This document shows positions 1-64,000 of a DNA stretch of 64,000 nt, in pieces. Each line of letters opens with the position of its first letter. Positions within the stretch are counted from its first letter, which is position 1. Origin of the DNA: a virus; the IMG/VR virus record IMGVR_UViG_3300020034_000009, positions 7,436-71,435 of that record. One strand, 5' to 3'. The position numbers and the translations under genes are program-made. The notes beneath the pieces are model-generated. The model was not told where the DNA came from and did not search any database. It saw only the letters and a list, made by a program, of their open reading frames with translations.

Positions 1-3000
1 TCAAGGGCTTGTGCAAGTTTTCCCTCAGCAAACATCTCTCTAGCTATATCCTGTATTTCCTTATTGGTGAGCTTGGCAATAGTTTCTTGCCTCTTAAGAA
101 TTCTATCTTCAAGTTCTTTTATGAAATCCTCATTAGTAGCATACCCCTCCAATAACTCATCAAGATAATCAGCATTTTCCTCAATCTGCTCATCTGTTAA
201 GAAATCAGAATCATAAGCCATGACTAAGGCCAAATTCTTACCTGTATTAGCAATTTTCTTTTTGTTAAAAGCAATAGCTTCTTCAATGGCCTTATCATAG
301 AATTCTCTGTAATATTGCAGTGTGGATTCATCAGTTCCTTGATACTCAATTAAATGTAAATTCCCAGTCTTCTTAACATGGATATTCTTTAAATATGTAT
401 TTAATTTATCCACGTCAAAATCCGAACCAGCTTTGGTAGTAATCTCTTCAGGAACTATAATAGTAGAGCCATACTCTTCAGGCAAGAATCCCTTAATAAT
501 AAAGGCTTCCATAGAGTTAATCTCCTGAGTAGGAATACGGAATCCAACACCCCTCAGCATCTCTGGAGTCATTTTAGCAATAATCTCCTCATCTGTCATT
601 CCAGTTCTTCTAAGTTTCTTACCTACCCAGTTAGGAAGCATTACTTCCATCCTACCTACAGCAGTTAATTTACCAGCACTATCATAAACAGGCTCATAGA
701 ACTTCAATCCTCTAGATACTACAGCAGTCTTCTTAACACCTTTTTCAGTATAATAAGTAACTTCTCTGGCTCCAGCCTTTTCCCACATAGCACCACTAAC
801 TTGTACCTTAGCTCCACCATTAACTTTAGGTTTGGAGATATACTTATCTACATAACTATAAAGAATACTCTTAATTTGTCCATAGTTTGGAAGTGCCTCT
901 AGAGCAATAGCAAATTCTCCTGCTTCATTAAGCTTAAGAGCATTTCTTAAGTTGTCAGGCATCTCTCTTCTAAACATCTCATCTCTAAGAAGTGTAAACA
1001 CCTTGGTCTTATCTGGCATACTAAAGCTAGTACCGTCATCAATAAGTCCAAATTTATCAAGAAGTTTCTGGTATCCTATGTTAGTAATCTTGTCAAGGAG
1101 TTGCTTGTTATAGGCTATTTCCTTACCAATTTTAGATTCCTGTCCTTCTACATGGTCAATAGGAATACCATCATCCATGAGATTCATAGTTACTTCCTTA
1201 GTAATCTGAGTACCTCTTGGTCCTTTATCCTTATTAGTATTAGTTTCCACTTGAATACCGTAGTATCTGAATGGCACTTCTATAATACCATCAAAGAAAT
1301 CATCATTAGGCTTAGCCTTACCAGTCTCATCAAATACACTATCCTTATCAGTAGTACCTACCTTTTGACCTGAAGCTACAATAGAATAGGAAATACCGTT
1401 ATCTACCATTCTAAGATAATGATTAGTCAAGTTAGTAGCCTGTCCATTCACTTTAGTACCTGTATACCAAAGGGGTACAAGAGAAGTTTTGTGTAGGAAT
1501 GGTAAATTTTCTCCATCGAATCCAGAACCAATAGGCTTAAGTACAGGGAAGAATGCCACTCTAGGATTTCCTTTGGCTACTCTAGCCTTATCAACTTCTT
1601 GAAGCTCTTTTCTATAGGTAGAATTAGTTAATACACCATCCTTAAGCATCTCCTGCCTATCTCTAGCCATCATGTACTGAAACTGAGTTTCATGGGCATT
1701 AGTCCATCTATCACCACTTCTCTTCCAGATTTCTCTATAACCTGTCATAGTACCCCAACTCTGACCATCAGCTGAATTTGAAGATTGATAAGCCTCTCTA
1801 ATATTTTCTGGCATTTTAGAGAAATCAGAACTGGTAGATGTAATAATATCATCTACAGTAGCTACAGCCATAACGTCATGGAATTGCCAATAACCATAAT
1901 CTTTAGCCGTAAGCTTAATATCCCCTACTTTATTGGCCTCCTCATTAGTTATATTATTCCACTCAGGACTTCCATATAGAGAAGCTTCCCTTGGAGACAA
2001 GAAGGATTTAAATCTCTTAGTAGGGTCTTTATAAGCAGCGGGATCACCAAAGAATATCTTATGTATTTCAGTATTATTAATTACATAGTTAATTGTAGTA
2101 AAGAGTAAAGCCTCTCTAAGAGCGTCATCACTAACAGTAGTACCAAAATTATCAAGAACAAAGTCACTATTTAAGTGGGTAATATTCTTACCATTATTCA
2201 ACAGAAATTTAAGCTGGTCATCTACTTGCTGTTCAATGTATTTTTTAATACCCTCAGAAATATCTGCACTCTTATAATTATTGGATGCGGCAGCAAGAAG
2301 TCTAGGTTTACCATCCGCTTTAAACAATGCCTTCTCTACTTGGTAATATTCGTTAAAAATTCTACCTACAGTCTTCCACATTACAGATTTGTTCTCCAGA
2401 GCAGAGAAATCTATTTTGTTATCCATACCTAACATCCACTCTGTTTTAGAGTCAGCAGGAACCAGAACATAGTAGTTACCTACTAAGTTTTGATTAATTT
2501 CCTGAATAAGCCTATCAGAAGGAGAAAGCTTCTCTGTAGGAATATTAGGTTTATAGGTTTTACTCTGATCAATAGTACCCTGAATATACTTCACTTTAAA
2601 TGAAGTTCTCTTGTCTGGATCATTTATATCCTTAAGGTATTGACTACCAGCAGAATACCCGTGATATTTTAAATGGGGAACTCTTCTATACAAATCATCC
2701 AAATCTGTGGCATTATTAAAATCATTAACAATATTGGATACAAAATTTACCAATACATGTTTCTGTACCTTTTCTCCTTCAATGTTAATAAATGTAGATT
2801 CCCATTCTTCTCCCTTAGCTCTAAGGAAGGCTTCAGCAATTTGTGTAAGAGAACCAGATATGTCAAGAGTCTTAGCAGAACTAGCTATAAGCTTATCTTT
2901 CTTACCAAGAGCAGATTTAAGTCCAGCTACAGCTTTATTAAAGTCACTCCTCTGTTTAGTACTAAGCAAATTGTACATTGCCTCTGTAAAGGCAATACCC

Positions 3001-6000
3001 ATATCATTGAGCATCTTCACTTTATCAGATAATTTAGATATATTATACTTATCTAAAGCATCCTTCTTAACTAAGTATTCCTTATTAGTGATACCAATAG
3101 TAATAAGACTGCCAGTTTTTCCAGCAGTAGCCTTAAAGGACTCTACCCACTTTCTCACTTGGCTCTGAGCAGCATTAGACAAATCAGCATCTCCTACAAA
3201 CACCTCTCCCATTTCATTAACATAGTTAATAATGGGTGAAGGCTGTTGTTTTGAGAATACATTAAAAAATCTAACTCTAAGTCTCCAATCATCCACAGAA
3301 ATATTATCCTTATCAAACTTCAGGTAGCTGTATAACTTACGGAGTGTAGGATATTTAACCATCAAATCACGAAGAATTTCTTTCTTCTCATCCATGGTAT
3401 TACCTGTACTAACAGCAGTCATTACTTGGTTAAACACCTTGGTATACTGAGTTTGCTTTTCCAGAGAAGTAGCCTTATCCCTATCCAGTGTGTATTCTCC
3501 ATTAATAGAGCCTACAGCTTCAGTTAAGTTGGCAAAAAGGAACTTAATAGATGCTGGAGCATTCTTCTTAATATCATATGCAAAATGGTCTCTTTCATAT
3601 TCAGCACTACTCTTACCATCTGCCTTTTCTTCAGTAACGCCAATATTTTCAGTATCATCTATTTCATCTGTATCCAGCTCATTCATTTTGGCTATAATAC
3701 CATAAGTCCTAAGAGACTCTAAGGCATTCTCCTTAACTGAATCCCAGTTATTCTTAACATTTTCCCATACTGTAAGGTATTTTGCAAATTCCTCTGGAGA
3801 GATGTTGGGATTACGGAGAGGAAGTTGGACTTCATACCAATCTTGCATCTCATCATACACCATTGAGAACAGCTTACTAAAACCAACACCACCCTTTTCA
3901 TCAAGTTCTACTAAGTGAGCAGAGCTACCATCCTTATTAATTTGACGTAAAAGGCTGACAGTTACATGTTTAGTAACAGTTTGTGCAATAGCAGACCTCC
4001 AATTAGGATCAATTCTATACTGTGGATCACCAATATTCTCATGGTTAATAGGAACAGCAGTCTTGTAATATCCACCATTGATCCTTCTAAACATGGCTTG
4101 CATAGGACTTCCTGTTTGAAATAATCCCTTAATGAAGTTAAGCAAGTCAGTAAACATTCTCTGAAGGAACCCCTTCTGAGGTTTCTCTGCCTTAATAACA
4201 AAGTCTCTGAATTCCTCAGCTATTTGTTCCTTAGCTTGTTGATCTGTAGAATTAGAGAAGGAAAGTGTAGCTCCAGTTTCTCTGTCCTTATAACTACCTT
4301 TTCTGGCCCTGAATTCTCCAAGGATATTATTCTTTTCCTTTAGGTCAGTAAACATAGACCATACAGCCTCAAATGCTTCATGATATGTAGTACCAGTTTC
4401 AGCATTCTCCCATATATAAACAGCAGCATTCTGGAACTTACCAAAAGCTAATCCAGCACCACCAGCATTAATAATATTCTTCACCCTCTTGAAAGGAATA
4501 GAGAAGTTCTTTTCAAACCATGATTGTTCCTGATCTAGGTTGGCTTGAATATAATCTCCGGGCTCTATAAAAAGTCTATAATCAGCATCCTTTTTAGCTA
4601 CAGCTCCAGAGGCTTTTGCTTTAGCAATAAGTTCCTGAGCCTTAGTAAGTGTAGCAGCCTCTTGAACAGGGGCAGTTACTACAGGTGTAGAAGGAGCTGG
4701 TGTAGATTCTTGTGCTGAAGGAGCTTGTTCTTGTTCAGACTTAATAATAGTAGCAGCAATATAATCTCTGAGAAAAGCTTCAACAGCTTCGTCATCTGCT
4801 AGTCCCTGCTCCATATATGCTCCCACATTAGGATTAGCTAATAGACTGGCCTTAACAGCAGGACTTACTTCAGTACCAATAATATATCCCTGTGGTCCAA
4901 GTACAGCAGTAAATGGAACATCACCACCCTTAGTAGGAAGAATGTTCTGTGTAATACCATCAGTAATATACTTAGTAGTAGCCTTCTTCTGTGTAGGAGT
5001 TTGAGTAGGTTCTTTCTTAACTGCTTCTTTCTTAGGAGCAGGAGGTGTTGATTCCTTTTTAGGCTCAAGCTTCTCTGGTTTAGGATAGAATTCTCCCACC
5101 AATGTAGCATATTTCTGCTCAAAGTTACTATCCAGAGGATCAACAGCAGTATTAATAGTTCTAATAGATGTAGAGAGAGGAGCTTTTTCCCTTGCCTTTC
5201 CTTTTAATGGACTATCATCATCTTCTATTAAGTCATAAGTAGGAGACAACAAAAAATGCTGATAAGACTTCCATGTAATCATTACAGGTTCGCCATCCTT
5301 TACATCAATGATTTCATTGTAGGGCTTGTTATCCTTGAGTTTAGTATTATTAACATTATTGAATGAGCCCTTAAGCCATGCTACTACTTCAGGCTTAGCT
5401 CTGTCAAATCCACCTTCATAGAATGGAAAGGAGAAGTTTTTACCCAAATGCATTCTACCCTCTTGAATCCATATCTGATTTCTGCCTGCTTTGGCTGGAG
5501 ATTCAGGTTGGCTGAAATAGAATACACCCTGTAAGAATCTGGTAAATCTCTTGTCAAGTGTTCCCTGTTTACCACTAGATACAAGTCCTCTAAGAGCTTT
5601 GTATAATGTATCTACCTCTTTGTCAGTAAATTGCCTATTATTGGCAAATTCTAATGTATCACCATTCTGTATTACTACACTACCGGGAGGAAATGTAACA
5701 CTGGTATCTTGATGATCAATTACACCAGTAGTAACTACCCTAACCAATCCCTGTTTGAATAAGTCAGATTGTTTGATTAATGCACCTACAATATTATTTT
5801 CTTCATAGACATTCTTCTTATCTACTTCCTTAATATTCTTCTTAGCAATACCTCTAGAGATATTAAATTCAAAGGCTTGGAATGTTCCATCTGTCCATGC
5901 AAGAATTTCAGCTCTCTTCTGTTTCCAAGCAGCCTGATGAGCAATAGCATCTTCAGGAGTTCCCTTACCATACCTAAGCTCTGTTGGCTTAGAGGGAATC

Positions 6001-9000
6001 ATAAGAGAATCGGTAGGCATGGTGCTATAAGCAGCCTTATCAAGGATTGCCTGTGGATCAGTTTCAGTAATAGGATTACCCTCAGAGTCTATCCAAATAG
6101 GTTTACCATCTACTCCAGCTCTAGCATAAACAGTAGCAATAGTATTATCATCTCCACCCATTCTAGTTATAAGACCGGGGAGACCCATGGAAGCTTCAGT
6201 CTTTCTAGTTACAAGAACTACTCTAAGTTCTTCGGGATTCTTGAACCATTTAGCATTATTAAGCAGAAACTGCTCTCTAATATGATGAGGCTTATGATCC
6301 TTATCAGGAGAAGTATTGGAACGGAATAGTATTTCTATATCCTTAGCAGGAGGTCTAATATCTCTTACACCAGTTTCAGCAGCTGGATCACCAGACTCTG
6401 GTTCTAGTTCCTTTTGAGATTGAAAGAGTTTATCATGTATGGCCTTGTTAGCTTCAAATTCTGCCTGAGCCTTTTTGTCAGCTCTAGACTGTATAATAAC
6501 TAATTCAAACTTATCATATACAGCACTCTTAGCTTTATACTCTACTTCCATATCCTTTAAAGACTTTTGTGCAGTATCCAAGTCAGCTCTGAGCTGAGCA
6601 AGTTTAGCCTCACTAGGTCTTATATCCTTATCTTCGGCCTCAGTTATAAAGTTCTCAAGAGTTTTTAACTCTTCCAAGAAATTAGGATTAAGCTTTAGGA
6701 AATTAGGATTAGCCCTGAAGAATGTAACCAATTCTGGAGACATGCTATCAGTAGGAGCTTTAGGATATGTAGCTGTAAATCCACCAATAAGGCTATGAAT
6801 GAAATCTATAGAGCTATCAATAGCCTTTTCCAAATCGCCAATAAGCTTAGTAGCCTTGTTAATAGAATCACCTGTCTTAACAATTAAGTCTAATACATCT
6901 TCAGCCTGTTCCTTAATTTCTTCAAGGAATTCAGTACTATCTGTAGGTAGATTATCAATATCAGCAGCTACATCATCAAAGTAGGCTAAGTTCATTTCAA
7001 GCTGATCTCTCTCAGATTCAAGAGAAGTATTCTCTGTTACCCACTCATCTCTCATTCTAGAGAGTTTCATAGCAGTTCTTACAGCCTGTCTTGTAGTAGG
7101 TTTAAACTTCTGCTTTTCTTCATCTATTTCTCCCTTAGTAATCTTATCAGAAAGCTTAGCTAACTGGCCCTCAGACTCAAGGAGAGACTTATTATTCTCA
7201 TCAATACGTTTATTAACAGTATCTATTCTAGCTCTATGGTCAGTAACAAGCTGCCCTATAAGAGCAAGTCTAGCTTCTCTCTTCTTATTCACTCTATCAT
7301 CATCCTTGGCAGCAGCCATTTCTTCAAGAGCTGTTTGCTGTACAGGTGTTAGTGTACCAATTTTCTGAATAAGAGGCACGGAGAATCCTTTCTTTGGAAG
7401 AAACTGATCCCCAGTTACTTCAATCCTTTTAAGCTTTCCTTTCTTGTCTACATAGACAAATTCCATCTTATTCTTGGCAGCATTAAACTGAAGTCTTCCT
7501 CTTTGTTTACCGCCCTTTTTACCAAAATTGAATGTAAATATATCATTGATATGCTCAAGATAGAACTTAGCTTTCTTGTTTCTAGCTACATCACTAACTT
7601 TACCAAGCTTGTAACCTTTAAATTCATCAGCTGGAACATCTCTGATTTTACCATCAGCCTGTTTAATCTTAATACTTCCATCTGAATTAGTTCCAAGAAT
7701 AGTAAGTCTAGGGAAACGATATACTTCCTTACCATTCTTATCATACTTAACCACACGGCCTAAATAGTATTCCTCACCAACTTGTACATTTTCTTCTCCA
7801 TCAGCTGTAGTAATAGTAGCCGTAGTAGGAGGAACAATCCCATTTTCTGGAGGAACAGCACCAGCAGCTGTAGTTTCTTCAGGTTCTCTGAAGGATACAG
7901 GATTATTTTTAAGTTCTCCAAACTCGTCAAGGAAATATTTTCTCCTCATACCCATTTCAACAAAATCATTCAAATCCTGTTCAAGGGCTTCCTTAGTAGC
8001 ATCAATCAATGGAAGTTTACCAATAGCTTCTCTTAAATCCTTATAGGCTTCCCCTGTATAGTCCTGAACATCAAATGAATTAAGAGCAAGAGTATTAATA
8101 CCAGAGTTAGTCAAATAAGACATTACAGCAGGAATTCTTTGGTTATAATCTTCTACCTTAGAGGCAGCATATACCATCTTGTCAATAATATTATCAGAAT
8201 AAACTCTTGACTTATCTGCATTGACTAATCCTTTGTAACGCAAATTAAAAGACTCATAGAAAGTCTTCATATTATCTGCATGTTTCTCAAAATTATCCAG
8301 CCTAGCAAGGAATGATCCTTTAGTATCAGTTTCAGCAGCTTTGCCCTCAGCCTGTAATTGAGCAAACCCCTTATCAGTACTAGCAAGAGTTTTCATTGTC
8401 TGAATATCATCCTTAACCAAGTCATATCTACCATACTTAATCCTAGGATTCAAGTAGTTATGAGCATAATCTCTCTCCAAATCCTTGGCCTCAACAATAT
8501 CTCCCTGTCTAATAGCAGCTTCTTGCTGCTCTTGAAGGGTAATACCTCTATTAACACCATCCAAAGTCTCCTGCATAAAGCCAGAGAAGGATTTACCAAT
8601 AGTATTATCATTAAGAGCTTGGATAGCCTGAGCTGTATTACTCTTAAGGGCCTTGTTCTTATTAAATGTTCCCTTAACTTGAGAAATGGCTCCAGAGACA
8701 CCACCAATAATAAGGGATTCCCACCCCTCCTTAGTATTAAAAGCCTTGCTATAACCAGCACCAACTAAGTCACTCATGAAATCAGTATCTGATCCCCTGT
8801 ATTTTTTATCATAATAGTTCTGAGTACCAAACTGAATAGCAGTCTGACTCACTTCTTCTATAGCTTCAGAAGGAGCAAAGGAATATTCTAGTGCTGTTTT
8901 AGCACCCTTGTAAAGTTTGGGGAATTTGATTTCTCTAATAAGACCACTCTCTGTATCCTTAACTAGTTGATTAGTAGTTACAGCAAAGTCATTAGCAATA

Positions 9001-10139
9001 GACTTAGAAGCCTTATAGCTAGTTCCAAGTATCTTTGGAAATTGAATATAATTGGTTACGGTGAGTAGTGCAGTATTAAGAAGGAAGGATGCCTTGCCTA
9101 CATCAGCAGCTTTAGCATCAATAAGTCTCATTTCCTCACCTGTTGGAAGTCTACCAACTCTATCCCTAAAGGTTTGAATAGAAGCTTCTCTTGCTGTATT
9201 AGCATTAGTAAGAGATTCAAATGAAGCTTCACCTACAGTAGACAGTCCAGCACTAAGAACTCTTTGTCCTGTACTGAGAATATTATATTTCTGAATAGCA
9301 TTAGCAGATATATCAGTAAGTGCTCCCTGTAATTGTGTAATTTTTTCAAGACTATTACCACTAGCAGCAAGAGCTTTCTCAGCAGCCGCAGCAGCTTCAA
9401 AGGATTTACCAATGGATGTTACCTTCGATAAAGAGCCTAAAGCACTAAGAGCCTTGCTATAAACTCCTCCAGAGAGATATGCTCCAGCAGCAAATCCTAA
9501 GTTTTTAACAACTTTATCAAACAGAAAATTAACTGTCATCCAGTTATCAGGACTATACCACTTAGCATCAGTCTCAGCCTGAGAGTAGTAGTTTGGTAAA
9601 TAGTTCTTATCTAATACATCATTGAAGCCAGTTAAAGCTCTATTAAATCCATTATCATAGAATCCACTCATCTTTCCTGTAGCAATAGCTTTTCCTACAC
9701 CGGCTACTAATCCTACAGTACCCTGTAAAAAGGTTGTTCCAGTAAGTACTAATCCTTTCAATACAGCGTTACTAGCTTTAGCTAAACCACTTTGTCCAGC
9801 AGCAGCTGCATCCTCATTATTAACACCAAGAGAGAAGAACTTAAATCTTCCACTTGTATCAATTTCAGTAACAGGAACATTAACAGAGGAGTTAATATCA
9901 AAAGCTCCCTTAGGAGTTTTACCTACTACAGCAGCCACACTAGCAAAGGGGTCATTAGATGTATTAGCAGATGCTTTTCCACCACCACTACCTACTGCTC
10001 CAGTATCTAATATCTTAGCTTCTAAAGTCTGATTAGGATCAGGAAATGTCGAAGCATCTAAATCAGGAATTGGTATCTGTTTTAGGAATGTATTAAAATC
10101 TGGTCTCTGTAAATTTATATCTGCTACCGGAGCTGCCAT
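1..10139 (-). CDS. Giant virion-packaged DNA-dependent RNA polymerase (crAss-like, phi14:2 gp66 type); 3' end beyond window
   Basis: ATG at 10139 (MAAPVADINLQRP). The frame is open wherever I translated it and no stop-bounded ORF is listed in it, so it appears to run off the edge (>3379 aa). In-frame GVGFRIPTQEINSM (~510-550) and TKAGSDFDVDKL (~402-437) are double-psi-barrel RNAP catalytic motifs. Confidence 0.92.
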   Translation of the reverse strand, partial: MAAPVADINLQRPDFNTFLKQIPIPDLDASTFPDPNQTLEAKILDTGAVGSGGGKASANTSNDPFASVAAVVGKTPKGAFDINSSVNVPVTEIDTSGRFKFFSLGVNNEDAAAAGQSGLAKASNAVLKGLVLTGTTFLQGTVGLVAGVGKAIATGKMSGFYDNGFNRALTGFNDVLDKNYLPNYYSQAETDAKWYSPDNWMTVNFLFDKVVKNLGFAAGAYLSGGVYSKALSALGSLSKVTSIGKSFEAAAAAEKALAASGNSLEKITQLQGALTDISANAIQKYNILSTGQRVLSAGLSTVGEASFESLTNANTAREASIQTFRDRVGRLPTGEEMRLIDAKAADVGKASFLLNTALLTVTNYIQFPKILGTSYKASKSIANDFAVTTNQLVKDTESGLIREIKFPKLYKGAKTALEYSFAPSEAIEEVSQTAIQFGTQNYYDKKYRGSDTDFMSDLVGAGYSKAFNTKEGWESLIIGGVSGAISQVKGTFNKNKALKSNTAQAIQALNDNTIGKSFSGFMQETLDGVNRGITLQEQQEAAIRQGDIVEAKDLERDYAHNYLNPRIKYGRYDLVKDDIQTMKTLASTDKGFAQLQAEGKAAETDTKGSFLARLDNFEKHADNMKTFYESFNLRYKGLVNADKSRVYSDNIIDKMVYAASKVEDYNQRIPAVMSYLTNSGINTLALNSFDVQDYTGEAYKDLREAIGKLPLIDATKEALEQDLNDFVEMGMRRKYFLDEFGELKNNPVSFREPEETTAAGAVPPENGIVPPTTATITTADGEENVQVGEEYYLGRVVKYDKNGKEVYRFPRLTILGTNSDGSIKIKQADGKIRDVPADEFKGYKLGKVSDVARNKKAKFYLEHINDIFTFNFGKKGGKQRGRLQFNAAKNKMEFVYVDKKGKLKRIEVTGDQFLPKKGFSVPLIQKIGTLTPVQQTALEEMAAAKDDDRVNKKREARLALIGQLVTDHRARIDTVNKRIDENNKSLLESEGQLAKLSDKITKGEIDEEKQKFKPTTRQAVRTAMKLSRMRDEWVTENTSLESERDQLEMNLAYFDDVAADIDNLPTDSTEFLEEIKEQAEDVLDLIVKTGDSINKATKLIGDLEKAIDSSIDFIHSLIGGFTATYPKAPTDSMSPELVTFFRANPNFLKLNPNFLEELKTLENFITEAEDKDIRPSEAKLAQLRADLDTAQKSLKDMEVEYKAKSAVYDKFELVIIQSRADKKAQAEFEANKAIHDKLFQSQKELEPESGDPAAETGVRDIRPPAKDIEILFRSNTSPDKDHKPHHIREQFLLNNAKWFKNPEELRVVLVTRKTEASMGLPGLITRMGGDDNTIATVYARAGVDGKPIWIDSEGNPITETDPQAILDKAAYSTMPTDSLMIPSKPTELRYGKGTPEDAIAHQAAWKQKRAEILAWTDGTFQAFEFNISRGIAKKNIKEVDKKNVYEENNIVGALIKQSDLFKQGLVRVVTTGVIDHQDTSVTFPPGSVVIQNGDTLEFANNRQFTDKEVDTLYKALRGLVSSGKQGTLDKRFTRFLQGVFYFSQPESPAKAGRNQIWIQEGRMHLGKNFSFPFYEGGFDRAKPEVVAWLKGSFNNVNNTKLKDNKPYNEIIDVKDGEPVMITWKSYQHFLLSPTYDLIEDDDSPLKGKAREKAPLSTSIRTINTAVDPLDSNFEQKYATLVGEFYPKPEKLEPKKESTPPAPKKEAVKKEPTQTPTQKKATTKYITDGITQNILPTKGGDVPFTAVLGPQGYIIGTEVSPAVKASLLANPNVGAYMEQGLADDEAVEAFLRDYIAATIIKSEQEQAPSAQESTPAPSTPVVTAPVQEAATLTKAQELIAKAKASGAVAKKDADYRLFIEPGDYIQANLDQEQSWFEKNFSIPFKRVKNIINAGGAGLAFGKFQNAAVYIWENAETGTTYHEAFEAVWSMFTDLKEKNNILGEFRARKGSYKDRETGATLSFSNSTDQQAKEQIAEEFRDFVIKAEKPQKGFLQRMFTDLLNFIKGLFQTGSPMQAMFRRINGGYYKTAVPINHENIGDPQYRIDPNWRSAIAQTVTKHVTVSLLRQINKDGSSAHLVELDEKGGVGFSKLFSMVYDEMQDWYEVQLPLRNPNISPEEFAKYLTVWENVKNNWDSVKENALESLRTYGIIAKMNELDTDEIDDTENIGVTEEKADGKSSAEYERDHFAYDIKKNAPASIKFLFANLTEAVGSINGEYTLDRDKATSLEKQTQYTKVFNQVMTAVSTGNTMDEKKEILRDLMVKYPTLRKLYSYLKFDKDNISVDDWRLRVRFFNVFSKQQPSPIINYVNEMGEVFVGDADLSNAAQSQVRKWVESFKATAGKTGSLITIGITNKEYLVKKDALDKYNISKLSDKVKMLNDMGIAFTEAMYNLLSTKQRSDFNKAVAGLKSALGKKDKLIASSAKTLDISGSLTQIAEAFLRAKGEEWESTFINIEGEKVQKHVLVNFVSNIVNDFNNATDLDDLYRRVPHLKYHGYSAGSQYLKDINDPDKRTSFKVKYIQGTIDQSKTYKPNIPTEKLSPSDRLIQEINQNLVGNYYVLVPADSKTEWMLGMDNKIDFSALENKSVMWKTVGRIFNEYYQVEKALFKADGKPRLLAAASNNYKSADISEGIKKYIEQQVDDQLKFLLNNGKNITHLNSDFVLDNFGTTVSDDALREALLFTTINYVINNTEIHKIFFGDPAAYKDPTKRFKSFLSPREASLYGSPEWNNITNEEANKVGDIKLTAKDYGYWQFHDVMAVATVDDIITSTSSDFSKMPENIREAYQSSNSADGQSWGTMTGYREIWKRSGDRWTNAHETQFQYMMARDRQEMLKDGVLTNSTYRKELQEVDKARVAKGNPRVAFFPVLKPIGSGFDGENLPFLHKTSLVPLWYTGTKVNGQATNLTNHYLRMVDNGISYSIVASGQKVGTTDKDSVFDETGKAKPNDDFFDGIIEVPFRYYGIQVETNTNKDKGPRGTQITKEVTMNLMDDGIPIDHVEGQESKIGKEIAYNKQLLDKITNIGYQKLLDKFGLIDDGTSFSMPDKTKVFTLLRDEMFRREMPDNLRNALKLNEAGEFAIALEALPNYGQIKSILYSYVDKYISKPKVNGGAKVQVSGAMWEKAGAREVTYYTEKGVKKTAVVSRGLKFYEPVYDSAGKLTAVGRMEVMLPNWVGKKLRRTGMTDEEIIAKMTPEMLRGVGFRIPTQEINSMEAFIIKGFLPEEYGSTIIVPEEITTKAGSDFDVDKLNTYLKNIHVKKTGNLHLIEYQGTDESTLQYYREFYDKAIEEAIAFNKKKIANTGKNLALVMAYDSDFLTDEQIEENADYLDELLEGYATNEDFIKELEDRILKRQETIAKLTNKEIQDIAREMFAEGKLAQAL

Positions 10140-10148
10140 TATAATATT

Positions 10149-12806
10149 TTATTTTTGTTCTACAAACTTTGCGATATTATCTTCTGAGATATTATCCAAA
10201 GCCGACATTACTTCATCTTCAGTGAGAAGGTTTCTGTTAGAAAGACTCATTGGTTGTCCCTCAACTACCCATTTCTCTTTTGATTTGTCATAAACAAATA
10301 AGTTAATTTCATATGCTCCATCAACTTCTTTTAAGTGACACTTCACTTTAAAATTACTTGCGCCACCTGCTATCTGTACTCTAACTGGGAATGCATCCTC
10401 CTTAGTAGTACCAGTAACTTTCCTTCCAAGGAATCTATCCTTAAATGGCTGGAATGGATCACTGAGTTGTACACCGGGAATCTGAGCAAGTTCTTGATCT
10501 GTAAGCTTTATTTTAACCCTATCTTTACCTATACCAGTTCCTAGTGTTAAGAAAGATTCATTGCTATTCCTATCTCTTTCTAATTTATAGATAACATTTT
10601 TAGCCTTCTCATCATCATCAAGTAATTCTAAAACATCATCTGCATCTACACCACCTTCAAGACCGCCATTGTTCTGTGTCTTATTACTTAATACACTTCT
10701 AGCAAGGCTATTAATCCATCCTCTCTGTTCAGCTGTTTCAGCTTTAAATGTAGGAGAGAAACTTTGCTTGGCACTATTCATTTTATTGTAGTCAGACTCT
10801 CTAGCTTCAAATACACCTGCTAAGGCTGCATCTGGATTTAGTGCTTTTAACTTAGTATACATAGTTTTTATCTTACTATCTGGTGTACTAACTCCAGCTA
10901 CTGATGATGTACCAGCTATAGGTGTAGAACCACTTATTTGTGATATGGCTCCTGCTAAGTCATTATATCCATCATCTCCAAGCCTCTTTTTCAGTCTAGC
11001 TTTAGCTGCATCTTTTTGTACATCATTGCTAGAAGTATCAACTATATTAAAATCAATTAAATCCACCTGTGAAAATGTAGCTTTATGACTACCCTTTGCA
11101 TCAGGAACAGTAATTTCTATTGACTCTGGTATACCAAGAGATTTAGCCTTCTTAACAAATTGAGAAATCTGTGGAGCATACCTAGCTTCGATCTTATCTT
11201 TTTGTTCTCTTTCAGAGTTAAGCTGATTTACTTCATTATCCCATGTATCAAAGAATTGTCTTACTGAACCACTCTTAGCCTCACCCTTATCATATGCCAT
11301 TTTTACTTGAACAAACTTTTCATGGGCAGCTTGTTTAGCAGCAGCTGCATTAGCATGAGCACTATCTGGAAAACCATTTGCTCTTGTTCTATAGGTTATA
11401 TTTCCATTTTCAATAGTATAAGGTGCAGCTCTTTCATCCTGAAATAGATCATTAACAAATGTATTAAGATGGAGCATATAGTTTCTTTCTCTATCAGATA
11501 ATGATTGATTAACAGCAGCACTACCCTGTTTAACAGCAGCAGTATTAATAGGATCAGGAAGCGCCGTATTGAAGAGGCTATTCTCAGTTCCGGGTTTGCC
11601 TGTTTTAGATTTAGCTTCAGCAGACATTCCAGCTTTTATAATTTCAGATTGTCTGTCATTAGCATCATTAAGCTGCCTATATTCAAATTCTTTAACCTTT
11701 AGGTTATAGTTAGCTATATCCATATTATGGTCAAGGTTCTTCATGAAAGATTCATAAAGTGGATTAGCCAATATCTTTTGTTGTTTATTAATATAGGAAT
11801 AGGCATTTGCATACCTCTGCTGGAAGTTCCTTGTGTAGAACTGTATCTTATAGTTTTCAGGGTCTTTATCCAAAAGGTCTATATCCTGATTATAGGCTAA
11901 GAGCATTCCTTCAGATTCTGACTTTAGAGAAGCTAAATCGGATTGTGCTTTGTCTCTCTCAGATTTAGACCCATTATTAACAATAGTCTGTAGTTGGTCA
12001 ATTTTAACTTGGTTCTCTCCAAGAGCATTCTGGTAGTTGGCCTTAGTTCTGTCAAACATTCCTGTCTTATCTACACCACGAAGTTCAGCCTTAGCATTAA
12101 TAGCAATTTGAGAGGCAGCTCTAGGATCATTAAGAACAGTAGCTACAGCATCTCTAATCTTCTGAGGATCAACACCCTTGGCTTCTTCCTCAATCATAGC
12201 CTCATTAATAACATAAGTATTCTTCTCAGCATCCCATCTATAGGGATTCTGTGTAAGTGTGCCACTAGGAGTTCCTCTCACTGCATTAACAGCTTCTCTC
12301 ATCACCTTATCTACATCGTAGAATTCCTGATAAGAACTATTAAACTGTGCATTAACATCCTGACTACCAGTGAACTTGGCTACCTCATCCTGAAATACTA
12401 TTTCATTATAAGGAGAACTCTTTCCTTCAGTCTTGGCTTTTTCCATTTTAGCTGTCTCAGACTGCAATTTAGTAGCCGAAGCTACAGCATTTCTAACAAT
12501 AGGGTCATTAGGAATTTTACCAGCTAGCCCTGAAATGGATTTAATAAGAGGAGTTTGACTAAAATCTGCACCAGCAACCTTGTTAATTTCTGTAGTAAGT
12601 TGTCCTAGTTTCTGGTTTAAATACTGTTTTTGGGTCTCATTAGCTACAGGAAGACCACCAATAGAATCTACTAGCCCTTGAACAGCCTGTACCCCTTGGT
12701 CATATTTTTGCTGTTTAAGCATACCCACTTGGGCATATGTCTCAACAGGAACCTGCTCAACATATGGGTTAAATTGTATAAGGGAATCTTGCCAGCTAGT
12801 TGCCAT
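10149..12806 (-). CDS. Virion cargo/ejection protein
   Basis: 885-aa helical protein directly upstream of the vRNAP; crAss-like synteny. Confidence 0.65.
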   Translation of the reverse strand: MATSWQDSLIQFNPYVEQVPVETYAQVGMLKQQKYDQGVQAVQGLVDSIGGLPVANETQKQYLNQKLGQLTTEINKVAGADFSQTPLIKSISGLAGKIPNDPIVRNAVASATKLQSETAKMEKAKTEGKSSPYNEIVFQDEVAKFTGSQDVNAQFNSSYQEFYDVDKVMREAVNAVRGTPSGTLTQNPYRWDAEKNTYVINEAMIEEEAKGVDPQKIRDAVATVLNDPRAASQIAINAKAELRGVDKTGMFDRTKANYQNALGENQVKIDQLQTIVNNGSKSERDKAQSDLASLKSESEGMLLAYNQDIDLLDKDPENYKIQFYTRNFQQRYANAYSYINKQQKILANPLYESFMKNLDHNMDIANYNLKVKEFEYRQLNDANDRQSEIIKAGMSAEAKSKTGKPGTENSLFNTALPDPINTAAVKQGSAAVNQSLSDRERNYMLHLNTFVNDLFQDERAAPYTIENGNITYRTRANGFPDSAHANAAAAKQAAHEKFVQVKMAYDKGEAKSGSVRQFFDTWDNEVNQLNSEREQKDKIEARYAPQISQFVKKAKSLGIPESIEITVPDAKGSHKATFSQVDLIDFNIVDTSSNDVQKDAAKARLKKRLGDDGYNDLAGAISQISGSTPIAGTSSVAGVSTPDSKIKTMYTKLKALNPDAALAGVFEARESDYNKMNSAKQSFSPTFKAETAEQRGWINSLARSVLSNKTQNNGGLEGGVDADDVLELLDDDEKAKNVIYKLERDRNSNESFLTLGTGIGKDRVKIKLTDQELAQIPGVQLSDPFQPFKDRFLGRKVTGTTKEDAFPVRVQIAGGASNFKVKCHLKEVDGAYEINLFVYDKSKEKWVVEGQPMSLSNRNLLTEDEVMSALDNISEDNIAKFVEQK

Positions 12807-12810
12807 AATG

Positions 12811-12841
12811 TAAAATTAACTGATTCTGTGGATATTACAAA
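12811..12841 (-). promoter_or_regulatory. Bacteroidota sigma70-type promoter (variant -7 box)
   Basis: TTTG-19nt-TAATTTTA ending 4 nt before ATG 12806. Confidence 0.55.
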
Positions 12842-12882
12842 ATCTTTTTAAGTGTTTCTGTGAGATTTATTAACAGACTTTG

Positions 12883-15800
12883 TTACCTAGAGAAGTTAGG
12901 AAGTAGTCTCCTGAGAAGAGGGGTTTTAGTCTGGAGATTCTGTATTTGAAGCTGTTCCTTCTGTGTTTGAGTAGCAGATGGAGTACTCACCCTACTTCTC
13001 TTAAGGTTACCAAATTGATCATAATCCTTTGTAGTTCTAGCATTAGGGTTGGATTGGTTAATAGTGTTACCAGCAGCATCCGTAAATACAGCTGCATCAC
13101 CATAATAGTTAGCCTGTAATCCACCATCACTAGTAGAATCAAACCTGAAGTCATACAGATTCTCATAGGCTGCAAGCTTCTTATTATTGTTCTGGTTCTG
13201 CAACACTTTACTGGCAATAGACTGCATAATCATTTGATCCTTAGCAGCTACATTGGAGAGGGCTTTATCCTGTCTAACATATTGTTGGTCAGCAAACCCC
13301 AAGTTTTTTAGTTGGGCATCATTAAGAGTCTGTATATTCTGGTTAAGTACTTGATTACTAGTACCTTGGTTAATTCTAAATTCCTCAGCATTCACAGAAT
13401 TATCTGCCTCATACTTCTGAGCAGCAAGGCTGGCTAGGGCTGTAGGGCTCTGTCCTAGTTGTCTTTGGACAGAGTTAAATGTTCCGGTGTTAGCATTCCT
13501 TCTATCCTGTAGGCTAATTTCATAGTCTTGTAAGAGGGTAGGAGTGTATTGCTGTAAAGGAACTGGAGAAGGTTTATTCCTCAATCCTGTCAACACTTCA
13601 GGCAAATACTGCAATGGACTCAGTTTTTCAGCATCAGTAGGTCTAACTCTCCTATCAGGAACATTAATAGTTCCCAATGGATCAATTGTACCCTTATTAA
13701 CAATCTGCTCCTTAACAGGATCATTAACAACAGTTCTGTCAGAAAGACTAAACTTAGCAGCTGGTTGGGCTACAGGAGAAGTAGTTTTTGGTGCAGAGAC
13801 AGGACTAACTGGGCTAGTTACAGATGTAGTCTTAGGCTGATTACCTACAATTTTCTTCAAGTATTCGTTAGGAGTTTCCTTATCAGAGCTTCCAGAGATA
13901 GATTTAGATATAGAAGCATCAAGTGCCTTAGGATCATTCTTTACTTTATTATACCCACCCTCACCAAGTCTGTGTACACTACTCCCCTAAACAGAGGAGG
14001 CTACATCATACCTACCAGAAGACTCAGCATCACCAATCTTTCTCTTAATACTACTAAGGAACATATCACTATCTTCACCATCTGTAGGTTCTTCAGTTGC
14101 AGGAGCAAATGTATCAGACCAACTAGTTAATCCCGGACCATCCTGTGGGATTGTTTTAGGAGTGTTCTGAGCTGCTTCAAGCCACTGCTTATTATTCTCT
14201 ACCATCTGTTCAAGAGCAGAAAGCTTTTTCTTTTTAGGTCCGGGACCACCAGCAGCCATTATTTTAGCACCATTCTTAGCCTTTCTCTTACCACCTTCAG
14301 AATAACTAATAGGATCATAACCAGCCTCATCTGCTTCAGAAAGAATAGCATTCTGCATATCAGACAAATACTGTTTCTTAGCCGCAAGGTCTTTAAAACC
14401 TATATCAGCACCAGTCATCATAATTTTACCTGTAGCAGCCTTAAGTCTATCAAACTTATTATGTCCCTCAATTTCGACATTATAGTTTGCCTCACCCTTC
14501 TGCATAAGCTTGGTGTACTTATTCTCTTGTTTTGCTATATTCTTTGACACGGTTTTAAATTTAGTTTTAGTACCCGGAATAGACATGTTTCCCATAATAT
14601 TGAAACTACCATCTGGTCCAGCAACACCTGTTTCAGCCCCTTCCACTTCTACATTAGTTCCATCATAGTTAATATCTATACCACCTTCTTCATGGCTATC
14701 ACCTACAAACTCCTTAGTACCACCATCATATGGATTATGACTAAGTTGTTTAATTGATCCACCTGCATCCATTTGAGTAAGTAGTCCTCTACCCTGTTGT
14801 TTCTGTGATTCTACATCACTAGAGCCATTATATATATCTGTAGGGCCATAACCATACTTATTAACAGTATTCTTAATTTTAGAATTCTGTGGAAGAGAAA
14901 AGTATCTCTGTATCTTTTGGTCTGGAGACATGGATTTATTACCTGCATCCTGATTGAAAAGACTTATCTCACTAATAAGTTGCTGAGCATCTCCCTGTCC
15001 AAACTGGTCTGAAGCTCTTTGAAACAAACTCCTTCCATGCATATTCTCCAAAGGATTACCACCATTAACAAGATTGTAACTAATAAGCTCAGAGAGTTCT
15101 ACATTATCCAAGTCCTTAGCTGTGGGATTGTATATACCCTCAGTCTTTCCTCTAGTAGGAACACCATTAACAGGCTTAGCAGGATCAGGACCCATAGAGA
15201 GTCCAGCATCTGCCTTACCAGCAGCTACTAATCCAAAAAATCCTCTTTGCTTCTTAGTAAGTTTCTTACCATGGGCAGTTCCATCTCTTAACATTTCCTT
15301 TGCTTTTTCTGGTTTCAAATCACCACCAGCCTCATGTTTCCACTTCTTTGCATTCTGTGCAAACTGCTTCTTTTTCTTAAGAGAAGGACTATCTCCTTCA
15401 TGAATTGTAAGCTTAGAGGAAGGAATCTTCTTGTCTCTATCTACACCTACAGCATCATGGAGTGTTCCCCTCTTTGAAGCCTTAATATGTATACCAGCTT
15501 TACTAATAGCTTGACTACCAGTACCATATGGATTAGGATTATATCCCTGAGCTGGCTGCACTGTATTTCTTCTCTTAATAGGCTCACCGGGAATAATAGC
15601 ATCAATAGCTGCTAACCCTGTAGCTATAGACATTGATGGATTAATATCAGGAAGCTGTCCTCTATTTCTATCCCACCATGGAGAATTTTGGTCTTCAGGT
15701 TGTGGATGTTGCTGATAATTACTAGCATAATCATAGTTCTCTACCAGCCCATTGGTTTCAAATCCACTATCTATAGCTGTAGCAGGAGACATTATAGGTA

Positions 15801-16005
15801 TCCTAGGAAGAGCTGTTGTCTCCATATTAAAAGCCATAGGCTTATACTTATCCTTTTCCTTTGGAATAGCACTAAGCAATCCTAAATCTTCTTGGCTAGG
15901 TTGTTTAAACTTGAGAGTATCAGGTTTCTTTTTAGGCTTGGGATCACCAAACTTAGTAAAGGAGGCTCCAGCTACACACTTAAATGGGGATTCTTTCTTC
16001 TTCAT
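12883..16005 (-). CDS. Cargo/ejection protein with degenerate muramidase-like segment, interrupted by one in-frame TAG (13987-13989)
   Basis: ORFs 13987..16005 and 12883..13860 share a frame and the 42 codons between them are open. Contains GDSHEEGGI..VEVEG and ESSGRYD motifs. Confidence 0.7.
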
Positions 16006-19000
16006 TATTTAAAAGATGTTTGATTCTCTGAGAGAACAAATTGACTTATGAGCTTATAGTCTGAGGTATTATCAAGGATATGTCTGATTTTAACATCCTT
16101 TCCTCTAATGGGAGTTTTCCTTCCCTGTAGAGTGTAATTCATGTTTTCTTCATTCAAATCCTTATCTAATACAGAACAATTCTCAGTAAATATAGGGAGC
16201 GACTTATCCTTAACAACATCCCATATCATATTATAGGAGTATAAGTTATCACTCTTAGTGAAATAAATATTAATACCATCCTCTACAGCCTTGGGATATT
16301 GACGTAATAGCTGTAGATTCTTAATAGGTTTAGGATATAAATGCCTTAATCCTGAGCAATGCTCATCATTATAGATGATAGACTTGTTAAAGAATATGTC
16401 ATCTATAGATATAGCAGAGGTTTCAGAAAGTTGTTTATACACCTTAGTATAACTCCTAACATCCTGTAAAATCATATCCTGAGCCTGATATACAAGAGGA
16501 GTTTCTAATATATATGGAGATATTATTCCATAGTAATTGTTATACAAAGAGACATTATTCTCATGTATCCACAAATCCTTATTACCAGAATAGAAGTTCT
16601 TTACACCGTCTATATAGTAGTTAGGAAGATAACTGTGAAAGCTAACCCATCTACCTGTATCAAAATTAAACGATATACTGAAACTATTAGGGCAGAAATA
16701 TGTAGGGTCAAAGAGGGAAATCTTTTTAGTCCCCAAATAAAACTCTCCATTAACATATTTAATATCATCATTAGTTGGTTTATAATCTAGTTTAGTTAGA
16801 ATGAATCTCCTGCCATTGAATACACCATGAAGACCGACATTCTTATAGTTATTATCTATGTCAAAGGTAGGGAATTTCTTTGATATTTCAAAGGGTAGAT
16901 GCTGCCTAAAGAAACTAGATACACCACTTTGTTCATCAGTTATATCCTTAGCCTTGTTGCCAGAAAGAAGAAATACTCTTCCTCTCTTGGCATCTACACT
17001 AATATGACCAAACTCAGTCTTAAGGAAGAATACATGCTGTGATCCATTATAACCAATTTCAGTTTCAGCAAAATCCAAAGGAGGAGCACCCTTAAAGAGT
17101 TTCTCATTTCCAATATAAGCTGCCTTAGGAGTAGAAGTGTCAATAGTCACTAATGCATTGTAAATCATAGACCTATCAGCAAACCTAACTAGAATAGCCC
17201 TATCCTCTAATGCTTCTATAGATGTAAGAGGCCCAAATGTCTTTGGAAGATCAAAGGAGGAGGCTGGTCTATATATGAGCCAGTTGTTCCTAGGTTGAGT
17301 ATCCTCTTGGTCTGAATATATAATCTTAAACCTATTACGCTGATTAAGATCATTCTTCTGCAAGTTGGTAAAATCCAGTGGTATCTTACTATAGAAATGT
17401 TCCTTATTCTGCTTAGAATAACTCTTATTATAGTTGTAGCTATTGTCATGCTGTATAGATACAAGGTATTCTTGTAACCACTCATCAGGAATAGTACTAC
17501 CAACATGAGGATAGAAGTCTCCCTCCTTACTATTATATGCCTGTCTTAAGTCTATATTTACCTCACTCTCTACAAAGAAATAAGGAATACCGTAAGCAAA
17601 TAAGAATATGAAGCCAAAATCATTAAAGAACCTGTTTCTAGGCCAGAAGAAATGTTTAGGTCTTATACCAAATATACTCTTAAGCACACTAGTACCCTTA
17701 GTAGCATCAGTTGAAAACCAATATTTTACACGTCCTACATTGGATAATTCATTATAGAATATATCTGATTCATCAGGGAATATATCTGTACCATCTGGAT
17801 TAACTCTATTGTCAGTAAAGAATGGGAACTTGCTCTTATAAGCAAATCTGTTAATAAATACATCACCTCCAAAGACAGTTTCTGTAGGTGTCTCCTCATC
17901 CTCAAGATTAAAAAGCTTGGCATATCCTGTATCTATAGGCTCATAGGAATAGATTTGTCCCCACTGATTAGGAATATTTTTCTTAATAGAGGCATAATAA
18001 GAAGCCACAGTAGATTCATGATCATCCATATCTGCAAAAATGGTTTTGCTTCTATCCTGTGGAGCTGTAGTCTGTTCATGAGTATAGGGAAGTCCCACCT
18101 GAGTTCTTAGATAAACTGAAGACTCTCTCTGAAAGTTATTAATAGGTTTATCATCTCCTACATTAAACTTACCCGGAGCTAAATAGGTAGCTATATCCAG
18201 ATTTCTTATCTTATTACCGCTATTTCCAACAGGTGAAAAATCATAATAATCACCTACAGCATTTATCTGATGAGCAAAATTTCTTCTAGGTGTGAGCTTA
18301 AAAATAATATCCAATAAGGTTCTATATGTAGTAAAGGCTGCTCCTCCATCAAATGGCTGATCAGCAACACCATACATACCAGATGCAAACCCTACAATAA
18401 CACCACTAATAAGTGCTGTAAGGAATGTATTAGCATTGATCATTTGATACTTAGCATGTCTCTTAACTTCAGATATATGACTAGTACTCCTCCCCTTCTC
18501 TACAGATTCTATTTTAAGAATGTTTCCCAGTGTTGGTTGATAGAAGGATGTATCAGGAGAATGCATAGTATACCTAAACTTATTAGACTCATCATATATA
18601 AGACCAGCTCCCTGTTCATTCTTTAGAAGAATGAAGGGGTCTCTAACTCTTACGTCATTAAATAAGTAGTTAGGAAAATAAGATTCTCCATCCGTAGTAA
18701 TATCTAATAAGCTACCAGCATCTTGATTCTCAGCTATAGAAGCTGCTAAATCAGCTGCGGCTTCTTGCATAGAGAGAGACACATCAAGCAAGGACTGTAA
18801 CACTTGAACAATAGATTCTACATAACTCTTCTTATCATTAGTAGATAGTTCTTCATAATAGGCTTGGAAGGCATCAATACCAGTTTGAACCATTCCATTA
18901 AATTCATCAGTACCAATTTTATCCTTATTATCCTTAATAATATCCAGTTGCGGCTTAGCATGGTCATAGGCAGGTTGATTACCAGAAGCCACACCGGGAC

Positions 19001-21311
19001 CAGCTCTTTTAAGTAATGCCTGAGCTTGTTCTATAGATGTTGTAACAATATCATCATTTCTACCTATTGTAATTTTAGTATCAATAAGCCTATTATTAGA
19101 TGTATACTTCAGTACATTGTTAATCAACCCCTTAGCTACAACACTCTTATTATTAACTCTATTACCACGCAATAGCTTTATACCTACAATTCTTTTCTTT
19201 TGAGCTTCTGTAAGATCAGATGCATTAATAGCATCAATAAGCTGCTGTACATTAAACTTAATCCCAATAGGGTAAATATAACCTTCTTTGTCATGGTGAT
19301 GGGTTATAAGATTATCTGGAAATTTATGGTGTCTTATAGGTTTCCCTGCCAATTCTCCCCAAATAGATTCATCACAGTCATAAGTATCTATAGATTCCCA
19401 ATATGCCATTGATCCATATTCATAAGGACCAGTATAGCAATCATCCATACAAGGATATTGTACTACCTGAGCTACTGGAGGTTCTCCCTTAATAACAGAT
19501 GGAGCACCAGTAGGTATATTATACATGTAAATAGGCTGGTTAGTCGTAAATACAATATTCTTATTAGCAGCATTATTAGCCTTTATGAATAGTGTATCAA
19601 TAGGAATAAAACAACCATGGCATATCCATGTATTTGCAGCAGGATTAGTCCATGCTTTTTGTTTTATATCTTGAGTATGTGGTATAGTAATAGTTGCTGT
19701 ATTAGCAGGAATCTCGATAACAAAAGGACTGCTTGGAATACTATAATAGTTATTTATTTCTACTCCGGGTGGAAGTTCATGTAATTCGAAACCCATACCT
19801 CTCCTAATATTACCAATTTGAGTGTATTTCTGTATCATACCAATCTCTAAATAGATAGGTGTAGAAACTGGTTGTTCTATATTAATAGTAATATTTGGCT
19901 TTCCTTGCTGAGTACAATTATCATCATCACATGTTATAAAAATAGTAGCATTAACAGTATTAGTGCTATCAGCAGTTCCACCACTCCATTGAATTTCTTC
20001 ACAAGTTGGTATATAACTACCAAGTTTTTCTCCTGTATTGTAGGTTTGCCATTTTGGTTTTCCTTGCGTAGGAGTAGAACATGGACCTTCACCAGTTACA
20101 GAATCTTGATTATCAATCACTATCATATCTGATCCATAGGATTGTCTACCGGGAATATGATGCCTATCAGATTCAGCACCATCATCAAACATTAATACAC
20201 CCTCAATAGGATATATCTCATCCCTCATATAACCACGTTTATTAGCAGCTACAAGAGGATTTTTATAACCATCTCCAAATTCTCTATGAGTTTCCCATTG
20301 AAGCTCTAGTTGATTAAATATTTTCTGATAGGAAATTCTATCCTTCTCTTTTAAATCAGCCCATCCTAATATTTCTTGTACAGCAAATACATCCTTAGCT
20401 GTATCATATATGGGAAATATTTCAAATAAATCATCAGCACTTAAATCTAATAATGACTGTCCAGTGTACACTAAATTGATTTGGTTCCTAATATCATAAG
20501 TACCTACTAATTGAAAAGAGCTTATGTTATTAATAGTCTTAATAACACATACATTTACGAAGTCATAAATTCCACTTTTATCTAAGTTGGTTACTTCAAG
20601 GGATATGGATTTACTTACAGGATAATCAAAATCCTGTGTGGTCTTTAAGGGATCATGAATTGGGATAGGGTTAGTCTTACTGAAATATTGAGTGTAAGGG
20701 TTAGAATTTGAGTCAGAATACTGCACTGCAAACTGGTATGTACCAGCTCTAAGTTCTGCATCTCCTTCAATGGCTACTGCCTTAATTTGTGGGATAGCGA
20801 AACTAGGTTGTACTTTGAGTTTATTACAATCTACTTCTGCTGTAATAAAATTCTCACAGTTAATATCATTATACACCTCAAGGAATGGGGGATTATCTAA
20901 ATCAATATAACGTCTAGGATTGAAGTTATCTGTGAAGTAGATTTGTCCACCTCTTGGCACAGATTTCTTAATAGGATGATCTATAGAGAAGTTAAGACAT
21001 TTGGCATTGATAAATGTGGTGTAGACACAATCCTTAACTGTAGCAATTTCACTATCACCATGTACAGTATCAACAAGAAATAATACAAGAATATCCCTGT
21101 CTGGAAGAGATTTTTTACCTATAACAGTATATCCACTCTTTACTTTACAGCAAAGTTCATTACCCTGTTCATTCTGATAGGTAATACTATTGCCATCAAA
21201 TCCTTGTACTACAGCATTTAATGCATAGGTAGTCTCACCTTCTTTGACTTGTAGGGGAGTGTTATTAAGATTAAGACCAGCAACACTACTGTTATTCTTT
21301 ATTTCGCTCAT
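16005..21311 (-). CDS. Tail muzzle / stabilization protein
   Basis: 1768 aa; N-terminal GLNLN..YALNAV..NEQGN and FTDNFNPRRYI; C-terminal WVSFHSYLPNYY; crAss-like position. Confidence 0.8.
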   Translation of the reverse strand: MSEIKNNSSVAGLNLNNTPLQVKEGETTYALNAVVQGFDGNSITYQNEQGNELCCKVKSGYTVIGKKSLPDRDILVLFLVDTVHGDSEIATVKDCVYTTFINAKCLNFSIDHPIKKSVPRGGQIYFTDNFNPRRYIDLDNPPFLEVYNDINCENFITAEVDCNKLKVQPSFAIPQIKAVAIEGDAELRAGTYQFAVQYSDSNSNPYTQYFSKTNPIPIHDPLKTTQDFDYPVSKSISLEVTNLDKSGIYDFVNVCVIKTINNISSFQLVGTYDIRNQINLVYTGQSLLDLSADDLFEIFPIYDTAKDVFAVQEILGWADLKEKDRISYQKIFNQLELQWETHREFGDGYKNPLVAANKRGYMRDEIYPIEGVLMFDDGAESDRHHIPGRQSYGSDMIVIDNQDSVTGEGPCSTPTQGKPKWQTYNTGEKLGSYIPTCEEIQWSGGTADSTNTVNATIFITCDDDNCTQQGKPNITINIEQPVSTPIYLEIGMIQKYTQIGNIRRGMGFELHELPPGVEINNYYSIPSSPFVIEIPANTATITIPHTQDIKQKAWTNPAANTWICHGCFIPIDTLFIKANNAANKNIVFTTNQPIYMYNIPTGAPSVIKGEPPVAQVVQYPCMDDCYTGPYEYGSMAYWESIDTYDCDESIWGELAGKPIRHHKFPDNLITHHHDKEGYIYPIGIKFNVQQLIDAINASDLTEAQKKRIVGIKLLRGNRVNNKSVVAKGLINNVLKYTSNNRLIDTKITIGRNDDIVTTSIEQAQALLKRAGPGVASGNQPAYDHAKPQLDIIKDNKDKIGTDEFNGMVQTGIDAFQAYYEELSTNDKKSYVESIVQVLQSLLDVSLSMQEAAADLAASIAENQDAGSLLDITTDGESYFPNYLFNDVRVRDPFILLKNEQGAGLIYDESNKFRYTMHSPDTSFYQPTLGNILKIESVEKGRSTSHISEVKRHAKYQMINANTFLTALISGVIVGFASGMYGVADQPFDGGAAFTTYRTLLDIIFKLTPRRNFAHQINAVGDYYDFSPVGNSGNKIRNLDIATYLAPGKFNVGDDKPINNFQRESSVYLRTQVGLPYTHEQTTAPQDRSKTIFADMDDHESTVASYYASIKKNIPNQWGQIYSYEPIDTGYAKLFNLEDEETPTETVFGGDVFINRFAYKSKFPFFTDNRVNPDGTDIFPDESDIFYNELSNVGRVKYWFSTDATKGTSVLKSIFGIRPKHFFWPRNRFFNDFGFIFLFAYGIPYFFVESEVNIDLRQAYNSKEGDFYPHVGSTIPDEWLQEYLVSIQHDNSYNYNKSYSKQNKEHFYSKIPLDFTNLQKNDLNQRNRFKIIYSDQEDTQPRNNWLIYRPASSFDLPKTFGPLTSIEALEDRAILVRFADRSMIYNALVTIDTSTPKAAYIGNEKLFKGAPPLDFAETEIGYNGSQHVFFLKTEFGHISVDAKRGRVFLLSGNKAKDITDEQSGVSSFFRQHLPFEISKKFPTFDIDNNYKNVGLHGVFNGRRFILTKLDYKPTNDDIKYVNGEFYLGTKKISLFDPTYFCPNSFSISFNFDTGRWVSFHSYLPNYYIDGVKNFYSGNKDLWIHENNVSLYNNYYGIISPYILETPLVYQAQDMILQDVRSYTKVYKQLSETSAISIDDIFFNKSIIYNDEHCSGLRHLYPKPIKNLQLLRQYPKAVEDGINIYFTKSDNLYSYNMIWDVVKDKSLPIFTENCSVLDKDLNEENMNYTLQGRKTPIRGKDVKIRHILDNTSDYKLISQFVLSENQTSFK

Positions 21312-22159
21312 CTAATATTAAACTTGTTAAGACGGTTTGCTTCCCTCTTCATGCTTTTAACCTTCTGATCTAGAGTTTGTTTCTTGATTTCTATATCTGC
21401 CATTACCTGAGCTTCATACATATCAGCTTTATAGTCTTGCTTTTTCTTATCTAATTGGTTAAATGTCTCATCAGAGACACCATTCCAAAGGGTTTCAAAT
21501 ATCTTATATTTGATATAGGCTTCAACAAAGTTGCTGATTCTTAAATTGTCTGGTATTAATACATTACCATCACAATCTGATTCTTCTGCATAATAAGTTA
21601 AATATACATCTCCCTGTCTAAAATTTGTGACAAACTTACCCTCTCTAATATCAAATGTATCTGAGGAGCTTGATCCTCTATTACTACAAATATCACCACA
21701 ATGATTAAAGGCAGAGATGTTTCCCGGCCTTAATAGGTGGCTAAGCTTATTAGTGTATGTGATTTCTTCATTGATTTTATAAACAAACTGAAGTTGTTCA
21801 GGAATACAAACCACTTTACACCTATCCTTATTAGGGTTAAGTAGGTTGGCAGCAAGCATATAATGACTTCCAGCATTTCTAATAGTAGTGGGAGCTGTAT
21901 TAGTACAAGCCCAAGCTTCTCTTACATATTTAAATCCTACAGGCAAAACAGCTGTATAATCCTCTAGATAGAGAACAGTTTCTGCAATAGGAAGTGTAGC
22001 CCTTGACAGCCTGCCTAATGCTTTCTTAGTCCATAGGGGAAATAGCAAATCGTCAATAGCCCCTGTATCGAAATATGATTTAAGTTCTTCCTTAATCATA
22101 GCATACAGAGGCTCAGTAGAAACAAACTCATATTTGTAATAGCTCATTTTTTGGTCCAA
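21308..22159 (-). CDS. Tail tubular/ring protein
   Basis: 283 aa upstream of muzzle; TNFRQGDVYLTYYA..LIPDN pattern. Confidence 0.65.
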   Translation of the reverse strand: MDQKMSYYKYEFVSTEPLYAMIKEELKSYFDTGAIDDLLFPLWTKKALGRLSRATLPIAETVLYLEDYTAVLPVGFKYVREAWACTNTAPTTIRNAGSHYMLAANLLNPNKDRCKVVCIPEQLQFVYKINEEITYTNKLSHLLRPGNISAFNHCGDICSNRGSSSSDTFDIREGKFVTNFRQGDVYLTYYAEESDCDGNVLIPDNLRISNFVEAYIKYKIFETLWNGVSDETFNQLDKKKQDYKADMYEAQVMADIEIKKQTLDQKVKSMKREANRLNKFNIR

Positions 22160-22626
22160 GTTTTATATATTTGGAAATAGAAGGAGTTTGGTTTCTTTAA
22201 GTATTCCTTTAAAATCCTAGAAGTTTTTCTTGCGGTCTTAAAATTCCATATAGAGTATGCCCATCTAGCATCTTCTCTTATCCATAGCCATTTGTATCTA
22301 CAGCCCTCAGTATGGGAATTCATGTGATAGATATACTTACCAGCTTTCTTAGTTTCATACCAATCTATAGGTAGGTTAATATGGGTTTTACCATCCTTAG
22401 TAGTTTTGGTCTTCTTTATTTTCTTTTTATTAATAGTAAATGAACCTAACCCAAAGGGAAGCTTCACTTTATCTCCAGTTTCTAGGATATAGTCCCTGAA
22501 GTTATATGCATACACTTCTAATATCTTCTTCCAATCCTTGAAACTAAGTTTAATATCAGGATATGTTTTGCAGAATTTCTCATAAACTTCTCTGCTTGCT
22601 GTCCTATAATCTACATGTACTCTCAC
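22144..22626 (-). CDS. IHF/HU-like DNA-binding protein (crAss tail module)
   Basis: Basic 160 aa; ETGDKVKLPFGLGSFTINKKK HU-like arm. Confidence 0.7.
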   Translation of the reverse strand: MRVHVDYRTASREVYEKFCKTYPDIKLSFKDWKKILEVYAYNFRDYILETGDKVKLPFGLGSFTINKKKIKKTKTTKDGKTHINLPIDWYETKKAGKYIYHMNSHTEGCRYKWLWIREDARWAYSIWNFKTARKTSRILKEYLKKPNSFYFQIYKTWTKK

Positions 22627-22638
22627 TGATCCTCCTCT

Positions 22639-23322
22639 TTAAGCTCTATTTACAGTATCATCTTTATTATCCGAGGTGTGATCCATTGGTATTTTAAAAT
22701 AAGTACCAAGCAATTTGTTTGACGCCATTTCTATGGCTGTGGAGATAAGATAGCCGGGGACTTTGAATTCTCTATCTAGCTTAGATTCACAGGGCTTCTT
22801 ATTTGGATTACATCCACATTCAGGATGCAAAAGATAATCACTAGGGTCTGTATCAAAAATAGCTATAATTTTAGCTAATGCTACATTAGGTTTAGTTACA
22901 ATTAATCTATTATCATGAATAAAATAATATACATCTCTTCCACATAGTCCAAGCTTCTGTAGATTAATATATCGGTTTAGGGGAGCATATTTAAGGTCTT
23001 GGCTAAATCCTATATCATATACACCCATAATAAGTGGATAGTTAGATTCTGCTATAGTAGGAAGCTCTAACTTACTACGAGAAACTAACTGAGTACTAGA
23101 TATACCGCAACATTCCCCTAAAGGAACAGTCTCCATTTCAATACATGGTATTGGTGTAAAAGCACTAGGGCTGTTCCAAAGTTTCCTCTGGTCAGCCTTT
23201 TGCTTCATTAATATTAGAGCGTTACCCTTCACTTCAGCAAGGATAGCCCTATCTGTTATTCTAGAGTCACCTAAGAGCTTGTGAATGGTCCTTACCCTAC
23301 TAACTGTCTCCCTATTTGTCAT
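22639..23322 (-). CDS. Tail ring/structural protein
   Basis: 227 aa, Cys-rich; synteny in tail module. Confidence 0.55.
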   Translation of the reverse strand: MTNRETVSRVRTIHKLLGDSRITDRAILAEVKGNALILMKQKADQRKLWNSPSAFTPIPCIEMETVPLGECCGISSTQLVSRSKLELPTIAESNYPLIMGVYDIGFSQDLKYAPLNRYINLQKLGLCGRDVYYFIHDNRLIVTKPNVALAKIIAIFDTDPSDYLLHPECGCNPNKKPCESKLDREFKVPGYLISTAIEMASNKLLGTYFKIPMDHTSDNKDDTVNRA

Positions 23323-24583
23323 TTATTATTGTTGTTGTAAAGTTGCCAATTTCCCCTTTATCTAAATCATAGAGGAAGGCTTTAGCTTGTTTTAGTGCCA
23401 AATATCCTTTAGAGTAATGCCATTCATCAGTACCACTGAGAGAAGGCAGTATCTCCACTTGAAATCCATTATGTGTGTCCACAGAAATAAATTCTGTTTT
23501 TTTACTCTTATGCAAGTGACCTAGTTTAGCAAATCTAAACTTAGTATCTCCCCACAGCTTTGGCTGTTCTGTAGCAAAAATGATACCTAAATCGGACTGT
23601 TTCTCTTTGTCTCCATGAGTGAAAAGAAAGCTATTAAGACCAAACTGGTAATACTTCCTAAACTTAGGATCATTGTTAACATTAACATTATAATCATTGT
23701 GATACCATGCTTCTAGGATTTCTCCTAACATAAACATTGATGTAGAATCATGATTACCTCTGATGATGGTTACATCTACAGGAGCAATTAGTTTCAGTTC
23801 ATCAATAACTTCAATAAACAATTTCTTAGCAGCTTTAACAATTTTAGGAAATCTACCATCAGTATCTTGAGGGGTTCCTGCTGTAGTAAGGTTTTCCGCG
23901 TTGTCTACATGGAGGCCGTCGTTGCCTAATGGTAGATGTATTCTTCCTATTTGTTCTAAGTTTACTCTGCTAAGGAGTTCTTTAATAGCATCCTTATAAC
24001 GAGATATAGCTATATCAATATCGTAATCGTTTCCTGATTCTGGATTCCATGCTAATTTACCTATGTGAATATCTGGAATAGAGAGTTCATAGAGTAATCC
24101 CTTCTTCTTACCATGCCTTATATTCCAAGCCTTAGCTGGTTTCTGTTCCCTAATTTCTTTGAGGAGAAGTTCCTTCTGAAGGATAAAGCTATTATCTACT
24201 TTCTTTTTACTTAGAAATGCTTTTACTTGCCAGTGCGGATGATCTTCATTTCCCCAGTAATTTTGTACATATTTGTCTATATTCCAAACACTTATATCAA
24301 TCTTAGTGTACTCAATTAGTTCTTCTAAATTATGTATTTCTCTTTTAACTTCTGCTGTCAACTCTGCTGTTCCCTTCTTTATATCTTCAGTGAAGGTTCT
24401 AGCTTGTACTGTAATTTGTGGTCCTTTTGTGACTGTTAGCTTACCAGTTTCCTTGGTAGTTTGACCCATGATTGAGTGAAAGTATTCGTTAAAAGCAACT
24501 GGGGACATTCCAAACTTTTCTGCTATATATCTTTTCCCTTTCTTCTGCTTCAAATACTTCTCAATCTCTTGTTTTGCTGTCAT
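23312..24583 (-). CDS. Calcineurin-like metallophosphoesterase with N-terminal HTH-like segment
   Basis: PDIHIG, GND, GNHD, HGD and GHLH motifs. Confidence 0.85.
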   Translation of the reverse strand: MTAKQEIEKYLKQKKGKRYIAEKFGMSPVAFNEYFHSIMGQTTKETGKLTVTKGPQITVQARTFTEDIKKGTAELTAEVKREIHNLEELIEYTKIDISVWNIDKYVQNYWGNEDHPHWQVKAFLSKKKVDNSFILQKELLLKEIREQKPAKAWNIRHGKKKGLLYELSIPDIHIGKLAWNPESGNDYDIDIAISRYKDAIKELLSRVNLEQIGRIHLPLGNDGLHVDNAENLTTAGTPQDTDGRFPKIVKAAKKLFIEVIDELKLIAPVDVTIIRGNHDSTSMFMLGEILEAWYHNDYNVNVNNDPKFRKYYQFGLNSFLFTHGDKEKQSDLGIIFATEQPKLWGDTKFRFAKLGHLHKSKKTEFISVDTHNGFQVEILPSLSGTDEWHYSKGYLALKQAKAFLYDLDKGEIGNFTTTIINDK

Positions 24584-24616
24584 GTAAATGGTTTATAGAT
24601 TTACTTAAAACTAGGA

Positions 24617-24648
24617 TAAAGGTAGGTATTATATATCAATGTGCCAAA
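24617..24648 (-). promoter_or_regulatory. Bacteroidota-type promoter
   Basis: TTTG-20nt-TACCTTTA upstream of ATG 24583. Confidence 0.6.
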
Positions 24649-24702
24649 TTGTTCATTAACTATTTTCGTTAATTTGAAAATAAATTAACAGAATCCGTTA
24701 AC

Positions 24703-24731
24703 AAAAAAGCCTACAGGTTTCCCCATAGGCT
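24703..24731 (-). terminator. Intrinsic terminator
   Basis: AGCCTATGG-GGAAA-CCTGTAGGCT followed by a T run. Confidence 0.8.
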
Positions 24732-24763
24732 AAACTTGGCTAAACCAATAAAAACCAAGTTTA

Positions 24764-26182
24764 TTAAAGTGTTGTAGTACTTGTTGTTGTGCTTGATGTA
24801 GTACTAGTAGTTGTAGTAGTTGTAGTAGAAGGAATACAGCTATTAACCATGGCACAGAAGGAGGACTTAGCTGAAGGGTTGGCATTCAAGTAGTTAAGGA
24901 GTTGAGTCCAAACTATACCAAAATCCACAGCATTATTAATAGTCATCTTATTGTTACCATTGTTAGTACTTACTACAGTAGTAATACCTGTAGAATTAGT
25001 ACCAGCTTCCATTTTATCTTGTAAATAAGATGCAACAGGATCAGCTGATCTAACTTTAACCAGACTATCATCCCCACCACCAGTACCTCCAGTACTATTA
25101 ATAATAAACTTACCGGGGCTGCTAGATACATCAAAGCTAATTCCAGAGCCAGCTTCTAATTTTTCCTGAAGAGTTCCGGGATCAGCATCAGCACCATTAA
25201 CAGCTACCCACTTATCTTGCTGAGAGGCAGGAGCAAGAGATACTGTTTTACCAGCACACACATCTCCTCCATCAGTTTGTCCAACAATAAAGTCAGCCGA
25301 GAAGGTTAAATTATTCTTAGTAAGAATATTCACCTTAGCTAACAAGGCTCCAAAGGCAGCTTGTAGGTTGTTGGCAACAGAGGAAGGTTTTGTTATACAA
25401 TCCCATGTCAAATTGTTAATATCAAAAGCAGGAACTGCACAAGCCCTAGCCTTTAAGAGATTAACTGTTGTAACTAAGCTATCATTAGTAGTTCCTCCAG
25501 AGAGACAACTAGCAGCATTATTAAAGCTAGGTAGTCCTGAAGGATCAGTACCAAGACCAAGCTCATTTTTAAGTGTAAATATTTGAGCAATAACGTTATC
25601 AAATCCTTCTGCAATATTTGTTGGTGTACTAGACCCTGTATAAACAGCATCCCAATCTACAGTAGAAAGATTAATTTTACTATATAAATCAGAAAAGGTG
25701 ACACAAAACTTATTAATAACTCCGGTAATACCATCATTAGGATTAATACCTGCTGAAGTACATGTAATACCTAAAGCATTAAGAGTATCCAGAGTAGCTT
25801 GTGTATTAGACCTGAAATTTTCAAATGTAGTATTAATAAATGTATCTAAAGTAGTAGTGAGATTACAAGCATACTCTGAAATACCCTCAACAAAATCTTG
25901 TTCAGTATTAATAACCAATCCTAGACAGGAAGTATCATATAAAGAATAGTTACCAGATATGCTACAAATCTTTTGATCCACCTTAATAAGAATATCTTCC
26001 AAGGAGTCGTTAGTCCTGATAGAAGAGCATGGGAGATTTGGACCAGTGTAGAAGGTACATCTAGCATCTATAGTAGTAGCACAATCCCCACATCCCTCAC
26101 AGCAATCACAGTCAGAGAAGACTGAATTGAAAGACTGAAGTGTGACAGGATTAATATTACTTTGACAAGGAAGACAAGCCAT
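24764..26182 (-). CDS. Tail-associated structural protein with Cys-rich N-terminus and Ser/Thr C-terminal tail
   Basis: 472 aa; C..YTG.NL motif shared with the neighbouring gene; ends STTTTTTTSTTSSTTTSTTTL. Confidence 0.6.
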   Translation of the reverse strand: MACLPCQSNINPVTLQSFNSVFSDCDCCEGCGDCATTIDARCTFYTGPNLPCSSIRTNDSLEDILIKVDQKICSISGNYSLYDTSCLGLVINTEQDFVEGISEYACNLTTTLDTFINTTFENFRSNTQATLDTLNALGITCTSAGINPNDGITGVINKFCVTFSDLYSKINLSTVDWDAVYTGSSTPTNIAEGFDNVIAQIFTLKNELGLGTDPSGLPSFNNAASCLSGGTTNDSLVTTVNLLKARACAVPAFDINNLTWDCITKPSSVANNLQAAFGALLAKVNILTKNNLTFSADFIVGQTDGGDVCAGKTVSLAPASQQDKWVAVNGADADPGTLQEKLEAGSGISFDVSSSPGKFIINSTGGTGGGDDSLVKVRSADPVASYLQDKMEAGTNSTGITTVVSTNNGNNKMTINNAVDFGIVWTQLLNYLNANPSAKSSFCAMVNSCIPSTTTTTTTSTTSSTTTSTTTL

Positions 26183-26205
26183 TTATTATTTATTTTAATA
26201 TTAGT

Positions 26206-27270
26206 TTACGGAATATACATCATCCAGAGAGCTGCTATAGAGGGCTGTCTTACACTAATAGGTACACCATTACCAGTGCTACCTAATGTTATGTTTGTTA
26301 GTGAGGGCCTAGTATTAAGCTCTCCTTCTGTATCATTATTACCTACTGAAGCCTTACCTCCACCATTAGCATCATCTTTAGATGTGTCTATCCCATGAAA
26401 GTGGCCCGGATCAACAACTGAGTGAGTATGTGAGGGGAGTTCTGGAACACTAAGTTTATGGAAGTTTTCTCCATTCTTATCACCTACACCATAATTTACA
26501 TTAGCAGTACTATTAACAGCAGCATTTGGATTAACTACACCATCAAGGGCAGCACCGGGAACATTTCTAACAGCTCCTACAGTAACTCTACCTCTCTTAT
26601 CTGGTGTACCATGTAACCCATTACAGAGAAATACTCTATCATAACCAACTGAAGCAAGTCCTGCTCCTGTAGAATCAAAATTAGCTAAAGAACCCCAATA
26701 TTCATAGGCAACATTCTTAAGCATCTTTTCCTTTTCCTGAGGAATGTTATTACCACTACCATCTGGATTCTCTGGAGCAACATAGGTGATTTCCTTTACA
26801 AGTGTTGGTAAGTCATTCAGTTTAACATATGTAGTAGGAAGGGCATCAATAATTGACTTATGATAACAAAGTAGATTAACAGCAGAGGCTAATATCTGAT
26901 TAGACGTTGGGTTAGCTGGTAGACCAGTTAAACAGGCCGTATTAAAACTTACAGCAGGAGGTTTAGCAGCATCAACTAGATTCTTAAGAGTTTGCTGAGT
27001 ATCTATTAATAGTTGAACTAAATTGACCAAGTTCTTTTCCTTGGCCTTAAATATAGTAAGCAAGAATGGAGCATTATCTAATGTTACATCCTTAAGAACA
27101 ATACCAGTGCCATTTAGAGCTGCAATTAAGTTATCTATAATAGCTTTATTAAGAAGAGAAAGTGGGTCACCCTTACATATATCAAAAAGAGGAATATCTT
27201 CTCCAGTATATTTTACACACTTATCTGGTAGAGGATCACCACAATTATTAAAACAGTCCTTACAGGCCAT
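26206..27270 (-). CDS. Tail fibre / tail-collar domain protein
   Basis: LCNGLHGTPDKRGR and GENFHKLSVPELPSHTH, DPGHFH tail-collar motifs. Confidence 0.8.
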   Translation of the reverse strand: MACKDCFNNCGDPLPDKCVKYTGEDIPLFDICKGDPLSLLNKAIIDNLIAALNGTGIVLKDVTLDNAPFLLTIFKAKEKNLVNLVQLLIDTQQTLKNLVDAAKPPAVSFNTACLTGLPANPTSNQILASAVNLLCYHKSIIDALPTTYVKLNDLPTLVKEITYVAPENPDGSGNNIPQEKEKMLKNVAYEYWGSLANFDSTGAGLASVGYDRVFLCNGLHGTPDKRGRVTVGAVRNVPGAALDGVVNPNAAVNSTANVNYGVGDKNGENFHKLSVPELPSHTHSVVDPGHFHGIDTSKDDANGGGKASVGNNDTEGELNTRPSLTNITLGSTGNGVPISVRQPSIAALWMMYIP

Positions 27271-27276
27271 ACTTTT

Positions 27277-27540
27277 TTATATTAATGTTTTGATTTTGGA
27301 AACGATTTGCTTATAGGAATAATTTCTGTAGAATTTCTTATTCTGTGCCAACCTCTTTAACATACTCTTATAGAATATGAGATCACTTAATAGTCTTTCA
27401 TTGGCCTTGCATTTAAGCATATAGGTTTCTTGATTGTATACACAGTTAGTTAACTCGCTGATTTTCTTATCAATAAGAATCAGAGTTTCCTCTGCTGCAC
27501 TACAATTAAGACATTTCTTAAGAGAAAAGGATATGAACAT
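27277..27540 (-). CDS. Small tail-module protein
   Basis: 87-aa ORF packed in the operon. Confidence 0.55.
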   Translation of the reverse strand: MFISFSLKKCLNCSAAEETLILIDKKISELTNCVYNQETYMLKCKANERLLSDLIFYKSMLKRLAQNKKFYRNYSYKQIVSKIKTLI

Positions 27541-27653
27541 ACTTAATTATTCTTTGTGCTATTCCCTGACATGCAGGGCAAAGCCCATTTATTGTTTGAC
27601 AAAATTTAACTCTTGCACCACATCTGGTACAACTTACAAATCCACAGCCCATA

Positions 27654-28193
27654 TTATTTGGTTTTTAAAAAGTTATCAAGCATAGACTGAGCTAGTCTAA
27701 GCTTGTTCATAGCAGCTATATCATTGCACAAATTGGCATCAGCTATAGCTCCATTAATTAAATGAATAATCCTATCCAGAGCATGTTTATCTTGATTTTT
27801 AATAGTTCCAGTACAGTTAGATATATCAGTAGCAAGGAAACCTTCCCCAAGCTGCCTTTCAATAGCCATGGTTCTGATAAAACTCTTCTCTACAAAATAT
27901 TTGTCTGCTGGAGCTATAGTATATTTTACTTTCCATATACCATCTGGTAAATCTATCTGTCCACATTCAGGATCAGGCTCAGTACATGATATACCAAGAG
28001 TGGTGCTGTTATAAATAGTTAGGTTTTTAGAAGTAAATGGTAGAGTAATTTTAGGATAGCTTGGAGGAGTAATTTGAATTGTAGGAGTAATAATTTGAAA
28101 GTTATCAGGATACCAACTGGTATCCCCAATGCCAAGCAATTCTACTTCCTGAGTCTCCAGTATTAGTAAATTAAGGTTAACCTTATTGTTCAT
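27654..28193 (-). CDS. Tail hub-like structural protein
   Basis: 179 aa; LPDGIW.VKY motif; synteny. Confidence 0.55.
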   Translation of the reverse strand: MNNKVNLNLLILETQEVELLGIGDTSWYPDNFQIITPTIQITPPSYPKITLPFTSKNLTIYNSTTLGISCTEPDPECGQIDLPDGIWKVKYTIAPADKYFVEKSFIRTMAIERQLGEGFLATDISNCTGTIKNQDKHALDRIIHLINGAIADANLCNDIAAMNKLRLAQSMLDNFLKTK

Positions 28194-28722
28194 TATTAGA
28201 TATTTTACCTGAGCTGTCTATAAAGATTCTCCTAACATTCTTAGGTTTTTCTATTTCATATAAATTTCTAGCAGCTACTAGTCTATTTTTAGCTATTTCT
28301 GTAAATCCATAAGCATCAGATTGGTTTCCACCAAGTACATGATATGTATTCTTGGATTCAGCAACATAGAGACCTACATGTCCTCCTTCTGGCCTCTTAA
28401 ATACAAGAGTGTCACCAAGTTCTGGTGTTTCCACAGGGTTTCCCCATTCTGCATATTTAAGAGCCCTAATTATATCATAGTTTCTAAGTCCCAATGGCTT
28501 ACCTGAACTAATAATAACATAAGCATGAGCTGTAGCACACCAAGCCATTTCATCATCCTTAACAATAGATTCTATTCCTAAGGCTTTAGCCCATTCTAGG
28601 ATTATAGGATTATGTCTTGATCCTTTAACCTCTCTGATACCTACTAACTTAAGTGCCTCTAGAAGCATCCTAGGGGCTGGCTCATCTAGCAAATAACTGT
28701 ATTTAGCTGGTACTGTACTCAT
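28183..28722 (-). CDS. NlpC/P60-CHAP peptidoglycan hydrolase (TIGR02594-like), putative endolysin
   Basis: GIREVKG..HNPII, AWCA (catalytic Cys), GGHVG (His), LGGNQSD. Confidence 0.85.
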   Translation of the reverse strand: MSTVPAKYSYLLDEPAPRMLLEALKLVGIREVKGSRHNPIILEWAKALGIESIVKDDEMAWCATAHAYVIISSGKPLGLRNYDIIRALKYAEWGNPVETPELGDTLVFKRPEGGHVGLYVAESKNTYHVLGGNQSDAYGFTEIAKNRLVAARNLYEIEKPKNVRRIFIDSSGKISNNEQ

Positions 28723-28732
28723 GGTTTAAAAT

Positions 28733-28763
28733 AAAAAAGGGATAGGGAGTTTTTCCCTACCCC
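28733..28763 (-). terminator. Intrinsic terminator
   Basis: GGGGTAGGGA-AAAAC-TCCCTATCCC-TTTTTT. Confidence 0.85.
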
Positions 28764-28793
28764 TGTTAGGATAAAATATTGTTCTGTCTACTA

Positions 28794-29954
28794 TTAAGGA
28801 ATCAGCGGAGCTGTAGTCGAAGTAGTAGTTGTAGAAGTTGTAGATGTGGTAGATGTGGTAGAGACATCAACACCAGAAGCATTCTGAGGAGCAGAACCAA
28901 GAGCTGCTGTAAGAGCAGTTTCAAAGGTTGTACCTGTACCAGTGGGGAAAGCTACAATAACTGTAAAGTCTTGGGCCACCTTATCTGTCCAGCTGAAATC
29001 ATCATCATACTCTCTAGCAACGATATAATAAGTATCATAATATGCACCATCAACTACATAGGAAGTGAAAGCACCATTCCAATCTGGATTTTTATGTAAA
29101 TGTTTGAAGTGGCCTGTCTGATAGCTGTAATACCTCTGTTCAAGCAACTTAATCTCAGCAGATGTACCTGTGGGATATGTAGCCCTCTGGTTTACTGTGA
29201 AAGTACCAACTTGTTCACAAGAATCAGGAACATAAAAGTCAACACTCAAATCAGTACCAACTGTAACAAAACCCCTGAAGGTAATTCTGTCTTGCTGGAA
29301 TTGATTAGCTGTAATGTCAGAAGCCAAAGGTGACTGAACTGGCTGAGCCTTAGCAGCAGCCCTGATAGCCGAAGTTGCACCACTACCTGTCCTAGAGAAG
29401 GAGAGGAAGGTAGACAACCTAACATCAGTACCATTAAACCTGTCTGGACCAGCTGCATTCAGTTTACCTACTGCCTGATCAACAATATCCTGAATTTGCT
29501 GTGCTGAAAGTGTAGCACAAGGACTGTCACCACAATTGCAACATGGAGCCTTAACAACTACGCTTCTTGTAAAGCCGTTGTAATATCCAATGTTTACAAT
29601 GTTGGAATGAATCCTAAAAGTGAAGATGATATTGTCATCACACTGGAAACTAAAGCCACCTAGTGTACCAATTTCCAAAGAAGCTGTATCTTCAGCGACT
29701 ACTTTATACCAAGAGCTAATCCTAGTGGCCGCAATCTTATCTGATTTCTTACTTCCAAGACCGGGAACTTGCTCTCTTCTACCCTGAGCAATCTGAAACC
29801 ATTTGGCAGCAGCAAGGTTACCTGCATTACCAATACTATAATCTGGTCTATACAAACCTATTGCTCCGGGAGCTAGGTCAGCAGCTATACCAGATGAGGC
29901 AAGAGTGCCATTGGTAGCTACAAATACTGTTACAAGAGAAAATCCGTTACCCAT
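28794..29954 (-). CDS. Auxiliary capsid / decoration protein with Thr/Ser C-terminal tail
   Basis: 386 aa in capsid operon; ends VSTTSTTSTTSTTTTSTTAPLIP. Confidence 0.65.
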   Translation of the reverse strand: MGNGFSLVTVFVATNGTLASSGIAADLAPGAIGLYRPDYSIGNAGNLAAAKWFQIAQGRREQVPGLGSKKSDKIAATRISSWYKVVAEDTASLEIGTLGGFSFQCDDNIIFTFRIHSNIVNIGYYNGFTRSVVVKAPCCNCGDSPCATLSAQQIQDIVDQAVGKLNAAGPDRFNGTDVRLSTFLSFSRTGSGATSAIRAAAKAQPVQSPLASDITANQFQQDRITFRGFVTVGTDLSVDFYVPDSCEQVGTFTVNQRATYPTGTSAEIKLLEQRYYSYQTGHFKHLHKNPDWNGAFTSYVVDGAYYDTYYIVAREYDDDFSWTDKVAQDFTVIVAFPTGTGTTFETALTAALGSAPQNASGVDVSTTSTTSTTSTTTTSTTAPLIP

Positions 29955-29980
29955 TTTTATGAAATTTTTTGTTTGTTTTT

Positions 29981-30706
29981 TTATTCGTCATTTTGTTTCC
30001 TACTCTGACTTGATTGAGCAGCAGGAATATTATCTGTGGACATTGCTAAGTCCTCTACTACTAAATTAACCAGAGCTTCTTTTAGGTAGTACTCTAGTTC
30101 ACAATCTTGTGTAACACTAATAGTACCATCTAGGTGTGTGTATCCCTCAATGTCAACCATCTGAGGGTACCTTATATAAGAGACGTATAGTTCTTCAGGT
30201 GTAAATGTACCATCTGTATATACTTCAATTTTATTACTTGTTAGAGTTGAGAATGTTTCCCTCCAGTCAAAATCTGGCCTCTCATTACTGTTGTTAAGGA
30301 TTAACTGAACATCCTTGTGTTTAGCAAGGGAATTATTAACACTTAATCTGGCTCTACAGTCACCTTTCTTAGCTATAAGATAGGCATCTATATAGAACAT
30401 ATAAATGGGTACTAAATCTAATAAACTTGCCTCCCACTTATTTAAGTACTTATCAGCTAATTTTGGCTCTAGAGAATGGTTATCATAGGGTTCGATTAAG
30501 TTCTCTATGTCTTGGTATCTCTTTATGTTGCCCTCAAATCCTAACTGTAATATATTATTAGGGTTGAGTTTTGAAAGTACAAGTTTAATCTGATTACTGT
30601 TAATCGAAACTATCTTGTTTTCATCTGGAATAAACTGATGTTGTGAAGTGGCCTGTTTATTTAGTTTTAAGTCAATATCGTATAACAGGTCTTCAACTTT
30701 TATCAT
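29981..30706 (-). CDS. Head-tail ring/adaptor protein
   Basis: 241 aa; YIRYP..V and DCEL pattern; synteny. Confidence 0.6.
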   Translation of the reverse strand: MIKVEDLLYDIDLKLNKQATSQHQFIPDENKIVSINSNQIKLVLSKLNPNNILQLGFEGNIKRYQDIENLIEPYDNHSLEPKLADKYLNKWEASLLDLVPIYMFYIDAYLIAKKGDCRARLSVNNSLAKHKDVQLILNNSNERPDFDWRETFSTLTSNKIEVYTDGTFTPEELYVSYIRYPQMVDIEGYTHLDGTISVTQDCELEYYLKEALVNLVVEDLAMSTDNIPAAQSSQSRKQNDE

Positions 30707-31650
30707 TACAATTTTGTTGGTAAATCTTTAACTGCAAGCTTTTGTTCAAGCTCTACAAGGTCCAGTTGGTTTTTCTTATCCATGAAGTGAGCAAGCAAAC
30801 TGTCCTTTCCTTGGAATACTGTTTGTTCTCCTTCCATGATTTTACCAGCTTTTCCCACTCTATAGATTTGAGCACTTATGGCTTGGTTTACAATATCGTT
30901 AATCATAATCTTCTCATCATCCATACCAGCAAACTGGTTAAAAATAACAAGACTATCTGAGTTCATGTATGGTCCTGTTTTCACAATACCATCTTTGAGG
31001 AATTGGTCAAGCATGTTATATACAACCTCTTCTCTCTCATTCTCAGTTATGGGTAGACCAACAAGCCTAGCTATTCTCCTACGTTTTTCTAAACCCCATG
31101 AGTTAATCTTAATGATTGCATCATTAGCAAGTTTACGTTTATTGTAGTTAATTTGAGTTTCTACTTCATCATCCTTCACATAGAAGTGTGTGTCAGCAGG
31201 ATATTCTCCTCTCAAATAAGCTTCATAACTTGAAGCAATAGCTGGATGTACTCTAAGCCAATAAAAATCAATGGCTTGTGCAGGTTCATCTAGGTTAAAA
31301 ATGTTATCACCATCTTTAAGTTTAGCTGGATTAAGTGTATCCCAATATCTGGAATAAGGACCTAAATCTACATCTTCACCTAAGGCTAGTTTAATTTCCT
31401 TGAGTCTCTCCCTAATCTCTGCTTGTTTCTGCTCTCTAGTCTCTTTATCCTTAATGGAAAGAACTGATGGAGCTTCTGGATCAAGACCTGTTCTTCTTCT
31501 ACCTGACCTATCCTTGTGGGGAAAAATCATTCTAAAGGTTCCGGGAAACATACTCATTCCTCTGTCCCTAAGGGATTTATCCATTGTGGCAAATTGAGCT
31601 TTGCTGTAGTCTTTAGGAATTACACTGATAACACCTGTTTTAGTACCCAT
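30706..31650 (-). CDS. Conserved crAss-like capsid-module protein (gene-75-like position)
   Basis: 314 aa immediately downstream of the MCP. Confidence 0.55.
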   Translation of the reverse strand: MGTKTGVISVIPKDYSKAQFATMDKSLRDRGMSMFPGTFRMIFPHKDRSGRRRTGLDPEAPSVLSIKDKETREQKQAEIRERLKEIKLALGEDVDLGPYSRYWDTLNPAKLKDGDNIFNLDEPAQAIDFYWLRVHPAIASSYEAYLRGEYPADTHFYVKDDEVETQINYNKRKLANDAIIKINSWGLEKRRRIARLVGLPITENEREEVVYNMLDQFLKDGIVKTGPYMNSDSLVIFNQFAGMDDEKIMINDIVNQAISAQIYRVGKAGKIMEGEQTVFQGKDSLLAHFMDKKNQLDLVELEQKLAVKDLPTKL

Positions 31651-31677
31651 AATATGTAGTTAATTGATTTTGTTAAG

Positions 31678-31725
31678 TTCCTCAGTATAGTAACGAGCTA
31701 TAAACTGTTCTGCACAACTAAGGAA
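31678..31725 (-). ncRNA. Mini tRNA-like element (acceptor stem + T-like arm)
   Basis: TCCTTAG/CTGAGGA 7-bp stem; TATAG-CTCGTTA-CTATA 5-bp stem with 7-nt loop; short TGT-GCAGA-ACA hairpin in between. Confidence 0.45.
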
Positions 31726-31733
31726 AAAAGTTT

Positions 31734-31814
31734 GAAGAAAGTCCCATAAGGTGGGAAACTAGGGACTCTCTTCGGTGGGGAATAGCTAGTGACAAGTTTA
31801 GACCCCTAGCTATT
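31734..31814 (-). promoter_or_regulatory. Tandem stable hairpins 3' of the MCP gene (stabiliser/attenuator)
   Basis: AATAGCTAG..CTAGCTATT and GAAGAGAGTCCC..GGGACTTTCTTC. Confidence 0.6.
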
Positions 31815-31819
31815 ATTAT

Positions 31820-33376
31820 TTAGAATGCTGGTTCTTCTTCAATCAGCACACATCTAGACAAATCTTCGACAAATACATCATACCTGTCATCCATAAAGAT
31901 TGTGTATGCATCCAGCTTCTGTCCTGCACTATGCCCCTTAGAGGCTGCAAAACCAAGGTGATGTCTACGACCATCAATATAACCCCAAGTCATAGAAGGT
32001 CTTCCCTCCATTCTAACTTCTCTGATGTTACCCTTAAGGCTACCATCACCATCAGGAGATACATCAAACACCATATAAATAGGTGTAGATTTCAGGTTCT
32101 GACCATACTGTGTTGAGTTCTGTGGCAAATCAAGTTCTCTCAAGTGGGACAATGTAATCTCACCAGTTTCCCTTGTAACCATTCCAGAGAATGCATAGTC
32201 AAGAACCAAGTTCTGACCGGAGCCTCTGATGAACCTATTACCCTCTCCAACATTAAAGCTGAAGCTAGAGTTGTTGAAAGCTTCGGTTTTCACAGCTTCT
32301 GAGAACTGATCCCATCCGGCTTCATTTGTGAAAATCCTAACTCTACGTCTGGAAATATCTACTCTCCTGTAGAACAAGTCACCAAATACTGTCCTAAAGA
32401 TAGTAGGTGTGAAGCTTCCTCTTGGATAAGAAAGATAGTTACCGTTATATTTCATCCTGTAGTATACACCAGCAGAAATCTTTTTAACTTCTTGTTTAGT
32501 TCCCCTTTCCTTTGCAGTACCGGGTTTTGCCCAAATCATCCTACCAACCTTCATGGAAAGCAACATAATTTTCAGCTGAGCTTCAACAAATGGTTCCCAT
32601 TTCACCATCGACTTAGTGATTGGGGTTTCGTTAGTTCTCCTGTTAACATACATGATAAGGTCAAGAGGATTGCCTGTTTGAGCATCTCTCAAAGTCCTAT
32701 CATCAGCCCAACCAGTAATGCTATGCTCAGCACCAAGACCTGATCCAAGTGATTCATACATAGTGTACTTATCACCAAAACCTGGGAGTCCCGGTAAATC
32801 CTGAGTAAACTCACCTGTTGTAATGTTGATCACTTCATATTCAACACCTACATTCAACCATCTCTTATCTACGAAATCTGTAGCAGGGTTAAGGGTGACA
32901 AGGGTGAGGGTATAAAGCCATCCACTATTATAAACTTCAGCTTCTTTGACAATTACAAATTGCTGACCATACATCTTATCAGCTGTGATAATCTGATTGA
33001 TGGAGAAATCCTGCTTGTCAAAAACAAGTTGGAAAGTCTGTTCATCAATACCGATTCTAGCTTGATTATAAGTATCTGCTGGTACTGCAACAAGTTTAGG
33101 CTGTCTGTAAGGAGCCTGAATGTCATACTGGAAAGCATCAGTGTTCCCCTTAATAAGGAAAGGAGTACTGTCATTCAGCATGGTCAAGAAGTCATTGGCA
33201 TACAATGAACTCTGTGTGTAGAGAGTAATAAGTTTCTTGTCGTAATCAGCAGGAGCTTCACTATGAAGTGATTCCAAGTGATTGGTGTCAGTGAACCTAC
33301 CTATAGCTCTTTGATCTAGAGATGATACTCTGGCGTACTGAAATCCGGTAAATCCGGGAAGGGTGTTTAAAGCCAT
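31820..33376 (-). CDS. Major capsid protein (crAss-like)
   Basis: 518 aa; FTDTNHL N-terminal motif and C-terminal VFVEDLSRC; follows portal and scaffold. Confidence 0.85.
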   Translation of the reverse strand: MALNTLPGFTGFQYARVSSLDQRAIGRFTDTNHLESLHSEAPADYDKKLITLYTQSSLYANDFLTMLNDSTPFLIKGNTDAFQYDIQAPYRQPKLVAVPADTYNQARIGIDEQTFQLVFDKQDFSINQIITADKMYGQQFVIVKEAEVYNSGWLYTLTLVTLNPATDFVDKRWLNVGVEYEVINITTGEFTQDLPGLPGFGDKYTMYESLGSGLGAEHSITGWADDRTLRDAQTGNPLDLIMYVNRRTNETPITKSMVKWEPFVEAQLKIMLLSMKVGRMIWAKPGTAKERGTKQEVKKISAGVYYRMKYNGNYLSYPRGSFTPTIFRTVFGDLFYRRVDISRRRVRIFTNEAGWDQFSEAVKTEAFNNSSFSFNVGEGNRFIRGSGQNLVLDYAFSGMVTRETGEITLSHLRELDLPQNSTQYGQNLKSTPIYMVFDVSPDGDGSLKGNIREVRMEGRPSMTWGYIDGRRHHLGFAASKGHSAGQKLDAYTIFMDDRYDVFVEDLSRCVLIEEEPAF

Positions 33377-33410
33377 TTTCTTTTTTCTTTTTTAGAAACT
33401 ATTAGTTCGT

Positions 33411-34643
33411 TTATTTAGTCCATGACCATGCAGAGGACTGTTGTTTATTTGGGTCTTCTTTTTTACTTGTTGTTTTCAGTCCAGCTTTTTTAACAGCTTG
33501 AAATGCTTCCTTGTTTTCAATAGAAACTGTTTTCTTCTTAAACTTAGAGAGAGTGGGATCAGTCTTTAACATCTTCAGTAACATAGCCAATTTCACTTTC
33601 ATTGGGAAATTTTCCGGTCTCTGAAGTTCTAGTATTTCCTTATCGAACTCTGTAATTCTAGTTCCGTCATTTAACGCAAACCCTTCATTTGTCAGCATCT
33701 TATTCACTTCAGAAGCAAATGCCTGATCTACAGGTATACCATCAAATTCCTTAGTAGTGATCTTCTCATTCAGGATTTTAGCAACTTCAGATGTATAATG
33801 CTTCTTAGCCGCATCCTTCCTAGCTATATCCTGTTGTTTCTTAGCAGTTGTTTCAGCCAGAGCATCTTGTTCTCTTTTAACGAGGATAGCTTTTGCTTCT
33901 GTAGCTTCTTCTTCTAAGTCTGAGTAGTCTTTAAGTCTCTGAATTTTCTTATTAATATATTCAGTACTACGTTTTTCACTTCTTAATAGTTCCCTTACAA
34001 TTTTCTCCTGATTGGTTTCTTCAGTTAAATCTATAGAACTAATGTCCTTTATAGCTGAATACCTCTGGAAGTAATCTTCAGGTTCTATGCCAGATACAAA
34101 TACGTTTTCAAAGAATTCAACCTTATCAGGTCCAAACCTTGAAAGAAACTGTTGGAGGTAGTTTTCAGCGTGTTTATACACTTCGCTATCAAACCTTGCT
34201 ACAAAATCCTCTGGAGTAGAAATCTTAATGTCTTCTTCTCCTTCATCCTTTGTAAACCTTCCTAGGTTAAACAAGTCCTCAGAAAATACTTCATAGAGAT
34301 TTACATCTTCTTTGTTATCGTCAGGCTTACTGTCATCAGTTTTGTTGTCTTCATTTCCTTCTTCATCACCCTCTTTCTTTTCTTCTCCGTCATCTAGAAA
34401 CTCATCAAGTTCATTCTTGTCAAGTTCTTGTTTAGGTTCAATAACAGTCTTAGGTTCTGTTTCTACAGTAACTTCTTTCTTAATAGCTGGCTCTTCCTTT
34501 TTAGGAGGAGTAGCAGGAGTAGAGGCAGGTTTAATCTCATTAGGGTCAGAGGATAAGAAGTTATCTAGTTCCTCACCACTAATAGTACTAGGAGACTCAA
34601 TTCCCGATAAGGCGTTTCTGAAGTCAAATGGACTATCTGGCAT
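33411..34643 (-). CDS. Capsid scaffolding protein
   Basis: Acidic low-complexity N-terminus plus coiled coil, between portal and MCP. Confidence 0.7.
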   Translation of the reverse strand: MPDSPFDFRNALSGIESPSTISGEELDNFLSSDPNEIKPASTPATPPKKEEPAIKKEVTVETEPKTVIEPKQELDKNELDEFLDDGEEKKEGDEEGNEDNKTDDSKPDDNKEDVNLYEVFSEDLFNLGRFTKDEGEEDIKISTPEDFVARFDSEVYKHAENYLQQFLSRFGPDKVEFFENVFVSGIEPEDYFQRYSAIKDISSIDLTEETNQEKIVRELLRSEKRSTEYINKKIQRLKDYSDLEEEATEAKAILVKREQDALAETTAKKQQDIARKDAAKKHYTSEVAKILNEKITTKEFDGIPVDQAFASEVNKMLTNEGFALNDGTRITEFDKEILELQRPENFPMKVKLAMLLKMLKTDPTLSKFKKKTVSIENKEAFQAVKKAGLKTTSKKEDPNKQQSSAWSWTK

Positions 34644-34669
34644 ATGTAGTTTTTTATCAGTTTGTTATG

Positions 34670-34700
34670 TAAAAATATACTAAGTTAAGTTAATGGCAAA
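34670..34700 (-). promoter_or_regulatory. Bacteroidota-type promoter for scaffold/MCP operon
   Basis: TTTG-19nt-TATTTTTA. Confidence 0.55.
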
Positions 34701-34743
34701 GGATTAAGGGGTTAAAAGGGTCTTTTTCGTCCTTAATATAGCA

Positions 34744-35082
34744 TTAGTCATCGTCATCCTCAGAATCTTTTCCATCATCTTCGTTAATTTCTCCCTCTTT
34801 AGACTCATCTAGGTCCAAAACAAGGTCTTCCTCATACTCATCTACCCATTTCTTATGGACACTGGCATAGGGCTCGTCTATTAACACCTTCTCAAAAACG
34901 GTTTCTATAATAGTCTTAGTAGATGTATATTTAATAATAGTAATAATATCTTCGGTCCTCATAGTAATCATCCTATACACCCACTTGGCATTCTGTGGGG
35001 GTATACCTAATTCCAGTCTCTCATTTTCCATATCTGACTCTGACATGAGAAACACTTTAGCCTTTAGTTGGATAAGTCCCAT
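34744..35082 (-). CDS. Hypothetical protein with acidic tail
   Basis: 112-aa ORF translationally coupled to portal. Confidence 0.65.
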   Translation of the reverse strand: MGLIQLKAKVFLMSESDMENERLELGIPPQNAKWVYRMITMRTEDIITIIKYTSTKTIIETVFEKVLIDEPYASVHKKWVDEYEEDLVLDLDESKEGEINEDDGKDSEDDDD

Positions 35083-37667
35083 TATTTCTTTTTAGCTGGT
35101 TTTTTTGGTTTATTGCTGGCATTAATCCTAGCTACCTTCTCATCATTAGTCATTTGCTCCCTTTCTACTTTAATCTTTTCCCTCTCTAAGTCATTCTTAC
35201 TTAATAGTTCCTGTTGCTTCATAGCCAGTTCTTGTTGTTTCAGTTGAGTGGCTGTTCTATGCTGATCCTGTTCCATACCAAGCCTAGAAGCTTCCAATAC
35301 ATCAGGTATAGAGTTAGAATTAGTATCCTCACTCTCAACCTGTCCAAAGCCAGTTGCAGTAATAATAGCCTTTCTCTCATTAGAAAGTCTATCCAGAGCT
35401 TTCTCCTGAGAAGACCAAACTCTTTCTTTTTCCTTTTCTTCAGCCTGAGCTTGGATTTGAGCAGCCACTCCCTGTTGCTGGCCCTCCATTTCCTGCTGTT
35501 GCATTTGTTGTTGCTGGGCAGCAAAGGCTTCTTGCTTCTCCTTAAGACTTTTAAATATATCCCTCATTTGTCTAATACTACTAGTAGCATACAATGTTGA
35601 AACATCATATACACTGGCTCCATTTTGAAGCATAGCTTGAGCCAATTGACGCAATTCTTGGAATTTCCTTTCATCCTCAGCTCTAGATGTAACATAAAGC
35701 TTAAGCTTCCTCATAGAAAGCTCATCAGTATTAATACGCATAAAGGATTGCTCTCCCTGAGTATTAACATATGATAGTGTGGAGTCAGGTTTCTTTAGAG
35801 CCATATACTGAGCAGCATCTATTATCCCCTGATATACCTGATTCATAAAATACTCTTGCTGAGCAAAATATGGTTCTGTTTGAGCATAACTTTGTGTAAG
35901 TTCAGTTTGAGTAGCTGTAGCAGTTTGGGTTGCAGCTATGGCGCTAGTTCTGGCTGGTGATATACCAACAAGAGCCCAAGCCTCCAGTTTCACTTGTAAT
36001 GCAAGTTCCCATCTGGTTCTGATTTCCTCACTACGTCTCAAGTCCAACGCTTTATAGTTAAATAGACCTTGAGGACCACCCTTGAGGTTTTCAGGACTAT
36101 CATCTGCATAAACAGTACCTCTAGCTCTCATCTCCTGCTCCATTATATCTACAGCATCAGAGCCATCACTATCCTTAGACATAGGGATAGTTCTAAGAGA
36201 ACTTAAATACACCATACCATATTCCTTCTCTAACAGCTTGAATATCTGATTCATACAGATATTATAGATAGTCTGGAAGTATTTAAGCATATCAAGGAAG
36301 CTTTTCACTTCACTGGTATTCTTAGCCTCATGTACTACACCAAACAATGGGCAATAGTCTAGAAGCTTGAAGGGCTCCATGTGGTAGATTTCTGAGCCTA
36401 TGCGGAGTAGCTTATACCACTGGTTTACATATTCCCATTCAACACTCACTTCATTGGGTATCTTCTGGTAGCTATCATCTACATATGTGGTTTGTTCCAC
36501 ACCTTCTTCGTCAATATATGTTAATAGTCCTATTTTGGTCTTACCCAAATAGTATCCTTGGAGAACAGTAAATTTGTTATCAAAGCTATTAGCATTAGCT
36601 GGATGTTTACCTAGGTAGGCATTGGCAAGTGTCTGGTTTCCCATAAACTGTCCATCAGTAATAAGCTTATCCTCTACTACTCCTTCGTGATATGTATCAT
36701 ATTTGAAACTGGCGTCCCCAGTTAAGTTAGTATGTAAGTTGGATTTTCTACCCACCATATTAGGATACTCGTTACTAAGCTTCCTTAAATGATCTATTTC
36801 TTCCTTAGGTAGTTCAAAGTTCTGGATGATTTCAGAGATTTCCATAACATCCAGTATACCAGCAGCCCAAGCTCCATCATTTCTTCCAGAGGGATCAGAC
36901 AAGTATTTAGAGTCATCAGACATGAGTTTCCATATCTTAACTGGATTCACTTCCTCTACAGCAAAACCTATATCAGTCCTATTCTCTTTAATATGCATAC
37001 CATTTCTGGCTACATATAAGAAGTCCCTCATAGTTTCCTCATTCTTCTCCTTCATGTTGAATTCTAGCTTAGACCACTCAAGGATTTTGCTAGACCATCT
37101 CTCAGCCATGGATGTGTAGTCAGTAATGTATTCTGCTACTTCCTCTAGGGTCATTCTATCCACTTCTTCATCTGAAGGTTGTTCCCCACCCTCTTGAGCT
37201 ATAGACATAAGGATTTTATCCTTTGCTGTCTGGAGGATATATTTCTGCATTATCTGAGTCCTATACTGAAGTTCTTCATTCTTGGACTGCTCATCAATAG
37301 CTTTGATCTTAGTGAAGTCTGGTCTTTTACCCAGTTCACCTATCATAGTGGAAATAGGAGGATTAAGGATTGAGTAATGTTTAACATGTTCAGGCAAATC
37401 TACCTCTTTAAGTAACATATCAATAAAGTCCTTAGCATCATCATTAGCTGACATGAAGAAGTCCTCTTTACGTAAAATACCCTTAGCTAGGTTATAGTTA
37501 TGGGCAAATGTATTAGTATTGTTATGTACTTGTGAGTGGGCTATATTACCATAGTAATCACATAGCTGCTTAATATAAGCTTTTCCAGTCTTCTCTTTCT
37601 CAGGAACAAATAAGTCTGGTACAAACCTACTATCAATATCAGGGTAATCCGTCTTAGTTATTATCAT
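35082..37667 (-). CDS. Portal protein
   Basis: 861 aa after TerL; HYSILNPPI..MIGE; Q-rich C-terminal barrel. Confidence 0.85.
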   Translation of the reverse strand: MIITKTDYPDIDSRFVPDLFVPEKEKTGKAYIKQLCDYYGNIAHSQVHNNTNTFAHNYNLAKGILRKEDFFMSANDDAKDFIDMLLKEVDLPEHVKHYSILNPPISTMIGELGKRPDFTKIKAIDEQSKNEELQYRTQIMQKYILQTAKDKILMSIAQEGGEQPSDEEVDRMTLEEVAEYITDYTSMAERWSSKILEWSKLEFNMKEKNEETMRDFLYVARNGMHIKENRTDIGFAVEEVNPVKIWKLMSDDSKYLSDPSGRNDGAWAAGILDVMEISEIIQNFELPKEEIDHLRKLSNEYPNMVGRKSNLHTNLTGDASFKYDTYHEGVVEDKLITDGQFMGNQTLANAYLGKHPANANSFDNKFTVLQGYYLGKTKIGLLTYIDEEGVEQTTYVDDSYQKIPNEVSVEWEYVNQWYKLLRIGSEIYHMEPFKLLDYCPLFGVVHEAKNTSEVKSFLDMLKYFQTIYNICMNQIFKLLEKEYGMVYLSSLRTIPMSKDSDGSDAVDIMEQEMRARGTVYADDSPENLKGGPQGLFNYKALDLRRSEEIRTRWELALQVKLEAWALVGISPARTSAIAATQTATATQTELTQSYAQTEPYFAQQEYFMNQVYQGIIDAAQYMALKKPDSTLSYVNTQGEQSFMRINTDELSMRKLKLYVTSRAEDERKFQELRQLAQAMLQNGASVYDVSTLYATSSIRQMRDIFKSLKEKQEAFAAQQQQMQQQEMEGQQQGVAAQIQAQAEEKEKERVWSSQEKALDRLSNERKAIITATGFGQVESEDTNSNSIPDVLEASRLGMEQDQHRTATQLKQQELAMKQQELLSKNDLEREKIKVEREQMTNDEKVARINASNKPKKPAKKK

Positions 37668-37668
37668 T

Positions 37669-39783
37669 TTATGTGAATAGTTTTATCCTACCCTTTCTTT
37701 TATTGGAAGGTATTATTAATGTTGCACCACCCCCTACTATACTGAGGGATACTCCTGATTTGTAATGTTTATATAATCCCGATATTCTAGGGTCTGTGGA
37801 AGAAGTAAGTTTCCCTATTTTTCCATCTAGTGCTTCTGCCATAGCAAATGCTAAGGAAGCAGCTATCACCCTATCAAAGTTATCTACGTCATTGAATTTG
37901 ATGATTTCCTCTAGGAGCATAGGATCAAATATTCTATTAACACCCAATACTTCTCCTGTTACAGAGCCATTCTCATCCTTCATCTGTAGAATCACTTCTT
38001 CCATATACCTCTTAACACAACCATTAAGCCAATCTCTCACCTTCTCACTACTTCTATGGACACCAAAATCCTTACTAACAGTTGTAGTAGGGACTATTTC
38101 ACGTAGCCATGCTGGTTGAGGCTCTAGATAGTGAGTATCATTCTTCTTCTTCATGTACTCTATGAATGAGATTTCATCATTCTCTACCAGAGTTCTGGCA
38201 TTGTACATTTTTATTAATAGTCTAGCCTGTTCATTCCACTCATCCTTCTTCTTGGGTCTCCCAACATAAGAGGCTACAATCATGTTCTGATACTTCTCTC
38301 CTATAAGACTATGTTGCCTTTTGAGGATGTAGACAGCTCCCAAGGAGTCTGAACTCTTAGCATCTGCATCCCTGTAACTATCCACACCTGCTACATATAA
38401 GTTAGCTGGAGGATTTTCACTAGGCCACTCATATATCACTACTGGTGTATCTGTAGACTGATCCTTTACAGGAAATTGGGTAACAGGTAGCTTATCAGTA
38501 AACTCATGAGCAATTTTTTCTCCATCATGGAATAGTCTAACATAAGTACCAGTTTTACCTAGAGCTGTTAATTTCTTTAATTGCTGCTTAGCTAAGTCTG
38601 TATCAAAGATATTACCCTCAACCATTAAAAAGCTATCTGAAGGAACTAAAGGCCAATAGGCTTTAAACTTCAGAATAGTCTTACTGTTTCCAGAGGATTT
38701 AGCTTTAGCAAACTCAGGTTCCCACCATTCCTTAAGAGCCCTTTCCTCATTAGATACAAGGATGGTAATTTTCTCTAGGTCTGGATGATGTATGCCTAAG
38801 TAGTCTGCAAGGGTTTGTTTTTCCTTAAAAGCCATCTTAGCCATAGTAGCAGGAATAAACCTACCAATTTTTTTAGGAATCTCTTCCCATGTGTTATCAA
38901 AGGATAACATGTTATAACCATCTGGTGTGCAAAACACTTCAGCAGCTTCCTTACCCTTTTCCATGTCTCCACCAGTTCCAGTTACCATAACCAGACAGGA
39001 AGGCTTAGTACCTCCACCTGACCACCAGCAACCATCACTATCCTTAATACAACCAATGAGGTTAGGGATAGTCCCTTCCTCATCTATTAAGTGGAATCCC
39101 GGTCTAGTACCATTAGCAGCCATGGTATTAGTACCATCCTGATAATTACGCACTAGGATTCTAGAGTTAGAACTTTTAGGATGTGCTAGCCCTGAAGTTT
39201 TTTCCTTCCAGCCAGCCCTAATTTCCTTTTTCCAATCACTCATCAATCTCTTCTTCTGAAGCATTGGATGAATATTAGTAAGGCCATCCTCAATCTTATC
39301 AGTAGCCAGCTTAATATAAGTGGCAGCACCTCCAGATATGACAGACTCTGAGTTACTAAACAGAGTGTATTGCCAACCAGCTCTAGAGGCAGCAATGATA
39401 GATTTACCAAAGTCACGACTTCCCACTAGGTTGTAGAACTTGCCCTGATCATCACAGGCTACGAAGTCTCCTCCAATAGTCCATTCCAAGTCACGTAGAA
39501 AAGGAGTGGCTATTATTCTAGGTTTTCTCTTTGTCTTAGGGTCTTCTACATACATGGCAATTTTCCAATACACAGTATGCCAATAAAGCCATCCTGATAT
39601 ATGCACTCTGTCATCAGCTAGATAGAAGCCATTACGCATTCTATTTAGTTCTCGTTTCCAATAGTTATTAAACCTAACTACACCAGCCTCATCTGTAGGA
39701 TCATAGACTGGTTCTTTTTGTTCTGGAAACCAGATGTTTACGGTTTGTTGGGTATAGTCGTTAGTTGATGCTATCATCTTCAA
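37669..39783 (-). CDS. terL: Terminase large subunit
   Basis: Walker A SRDFGKS, Walker B LIDEEG, TGTGG; nuclease motifs AGVDSY, LVEN and NFDRV. Confidence 0.92.
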   Translation of the reverse strand: MKMIASTNDYTQQTVNIWFPEQKEPVYDPTDEAGVVRFNNYWKRELNRMRNGFYLADDRVHISGWLYWHTVYWKIAMYVEDPKTKRKPRIIATPFLRDLEWTIGGDFVACDDQGKFYNLVGSRDFGKSIIAASRAGWQYTLFSNSESVISGGAATYIKLATDKIEDGLTNIHPMLQKKRLMSDWKKEIRAGWKEKTSGLAHPKSSNSRILVRNYQDGTNTMAANGTRPGFHLIDEEGTIPNLIGCIKDSDGCWWSGGGTKPSCLVMVTGTGGDMEKGKEAAEVFCTPDGYNMLSFDNTWEEIPKKIGRFIPATMAKMAFKEKQTLADYLGIHHPDLEKITILVSNEERALKEWWEPEFAKAKSSGNSKTILKFKAYWPLVPSDSFLMVEGNIFDTDLAKQQLKKLTALGKTGTYVRLFHDGEKIAHEFTDKLPVTQFPVKDQSTDTPVVIYEWPSENPPANLYVAGVDSYRDADAKSSDSLGAVYILKRQHSLIGEKYQNMIVASYVGRPKKKDEWNEQARLLIKMYNARTLVENDEISFIEYMKKKNDTHYLEPQPAWLREIVPTTTVSKDFGVHRSSEKVRDWLNGCVKRYMEEVILQMKDENGSVTGEVLGVNRIFDPMLLEEIIKFNDVDNFDRVIAASLAFAMAEALDGKIGKLTSSTDPRISGLYKHYKSGVSLSIVGGGATLIIPSNKRKGRIKLFT

Positions 39784-40084
39784 ATGGTGTCAAGCCTTCA
39801 TTTCCTCTGGCCTGCATCTTTTTCTTTTCCTCTCCTTCTCTGAGAGTGTTTACTGTAGCCAAAAGGCTTAAATAGTTTTTCATTGTTTCTTGTAAGAACT
39901 TACCCTGTACTTCAACAGTAGCAACCACAGAACTAAAAGAGCCTCCAGTTTTACTGCTCTTCATTTCTGTCCTGTCCACTAGAGTAGCTAATGGATGAGC
40001 ATCTACATACTCTTTCCACTGTTCTAGTTGTGATTCGGCCCATTCAAGTTCATCAGTGATGAAGTTATTTGTCTTCCGTGCCAT
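39761..40084 (-). CDS. Hypothetical, possible terminase small subunit
   Basis: 107 aa overlapping the TerL start; helical; ends ARGN..LTPFE. Confidence 0.45.
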   Translation of the reverse strand: MARKTNNFITDELEWAESQLEQWKEYVDAHPLATLVDRTEMKSSKTGGSFSSVVATVEVQGKFLQETMKNYLSLLATVNTLREGEEKKKMQARGNEGLTPFEDDSIN

Positions 40085-40085
40085 G

Positions 40086-40307
40086 TTAGAATTCGTCTTT
40101 TGGTATGGGTATTCCCATAAATAAATAATCTTTAAAGGTATCTAACCTATAATTAACAGATTTGAGTTCTTTAAATTTTCCCTTAAATTTCCTGATTAGA
40201 TTTATAACCTCTAACTCAAGCTCATTGTCCTCTAATTCCTTTAGAGATAGATTTAAATAGCTGTTAGCTATAAGCTCTTGGGTAGGTCTACTGTCTAAAG
40301 TTACCAT
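40086..40307 (-). CDS. Hypothetical protein
   Basis: 73-aa packed ORF. Confidence 0.55.
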   Translation of the reverse strand: MVTLDSRPTQELIANSYLNLSLKELEDNELELEVINLIRKFKGKFKELKSVNYRLDTFKDYLFMGIPIPKDEF

Positions 40308-40336
40308 AATGTAGTTGTTTGTTAGTTACCTAACAT

Positions 40337-40603
40337 TTAATAGTCATCCTCTTCATCACCAATCCTTAAATCTACTGCATCAGCTATAATAGCTTCAATA
40401 GAGGGTTCAGGTTGGGTGTCATATTGAAGAGTATCACTATATTTTTTAATTGCCTCATAAAGGCTTTTATCATTCATAGACCAAATGTTTCCATATTCAT
40501 CTGTGGCTGTAGAAATGTGCTTACCCATATTATATGTAGGGTGTTGCTTATGCAATTCCGTCAGTAGCTTTAGGGTTTCGGTATAATAGTTTTTCTTTGC
40601 CAT
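40337..40603 (-). CDS. Hypothetical protein
   Basis: 88-aa packed ORF. Confidence 0.65.
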   Translation of the reverse strand: MAKKNYYTETLKLLTELHKQHPTYNMGKHISTATDEYGNIWSMNDKSLYEAIKKYSDTLQYDTQPEPSIEAIIADAVDLRIGDEEDDY

Positions 40604-40606
40604 ATC

Positions 40607-40825
40607 TTAAAGAATAAGTCCTGTCAATTCTGCTTTCACTTTCTGTGTCATTTCTCCAGCTTCTCTAGCTATATTTTCTATAATGCCATTTTCAATTTCT
40701 AAAAGAATTTTGATAAAGCCATTAATAGTTTTAATATTATCTTGATTTACATTAGTAGTAGAGATAAGCTGTCCATAGAATGTTAAAGCACTGTTTAACC
40801 TATCTAGTAATTTGTACTGATCCAT
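40607..40825 (-). CDS. Hypothetical protein
   Basis: 72-aa packed ORF. Confidence 0.6.
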   Translation of the reverse strand: MDQYKLLDRLNSALTFYGQLISTTNVNQDNIKTINGFIKILLEIENGIIENIAREAGEMTQKVKAELTGLIL

Positions 40826-40846
40826 ATTTAGTTATTCTTTTGGTTT

Positions 40847-41059
40847 TTAAATTACATCATCCGGATTAACATCTGAATCAAGAATATTAATAATAGCAGG
40901 AGAGCCGTCTATAGGAGGATCATTCTCTCTGATATATACAGGTACTACAATAATACCACCTACTTCATCTAAAACTAGGTCCGCTAATCCGGTTCTTAAA
41001 CCACAAGAAGACAAAGCCTGAATTAACTCTATTACTCTTACATTCTTAACTGTTACCAT
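40847..41059 (-). CDS. Hypothetical protein
   Basis: 70-aa packed ORF. Confidence 0.55.
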   Translation of the reverse strand: MVTVKNVRVIELIQALSSCGLRTGLADLVLDEVGGIIVVPVYIRENDPPIDGSPAIINILDSDVNPDDVI

Positions 41060-41333
41060 TTGATGCTTTATTTATTTCGTCTGATTCCTCTTTACTTACT
41101 ACAGGCATCCATTTGTTAATAGGACACTGGCAGTGTAAACATCTTGTCTTTGTGTTAAGCATACAACCACAATGTCCACACTGAGGAGATGCTCCTATTT
41201 TTCTAAAGTACTCACAGTTAACACATATAGACATTCTTTCCTTATGTGTCTCATCTATGATTTGGGCTAAATGAGCTGGAGGAAACATTTGGTTTCTAAG
41301 TCCTTCAGCTAGTCCTTTCCAATCCACTTTCAT
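41046..41333 (-). CDS. Cys-rich metal-binding protein (DUF6171-like)
   Basis: R..ICVNC, QCGHCGC, CQCPINKW. Confidence 0.7.
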   Translation of the reverse strand: MKVDWKGLAEGLRNQMFPPAHLAQIIDETHKERMSICVNCEYFRKIGASPQCGHCGCMLNTKTRCLHCQCPINKWMPVVSKEESDEINKASNGNS

Positions 41334-41679
41334 TCTGTCTCTCTTTTAGTTCAATCAGGTAATCTTCAGCATACTTAAGTCTGCTTTGTAACCCGATTCT
41401 TTTAGTTTCTGATAATTCGGTGTCCTCTAATTTAAGAGTTAGCTTATTAATAAGGGATTCTATTTCTCCTATTTTATTAATAAGCTTTGTAGGGGAAAGC
41501 AAAAACTTACCAAACCAGCTAATTTCTACACTGTTATTAGTCTTAGTAGCTTCTAGTAAATCCTTAAACTGGAAATTAATTACTTTTTCCACAAGCTGTT
41601 CAGGCTTTAAAGTCTTAATAGCTGTTTTAGTTATTAATACTTTCCTAATTTTATCTGCCCTAACAAATTCACTCTCCAT
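41305..41679 (-). CDS. HU/IHF-like DNA-binding protein
   Basis: VEKVINFQF..NSVEISWFGKF. Confidence 0.65.
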   Translation of the reverse strand: MESEFVRADKIRKVLITKTAIKTLKPEQLVEKVINFQFKDLLEATKTNNSVEISWFGKFLLSPTKLINKIGEIESLINKLTLKLEDTELSETKRIGLQSRLKYAEDYLIELKERQNESGLERTS

Positions 41680-42010
41680 TAAGTAATTTTATTTGTAATA
41701 CTATATCGTCACTAAAATCCAAGTCAAGGGTGGGGTCTAATCTATACATCCCATTTGTTTTTATTAATAATCCAATCTTAGCCAACTGACCCTTAAGATT
41801 CTCTATAGAGTCTAATGAGCTATTGAATATTTCTACGAATTCCTGCCTAGCTGGAAGAGGTGTTATAGTTCCTCTTAGAGCTGTAAAGGATAGAAGCTCA
41901 ATCTGTCTTCGGGTAAGTTTCCATCCCATTAAAGCAGAGAGTATGGCAAAGTATCTCATGCCCTTTTCTATTCTATCCTTTATGTTCCTATTTAGTTTCT
42001 GTACAACCAT
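41669..42010 (-). CDS. Putative winged-HTH DNA-binding protein/regulator
   Basis: LTRRQIELL..SIENLKGQLAKIGLLIK..GMYRLDP wHTH-like pattern. Confidence 0.6.
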   Translation of the reverse strand: MVVQKLNRNIKDRIEKGMRYFAILSALMGWKLTRRQIELLSFTALRGTITPLPARQEFVEIFNSSLDSIENLKGQLAKIGLLIKTNGMYRLDPTLDLDFSDDIVLQIKLLNGE

Positions 42011-42017
42011 TGCTAAG

Positions 42018-42047
42018 CAAAGATACGAGTTTTATACATTGTTCAAA
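42018..42047 (-). promoter_or_regulatory. Bacteroidota-type promoter
   Basis: TTTG-18nt-TATCTTTG, 7 nt before ATG 42010. Confidence 0.65.
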
Positions 42048-42079
42048 ATTTTTATACATAATTAATGCTATATTAAGCC

Positions 42080-42106
42080 AAAAAACCTCATTTTATAGAG
42101 GTTTTT
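42080..42106. terminator. Probable (bidirectional) terminator
   Basis: AAAAAACCTC-ATTTTATA-GAGGTTTTT. Confidence 0.55.
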
Positions 42107-42125
42107 CTACAAAATGAGGCTATAA

Positions 42126-43223
42126 TTAAATTTTTGTATTCTTATCTATGAATTTATTTGGGGCATTATCAAAATCTACTCCTACTGTATTGTCTATCAG
42201 GTTTATAGTAGTAGATTTTATAGCATCTCCAATCAATGGCTTTAGCTCCTCACTTGTCCCATCTGTATAATGTATAAAAACAGAAATAACATAAGGCTTT
42301 CCTGTTCTTGATGTTGTTATATAATGTATTGTCTTATTCATATTAGACTTTTTAGTTGTTGTTGTGGTGGTGGTTGTATTAGGTTTCTTAGTAGTAGAAG
42401 TAGTCGTAGTTGTTGTGGCTGGAGGAGGACCATCAGTAGGAATAATTGGATGAAATCCATCAGCAGGATTAACTAGCCTAAATCCCGGAGCATTACTAAG
42501 TAGGAATTCACCCGGAGTTATAGTAGGTGTTGGAGTTGATCCTTCTACACCGGGAGAAAAGGCTGGTTTAGTAAATACAATAGGCAAAATAGAGTGTTGA
42601 TTAGTTACTGGTGTTACACCATATATAGTAGTATAGGCTGTTCCTCCAGCATTATTAATCCATGTACTCCATTTTTTAGTTACATCATACAGATTACCAC
42701 CTACTTGTGTGTCATACTTACTAGTAAGAAACCATGAAGGAATACCTAATTCAGCCATAAGAGCAGCTGCCAATCCATTATTACCATTACCCGGAGCTAC
42801 AAATACTACACCAGAGAGTTGCCTGAGGATTTCCAAATCGGCATTGTTCCAGAACCCATATCCACCTAAGGAGTGAGCAATTACACTCACATAGTTAGCC
42901 TTTAGAATTTCCTTAGCATACTTAATAGCCCCAAGTATTTCTGTCTTAGTATATGTTAAATCAGGACCAAGAGCTACTACATTGTAATTCAATGTATTAG
43001 CCTCAGCATAAATATTAGACACCACTCTCCTATCAATAGCTTCAAGTTGTGCTCTGACAGTTGCCCACTGTTCTATCCTTCTACCAGCTATTATCTCAGC
43101 CTTAGCCTCACCAATTCCGGGCATAATTACAATAGCGTGTTGTCCCTCTCTATAGTGGTCGTTTTTGAGCACTACCAAGTTGGCTGCTATTGTACTATTC
43201 TTCTCAAATATTAATTTTTCCAT
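42126..43223 (-). CDS. Alpha/beta-hydrolase with Thr-rich linker and C-terminal domain
   Basis: MPGIGE oxyanion loop, AHSLGG nucleophile elbow, candidate Asp (KYD) and His (QHS); TTTTTTSTTKKPNTTTTTTT linker. Confidence 0.75.
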   Translation of the reverse strand: MEKLIFEKNSTIAANLVVLKNDHYREGQHAIVIMPGIGEAKAEIIAGRRIEQWATVRAQLEAIDRRVVSNIYAEANTLNYNVVALGPDLTYTKTEILGAIKYAKEILKANYVSVIAHSLGGYGFWNNADLEILRQLSGVVFVAPGNGNNGLAAALMAELGIPSWFLTSKYDTQVGGNLYDVTKKWSTWINNAGGTAYTTIYGVTPVTNQHSILPIVFTKPAFSPGVEGSTPTPTITPGEFLLSNAPGFRLVNPADGFHPIIPTDGPPPATTTTTTSTTKKPNTTTTTTTTKKSNMNKTIHYITTSRTGKPYVISVFIHYTDGTSEELKPLIGDAIKSTTINLIDNTVGVDFDNAPNKFIDKNTKI

Positions 43224-43455
43224 TATCCTCTGTTTTAGTCATTGTTCTATCCATACCAAATCCCTTCTGCTCAGTCCATTTAGGCTGAGAAGCGTCAGTA
43301 GTTATATACTTAGGAAAGGGATCATCCCTATATATAGGCTGTGTTGGTTTAGGGTCTTCCTTTAATAGTGTTATAAGCTCATCTAATGTGATGTGTTTCT
43401 CATCTAATAGCCTCTTGACTATTAACATCTTCTGTTCATTATCTGTAATGGTCAT
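43204..43455 (-). CDS. Hypothetical protein (true start probably ATG 43455)
   Basis: Upstream part of the listed ORF is occupied by a promoter. Confidence 0.6.
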   Translation of the reverse strand: MTITDNEQKMLIVKRLLDEKHITLDELITLLKEDPKPTQPIYRDDPFPKYITTDASQPKWTEQKGFGMDRTMTKTEDNGKINI

Positions 43456-43478
43456 ATTATGTTTGTTTTTTATATGTG

Positions 43479-43510
43479 CAAATATACAATAACTATTCCA
43501 ACTATCCAAA
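43479..43510 (-). promoter_or_regulatory. Bacteroidota-type promoter
   Basis: TTTG-20nt-TATATTTG. Confidence 0.75.
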
Positions 43511-43516
43511 TTTATT

Positions 43517-44254
43517 CTAATCTCCTATAAACCAAGTTATATTAGAACTATACTCATCCTCATGTCTATAGTGGGGAGCATCAGGATTCTGCCTCAGTTC
43601 TGCTATCCTAGGCTTATTAATACTGGAGGCATAGGCCAATGGGCTAGATTGATTTCCTATGAATAGCTTACAACTATTAATGGCATTGAATGTCTCCTGT
43701 AGGTGGTGTGTCACCAGAGGGGGTACAAGTGCCTTTAGAGGAAACTTCTCCCATTGGGCTATATCTGTACACAGAAACTTAATATTGCCTAAATGCTCCT
43801 CTAATAGGTCCCACCACCTACTATTAGTATACTCTCCCCATGGCCTAATGCTACGATTAACTATCACCCCCTCAAATTGCTCTATAGGATTAACTATCCA
43901 TGCAAAATCTTTAGGTGGGTCTATGTCTGGTAGGAATGTACTGAAATACACATCAGTCCATGCTCTATTGAAGAGCTTAGGACTATTCCTAAATTCATAA
44001 AGCCTAACATCTATCCTCTCTCCGTGATATATCTGGAAGCTACTAACAAAGGGTTGAGCTAACACCATTGGAGCCAGCTCTAAGAATGTGTTATATATTC
44101 CCGTTGTAAATCCATCCCCATGGGTAGACAAATATAAGTCTGCCTTTTCTCCTGTTTGGGAATATATATAAGAGGGTATTACCAAACTGTGTATGGTATC
44201 CCCTAATTTCCCACCCAACAAATATGATTTATTCATAATACTATTATTGCCCAT
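43517..44254 (-). CDS. Glycosyltransferase, GT-B fold, GT9/heptosyltransferase-like
   Basis: GKLGDTIHSL and INSCKLFIGNQSSPLAYA motifs. Confidence 0.8.
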   Translation of the reverse strand: MGNNSIMNKSYLLGGKLGDTIHSLVIPSYIYSQTGEKADLYLSTHGDGFTTGIYNTFLELAPMVLAQPFVSSFQIYHGERIDVRLYEFRNSPKLFNRAWTDVYFSTFLPDIDPPKDFAWIVNPIEQFEGVIVNRSIRPWGEYTNSRWWDLLEEHLGNIKFLCTDIAQWEKFPLKALVPPLVTHHLQETFNAINSCKLFIGNQSSPLAYASSINKPRIAELRQNPDAPHYRHEDEYSSNITWFIGD

Positions 44255-44311
44255 ACCATTGTCACTATTATCATTGCTAATAATACAACCGTTACTACTA
44301 TACCATCAATA

Positions 44312-44650
44312 TTACGCTTGTTCTTCACAATACTTAATATAAGATGCTTCAATTTCTTTCTCAAACTTCTTCTTAGTCCATAGACACTCAAATACTCTTC
44401 CAGAGAATGTATTAACAATTGTAATATCAAAATGATCTGTTCTATCCTCAGGCTCAAATTCCTCGCCACCATCCTCAGTCCATCCTGATATGTCTGACAT
44501 ATGCACTCTAGCCTTTCCACTCACCCATGTAGGTTCTTCATCCACTATATCCTCTCCATCCTGTTTAGCCTTCCTAAGAGCTTCCTTAATAGCCTTCTGA
44601 TCATGTACTTTAATCGGAAACTCAAAAAATCCTGATAAAAAACCCATCAT
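44312..44650 (-). CDS. Hypothetical protein
   Basis: 112-aa packed ORF. Confidence 0.6.
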   Translation of the reverse strand: MMGFLSGFFEFPIKVHDQKAIKEALRKAKQDGEDIVDEEPTWVSGKARVHMSDISGWTEDGGEEFEPEDRTDHFDITIVNTFSGRVFECLWTKKKFEKEIEASYIKYCEEQA

Positions 44651-45117
44651 TTAATATTTAATAATTTCTGTATTTGTCTAAACTCATTAATAGAAGGACA
44701 CCTACCCACATAATGACTCTTAACACCATATATATCTAGTATTTCTCCATCCCAAGTGAAACTTCTTTCATCATCCTTACTGACAAATACCATAGGAGCA
44801 CCATCTAATGATGTGGCAAACTCTCCCACTTGATGCCCACTAAACTTCCACCCCTCTCCTTCTATTTGCTCCTTAGTTAAATAAGGAGTTCTAACATATT
44901 TAGGATTAAATCTTAATAGTCTCTCTACATGCTCATAAGACAACAGACTGCTTCCTACTTCATTCTCCATCCACTTTCCCTGATCTACTGTTTCTACTGT
45001 ATATCCCACTTTTATATCCTCTATAGAGGGTGTGAAATACTTATTATAGTCAGGGATGGGAACTTTATTCATTCCTCCACCCCAGTCTCCTGTTAAATAT
45101 CCGTCTTCTACTACCAT
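44647..45117 (-). CDS. Hypothetical protein
   Basis: YFTPSIEDIKVGY and C.SINEFR motifs; start uncertain. Confidence 0.6.
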   Translation of the reverse strand: MVVEDGYLTGDWGGGMNKVPIPDYNKYFTPSIEDIKVGYTVETVDQGKWMENEVGSSLLSYEHVERLLRFNPKYVRTPYLTKEQIEGEGWKFSGHQVGEFATSLDGAPMVFVSKDDERSFTWDGEILDIYGVKSHYVGRCPSINEFRQIQKLLNIK

Positions 45118-46172
45118 TCACAAAATGTTGACAACCAGACTCTTGCAGCCTTCTCGTTGTATTTGTTTAACGAAAATATTTGAGACCATTCAAAGAAATA
45201 CTTAAATGACATGGCCTGTTCTATTTTCTTAACAATATCCTCCGCTGTATTCTCAGGGATTTTATTAATAACTGGGGCCCACTTAATAGCATCACTCACC
45301 ACTATAGGAACATGCTGCAATGTAGAATCAGCTGCTATAATATTAAAGGACTCACTGAATGAGCACTGTAAATTTACATCCATTGATCCTAACAACTGTA
45401 GGAAATCAGTCCTGTTCATCCATGGCAATTCCACCAGCTTATGCTGAGGGAACTGTTTAAACAGGGAAATGATATTCTTATATACAGTTTCCCCACCCTG
45501 CTCCTGCCTTGTAGTATTCATAAAGAATGTCAACTCCTTATTATGCTTATTAGCATATGTAATGGCAGCAACAGCCTCTATTAACTGATTCTTTAGAGGA
45601 CGAATAGCCCCAAAACATCCTACATTTACTCTCTTTAGGTGGGGTTTCTTAGGTGAGGAGAAAAAATAAGCCAGCCTCTCTCTAGTAAACTTCCTATTGT
45701 TATATTCATTAGTCCCTACAGAGTGGTATATGTTAGGCAAATATCCTATTCTCTTATCCTTTCCATACAAATTACGGAATTCATGGGTGGTTTCCTCAGA
45801 ATTAAAGGCCACTCCTGTCTCCCCATCCTCAATATACTCCCCAATCCAACCCATAGCTATCCCCTCATTCTGTAGGAATGACAACTCAGAGTGAATTCTG
45901 ACAATAAATTCGACATTAGAATGTAGTTTAGCCACTTCCCTTATTTTAGCTGGTGTCACCCATAAGGCTTCAATTACACACGCATCTGGCCTATAGTTAT
46001 ACACTTCCTTGTCTACACCATTACCATCTACACATTGAACCACCTTGGTTTCATAACCCAAATTGTAGAGTTCTTCGGAGAGGATAGTAGCTGAGTTGTA
46101 CAGCCCACCCTTCTTAGAGTTGGAATAGTCTCCGTATTCCACACCCTTCTTCAATAAAAATAGTATTTTCAT
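45111..46172 (-). CDS. Glycosyltransferase, GT4-like (GT-B)
   Basis: GCFGAIRPLKN and SFSESFNIIAADS..VPIVVS (EX7E-type) motifs. Confidence 0.85.
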   Translation of the reverse strand: MKILFLLKKGVEYGDYSNSKKGGLYNSATILSEELYNLGYETKVVQCVDGNGVDKEVYNYRPDACVIEALWVTPAKIREVAKLHSNVEFIVRIHSELSFLQNEGIAMGWIGEYIEDGETGVAFNSEETTHEFRNLYGKDKRIGYLPNIYHSVGTNEYNNRKFTRERLAYFFSSPKKPHLKRVNVGCFGAIRPLKNQLIEAVAAITYANKHNKELTFFMNTTRQEQGGETVYKNIISLFKQFPQHKLVELPWMNRTDFLQLLGSMDVNLQCSFSESFNIIAADSTLQHVPIVVSDAIKWAPVINKIPENTAEDIVKKIEQAMSFKYFFEWSQIFSLNKYNEKAARVWLSTFCEW

Positions 46173-46186
46173 AGTGTTAAGTTTTA

Positions 46187-46327
46187 TTATTGTGATATTG
46201 TTCCTAGTAATTTACCAATAGTCTCAAGAGTTTGTTTCCTTATATTCTCATCCAATACCTCGTATTTAAGTACTATTAACAACCTAGTTAATGTATCAAT
46301 AGCCTGAGCTGCTTCCTGTTGTGTCAT
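46187..46327 (-). CDS. 46-aa hypothetical protein (below ORF cutoff)
   Basis: MTQQEAAQAIDTLTRLL..., fills the intergenic gap. Confidence 0.5.
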   Translation of the reverse strand: MTQQEAAQAIDTLTRLLIVLKYEVLDENIRKQTLETIGKLLGTISQ

Positions 46328-46345
46328 ACTAATTTATTTATTGGT

Positions 46346-46630
46346 TTATATTGGGACAACTTTTATGCCATTTGTCTTCTTACTCTTAGACGGAATCCTT
46401 ATTAATAAGTATTTAGACGTCATTTGCTCTGTCCATCCTCCATCCAGTTCTATAGCATGATCTATAATAATATGTGTAGAAATTTTGGCTAACCTACCAT
46501 GCTGCTTTATAAAACTCATGATTTCATTATAGCCATGCTCATTGGTAAGTATTAATACTGTCTTAGCTTCCTTAAATGGGTGGGCCAGCTCCACTACTAT
46601 ATCCTCCACCTTACTAAATCTCTGTATCAT
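46346..46630 (-). CDS. Hypothetical protein
   Basis: 94-aa packed ORF. Confidence 0.6.
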   Translation of the reverse strand: MIQRFSKVEDIVVELAHPFKEAKTVLILTNEHGYNEIMSFIKQHGRLAKISTHIIIDHAIELDGGWTEQMTSKYLLIRIPSKSKKTNGIKVVPI

Positions 46631-46631
46631 A

Positions 46632-46865
46632 TTATACTGTTAATAGTTTTACTTCCTTTACTTTACAACTATCCACCCCATCAAATAATACTCCCCAATA
46701 GTTATTATAAACATCATAAAACACCTTAGCTTCAGTAAACCTGACAGCCATAATTGTTCCCTCTAGGAATTCATCAGTGATTCCAAGGGAATTCTGGTGT
46801 CTCTTCATAGGACGAAATTCTACTGCCTCTCCTATTGCAAAGGAGGAAAAAAACTCATTAGTCAT
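46632..46865 (-). CDS. Small SH3-like hypothetical protein
   Basis: FAIGEAV..GTIMAVRFTEAKVFYDV; first gene of the leftward arm. Confidence 0.65.
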   Translation of the reverse strand: MTNEFFSSFAIGEAVEFRPMKRHQNSLGITDEFLEGTIMAVRFTEAKVFYDVYNNYWGVLFDGVDSCKVKEVKLLTV

Positions 46866-46888
46866 AATTGGTTGGTTTTAATTTAGAT

Positions 46889-46920
46889 CAAAGGTAGTAC
46901 TAATCAATTTTAATACCAAA
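46889..46920 (-). promoter_or_regulatory. Consensus Bacteroidota promoter driving the leftward arm
   Basis: TTTG-20nt-TACCTTTG preceded by long A tracts. Confidence 0.85.
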
Positions 46921-46984
46921 TTTTTTTTAAGTTTTTTTGTTATTTTTTTTTCTTTTTATATTTTATTCCTTTTTTAGAATTTTT

Positions 46985-47056
46985 GGGATATTTATAGGTG
47001 GTAGATTGACCCCACCCAAGCCACCCCCACTAAATGTTGTGGTCGGGGGGTATCCC
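46985..47056 (+). other. GC-rich three-way-junction structure at the strand switch
   Basis: GGGATATTT/GGGTATCCC closing GGTGG..CCACC and GCCAC..GTGGT hairpins. Confidence 0.5.
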
Positions 47057-47086
47057 CACACTTAAACAATTAAAACTTAAACAATT

Positions 47087-47455
47087 ATGAAACGTTTCAC
47101 TATCGTATCAGTAAACAAGACAGCTGCTGGCAATTACTCAGGTTATTCTAGCATGGGAGAGAGAGTCCACATCTATGGCAAACAGTATGAGAATGCTGGC
47201 AGTCCAACTGGCACATTCTACGTTACTGCTGAACCAGTAGAGTATGATGAAACCGATGACAAGGATCAGCCAACTGGTGTCAAGTTTGTCAGGCTCACAG
47301 CTCGTGGAGTGTTTGCAAATGCTGCTGCTTACGCTGATGCTGCTACTGCTGACATGGCTCTGGACATTGCAGTCCTTGCTGCTCGCAAGAAGATTGGCCT
47401 TGCCAATAAGCTTGATGATGCTGAGCTGTCTAGGCTTCTGGCACAGTCTATCTAA
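47087..47455 (+). CDS. First early gene, hypothetical
   Basis: 122 aa; GC-richer codons than neighbours; has its own terminator. Confidence 0.8.
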   Translation: MKRFTIVSVNKTAAGNYSGYSSMGERVHIYGKQYENAGSPTGTFYVTAEPVEYDETDDKDQPTGVKFVRLTARGVFANAAAYADAATADMALDIAVLAARKKIGLANKLDDAELSRLLAQSI

Positions 47456-47459
47456 TATT

Positions 47460-47487
47460 AAGGGGAGGCTAACGCCTCTCCCTTTTT
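47460..47487 (+). terminator. Intrinsic terminator
   Basis: GGGGAGGC-TAAC-GCCTCTCC then CTTTTT. Confidence 0.85.
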
Positions 47488-47512
47488 CCATATATAGATA
47501 GTCAGCTTAAAC

Positions 47513-47637
47513 ACTATTAATACATAATATTGAATAGATTAAACAACTGATGTATTTCTTTAGAGGAATACTATATACAGTAGTCTAATATGGTTAACGC
47601 CCAATTAGGTGACTATTCTTTGTTATGTATTAATAGT
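47513..47637 (+). ncRNA. Long-stem three-way-junction RNA
   Basis: ACTATTAATACATAATA..GAATAG pairs with CTATTC..TGTTATGTATTAATAGT; two internal hairpins. Confidence 0.5.
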
Positions 47638-47649
47638 TTTATACATTTT

Positions 47650-47709
47650 CACCGGTAAAATACCGCCATTCACCGAGATTGTCCAAAAACACCGAGAAAA
47701 CACTCCATT
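47650..47709. repeat. Phased CACCG repeats
   Basis: CACCG/TACCG at 47650, 47661, 47671, 47690; two ~21-nt imperfect copies. Confidence 0.5.
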
Positions 47710-47943
47710 ATATATAGTATATACATAGACATACATATATTCACTCTATAGACACCATATTTATTAACACTATTAACACTATTTATCATGGATGAGAAAG
47801 AATTAGGCGATTTCCTTTGCATTTATACTGCAAATTGGGATAATAATGACTAAAAAGAGTGTAAATTGTTAATAGTGTACACATAACACACTATTCTCTT
47901 AATACTCTTTACGCTTAAAATAGTCCTAATACAACATTAATAT

Positions 47944-48066
47944 AGCATTAATATACAATTCATTGGTTTATATCCTTCTAGAAGGTTATATTCTTAACCT
48001 ATTGTCTCATAGAAGACAACTGAGAACAACTGGCTAAACAGTGGGGATGTATTGTATATTAATGTT
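47944..48066 (+). ncRNA. Long-stem multi-hairpin RNA
   Basis: AGCATTAATATACAAT/ATTGTATATTAATGTT and ATATCCTT/GGGGATGT enclose three small hairpins. Confidence 0.45.
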
Positions 48067-48228
48067 CTTTGTTTTAGAGAGCCAATGACTATGGCTGTAC
48101 ACTATTTAGTGTAGATATAAGGATTTATTCCATAGTTCCTGATAATGCTAGCAAGAGGGTAAAGGCTAGATAGGTATCACTACTCTTTTTATTAATGTTC
48201 TTTTTATTCACTTATTAATACCAAAACT

Positions 48229-48417
48229 ATGTTAAATACTGCAAACCCAGTTAGTTCTTTAGAAACTGTTACATATTCAAGTGGTTTAGATGAGAATGGT
48301 ATAGTATATTATATTAATACTCCTGATGGGGAATTAACATTATATACTGAAGCATTTAGTCTATTCTGTTCTCTTATGGCTCAATTGGAGAAGAATTTAG
48401 TTCGTATTGATTATTAA
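48229..48417 (+). CDS. Early hypothetical protein
   Basis: 62 aa; AT-rich start context. Confidence 0.6.
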   Translation: MLNTANPVSSLETVTYSSGLDENGIVYYINTPDGELTLYTEAFSLFCSLMAQLEKNLVRIDY

Positions 48418-48430
48418 CTCATTATTATAT

Positions 48431-48500
48431 GCCGGATTAGTTTTAATTGGTAGAACACCTAGTGCGCTAGGAGATGGGGGTTTGAATCCCCCATTTGGCT
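48431..48500 (+). tRNA. tRNA-like RNA lacking an anticodon loop
   Basis: GCCGGAT/ATTTGGC acceptor, D-arm with TGG, GGGGG-TTTGAAT-CCCCC T-arm, but CCTAG-TGCG-CTAGG has a 4-nt loop. Confidence 0.8.
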
Positions 48501-48601
48501 GCTTGAATAGTTATTAACGAGGCGTCAGTATACGCCTACAATGAGCTTAGTAGTTCAAGAGATTCAAGATACATATTATTAATACATTTAATTCAATTGT
48601 T

Positions 48602-48859
48602 ATGATATATAACTCAGCTCCAATGACAATGGATAAGTTATTCTCTCTTGGTAAGTGTAATTTACGTGATATTATCTCTGCCGGAGAAGTGTGTTCTCTA
48701 CTAGATGGAGATGATTACATGGCTCTTGGTTGGCTGAATGCGGGTATTAAGTTGCCTTCTTATCAGTTTGAAGAGTTGTATTCTAACCGGAGTGGCTCTT
48801 ACTGTATTTATATCAATAAACAGTTCAGAGCCTACTATTGTGTAGATATGGGTGATTAA
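48602..48859 (+). CDS. Early hypothetical protein
   Basis: 85 aa; ends YCVDMGD. Confidence 0.7.
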   Translation: MIYNSAPMTMDKLFSLGKCNLRDIISAGEVCSLLDGDDYMALGWLNAGIKLPSYQFEELYSNRSGSYCIYINKQFRAYYCVDMGD

Positions 48860-48870
48860 CTCACTCTCTA

Positions 48871-48923
48871 GAGGATATAACATATAGATGTGTTATTTAT
48901 AGGTTCGATTCCTATTATCCTCT
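48871..48923 (+). ncRNA. Mini tRNA-like element
   Basis: GAGGATA/TATCCTC acceptor plus ATAGG-TTCGATT-CCTAT T-arm; one hairpin replaces D and anticodon arms. Confidence 0.75.
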
Positions 48924-49111
48924 CATTTATTAACTCACTAAACTGTTATTATATGACTCATTACTTAACATATGTATATACATGCTCTGTAAATGGTGTA
49001 ATTCCATGTTCTATAGAGAGGTGGAGAATACAGTTTGGATAACTAGTAGATGTAAAATACTAAGCAATAATGTGGTGAGTTATCCCTCGTATTGCCCATG
49101 TTTTCTATTAT

Positions 49112-49230
49112 TAAGCGTTAGTATACAATAGTTTGGATGTGTTAAGCATGTCATAACCTCTATCGGCAGATAAGAGTAGGTGTCAATCATGCCCATTCTA
49201 AATACTAGTTCTATTGTGTACTAATGCTTA
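49112..49230 (+). ncRNA. Long bulged hairpin RNA
   Basis: TAAGCGTTAGTATACAATAG/CTATTGTGTACTAATGCTTA with nested GCATG/CATGC, ACCT/AGGT and ATC-GGCA-GAT. Confidence 0.55.
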
Positions 49231-49267
49231 TTTATTACATTGATTATTAACCTTTTATACATATTAT

Positions 49268-49492
49268 ATGATACTCAAAGCTGGTCAATCATTTACCTTT
49301 TATACTAATGAGTTTGTTGAAAAACTCAATACTCTTGAGCCTATAGAGAGGGTTAAACTTCTGCTTACTGCTGCTGAAGAAGAAATTAGTGATTATAGAA
49401 GCGAAGTAGGTATAGGCTATTCAGCTGATATGATCTACAATAAAGCTCATGGTCTTATTTCTGAAGCTCTATCTACACTTGGAAGAGACTAA
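49268..49492 (+). CDS. Early hypothetical protein
   Basis: 74-aa ORF. Confidence 0.65.
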   Translation: MILKAGQSFTFYTNEFVEKLNTLEPIERVKLLLTAAEEEISDYRSEVGIGYSADMIYNKAHGLISEALSTLGRD

Positions 49493-49516
49493 TTATTAAC
49501 CATTTAACTATATATT

Positions 49517-49732
49517 ATGCTTAAAGTATATTGTATTCACCATAATGAATATGGATTTTGTACTCTTGATGACTATAATGATAGTAAATCAGGGGCTAAT
49601 CCCTCTGGAATGCTTAGAGTAGAGTTTAATACATTCACTCAGGCTGTTCCACTTAATACTATTACTCTTGTTGATGATGAGGAGCCAACTGAAGCTGATT
49701 ACTGGAGTGGTGAGGCTGAGTATCCACAATAG
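49517..49732 (+). CDS. Early acidic hypothetical protein
   Basis: 71-aa ORF. Confidence 0.65.
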   Translation: MLKVYCIHHNEYGFCTLDDYNDSKSGANPSGMLRVEFNTFTQAVPLNTITLVDDEEPTEADYWSGEAEYPQ

Positions 49733-49781
49733 AATTAAGGGGGTGGAATTCCCCTATTATTCATTAATAAAACTAATACAA

Positions 49782-50024
49782 ATGAAGAAAGTAATAATAA
49801 ATAAGCCTAAAGCAGACTCTATATATTTAGAAGATGTTTCATTACTCAATCAGATTCTAACATTTAATAGTAATAGTGGCAGTTGGGGTATTATATTTGA
49901 AAAAGGCAATGGTTGCCCTAAATACCGGATTAAATGGACTGATGGTAGTGAATGTATGAGTGAATATGATAGTATTAAAGAATTAATGATTGATATGCCT
50001 TCTGTAGACTATTATGTACTATAA
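49782..50024 (+). CDS. Early hypothetical protein (paralog of 50477)
   Basis: Start moved to MKKVIINK; WG.I and S+.EL+ shared with 50477. Confidence 0.65.
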   Translation: MKKVIINKPKADSIYLEDVSLLNQILTFNSNSGSWGIIFEKGNGCPKYRIKWTDGSECMSEYDSIKELMIDMPSVDYYVL

Positions 50025-50166
50025 ATTAATATGTTATGAACAACTTACTATTAACACTAAATGAGCCATTTTGGGTATATGGACATATTGTACCAACTAA
50101 ATACAATGTATTCCCTGCTCCTATAATGAGAATTGATAATATTCCTTATAATCTAAACTAATTGTT

Positions 50167-50370
50167 ATGTTTAAAGACAGCTCTTTAGAGCCCTTACTCA
50201 AGCCTGTTAATCCTATAGTATATTATTCTGTAGAATTTGAAGGACTTGAAACTCCTGTTTATACTATTCAGACACCGGGAAATCCATTAGAACTATTCTC
50301 TGGAGAAATGGTAGATTTAATATTCCTTCTACAGTCTCTTGGTATAAAAGTGGAGAGAAAACAAGATTAA
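50167..50370 (+). CDS. Early hypothetical protein
   Basis: 67-aa ORF. Confidence 0.6.
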   Translation: MFKDSSLEPLLKPVNPIVYYSVEFEGLETPVYTIQTPGNPLELFSGEMVDLIFLLQSLGIKVERKQD

Positions 50371-50476
50371 TCACTATTAATACTACTATTATGTTAACAA
50401 CATTCATTGTTGGAGGTGTATTATTCATATACCTCAATGGTAAACTTATTGATAAACAGCTTATTAAACTATAAAA

Positions 50477-50716
50477 ATGAGAAAAATCGTAATTAAAAAT
50501 GAAATTACTATCTCTCTCCTAGAGGTAGATATTAAAAAACCTATTCTTGTTCAGACTTATCAAGGAAATTGGGGATATGTAATATATAATAAAGCTTCAT
50601 GGAGAATATTCTGGTTGACAACTAATATATTCGGTTCTTTTAGTGTATCCTCATTACATGAGCTAATTGATTACTATTCCAAAGAAAGCTATACATTTTA
50701 TAGTGATATAATCTAA
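50477..50716 (+). CDS. Early hypothetical protein (paralog of 49782)
   Basis: MRKIVIK..ISLLEVD..WGYVI. Confidence 0.65.
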   Translation: MRKIVIKNEITISLLEVDIKKPILVQTYQGNWGYVIYNKASWRIFWLTTNIFGSFSVSSLHELIDYYSKESYTFYSDII

Positions 50717-50723
50717 ATCATTC

Positions 50724-50827
50724 TATTCTCAGTATCTAGTTGTAATATGTCTACAAAGGCTCTTAGCGGAGTACTTGTATCGTGACCTGATTCGTACTCA
50801 GGATATTATAACTGGATACTGAGGATA
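50724..50827 (+). ncRNA. Long-stem RNA carrying a T-arm-like hairpin
   Basis: 25-bp closing stem TATTCTCAGTATCTAG../..CTGGATACTGAGGATA; CCTGA-TTCGTAC-TCAGG abuts the 3' strand. Confidence 0.65.
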
Positions 50828-50858
50828 TTTATTAACTAATCTATTAAATATATTTAAA

Positions 50859-51086
50859 ATGAAAGCAACAATAACAGAAAATCTATCTAAATTTAAGCCA
50901 TTTACTCTCTCACTTACTGTAGAGGCAGAGGATGAAGAGAATGCATTGTATGCTATTGGTAATGTAAATTATAAAAGACTTATGGAGCTATTAATAGAAT
51001 GTACTGCATTTGGAGTAAGACCTAGAAGTGAGGCTGCTTTAAGTGAAGTAACAGGTATTATATATAGAGCTATAAAGAATCGTTAA
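50859..51086 (+). CDS. Early hypothetical protein
   Basis: 75 aa; FKPFTLSLTVE motif. Confidence 0.7.
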   Translation: MKATITENLSKFKPFTLSLTVEAEDEENALYAIGNVNYKRLMELLIECTAFGVRPRSEAALSEVTGIIYRAIKNR

Positions 51087-51250
51087 CATATTAAAACTAA
51101 TTACTATATTTTATCCAGAACATCCAACTAATGATCCAAATTTTACATTTGTCTCAGTAATAGGGCTTATGCTTATTACTGTTATTGGTGTATTATGGAT
51201 TGGTTATGAATTACTTAAATCTTATTGTTTTAAACAAAATACCGATTAAT

Positions 51251-51544
51251 ATGCTACTAGAAATGATGATGTGTCCTCTCATTTTAGAAATGAAGGACCA
51301 AGAAGGTGATTTGACTGAAAAAGAGGCTGATAACCTTGCAACTGAAGTGGTTGCTAATGATCCTGCGGCTACAATAGATAATTTTAGGGATGCTGCTGCC
51401 ATGATTAGAAGTAATGTAGAACAAGCTATTATATTTTTTGAATATAATGAGGAAGAAACTAAATTTATTAGGCAGTTCTTTAATAGAATGGCTGCATTAG
51501 TACTTCAAAAAGCAATGGATAGAAATAAAACACAACTAAACTAA
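51251..51544 (+). CDS. Early hypothetical protein
   Basis: Start moved to MLLEMMM. Confidence 0.6.
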   Translation: MLLEMMMCPLILEMKDQEGDLTEKEADNLATEVVANDPAATIDNFRDAAAMIRSNVEQAIIFFEYNEEETKFIRQFFNRMAALVLQKAMDRNKTQLN

Positions 51545-51549
51545 ATTTT

Positions 51550-52020
51550 ATGACATACAACGAAGCTTATAATAGAATTATAACAGCTTATTTTAAGGAT
51601 GAAGTGAAACCATTTGAACCATGTGCTTGCTTTATTGGCAATTTGCTTGGTGGTAAAGATATATGGGCAAATGCTAGAACAAAAGACCCTTTCTTAAATA
51701 TGTTTGTACCGGCTAAATATGAAATAGGTTTCTATGGTTCTAAAGATTCAATTGATAAAGGTTTAAAATATATTAAAGACCTTTCTAATGATGTATTAAC
51801 AATAGAAGATATATGTAGAATAGAAAATGTTTTTATGAAGATTATTTGGGGACATACTTCAAAATCTAATATAGGCTATTTTAATGATGGTTGTGATCAG
51901 GAAGAACAGTTATTTGAAGCTATGTCAGCTGGATTAGATATGCTTAAGACTATATATGAAGAGAAAGGATTACCTACAGAATCTATTGTATTTAATAAAA
52001 GAGAATTAGTTAACGCTTAA
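51550..52020 (+). CDS. Early Cys-motif protein (paralog of 59760)
   Basis: AYF..PCACFIGNL..IENVF..LDMLKTI. Confidence 0.75.
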   Translation: MTYNEAYNRIITAYFKDEVKPFEPCACFIGNLLGGKDIWANARTKDPFLNMFVPAKYEIGFYGSKDSIDKGLKYIKDLSNDVLTIEDICRIENVFMKIIWGHTSKSNIGYFNDGCDQEEQLFEAMSAGLDMLKTIYEEKGLPTESIVFNKRELVNA

Positions 52021-52029
52021 ATTATTTTT

Positions 52030-52206
52030 ATGCTTAAATATTCTGAACTCTATGATTATCTACTTTCTACTGCTAAAGTAGGAAAAGGTATAGCAGTAAT
52101 TGGTGATTATGCATATATTACCGAATATTCTAGAGCCTATCTTATTGCTGTAGAAATAGGTAATCTAGGCTATGTATTTCGTATTAAATCACTAAAAACC
52201 AAATAG
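52030..52206 (+). CDS. 58-aa hypothetical protein
   Basis: MLKYSELYDYLL..., below ORF cutoff. Confidence 0.5.
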   Translation: MLKYSELYDYLLSTAKVGKGIAVIGDYAYITEYSRAYLIAVEIGNLGYVFRIKSLKTK

Positions 52207-52368
52207 TTATGATACTTATTCATGATTTTATATGTATATTAGGAATAGTATGCTTTTTGACCTCAGGATTAACAGCTATTACTACTCCTTATAGACAGTA
52301 TTCTAGTAGTTTTTATAAAACTGGACTAGGTATTGCTTGTTTTATTTACCTCTCTCAACAATTATAAT

Positions 52369-52560
52369 ATGGAAAGACTATATAATTTTATATTAGCTCT
52401 AATAGTAATATTATTTATATTCATTCTTATGCTTAATAATGAGATAGTTAATAATGAAAATAGGCTTAAAACTCTAGGGGAGGAGAAACGATTAATAATT
52501 GTCCCTCCCCTAGATACTTCTGTTAATGCTGTTAGATTTATTTATAAACCAAAACAATAA
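52369..52560 (+). CDS. Small membrane-anchored protein
   Basis: MERLYNFILALIVILFIFILML transmembrane segment. Confidence 0.55.
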   Translation: MERLYNFILALIVILFIFILMLNNEIVNNENRLKTLGEEKRLIIVPPLDTSVNAVRFIYKPKQ

Positions 52561-52564
52561 TTCT

Positions 52565-52819
52565 ATGGAAAAGGATAAATTTGATTATTTAATGGATATT
52601 ATTGAGGAGAATATTAATTCTAAATCTGTGCTTGGTACTATTGAAGTAAGGCCAACTGGTTTACTCCTTTTGATGCTACAAGCTAAAATTGCTTATGAGA
52701 AGGATCATCCAGAGATATATTGTCAACACCTCTATCCTGTACATTCTTATTCTGAGGCCATAAGAGGTCTTGTAAAATGTACTAAATGCGAATTACCTTA
52801 CACTGTTAAAGGATTATAA
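52565..52819 (+). CDS. Small Zn-ribbon-like protein
   Basis: CQH..KCTKC. Confidence 0.6.
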   Translation: MEKDKFDYLMDIIEENINSKSVLGTIEVRPTGLLLLMLQAKIAYEKDHPEIYCQHLYPVHSYSEAIRGLVKCTKCELPYTVKGL

Positions 52820-52821
52820 TT

Positions 52822-53049
52822 ATGGATAGTAAACAAATAGCTGATATAGTACATGCAAAACTTGGTACATTTCCTAATGTATGGATAGAAAGAAAGGTTG
52901 TTAAAGAAACCCTAACTGAAATATTCGACAATATTAACAGTGAAATGCCATTTTCAGAGGATTATTTCCATAAAGATACATATGAGAAGCATAAATATGC
53001 TTGGGATAAACAAATTACATTATTGAATAATATTATTAACTCTCTTTAA
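52822..53049 (+). CDS. Early hypothetical protein
   Basis: 75-aa packed ORF. Confidence 0.65.
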   Translation: MDSKQIADIVHAKLGTFPNVWIERKVVKETLTEIFDNINSEMPFSEDYFHKDTYEKHKYAWDKQITLLNNIINSL

Positions 53050-53058
53050 ACTATTAAC

Positions 53059-53310
53059 ATGGAACTATATTTTATGGTAGATGTAAGTAAGGGATATGAT
53101 TTAGAAAAAGCCATTGAATTCATTAGTGCTGAGGATGAGGTAGCATATTCCCATATAGTACATAAAGTGGAAGATGATTTTGTTACATATAAGCTATATA
53201 CAGATGCTGATGAATTGGATATTCCCGGTGTTAGTGTAACTGTCATGGCTGGTCTAATAGGTTTTAGGCTAGGATGTGTATTTGCTGCACAATTAATTAA
53301 AAATCGTTAA
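53059..53310 (+). CDS. Early hypothetical protein
   Basis: 83-aa ORF. Confidence 0.65.
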   Translation: MELYFMVDVSKGYDLEKAIEFISAEDEVAYSHIVHKVEDDFVTYKLYTDADELDIPGVSVTVMAGLIGFRLGCVFAAQLIKNR

Positions 53311-53322
53311 ACTATTAACAAA

Positions 53323-53607
53323 ATGAAAGTAGTAATTGAACAAAAGCATACTGTTAATGCTAGATATATAGATAATCGAGATTGTCCTCTATTTAGAGCT
53401 ATTAAAGAACAACATCCAGAATTTCCTCTTAAGTCTGTAGCTGGTACATGGATAAGAGATACAGAAAATAATCTCTATGCTTTTAATAATGCAAATTGGA
53501 ACAGCGAGGTAATGAAAGATTTAAGGGAGGGCATTGTTAATCCTATAGAAATAGAGATTGAGAATGATCCATTTAAAACTCCAGTAGTAACCTTTTCTGA
53601 ATTTTAA
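53323..53607 (+). CDS. Early hypothetical protein
   Basis: DCPLFRAI motif; AAACTATTAACAAAATG start context. Confidence 0.7.
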   Translation: MKVVIEQKHTVNARYIDNRDCPLFRAIKEQHPEFPLKSVAGTWIRDTENNLYAFNNANWNSEVMKDLREGIVNPIEIEIENDPFKTPVVTFSEF

Positions 53608-53633
53608 TTAATTACAACTAAACTATTAACAAA

Positions 53634-54017
53634 ATGGATAAGTATGATGAACAAATAGCTTATTTAACTAATAATCCTAACCAGATTAATAAATTATGGG
53701 ATAAGGCAGAAGGACTATTTAAAATATTAGGCAAAAATTCAAATTTAAGAAGAGCAGGTTGTCTCACCATGATAAAACCTGATGAAAATAGGGCTGTTCC
53801 ATATTATCCTTTAGATGAAAAGGGAAATATATTGGTAGAGCTTAATAAGGAAATTATAAACGATTCCGGTATTCCTAATGATCCTTTTCTTATTACTATT
53901 GAAAAATTGCCAAAATTTGCCTACTATCAACGTAAATATGATGCATTAGTAGCTGAAACTACCCATAATGCTATAGATGATAATGATTTTCATCCTGATA
54001 GAGATTGTTATAACTAA
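53634..54017 (+). CDS. Early hypothetical protein
   Basis: GCLTMIK motif; same AAACTATTAACAAAATG start context. Confidence 0.7.
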   Translation: MDKYDEQIAYLTNNPNQINKLWDKAEGLFKILGKNSNLRRAGCLTMIKPDENRAVPYYPLDEKGNILVELNKEIINDSGIPNDPFLITIEKLPKFAYYQRKYDALVAETTHNAIDDNDFHPDRDCYN

Positions 54018-54031
54018 AAAAACTTAAAATT

Positions 54032-54238
54032 ATGCCTATTTATCCCACTTTTAATGAAGGTCCAGCTACAGCTGCTTTTTATATTTCATTACTATTAATG
54101 ATAGTATTTGGAATTTTAACGGGCTATTTTATGGTTAAATTAGAGGAGAAAACTAAGAATGGTTGGTATATAACAGGAGCTATATTATCTGGTATTCTTT
54201 TTGGAATTTCTACTATTTCTGGACTTTTAAACTCTTAA
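54032..54238 (+). CDS. Two-TM small membrane protein
   Basis: Two hydrophobic helices. Confidence 0.65.
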   Translation: MPIYPTFNEGPATAAFYISLLLMIVFGILTGYFMVKLEEKTKNGWYITGAILSGILFGISTISGLLNS

Positions 54239-54249
54239 AAATTAAATAT

Positions 54250-54690
54250 ATGTATACAGTAGATTATTTTATTGATTTTTTCTCTTCAATTCCTGAGCAG
54301 AATTTTAGAGTTTGTCCATCAGATGGAGAATATAACCCTACATTAGGATGTGCTTTACAGCATTTAAATAGGAACGAAGACCCCTTAGAAATTTACTCAT
54401 CTACTAAGAGTATGGCTTTAGCTAAATTATTAATGGTACTTCCTGCAAATAATTTTAATGGTGAACTTAGTGGTGTTTCTAGAGCATGGCTATTAAATGA
54501 CGATGATAAGCCACAAGAAGCTGATACCTCTTATGGCAGAAAGAAATCTACTTGTAGAAGTAGAATGTTGGCTGCACTACAGGATGTGAAGAAAATGCAG
54601 CAGGAACAGAGAATTAATGAAGGAAACAATATTCTTAATTCATTTAACCCTCCTATAGGTCAGGAATTACCAGTTAAACAGCTGGTTTAA
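54250..54690 (+). CDS. Early CA..H/ND-motif protein
   Basis: MYTVDYFIDFF..GCALQH..LND..RMLAAL. Confidence 0.7.
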   Translation: MYTVDYFIDFFSSIPEQNFRVCPSDGEYNPTLGCALQHLNRNEDPLEIYSSTKSMALAKLLMVLPANNFNGELSGVSRAWLLNDDDKPQEADTSYGRKKSTCRSRMLAALQDVKKMQQEQRINEGNNILNSFNPPIGQELPVKQLV

Positions 54691-54691
54691 T

Positions 54692-54803
54692 AATATTCTC
54701 TCTTCTATAGATAGTGTAATAGTGTAAACCAGTGACTAATATACCTGAGCTGCGTTACTTAATGGGACTGCTCCCTGCTATTATACTATCTATAGAGGAT
54801 ATT
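54692..54803 (+). ncRNA. Long-stem three-way-junction RNA directly 5' of a tRNA-like element
   Basis: TCTATAGATAGTGTAATAGTG/TGCTATTATACTATCTATAGA; AGTGAC/GTTACT and GGGA-CTGC-TCCC arms. Confidence 0.6.
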
Positions 54804-54806
54804 TAA

Positions 54807-54890
54807 GGGGAAGTGGTGGAACTGAGTATACACCTCTGGCATGACTTTCTGTAAGGCCAACAATTGCAGGTTTGAATCCTGTCTTCCCTA
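54807..54890 (+). tRNA. Aberrant tRNA-like RNA (non-canonical anticodon arm)
   Basis: GGGGAAG/CTTCCCT acceptor; TGGTGGAA..TATACAC D-arm; GCAGG-TTTGAAT-CCTGT T-arm; middle region lacks a 5-bp/7-nt anticodon arm. Confidence 0.7.
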
Positions 54891-54919
54891 CTATTTATTA
54901 ACTAATTAAAACTATTAAT

Positions 54920-55243
54920 ATGTTCGGAAAAAAGAAAGAGCAGCCTAAAGAGGGTGTTTTATTTACTGTCTCTGGAGTAGATTTGTATATATCGGACCTT
55001 AAATCTAACAATTTAAATGGTAAAAGAGTTATATATCAAGGAGTTGAGTTTAAAATTGAGATGGAAACTACTACTCTTTATGCTCATTTTAGGGTTAATG
55101 GAGAGTTAACAAGTCATTCTGTTCGTTTTGAAGATAGATATGATCTAAAAACATTTGCTCCTACAGCTCTAAAGGCTATTAACTCTTACTTGAGCAAAAA
55201 AGCTATAGAAAAACAATTCAAAAATTGGGATGGTAAATTATAA
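54920..55243 (+). CDS. Early hypothetical protein
   Basis: 107 aa; ends WDGKL. Confidence 0.7.
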   Translation: MFGKKKEQPKEGVLFTVSGVDLYISDLKSNNLNGKRVIYQGVEFKIEMETTTLYAHFRVNGELTSHSVRFEDRYDLKTFAPTALKAINSYLSKKAIEKQFKNWDGKL

Positions 55244-55391
55244 AAACTACTAAAAATGAATGAATTAATAACAACATTAAAAGGTTTATCAGATGTTCAG
55301 GCTATATGTGCTACGGTTATTATTGTTGCTGCAATAGCTGGTATATCATGGGTATTAGTTAGATATTTTCATGAAATTACAAAAGATTAAT

Positions 55392-55673
55392 ATGGACAAT
55401 AAACAATTAGTACAAAGAGCTATTGATATATTAGAACCTATAGAGAAGGAAAAATGGATTGTAGGTACTGATGGTTCTGCTGATAAATTTTGTGCAGTTT
55501 TACACTTAATTAGAAATAAACATGAAAGTGTATATGCTCTAAATTCCCTAGCCCTACAAAAAAAAGGAGTATTAATAACTTCTGTTAATGATGGAGAATG
55601 GCTAGATAAATATCCTCAATCCACTCCAAAGGCTAGAGTAATGGCATTATTAAATGATCTTCTGGCAAGTTGA
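55392..55673 (+). CDS. Early CA..H/ND-motif protein (paralog of 54250)
   Basis: FCAVLH..VNDG..YPQSTPKARVMALL. Confidence 0.7.
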   Translation: MDNKQLVQRAIDILEPIEKEKWIVGTDGSADKFCAVLHLIRNKHESVYALNSLALQKKGVLITSVNDGEWLDKYPQSTPKARVMALLNDLLAS

Positions 55674-56261
55674 AAAATCCTTATAGGCTGTTTTGCCTCC
55701 ATAAGTAGGAGTCTTTCTATGACATTTTTGACATAATGTTTTTCCATTATCCAAATCCCATATTGGGTGGTTGCCGTAAACTTGTTTAACATCTGTTATA
55801 TTATACATATAAAGAAGTTGTTTAAAAGGAATTATGTGGTCTGCATTTAGAGTTACTTGTATATTTTTACAAGACCTAGTTCCACAATTCTGGCAAGTGT
55901 AATTATCTTTTTCGTAAACATTTTTACGCCAATTTCTACATTCTTTAGAATTTCTTATTAAAGTAGCTAATTTAGAGCCTCCTTTCCAATTCCCATGATC
56001 AGTACCTCTTTTTTGACATGTTCGTGGTTTTCTCTTGTTTTTATCCTTAGTGCCTTTAGGCTTCCCTCTTTTTAGAGAAAATTGGCTTAATTTAACTGCA
56101 TCTTTTAAAGATTTTAAAGGTATATTTCTATTTATAAGTATTTTCCTTATATTTAGATATACTGTTTTATATTCTCTTCCTAAAGAAGCTAGGGTATAGT
56201 TTCCTGAAAGATACTTTTCACAAATCTCATCTTTTTGAGATTTTGTCAATTTTACTGCCAT
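55650..56261 (-). CDS. HNH homing endonuclease, antisense insertion
   Basis: N-terminal HTH-like segment, HGNWKGG, DNYTCQNC, ADHIIP, NGKTLCQKCH. Confidence 0.9.
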   Translation of the reverse strand: MAVKLTKSQKDEICEKYLSGNYTLASLGREYKTVYLNIRKILINRNIPLKSLKDAVKLSQFSLKRGKPKGTKDKNKRKPRTCQKRGTDHGNWKGGSKLATLIRNSKECRNWRKNVYEKDNYTCQNCGTRSCKNIQVTLNADHIIPFKQLLYMYNITDVKQVYGNHPIWDLDNGKTLCQKCHRKTPTYGGKTAYKDFSTCQKII

Positions 56262-56264
56262 AAG

Positions 56265-56272
56265 CAAATTTA
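56265..56272 (-). promoter_or_regulatory. -7 promoter box for the HNH gene
   Basis: TAAATTTG 3 nt before ATG 56261. Confidence 0.55.
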
Positions 56273-56299
56273 CTAAAAAATTACTAAAAATAACTAATT

Positions 56300-56860
56300 A
56301 TGTCAATTAAACTTAATCATCCAGAGAAAGGAGAAATATCTCTAACATTCTTTGAAATAAGACTTGCAGATTTGAAAAATAAGAAGTTCTGGACAGATAT
56401 AAGTGAAGGAGAACTTAAATGTCTTATTGATAAGATAAAAGAACAGGATGCTGAACTTAAAGACGGAGAAGAACAATTTAAAATTCAAAAATCTCTTGGT
56501 CTAGCAGTTATTGAAGAGAAAAATAAGGAAATAGAATCAATGAATGATGCTCTTAGTGCTTATATTAAACAAGGAGATACTAAAATAGCTCAACAGGAAT
56601 TAATTATTAAATCTACTAACGCAACTATTAAGGCTAGTAATAGAGGATATGAATCTAAAATAGCTGAATTAAATGCTCAGAAGCTATCAGCCGAAATTGA
56701 ACAAGATCATTTAAGAGAAACTTTAGCAAAAACACATGAAGAAGCTCTTGATAGAATGGCTGAATTACAAGCCACTATAGAGAAACTAAAACAGCAGGAA
56801 TCTGAAGCTTATAATAATGGATGGACAGCAGGATTTAATGAAGGATTATATACAGGATAA
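56300..56860 (+). CDS. Coiled-coil protein
   Basis: Heptad-rich; ends AYNNGWTAGFNEG. Confidence 0.7.
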   Translation: MSIKLNHPEKGEISLTFFEIRLADLKNKKFWTDISEGELKCLIDKIKEQDAELKDGEEQFKIQKSLGLAVIEEKNKEIESMNDALSAYIKQGDTKIAQQELIIKSTNATIKASNRGYESKIAELNAQKLSAEIEQDHLRETLAKTHEEALDRMAELQATIEKLKQQESEAYNNGWTAGFNEGLYTG

Positions 56861-57007
56861 AACTAAATAAAATGAAATATGTTAAACTATCTGAAGTGGC
56901 TACATGCTTAGCCTATGTCCCTAATGGCCCTCATGTTATTATGTGGATGAGTGGCTGTTATATATTTGAATTTGATTTCCATTTTCCACTTATTAATCCC
57001 AATTAAA

Positions 57008-57136
57008 ATGTTAAGAACTCTAAATGTTGCCATACATATAACTCTTTGTATTATTGGGCTAATTGTTATTGGCTCAATTATGTCTGGTATTATATATGCT
57101 TTAATCTATTATTCAGATAAATTTAGTAATTTATGA
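57008..57136 (+). CDS. Single-TM microprotein
   Basis: MLRTLNVAIHITLCIIGLIVIG. Confidence 0.5.
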   Translation: MLRTLNVAIHITLCIIGLIVIGSIMSGIIYALIYYSDKFSNL

Positions 57137-57296
57137 AGTATGAATCTAAGAAATGGTGGGATGAGTTAACAGATTTGCAAAAGCAACAATATGTTACTAC
57201 TCTACTACCCTCAAGAGAATGGTCTACCCTAACTAGTACAGAAATCGAACGTATTTATTATCGCACACAAGAACTTTAACAACAAAAACAATCAAA

Positions 57297-58148
57297 ATGA
57301 AGAAAATTATTGTATTTGCAATACTGATGGTATTCACTGTTGTATCATCATGTAGAAAAGAGGACAAAACTGGTCCTCTCCCCGGTGCTAAAAAGTATAT
57401 GACTTACACAGAATCAGATAATGCTGTTCTCCTTGGACAGTATGGAGCTGATTTGACAATGGTGACTAGTGATCCCTATTTTGGGGATAATGGCCCTATT
57501 GTTAACAACCCAAAGGGATATGCTGTACTCATTGGAGACTCTAAGGGTAGACTTTGGAAAGAACTTCATGGCTTCTATACTGCTATGAAGAGTAAGCCTA
57601 TTGTTAATAGAGCCTTTGGAGGATCAATGTGGGAACATATTGATTATTACCTACCTTCTCTACTAAGAGCTACAACTGGTAAGAATTACAACCTTAAGCG
57701 TATTATATTTGGCCCAATAGGTGAAAATGAGTACCTAACTCATTATAAACCAACATGGTGGACAGGTAAAACAGCCCTATCTAATACATGGAAGGGATAT
57801 ATGTATGAAAAGGCTAAGAGTGTTATTCAGAGAGCACATGAATTGGCTCCTAATGCTGAAATTGTATTTATTTATATGGATGCTTGCCCTAGGTTCTTTA
57901 ATTATGCTGAAGGTGGATCATTTGATATTGATGCTTATAATAACACTATTAAGTCTTATTTAACTCTATATGGTGGTCCTAAAACATCAATAATTGATTA
58001 TAGCTGGAAATTACATACATGGCCTAGAAGAATTGCTAAACCAATTGATAAGTATTATACTAAACCTGATGGTGTACACTTTCCTCAAATCACTTATGAT
58101 GAAATAGTTGTACCAGATGTATTAGCTAACATTAAAGAAACCTACTGA
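57297..58148 (+). CDS. Lipoprotein SGNH/GDSL-family esterase
   Basis: Signal peptide plus VSSC lipobox; IGDS, NRAFGGS, GENE and DGVHF blocks. Confidence 0.85.
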   Translation: MKKIIVFAILMVFTVVSSCRKEDKTGPLPGAKKYMTYTESDNAVLLGQYGADLTMVTSDPYFGDNGPIVNNPKGYAVLIGDSKGRLWKELHGFYTAMKSKPIVNRAFGGSMWEHIDYYLPSLLRATTGKNYNLKRIIFGPIGENEYLTHYKPTWWTGKTALSNTWKGYMYEKAKSVIQRAHELAPNAEIVFIYMDACPRFFNYAEGGSFDIDAYNNTIKSYLTLYGGPKTSIIDYSWKLHTWPRRIAKPIDKYYTKPDGVHFPQITYDEIVVPDVLANIKETY

Positions 58149-58242
58149 TGAGTAAATATGAAATGTGGTTTAATTTCTCTCCTCTTATTCTAGTAGCTAT
58201 ACTGTTAATATGGACAGCAATTACAAGAAAAAAGACTGGAAA

Positions 58243-58419
58243 ATGAACTTAATAGGATGTATTATAATGGGGGTGGTATTAAATATCATCCCCATTTTAT
58301 GTTTAATGTTTTGTCCAGTACAATGGGACTGGTTTAAAGTGTATTGTCTAGGATGGGGAGTAAATCTAATATTAATAGGTATTTATACTCTCATTAGGCA
58401 TTTTATTAATCGTTTTTAA
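58243..58419 (+). CDS. Two-TM small membrane protein
   Basis: Two hydrophobic helices; start moved to MNLIG. Confidence 0.55.
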   Translation: MNLIGCIIMGVVLNIIPILCLMFCPVQWDWFKVYCLGWGVNLILIGIYTLIRHFINRF

Positions 58420-58429
58420 ATTAATTAGT

Positions 58430-58774
58430 ATGGAAAAGTTACCAATTGAATTTAAACAGAAATGGACTGCTGCTCTAAGGAGTGGTGAATATAAACAGGG
58501 ACATAGTTCACTATATCATTATTTCAACAATTCATATTGTTGTATTGGTGTGGCATGTGTAGTAGCTGGAATAGATTTAAGCACCGTTGGTAGTGCTGGT
58601 TATCCATATAAAAGCATGAATCAGATTGATTTACTACCTGAAGTGTTGGTTATGCATGAAACTGAACAATCAGCCTCAGAACATAACAGTCTAATATGGG
58701 AATTAATTAAATTAAATGACCAAAAAAAGGCTTCATTTGCTGAAATAGCAGACTATATTGACGAAAACTTATAG
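58430..58774 (+). CDS. Early CC.GV/ND-motif protein
   Basis: WTAALRSGEYKQG..YCCIGV..LND..FAEIADYI. Confidence 0.8.
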   Translation: MEKLPIEFKQKWTAALRSGEYKQGHSSLYHYFNNSYCCIGVACVVAGIDLSTVGSAGYPYKSMNQIDLLPEVLVMHETEQSASEHNSLIWELIKLNDQKKASFAEIADYIDENL

Positions 58775-58808
58775 ATTAGGGGTTTTTCTTCATTTTTTCC
58801 TCTAGTCC

Positions 58809-58863
58809 TCTGGAGTAGCAATTAGCCGCAGAAAATTAAAAGGGTTGCAGCCTTTCTCCAGAA
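58809..58863 (+). ncRNA. Mini tRNA-like element
   Basis: TCTGGAG/CTCCAGA acceptor followed by TAGC; AAAGG-GTTGCAG-CCTTT 5-bp/7-nt arm. Confidence 0.5.
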
Positions 58864-58877
58864 CTAAATTTAAACCA

Positions 58878-59314
58878 ATGCTTAAAATATGGCAAGGAAT
58901 TAGATCATTCCTATCGTTACTCTTTTTTATCCTTGTTATTACAGGATTCGGTCTATTAATAATATACATTTTACATTTTATTCTTCAACTGTTAAAAATT
59001 ATCGACTAATGGGAAAGAAACTCAAAATTCCTCGAAATCCTAGTCCTAAATCAGTTTGGATTATGGCTCTTATTATTGGTCTAGTACTAGGATTAGCTAT
59101 TGCAGCATGGTTTAGTATTAGATTTAATTAAATATTTAAAAAACACTCATTATGATAGCAATCTTGGTTGGTTGTGCCTTCATCCTTGTTTGCCTCATAG
59201 TGAGGAAAAACAAATAATATGGACACTGGACAAATGGTATTTACAATATTGATATTAACCTTTCTAGCCTTGGGAGGCTTAGATTGGTATGAAAATCATA
59301 AAACAAAAAACTAA
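58878..59314 (+). CDS. Four tandem single-TM microproteins (58878-59009, 59009-59131, 59152-59217, 59219-59314)
   Basis: Manually translated 43, 40, 21 and 31 aa ORFs, each with one hydrophobic helix, tightly packed. Confidence 0.6.
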
Positions 59315-59320
59315 AATAAA

Positions 59321-59758
59321 ATGAAAAAATCAGAATTAAAAACAGGAATGCTTGTAAAACATAGATACGAGTGTGACTTAGGTATTATAATGCTTAATAG
59401 TGAAGACGGAGATGATCTGATAGTATACACAAATGGGCAAAATATTCTATCTGACTGGGAAGAAAACTTAAATATGGGTAGTAGTGGAGATAATGAATGG
59501 GACATAATTGAAGTCTGGAAGGCTAAAGGAGCACATAAACTAACTTCATATCTTCTTAAGGATAGAGAACTGATTTATAAAAATTCAGAAACTGTTATAC
59601 TTACAGATGAGTATAGTGCTGTCTTTAATAAAGAAGATAAGACTATTACAGTAGGCTGTCAGACTATTCCCTTTTCTAAAGTGATAGAAGTAGCTAATAA
59701 GATACAAGAACTAGCTATTATTAAGAAACCAGCTCGTAAATCAGCTAAAAAACGATAA
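59321..59758 (+). CDS. Phage hypothetical protein
   Basis: MKKSELKTGMLV..WDIIEVW..VGCQTI. Confidence 0.75.
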   Translation: MKKSELKTGMLVKHRYECDLGIIMLNSEDGDDLIVYTNGQNILSDWEENLNMGSSGDNEWDIIEVWKAKGAHKLTSYLLKDRELIYKNSETVILTDEYSAVFNKEDKTITVGCQTIPFSKVIEVANKIQELAIIKKPARKSAKKR

Positions 59759-59759
59759 A

Positions 59760-60230
59760 ATGTCAAAAAACATCGAACTTTACAAGAAAACAGAACAAAT
59801 ACTGTTTAATGCTTATTTTAATGGTACATTACAACATGCAAACTGTGCAGCATGTGCTGTAGGCAATATTATTGCTAATAATATGGGCATTAAAATTATA
59901 CCAGATACTTCCTTTGGATTAAGCTGGGAAGGGTATAATCCAGATGAAATTTCAGCTTGGGCAAGACTTTTAACGTTTGATAAATGGAGTAATACAGCTG
60001 TTAAAATGATAGAATCTACCGGATATACACAAAATGAACTTACAAGAATTGAATATGCTTTTGAAGGTGTAAGATATAAAAATTGGTATAAACCTAATAA
60101 TATTGAAGATAATATGTTTAATGGTCTAGTAGCTGTACTTGATGTACTAAAAGGGATACATGAACTAGATTCTGTAGAGCCAGAAAAAGAAAGGTTTAAA
60201 AACCATTATTTAACATTACAACCAGCTTAA
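59760..60230 (+). CDS. Cys-motif protein (paralog of 51550)
   Basis: AYF..CAACAVGNI..IEYAFE..LDVLKGIH. Confidence 0.75.
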   Translation: MSKNIELYKKTEQILFNAYFNGTLQHANCAACAVGNIIANNMGIKIIPDTSFGLSWEGYNPDEISAWARLLTFDKWSNTAVKMIESTGYTQNELTRIEYAFEGVRYKNWYKPNNIEDNMFNGLVAVLDVLKGIHELDSVEPEKERFKNHYLTLQPA

Positions 60231-60231
60231 A

Positions 60232-60684
60232 ATGAGAACATTTAAGGGCCATATTACCAAACTAGAGCCACACCAATATGTAGTATTTGGTAGTAATACA
60301 CAAGGAATACATATGGCTGGTAATGCTGGATGGGCATTAAAAAATGCTGGAGCTATTTTAGGCCAATCTAGGGGCTTTCAGGGTAGGGGATATGCTATTT
60401 GTACCACAGAGCTTGTTAAACAGACCGAACCTAAACATAGAATTGGTATTAGTAGGCAAGAGATTATAGATCAAATAGTTACACTTTATCAGGAAGCAAC
60501 AGACTTACCACAAGAGGACTTTCTTGTAATGTATACAGCTGGAACTACTAACTTGAGTGGATTTACACCTGAAGCATTTGCTGATATGTTCTGGTTGGCT
60601 GCCCAAATAAATAAGGGACTTCCAGAGAATATTGTATTTGAGGAGTCATTCCTAGAACTTATTAACAATATTACTAAAGACTAA
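60232..60684 (+). CDS. Macrodomain-like phage protein
   Basis: VFGSNTQGIHMAGNA..G.QGRGYAICT pattern. Confidence 0.6.
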   Translation: MRTFKGHITKLEPHQYVVFGSNTQGIHMAGNAGWALKNAGAILGQSRGFQGRGYAICTTELVKQTEPKHRIGISRQEIIDQIVTLYQEATDLPQEDFLVMYTAGTTNLSGFTPEAFADMFWLAAQINKGLPENIVFEESFLELINNITKD

Positions 60685-60688
60685 GTAT

Positions 60689-60991
60689 ATGGCTACATTT
60701 ACAGTATCCATCATATGGATAATAGGGTGGATACTATCATTTTATGCATTTAAACATTATGAAAAGAGTTTTTATGGAAATTGGGACCCCATTACGGGGT
60801 TCTTTATTTTTCTAACAGCTTTTACCGTCCCCTATATAGCTGTAATATGGACTATATTAGCATGGATAAACAATTATTTATTATTTTTATCAGATTTAAA
60901 ACAAAAACAAAATGATCCCGAATATAAAAAACTTATTGAGCATTATTATGGTAGGGTTAGTCTTATTGACCTCTTGCAAGAAAGAGACTAG
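60689..60991 (+). CDS. Small membrane protein
   Basis: Two hydrophobic segments. Confidence 0.55.
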   Translation: MATFTVSIIWIIGWILSFYAFKHYEKSFYGNWDPITGFFIFLTAFTVPYIAVIWTILAWINNYLLFLSDLKQKQNDPEYKKLIEHYYGRVSLIDLLQERD

Positions 60992-61433
60992 CAATGAGGA
61001 TAATCCTCCTACACAAAATGAAACACAAAATAAAGCCAAGGCTGATAGCTTTGCAGTATTTACACAGGGTAAAATTCTACAAATAGTAGACTTTTATGCT
61101 GAGAGTGGTGTTATTTATAATGATACTACGTTAGAGACTGAAACTCAGCTATTTGCTAGATATGTACCAAATTGGGTACAACAGGCTGAAATGACCCTCC
61201 ATGATAGTAAAGTGGACATTAAACAGGGATATTATAAGTATCCTTATGATACTACTACCATCCTCCATAGATCATATGATGTAACATATGACGATAATGG
61301 TGTATATTTCATATATCTAACACATGATTATAAGCCTCTAAAGTATACAGTAGTAGAATGGGATGCTACACATATTAAAGTGTATGTTCTATTTAAGGGT
61401 ACGAGATTATTTACAGTGTATAAAATTGTTTAG
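60912..61433 (+). CDS. Lipoprotein
   Basis: Signal peptide with LTSC lipobox, then KKETSNED. Confidence 0.7.
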   Translation: MIPNIKNLLSIIMVGLVLLTSCKKETSNEDNPPTQNETQNKAKADSFAVFTQGKILQIVDFYAESGVIYNDTTLETETQLFARYVPNWVQQAEMTLHDSKVDIKQGYYKYPYDTTTILHRSYDVTYDDNGVYFIYLTHDYKPLKYTVVEWDATHIKVYVLFKGTRLFTVYKIV

Positions 61434-61450
61434 TCTGCTCTAGAGATTTA

Positions 61451-61482
61451 TTTGGAAATTTAGAATATAAATAGTATTTTTG
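61451..61482 (+). promoter_or_regulatory. Bacteroidota-type promoter for the GIY-YIG gene
   Basis: TTTG-20nt-TATTTTTG, 4 nt before ATG 61487. Confidence 0.75.
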
Positions 61483-61486
61483 TTTT

Positions 61487-62071
61487 ATGAAAGTATATAT
61501 TTATATTCTAAAGGACCCTGATACTCAAGAAGTTAGGTATGTTGGTAAATCTGTTAGGCCAAAGAGGAGATATTCTGAGCATATTTATAAAAAGTATCAA
61601 GAAAACAAGAAAACTCATTTAGCTCACTGGCTTCTAAAGTTACTTAATCAAGATAAGAAACCTATTATGGAAATAATAGATCAAACTGAAGGAGACTGGG
61701 AGATTTTAGAGAAGAAGTGGATTGCTTTTTATTCTAATTTATGTAATCATACCTTAGGAGGTGGGGGCTGTCATGGAATTATTCAATCTAAAGAAATATT
61801 AGAGAAAAGAAGCAAGTCTATGCTTGGTAAGAATAAAGGAAAAACTATGCCTGAGGATTTTAAAAAGAAACTTTCGTCTACTTTAAAAGATACAGGATTA
61901 CATAGGGGTACTAATAACCCGAATTCTAAATATTCTAAGGAGCAGATTGAAAACGTAAAAAAGTATTTAAAAGAGTTTTCTTATTTGTCTGGTGTAAATA
62001 TAGCCAGAATATGCAAAGTACATCCTCAATTAGTGTATGAAATTAAAAACGGTACTAAACATAGGGACTAA
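61487..62071 (+). CDS. GIY-YIG homing endonuclease with NUMOD3-like repeats and C-terminal HTH
   Basis: YIY..RYVGKS..R..EH, EKKWI, N.TLGG. Confidence 0.88.
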   Translation: MKVYIYILKDPDTQEVRYVGKSVRPKRRYSEHIYKKYQENKKTHLAHWLLKLLNQDKKPIMEIIDQTEGDWEILEKKWIAFYSNLCNHTLGGGGCHGIIQSKEILEKRSKSMLGKNKGKTMPEDFKKKLSSTLKDTGLHRGTNNPNSKYSKEQIENVKKYLKEFSYLSGVNIARICKVHPQLVYEIKNGTKHRD

Positions 62072-62112
62072 ATGCAATAAATGTTCTACCTTTCACTAAT
62101 AAAAACTAAAAA

Positions 62113-63186
62113 ATGAAACAAACTAAAACTTGGAGTGTATTCAACAATCAGTATTTCCTCCGTGATGTAACATCAAACAGAGAAGATATTCCTAAAGGGG
62201 TATATGAAGTACAAAGTACTCCTCAAGGAGAACTATTCCTATCTAGACTAATTGACAAATTTGAATTTGGGTTTAAAGTGTATGGTCTTAATACACCCTT
62301 TGTAGAAAAGGTAATTAAAACTTACAATAATACTACAGGAAATCTTGGTGTGCTACTTAATGGTATTAAGGGTACTGGTAAAAGTGTAACAGCAGAAATA
62401 CTAGCCAATAAGCTGGAATTGCCAATAATTCTCGTTACTGTCCCTTTTGAGGGATTAAATAGCTTTTTGAACTCAATTCAGCAAGATATTGTTGTATTTA
62501 TTGATGAATATGAGAAAATCTATCAGGGAACAGCCAAATATGACATGGATAATGAAGAGTCTGGTTCTAGTGGTAGTGGAGCATTACTGTCTCTAATGGA
62601 TGGCGTATTGAAATCTAATCATAGAAAGGTGTTTCTTCTTACTACAAATCAGGTTTGGCTCAATGAGAATATGCTTAATAGACCCGGAAGGATTAGGTAT
62701 TTAAAGCATTTTGGAGACCTTACTAAAGAACAGGTAAAGGAAATATTAGATGACTGTCTTGTTGAAAAGCAATGGGAATCAGACATTTATGATTTTATCA
62801 GACCTCTTAAGATTATCACGGTTGATATTATTAAGAGTATTGTTAGTGAAGTGAATATATTCAATGAATCTCCAGAAATTTGCTGCAAGGACTTCAATGT
62901 TGAATTCAGAGATGAGACATATAAGATTATCAAAGTGGATGGCAAAAAAGTTCCAACAGTAATTCAGGAGGAGGTAAATATCAAGCTTGTTGACAATTTC
63001 ATTTCTAGAGTTAAGGCTAATCCTAAGGGAGCTTTCCTTGAATGCGCTTCAATCTATCTTAGATCATTAGAATCTAATGGAGATGGTACATATAAAGTGT
63101 ATGACTATAATGTAGGAGATGAAAAGCAAGCATTTAAGATAAAATTTGAGAAAACTCAGGGGTATCATTCTGTTTTTGCTTATTAA
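62113..63186 (+). CDS. AAA+ ATPase
   Basis: GIKGTGKS, VVFIDEYEK, LLSLMDG, TTN, NRPGRI. Confidence 0.92.
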   Translation: MKQTKTWSVFNNQYFLRDVTSNREDIPKGVYEVQSTPQGELFLSRLIDKFEFGFKVYGLNTPFVEKVIKTYNNTTGNLGVLLNGIKGTGKSVTAEILANKLELPIILVTVPFEGLNSFLNSIQQDIVVFIDEYEKIYQGTAKYDMDNEESGSSGSGALLSLMDGVLKSNHRKVFLLTTNQVWLNENMLNRPGRIRYLKHFGDLTKEQVKEILDDCLVEKQWESDIYDFIRPLKIITVDIIKSIVSEVNIFNESPEICCKDFNVEFRDETYKIIKVDGKKVPTVIQEEVNIKLVDNFISRVKANPKGAFLECASIYLRSLESNGDGTYKVYDYNVGDEKQAFKIKFEKTQGYHSVFAY

Positions 63187-63193
63187 ATCACAT

Positions 63194-63221
63194 AGGGAGG
63201 CCATTGATTTGGTCTCCCTTT
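63194..63221 (+). terminator. Hairpin/terminator
   Basis: AGGGAGGCCA-TTGATT-TGGTCTCCCT-TT. Confidence 0.6.
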
Positions 63222-63233
63222 AAACTATTAATA

Positions 63234-63797
63234 ATGGAAAATTCATTTTCAGATTGGTGTATTAAGAAACATGCTGACACCAATCATATGTATGATAAAT
63301 ATTTACCATATGAGTTCCATTTAAGGATGGTAGTGAAGGCTGCTAGTGATTTTCAACATTTATGGCCTAAAGAGGAAATATTTAAAGGCGGTATTAATAA
63401 TGATCCTAGAAAGCATTTCTTTGAAACTATTCTATGGAAGGATGTAATCCCTGATGCTTGTTGGGGTCATGACCTAATAGAGGATGCTAGAGTTAGTTAT
63501 AACGATATTTGGGAGAAAGTAGGAACTGATATATCTGATATTATCTATGCCTGTACTAACTTAAGAGGTAAGAATAGAGCAGAAAGAGGGTCAGAAGAAT
63601 ATTATAAGCTAATTAGAGAGACCCCCGGAGCTGATTTTGTCAAATTATGTGATAGAATAGCTAATGTACAGTATTCTAAAATGTCTGGTAGTAGGATGTT
63701 TGATATGTATAAGAAAGAGAATTTTAAATTTATAGGGAGGATTGGTAAGAACTATCCTCCTATGATTGATTATTTAAATAAATTATTTTATGAATAA
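63234..63797 (+). CDS. HD-domain (p)ppGpp hydrolase-like (SpoT/Mesh1 type)
   Basis: PYEFHL..V, GHDLIED, VKLCDRIAN; start moved to MENSF. Confidence 0.8.
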   Translation: MENSFSDWCIKKHADTNHMYDKYLPYEFHLRMVVKAASDFQHLWPKEEIFKGGINNDPRKHFFETILWKDVIPDACWGHDLIEDARVSYNDIWEKVGTDISDIIYACTNLRGKNRAERGSEEYYKLIRETPGADFVKLCDRIANVQYSKMSGSRMFDMYKKENFKFIGRIGKNYPPMIDYLNKLFYE

Positions 63798-63975
63798 GGA
63801 TAACGCATTTCATGGCCAAACACTTAAAACTCTATTGGCTCAAAAGGAATTGTTAAGGCATTTCTATTACGGCTCTGATTTACAATATAGAGAAATAAGG
63901 AAGTTTTATAAATCAGTATTAAAGAGTATTAAAAAAGAACTTAAACAAGCTATTAAAGCACAAAAAAAGAAATAA
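63790..63975 (+). CDS. Basic hypothetical protein
   Basis: 61 aa, coupled to upstream gene. Confidence 0.55.
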   Translation: MNKDNAFHGQTLKTLLAQKELLRHFYYGSDLQYREIRKFYKSVLKSIKKELKQAIKAQKKK

Positions 63976-64000
63976 TATGCTTCCATTTAAAGAATTCCCT

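Follow-up and report, generated by a model that had tools for sequence, protein, structure and literature searches.

In the early region of phage T7, RNase III sites (R0.3-R1.3) occur between genes on the sense strand, repeatedly along a series of small early genes. They are compact hairpins with a helix of about two turns and an internal loop at the cleavage site, and a protective 3' hairpin remains after cutting. A long closing helix around an insert of arbitrary sequence is also found in the intervening sequences of bacterial 23S rRNA and in the flanking stems of rRNA that RNase III cuts; there, cuts on both strands excise the insert. Correia/nemis, ERIC and RUP elements are imperfect intergenic palindromes of 100-150 bp, present in many near-identical copies with target duplications; they are transcribed into long hairpins, some of which are cut by RNase III. 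The crAss-like phages are abundant, and their early gene control is poorly understood. For one of them, phi14:2, a report (bioRxiv 10.1101/2020.03.07.982082) describes abundant, persistent non-coding RNAs of unknown function that arise from long intergenic regions where the early arm begins, and states that a common early promoter motif was not found. Bacterial and phage Y RNAs (YrlA, bound by Ro60/Rsr) are about 100-125 nt long, have a long stem formed by their two ends and have tRNA-like sequences nearby; according to another report (PMC4201824), they are encoded within ~4 kb of the Ro60 (TROVE) gene on the same strand.

We analysed a window of 64,000 nt from a 71,435-base virus record (IMGVR_UViG_3300020034_000009, positions 7,436 to 71,435); all coordinates below are those of the window. 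The source is an uncultured soil crAss-like phage. In the rightward arm of small genes, all five intervals singled out by a sequence-only reading proved to hold a long inverted repeat (E1-E5). These elements and the other structured features of the arm are as follows.

47462-47481, + strand: ordinary intrinsic terminator from the terminator scan, in an element-type slot after ORF 47087-47455
47513-47637, + strand: E1 (family A), 17-bp closing helix, 2x2 loop and 6 more bp, 91-nt interior; arms 47510-47537/47613-47640 (28 nt, 86%); z -6.11
47944-48066, + strand: E2 (family A), 15-bp closing helix (9 more bp past a bulge); arms 47946-47963/48047-48064 (18 nt, 94%); z -4.44
48431-48500, + strand: T1, tRNA-like with a shortened anticodon loop, in the slot after an ORF; Rfam tRNA, 44.1 bits
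48871-48923, + strand: T2, tRNA-like, 53 nt, without an anticodon arm, acceptor stem GAGGATA/TATCCTC; Rfam tRNA, 33.3 bits
49112-49230, + strand: E3 (family A), 20-bp closing helix, 79-nt interior; arms 49107-49131/49211-49235 (25 nt, 84%); z -5.07
49738-49755, + strand: ordinary intrinsic terminator from the terminator scan, in an element-type slot after ORF 49517-49732
50724-50827, + strand: E4 (family B), helix of 25 bp without interruption, including 3 G·U pairs, 54-nt interior of 48% GC; arms 50724-50748/50803-50827 (25 nt, 88%); z -6.69
54692-54803, + strand: E5 (family B), 23-bp helix or, alternatively, an outer 7-9 bp TATTCTC/GAGGATA helix; arms 54701-54722/54778-54799 (22 nt, 91%); z -6.10
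54807-54890, + strand: T3, tRNA-like, 84 nt, 15-nt anticodon loop, directly after E5; Rfam tRNA, 31.3 bits

The closing helices of E1-E5 are AU-rich, span 15-25 bp and enclose loops of 53-91 nt. Closing stems of ~20-25 bp, first described for E1, E2, E4 and E5 (E3 having been read as a long bulged hairpin), were found in E3, E4 and E5 (20, 25 and 23 bp), but in E1 and E2 the helix is interrupted after 17 and 15 bp, with 6 and 9 further bp past the 2x2 loop and the bulge, respectively. The TATTCTC and GAGGATA ends reported for two elements are present in E4 (50724-50730/50821-50827) and E5 (54694-54700/54795-54801). In E2, the 5' arm is duplicated in tandem (47933-47944).

As + strand RNA, the five elements were predicted to fold at -35.3 to -43.7 kcal/mol, and for none of them did any of 200 shuffled sequences fold as well (z -4.4 to -6.7). 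A strict stem scan of the whole 71,435-base record (20 stacked positions, at least 19 pairs, loop of 40-110 nt) returned exactly E1-E5 on the + strand and no match on the - strand; 40 locally shuffled genomes gave a mean of 0.35 matches and a maximum of 2. The excess over chance is confined to the closing helix and does not extend to structure in the loop. The sequence-only reading had placed 2-3 hairpins on the stems of E1, E2, E4 and E5, giving multi-way junctions; folded alone, however, the interiors of E1-E5 gave z scores of -1.06, -0.35, -0.38, -0.50 and -1.01, with 27, 70, 70, 53 and 29 of the 200 shuffles, respectively, folding at least as well, so that this claim is not supported. Only the interior of E4 contains a 5-bp stem with the loop UUCGUAC.

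Folds of the - strand were weaker by 3.8-14.1 kcal/mol, with weaker z scores in four of the five elements. Among the 14 non-Watson-Crick positions of the arms (read by eye), 8 are G·T on the + strand, 5 are T·T and 1 is C·T, and none is A·C; the asymmetry between G·T and A·C favours RNA. Together with the pairing retained between paralogues, these results support selection at the RNA level on the + strand, as had been suggested from the preponderance of G-U mismatches. These unusually long and highly stable hairpin-forming stretches between rightward small genes would most likely act in RNA as cutting or end-protecting signals.

E1-E5 fall into two paralogous families, E1-E3 (A) and E4-E5 (B), with conserved ends and unrelated interiors. 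In the 14-bp terminal helix common to E1-E3, all 42 cells are paired, 8 pairs are invariant and 5 pairs are changed on both sides; this level of covariation was reached by 5 of 500 shuffles. The covariation count involves some circularity, since the elements were selected for being inverted repeats. The conserved ends around unrelated interiors would also be expected of features acting in DNA: remnants of small MITE-like mobile inverted repeats, scars left by recombination where cassettes join, or a promoter-like motif present as two inverted copies. Consistent with such an origin, the elements are lineage-specific, the family A arms carry a TATTAA-type motif resembling the gene-start motif, a 16-mer from the 5' end of E2 recurs upstream of a - strand gene, and in a close relative (L029), whose upstream cassette differs and whose corresponding junction lacks E4, homology begins exactly at TTTATTAAC, directly 3' of the E4 position. 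However, the transition-type mismatches, 8 in number, are without exception sense-strand G·T, large loops such as those of 53-91 nt here disfavour cruciform extrusion, and the flanks of E1-E5 showed neither target-site duplications nor a shared direct repeat. Neither the genome nor other phage records yielded near-identical copies, and integrase, resolvase and reverse transcriptase genes were not found in the 71 kb. We consider a DNA-level role very unlikely.

MITE-like or palindromic repeats would occur in many similar copies with a target-site duplication at their ends, neither of which was found. In contrast to Correia/nemis, ERIC and RUP elements, there are here five copies in two loose families, with no duplications and none elsewhere. 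A retron msr-msd was rejected, there being no match to the reverse transcriptase family PF00078 in the 71 kb. No match to the site-specific recombinase families PF00589 or PF00239, checked with invertible promoters in view, was found in the same 71 kb, and the contigs of two runs showed only one orientation at the elements, although contigs drop rare variants. The rRNA intervening sequences lie in rRNA, whereas E1-E5 lie between phage protein genes.

All five elements are intergenic and flanked by + strand ORFs; the 5' arm of E3 is overlapped by a doubtful ORF of 49 aa (48982-49131). Their slot opens at a stop codon, or at a short stretch of non-coding RNA, and extends up to the next TTATTAAC gene-start motif; it is also used by the two intrinsic terminators and the three anticodon-defective tRNA-like elements. 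E4 begins 7 nt past the stop codon of ORF 50477-50716 and is directly followed by TTATTAAC (50829); E5 begins 1 nt past the stop codon of ORF 54250-54690, and 3 nt separate its end from T3. E1-E3 lie in the long non-coding stretches 47490-48228 and 48924-49267, with TTATTAAC at 49244 downstream of E3. The 740-nt stretch holding E1 places this element 30 nt past an intrinsic terminator; lying just past a strong terminator, E1 may not be co-transcribed with the upstream gene.

A slot shared with ordinary terminators could mean that E1-E5 themselves serve as factor-independent terminators or insulators of an atypical kind, in which a long hairpin with a U-rich tail ends transcription of each cassette by the host or phage polymerase. 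TTTA directly follows four of the five elements and TCTTTGTTTT directly follows E2, and the gene-start motif comes after E3 and E4. The U tracts, however, are short, and those after E3 and E4 belong to the motif that follows. An intrinsic terminator has a short G+C-rich hairpin and a T run; the terminator scan called 47462-47481, 49738-49755 and others but none of E1-E5, which have U-rich tails. An AU-rich hairpin base and a large loop are unfavourable for hairpin-driven termination, and both characterise these elements, with loops of 53-91 nt; moreover, normal terminators are already used nearby by the phage. Such a function is quite unlikely.

The interiors have a GC fraction of 0.30-0.48 against 0.15-0.30 in the arms, a hint that the loop carries something. 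E1-E5 could be stable small non-coding RNAs of ~100-125 nt, whose paired ends protect them from exonucleases and which act either via the loop or by engaging a host protein as dsRNA decoys or sponges, RNase III cleavage being unneeded. The location of E1-E3 in long non-coding stretches and of E1 after a terminator is in line with this, as are the persistent, abundant RNAs from the long intergenic regions of phi14:2. The crAss-like phage crAss001 has an early TROVE/Ro60-like protein with a 144-nt tRNA-like RNA beside it, showing that RNA-protein systems exist in the crAss-like group. Against it, the interiors lack above-chance structure, no sequence common to them was found, and similarity or complementarity to the rest of the genome was limited to short AT-rich words. 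Nor are the elements conserved in relatives, and genes for TROVE, dsRBD and RNase III proteins were not found in the 71-kb record. In a search of Rfam 15, which the sequence-only reading had proposed, the only matches at gathering score were the three tRNA-like elements; E1-E5 matched no family, the sole overlap below threshold being L20_leader at 47454-47567 (18.9 bits against 58.7, E 5.9), and the tRNA model gave no match on them at E up to 10. On balance, we regard stable small RNAs as unlikely. If E1-E5 nevertheless are such RNAs, they could represent a new type of RNA, regulatory or counter-defence, in phages.

Identity with Y RNA/YrlA, which E1-E5 resemble in size, in their paired ends and in having tRNA-like neighbours, was examined separately. 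PF05731 (TROVE) had no match in the phage (61% complete) or in any of five relatives, two of them complete; in this the 71-kb record differs from crAss001. None of the five elements, taken with 10-nt flanks, contains the GNCGAAN0-1G motif that Y RNAs carry near the 5' end; the tRNA-like D and T stem-loops of a Y RNA interior were not detected, and the interiors lack structure beyond chance.

Sense-strand helices that lie between genes and make about two turns are what RNase III-type sites would look like, and the RNase III reading remains the best: we tentatively propose, by analogy with T7 and at somewhat less than even confidence, that E1-E5 are double-stranded RNA processing or 3'-end elements in the style of the T7 early region. 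Like the T7 sites, all five lie between co-oriented genes on the sense strand. RNase III needs roughly two helical turns, which the helices of E3-E5 match. Unlike the T7 sites, E1-E5 are uninterrupted AU-rich helices closing large loops, and none is a compact hairpin with an internal loop. Neither RNase III nor dsRBD genes were found in the phage (71-kb record searched), so that cleavage would need the host enzyme. A search for RNA runs containing the sequence returned none. In the proposed mechanism, the elements would be transcribed and work as + strand RNA, the sense strand of the rightward arm, their functional part being the AU-rich helix that closes each element, which is 15-25 bp long and makes about two turns in E3-E5. 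Host RNase III would bind this helix and then cut it, separating transcripts at cassette boundaries and leaving base-paired ends resistant to exonucleases, as T7 early-region sites do, with a predicted effect on mRNA stability. For the adjacent tRNA-like elements, RNase P or RNase Z would be the cutting enzyme.

The short uninterrupted helices of E1 and E2, the position of E1 just past a terminator and the large loops, richer in GC than the arms, count against RNase III processing, as does the apparent restriction of the elements to one lineage; in addition, processing would be unnecessary for the cassettes should TTATTAAC be a promoter. Were the stems cut by RNase III, processing of transcripts in the manner of T7 would also occur in a phage group quite unlike it.

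ARAGORN called no tRNA at T1, T2 or T3; under relaxed settings, T1 was reported as 'tRNA-???' with a 2-nt anticodon. With these, there are eight structured RNA-like elements in ~7 kb, arranged as punctuation between small gene cassettes, and this arrangement provides a concrete model for cutting, ending or stabilising the transcripts of the arm. A highly improbable extension is that the five hairpins and three anticodon-less tRNA-like elements form a set of phage-encoded decoy or processed small RNAs, excised from early transcripts by host RNase III and RNase P/Z and occupying or misleading a host RNA-sensing or RNA-cutting defence or RNA quality control. Were this so, crAss-like phages would have counter-defence RNAs of a new class, with a role akin to that of the unexplained abundant early RNAs of phi14:2.

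No homologues of E1-E5 were detectable outside their own lineage, and no copies were found elsewhere in the genome. This apparent confinement, in a phage that is uncultured, sets a practical limit on their study. No long-stem elements were found in the relative L030, and two complete relatives (59% terminase identity) have few long-stem candidates, mostly inside ORFs. phi14:2 resembles the present phage in belonging to the crAss-like group and in having long non-coding stretches that start an arm of small genes, but no sequence similarity to E1-E5 was found and its long-stem candidates are weak (z -1.2 and -2.8). In a distant relative (28-40% identity of the upstream protein), an element with a 17-bp stem lies 4 nt past the homologous ORF, with z of -3.75 for the sense and -2.56 for the antisense strand. 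This element and the abundant early non-coding RNAs of phi14:2 speak for the proposed RNase III processing.

Among inverted repeats with a 50-90 nt spacer, none in the whole window is stronger than E1-E5, five long-stem elements on the + strand. A sequence-only reading had described E1, E2, E4 and E5 as RNAs with an AT-rich closing stem of ~20-25 bp capped by 2-3 hairpins, and E3 as a long bulged hairpin. Their positions and closing helices are as follows.

Long-stem elements (window positions) and their closing helices
47513-47637, + strand: E1, 17 bp, then a 2x2 loop, then 6 more bp
47944-48066, + strand: E2, 15 bp
49112-49230, + strand: E3, 20 bp
50724-50827, + strand: E4, 25 bp
54692-54803, + strand: E5, 23 bp

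Folded as + strand RNA, the elements gave -35.3 to -43.7 kcal/mol (z -4.44 to -6.69), and in the shuffled-control comparison proposed with that reading none of 200 shuffles folded as well as the real sequence for any of the five. The - strand folds were weaker by 3.8-14.1 kcal/mol. Employing a strict stem scan (20 stacked positions, at least 19 Watson-Crick or G·U pairs, loop of 40-110 nt) on the full record, we recovered exactly E1-E5 on the + strand and nothing on the - strand; in 40 shuffled genomes, the same scan found 0.35 matches on average (maximum 2). A looser criterion (17/18) added a single weak match, 48886-49003, which was left uncounted because 2.75 such matches per genome are expected by chance. 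The z-scores, the strict scan and the shuffled genomes together exclude chance as the origin of E1-E5, and the five elements are real where they had been reported.

The helix arms are AT-rich as claimed (GC 0.15-0.30, with 0.30-0.48 in the interiors and 0.32 in the whole + strand gene arm); uninterrupted helices of 20-25 bp occur in E3-E5 but not in E1 or E2. The helices enclose loops of 53-91 nt. Folded alone, these interiors gave z between -0.35 and -1.06, being equalled or surpassed by 27-70 shuffles out of 200; therefore, the predicted 2-3 capping hairpins are what is expected for any sequence of such length and composition, and the multi-way junctions are not supported. The genuine feature of E1-E5 is the closing helix. 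The original observation was real in its core and overstated in its detail.

Non-Watson-Crick positions in ungapped arm pairs (n=14) comprised 8 G·T on the + strand, 5 T·T, 1 C·T and no A·C. A decaying DNA palindrome is expected to yield G·T and A·C in similar numbers. The departure of 8:0 from this expectation points to selection for pairing within the + strand transcript, in line with the earlier claim that the mismatches are mostly G-U on this strand and favour RNA. The + strand is richer in G and T than its complement, which could tilt the G·T count somewhat; composition-controlled z-scores still favour the + strand in four of the five elements. The record sequence is present in two DNA runs from one soil-metagenome sample and in no RNA run listed; contigs of the two DNA runs showed no variants, joints or inversions, an outcome that tells little in this single-sample comparison. 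That E1-E5 are repeats maintained at the DNA level appears quite improbable. At L136 411-529, in a viral contig 4.8 kb long with 53% GC, ~60 bp of GC-rich DNA lie between the arms of a perfect AT-rich inverted repeat of 29 bp; both strands of this repeat fold equally well, and for this reason it looks like a DNA-level palindrome, unlike E1-E5.

Comparison of E1-E5 found no overall sequence common to all five, but two families, E1-E3 and E4-E5. E1, E2 and E3 have in common a 14-bp terminal helix in which 42/42 alignment cells pair, with 8 pairs invariant, 1 varying on one side and 5 changed on both sides; these values were matched by 5 of 500 shuffles. At the four helix positions where the closest pair, E2 and E3, differ, A-U has been exchanged for G-C once and G·U has been gained or lost three times. 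The earlier remark that two elements start with TATTCTC and end with GAGGATA is borne out by E4 and E5, which have these outer pairs, the TTTA after them and the inner GTAATA/TATTAT pairs in common, whereas their mid-helix sequence differs yet still pairs. Because each element was picked as an inverted repeat, the covariation is partly circular; it shows common descent with pairing kept and is no proof of function.

The record (71,435 bases, an IMG/VR virus estimated to be 61% complete, bases 7436-71435 forming the window) encodes terminase, portal and major head proteins matching PHROG families. A terminase query found four loci at 59% identity, these nearest terminases lying in uncultured phage records of 118-125 kb. 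The genome layout and a giant ORF, as opposed to a formal classification, suggest a crAss-like phage. An ORF of at least 3,379 aa (3-10139, -) extends past the window end. Large genes occupy the - strand up to ~46.9 kb, and small + strand ORFs run from ~47 kb onward, where the GC skew changes sign; the label "early arm" for the latter region was an assumption of the sequence-only reading, drawn from analogy. Along this arm, the units are ordered as follows.

Order of units along the + strand arm (window positions)
47087-47455, ORF; terminator (47462-47481); E1
micro-ORF; E2
48229-48417, ORF; tRNA-like T1 (48431-48500, +)
48602-48859, ORF; tRNA-like T2 (48871-48923, +)
micro-ORF; E3; then two ORFs and a terminator (49738-49755)
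50477-50716, ORF; E4
54250-54690, ORF; E5; tRNA-like T3 (54807-54890, +)

By this order, the long stems take a slot, from the stop codon to the next gene-start motif, in common with ordinary terminators and tRNA-like elements. A plausible role for elements in this slot is to form or protect the 3' ends of RNAs. E1-E5 might themselves be atypical terminators, which we consider distinctly unlikely. The motif TTATTAAC (or CTATTAAC) follows most units directly or within ~10 nt, except E1 and E2, for which the next copy is ~120 nt away. It precedes the next ATG by 0-22 nt at many + strand start codons (examples on the + strand at 48411, 48511, 48927, 49244, 49493, 50829, 53033 and 54895) and could mark gene starts or act like a promoter; the window has 97 copies of WTATTAAY, versus 38.7 expected. 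A 16-mer at the 5' edge of E2, TTAATATAGCATTAAT (47937-47952, +), recurs exactly at 42061-42076 (-), just past a terminator and ahead of a - strand gene, and with one mismatch at 34733-34748 (+); it may be a promoter-like motif.

T1, T2 and T3 keep the acceptor and T arms, and their anticodon loops are 3 nt, absent and 15 nt, respectively. Rfam tRNA scores were 44.1, 33.3 and 31.3 bits; ARAGORN called none of the three and found no tRNA, and relaxed settings returned noise plus an abnormal T1. These elements are unable to decode; they may serve as signals for RNase P/Z processing or mimic tRNAs.

No homologues of E1-E5 were found via DNA similarity or patterns. The suggested Rfam search assigned them to no family, at the gathering score or at E up to 10; cultured phages contained no similar DNA in near or distant mode, and complementarity to the rest of the genome was limited to short AT-rich words. 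The pattern TATTCTC...GAGGATATTTA matched 100 stretches of viral contigs; these matches are chance, because among 80 taken as loci the terminal helix never exceeded 10 bp. The family A helix pattern gave 9 loci, mostly in AT-rich giant-virus bins, heterogeneous and unlike E1-E3 beyond the pattern. With ORF 54250-54690 as the protein query, two distant loci were obtained, the same two as with an alignment query; the 353-aa ORF gave one locus and ORF 47087-47455 none. A metagenome scan for relatives gave two loci, one being a close 1.3-kb contig, and two bacterial-genome scans gave none.

L029, a metagenome contig of 1,312 bases across the E4 junction, was aligned to 50830-51680, and its homologue of ORF 51550-52020 is 79% identical over the first 42 residues. 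It matches the window from TTTATTAAC onward, the homology starting exactly at the TTATTAAC/CTATTAAC motif; upstream there are a different ORF and no hairpin. L029 also has an extra ORF (L029 631-870) between two genes common with the window. Small gene cassettes are exchanged at motif boundaries. Given the other upstream ORF and the missing hairpin in L029, E4 moves together with the cassette upstream of it, and this junction can do without it.

In the distant relative G005 (locus L003), an element with a 17-bp stem lies 4 nt past the homologue of ORF 54250-54690 (z -3.75 sense, -2.56 antisense); the chance of a match at this position is well under 1 in 100, with the density taken from looser-criterion shuffles. 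Relative G002 has a weaker element a few hundred bases past that homologue, among tRNA-like sequences (z -2.55 sense, -2.73 antisense). Otherwise, two complete relatives and locus L030 had few stem candidates, mostly within ORFs; over all stem scans of relatives, the candidates were weak (z -1.2 to -2.8). Since candidates in relatives are few and neither similarity nor patterns found a homologue, the cluster of five strong stems seems peculiar to the lineage of this phage.

At L020 11660-11800 (G002:C1:71660-71800), the 3' part of a tRNA (T arm, acceptor 3' strand, ACCA) comes first and, after ~70 nt, a tRNA 5' part whose acceptor strand matches it; a helix of at least 14 bp joins both parts, and a CTGATAAGG...CTTACAGCAAA-like motif is present three times nearby. 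This arrangement could represent interrupted tRNA genes in tandem or a tRNA that is permuted. A permuted-tRNA reading of E4 and E5 was rejected, as neither a T arm precedes them nor a D arm follows them. The complete relative G001 has a group I intron match (Rfam RF00028, 91.9 bits) at L013 19767-19982 (G001:C1:59767-59982).

Our tentative reading, held at somewhat less than even confidence, is that E1-E5 are RNase III-type dsRNA elements. The sense transcript would fold into a helix of about two turns, and a host enzyme would cut it; the host is invoked because the 71-kb record has no match to RNase III or dsRBD (nor to reverse transcriptase, integrase or resolvase). The cut ends would remain base-paired and stabilise the flanking RNAs, and processing of the tRNA-like neighbours would fall to RNase P or RNase Z. 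Three features count against RNase III: the loops are large and GC-richer, E1 sits behind a terminator, and E1 and E2 have short helices. All three favour the main rival, that E1-E5 are stable small RNAs or decoys, which we regard as rather unlikely. Both possibilities had been raised by the sequence-only reading, whose interpretation is plausible but unproven. Under RNase III-type processing or 3'-end formation, E1-E5 would fall among putative intergenic phage hairpins of either type, in one uncultured lineage only. An integron attC reading was set aside, as an element is present in only 5 of ~35 cassettes and no integrase match was found.

For crAss-like inverted repeats or early non-coding RNAs, the literature search returned only the phi14:2 and crAss001 papers. 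According to the study of crAss-like phage phi14:2 (bioRxiv 10.1101/2020.03.07.982082), transcripts of two long intergenic regions, located where the early genes begin, are more abundant than those of most genes and are still present late; the early transcripts have no common upstream motif, and the function of the intergenic RNAs is unknown. Over the first 9 kb of phi14:2, our stem scan found weak stems only (4148-4265, 8010-8112). The early genes of crAss001 include a TROVE (Ro60-like) protein (PMC8375218). This early gene, with an adjacent tRNA-like match, made a Y-RNA reading of E1-E5 worth testing. The reading fails by the criteria in PMC4201824: no TROVE profile match was found in the record (61% complete) or five relatives, and E1-E5 contain neither the GNCGAAN0-1G motif nor tRNA-like arms. 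The crAss001 match itself is a 144-nt hit to the tRNA model (46.6 bits) at 96453-96596 of its record (L144 21454-21597, -), unannotated there; it lies next to the TROVE gene Gp96, within a non-coding gap of 900 nt, and is a candidate Y-RNA-like partner.
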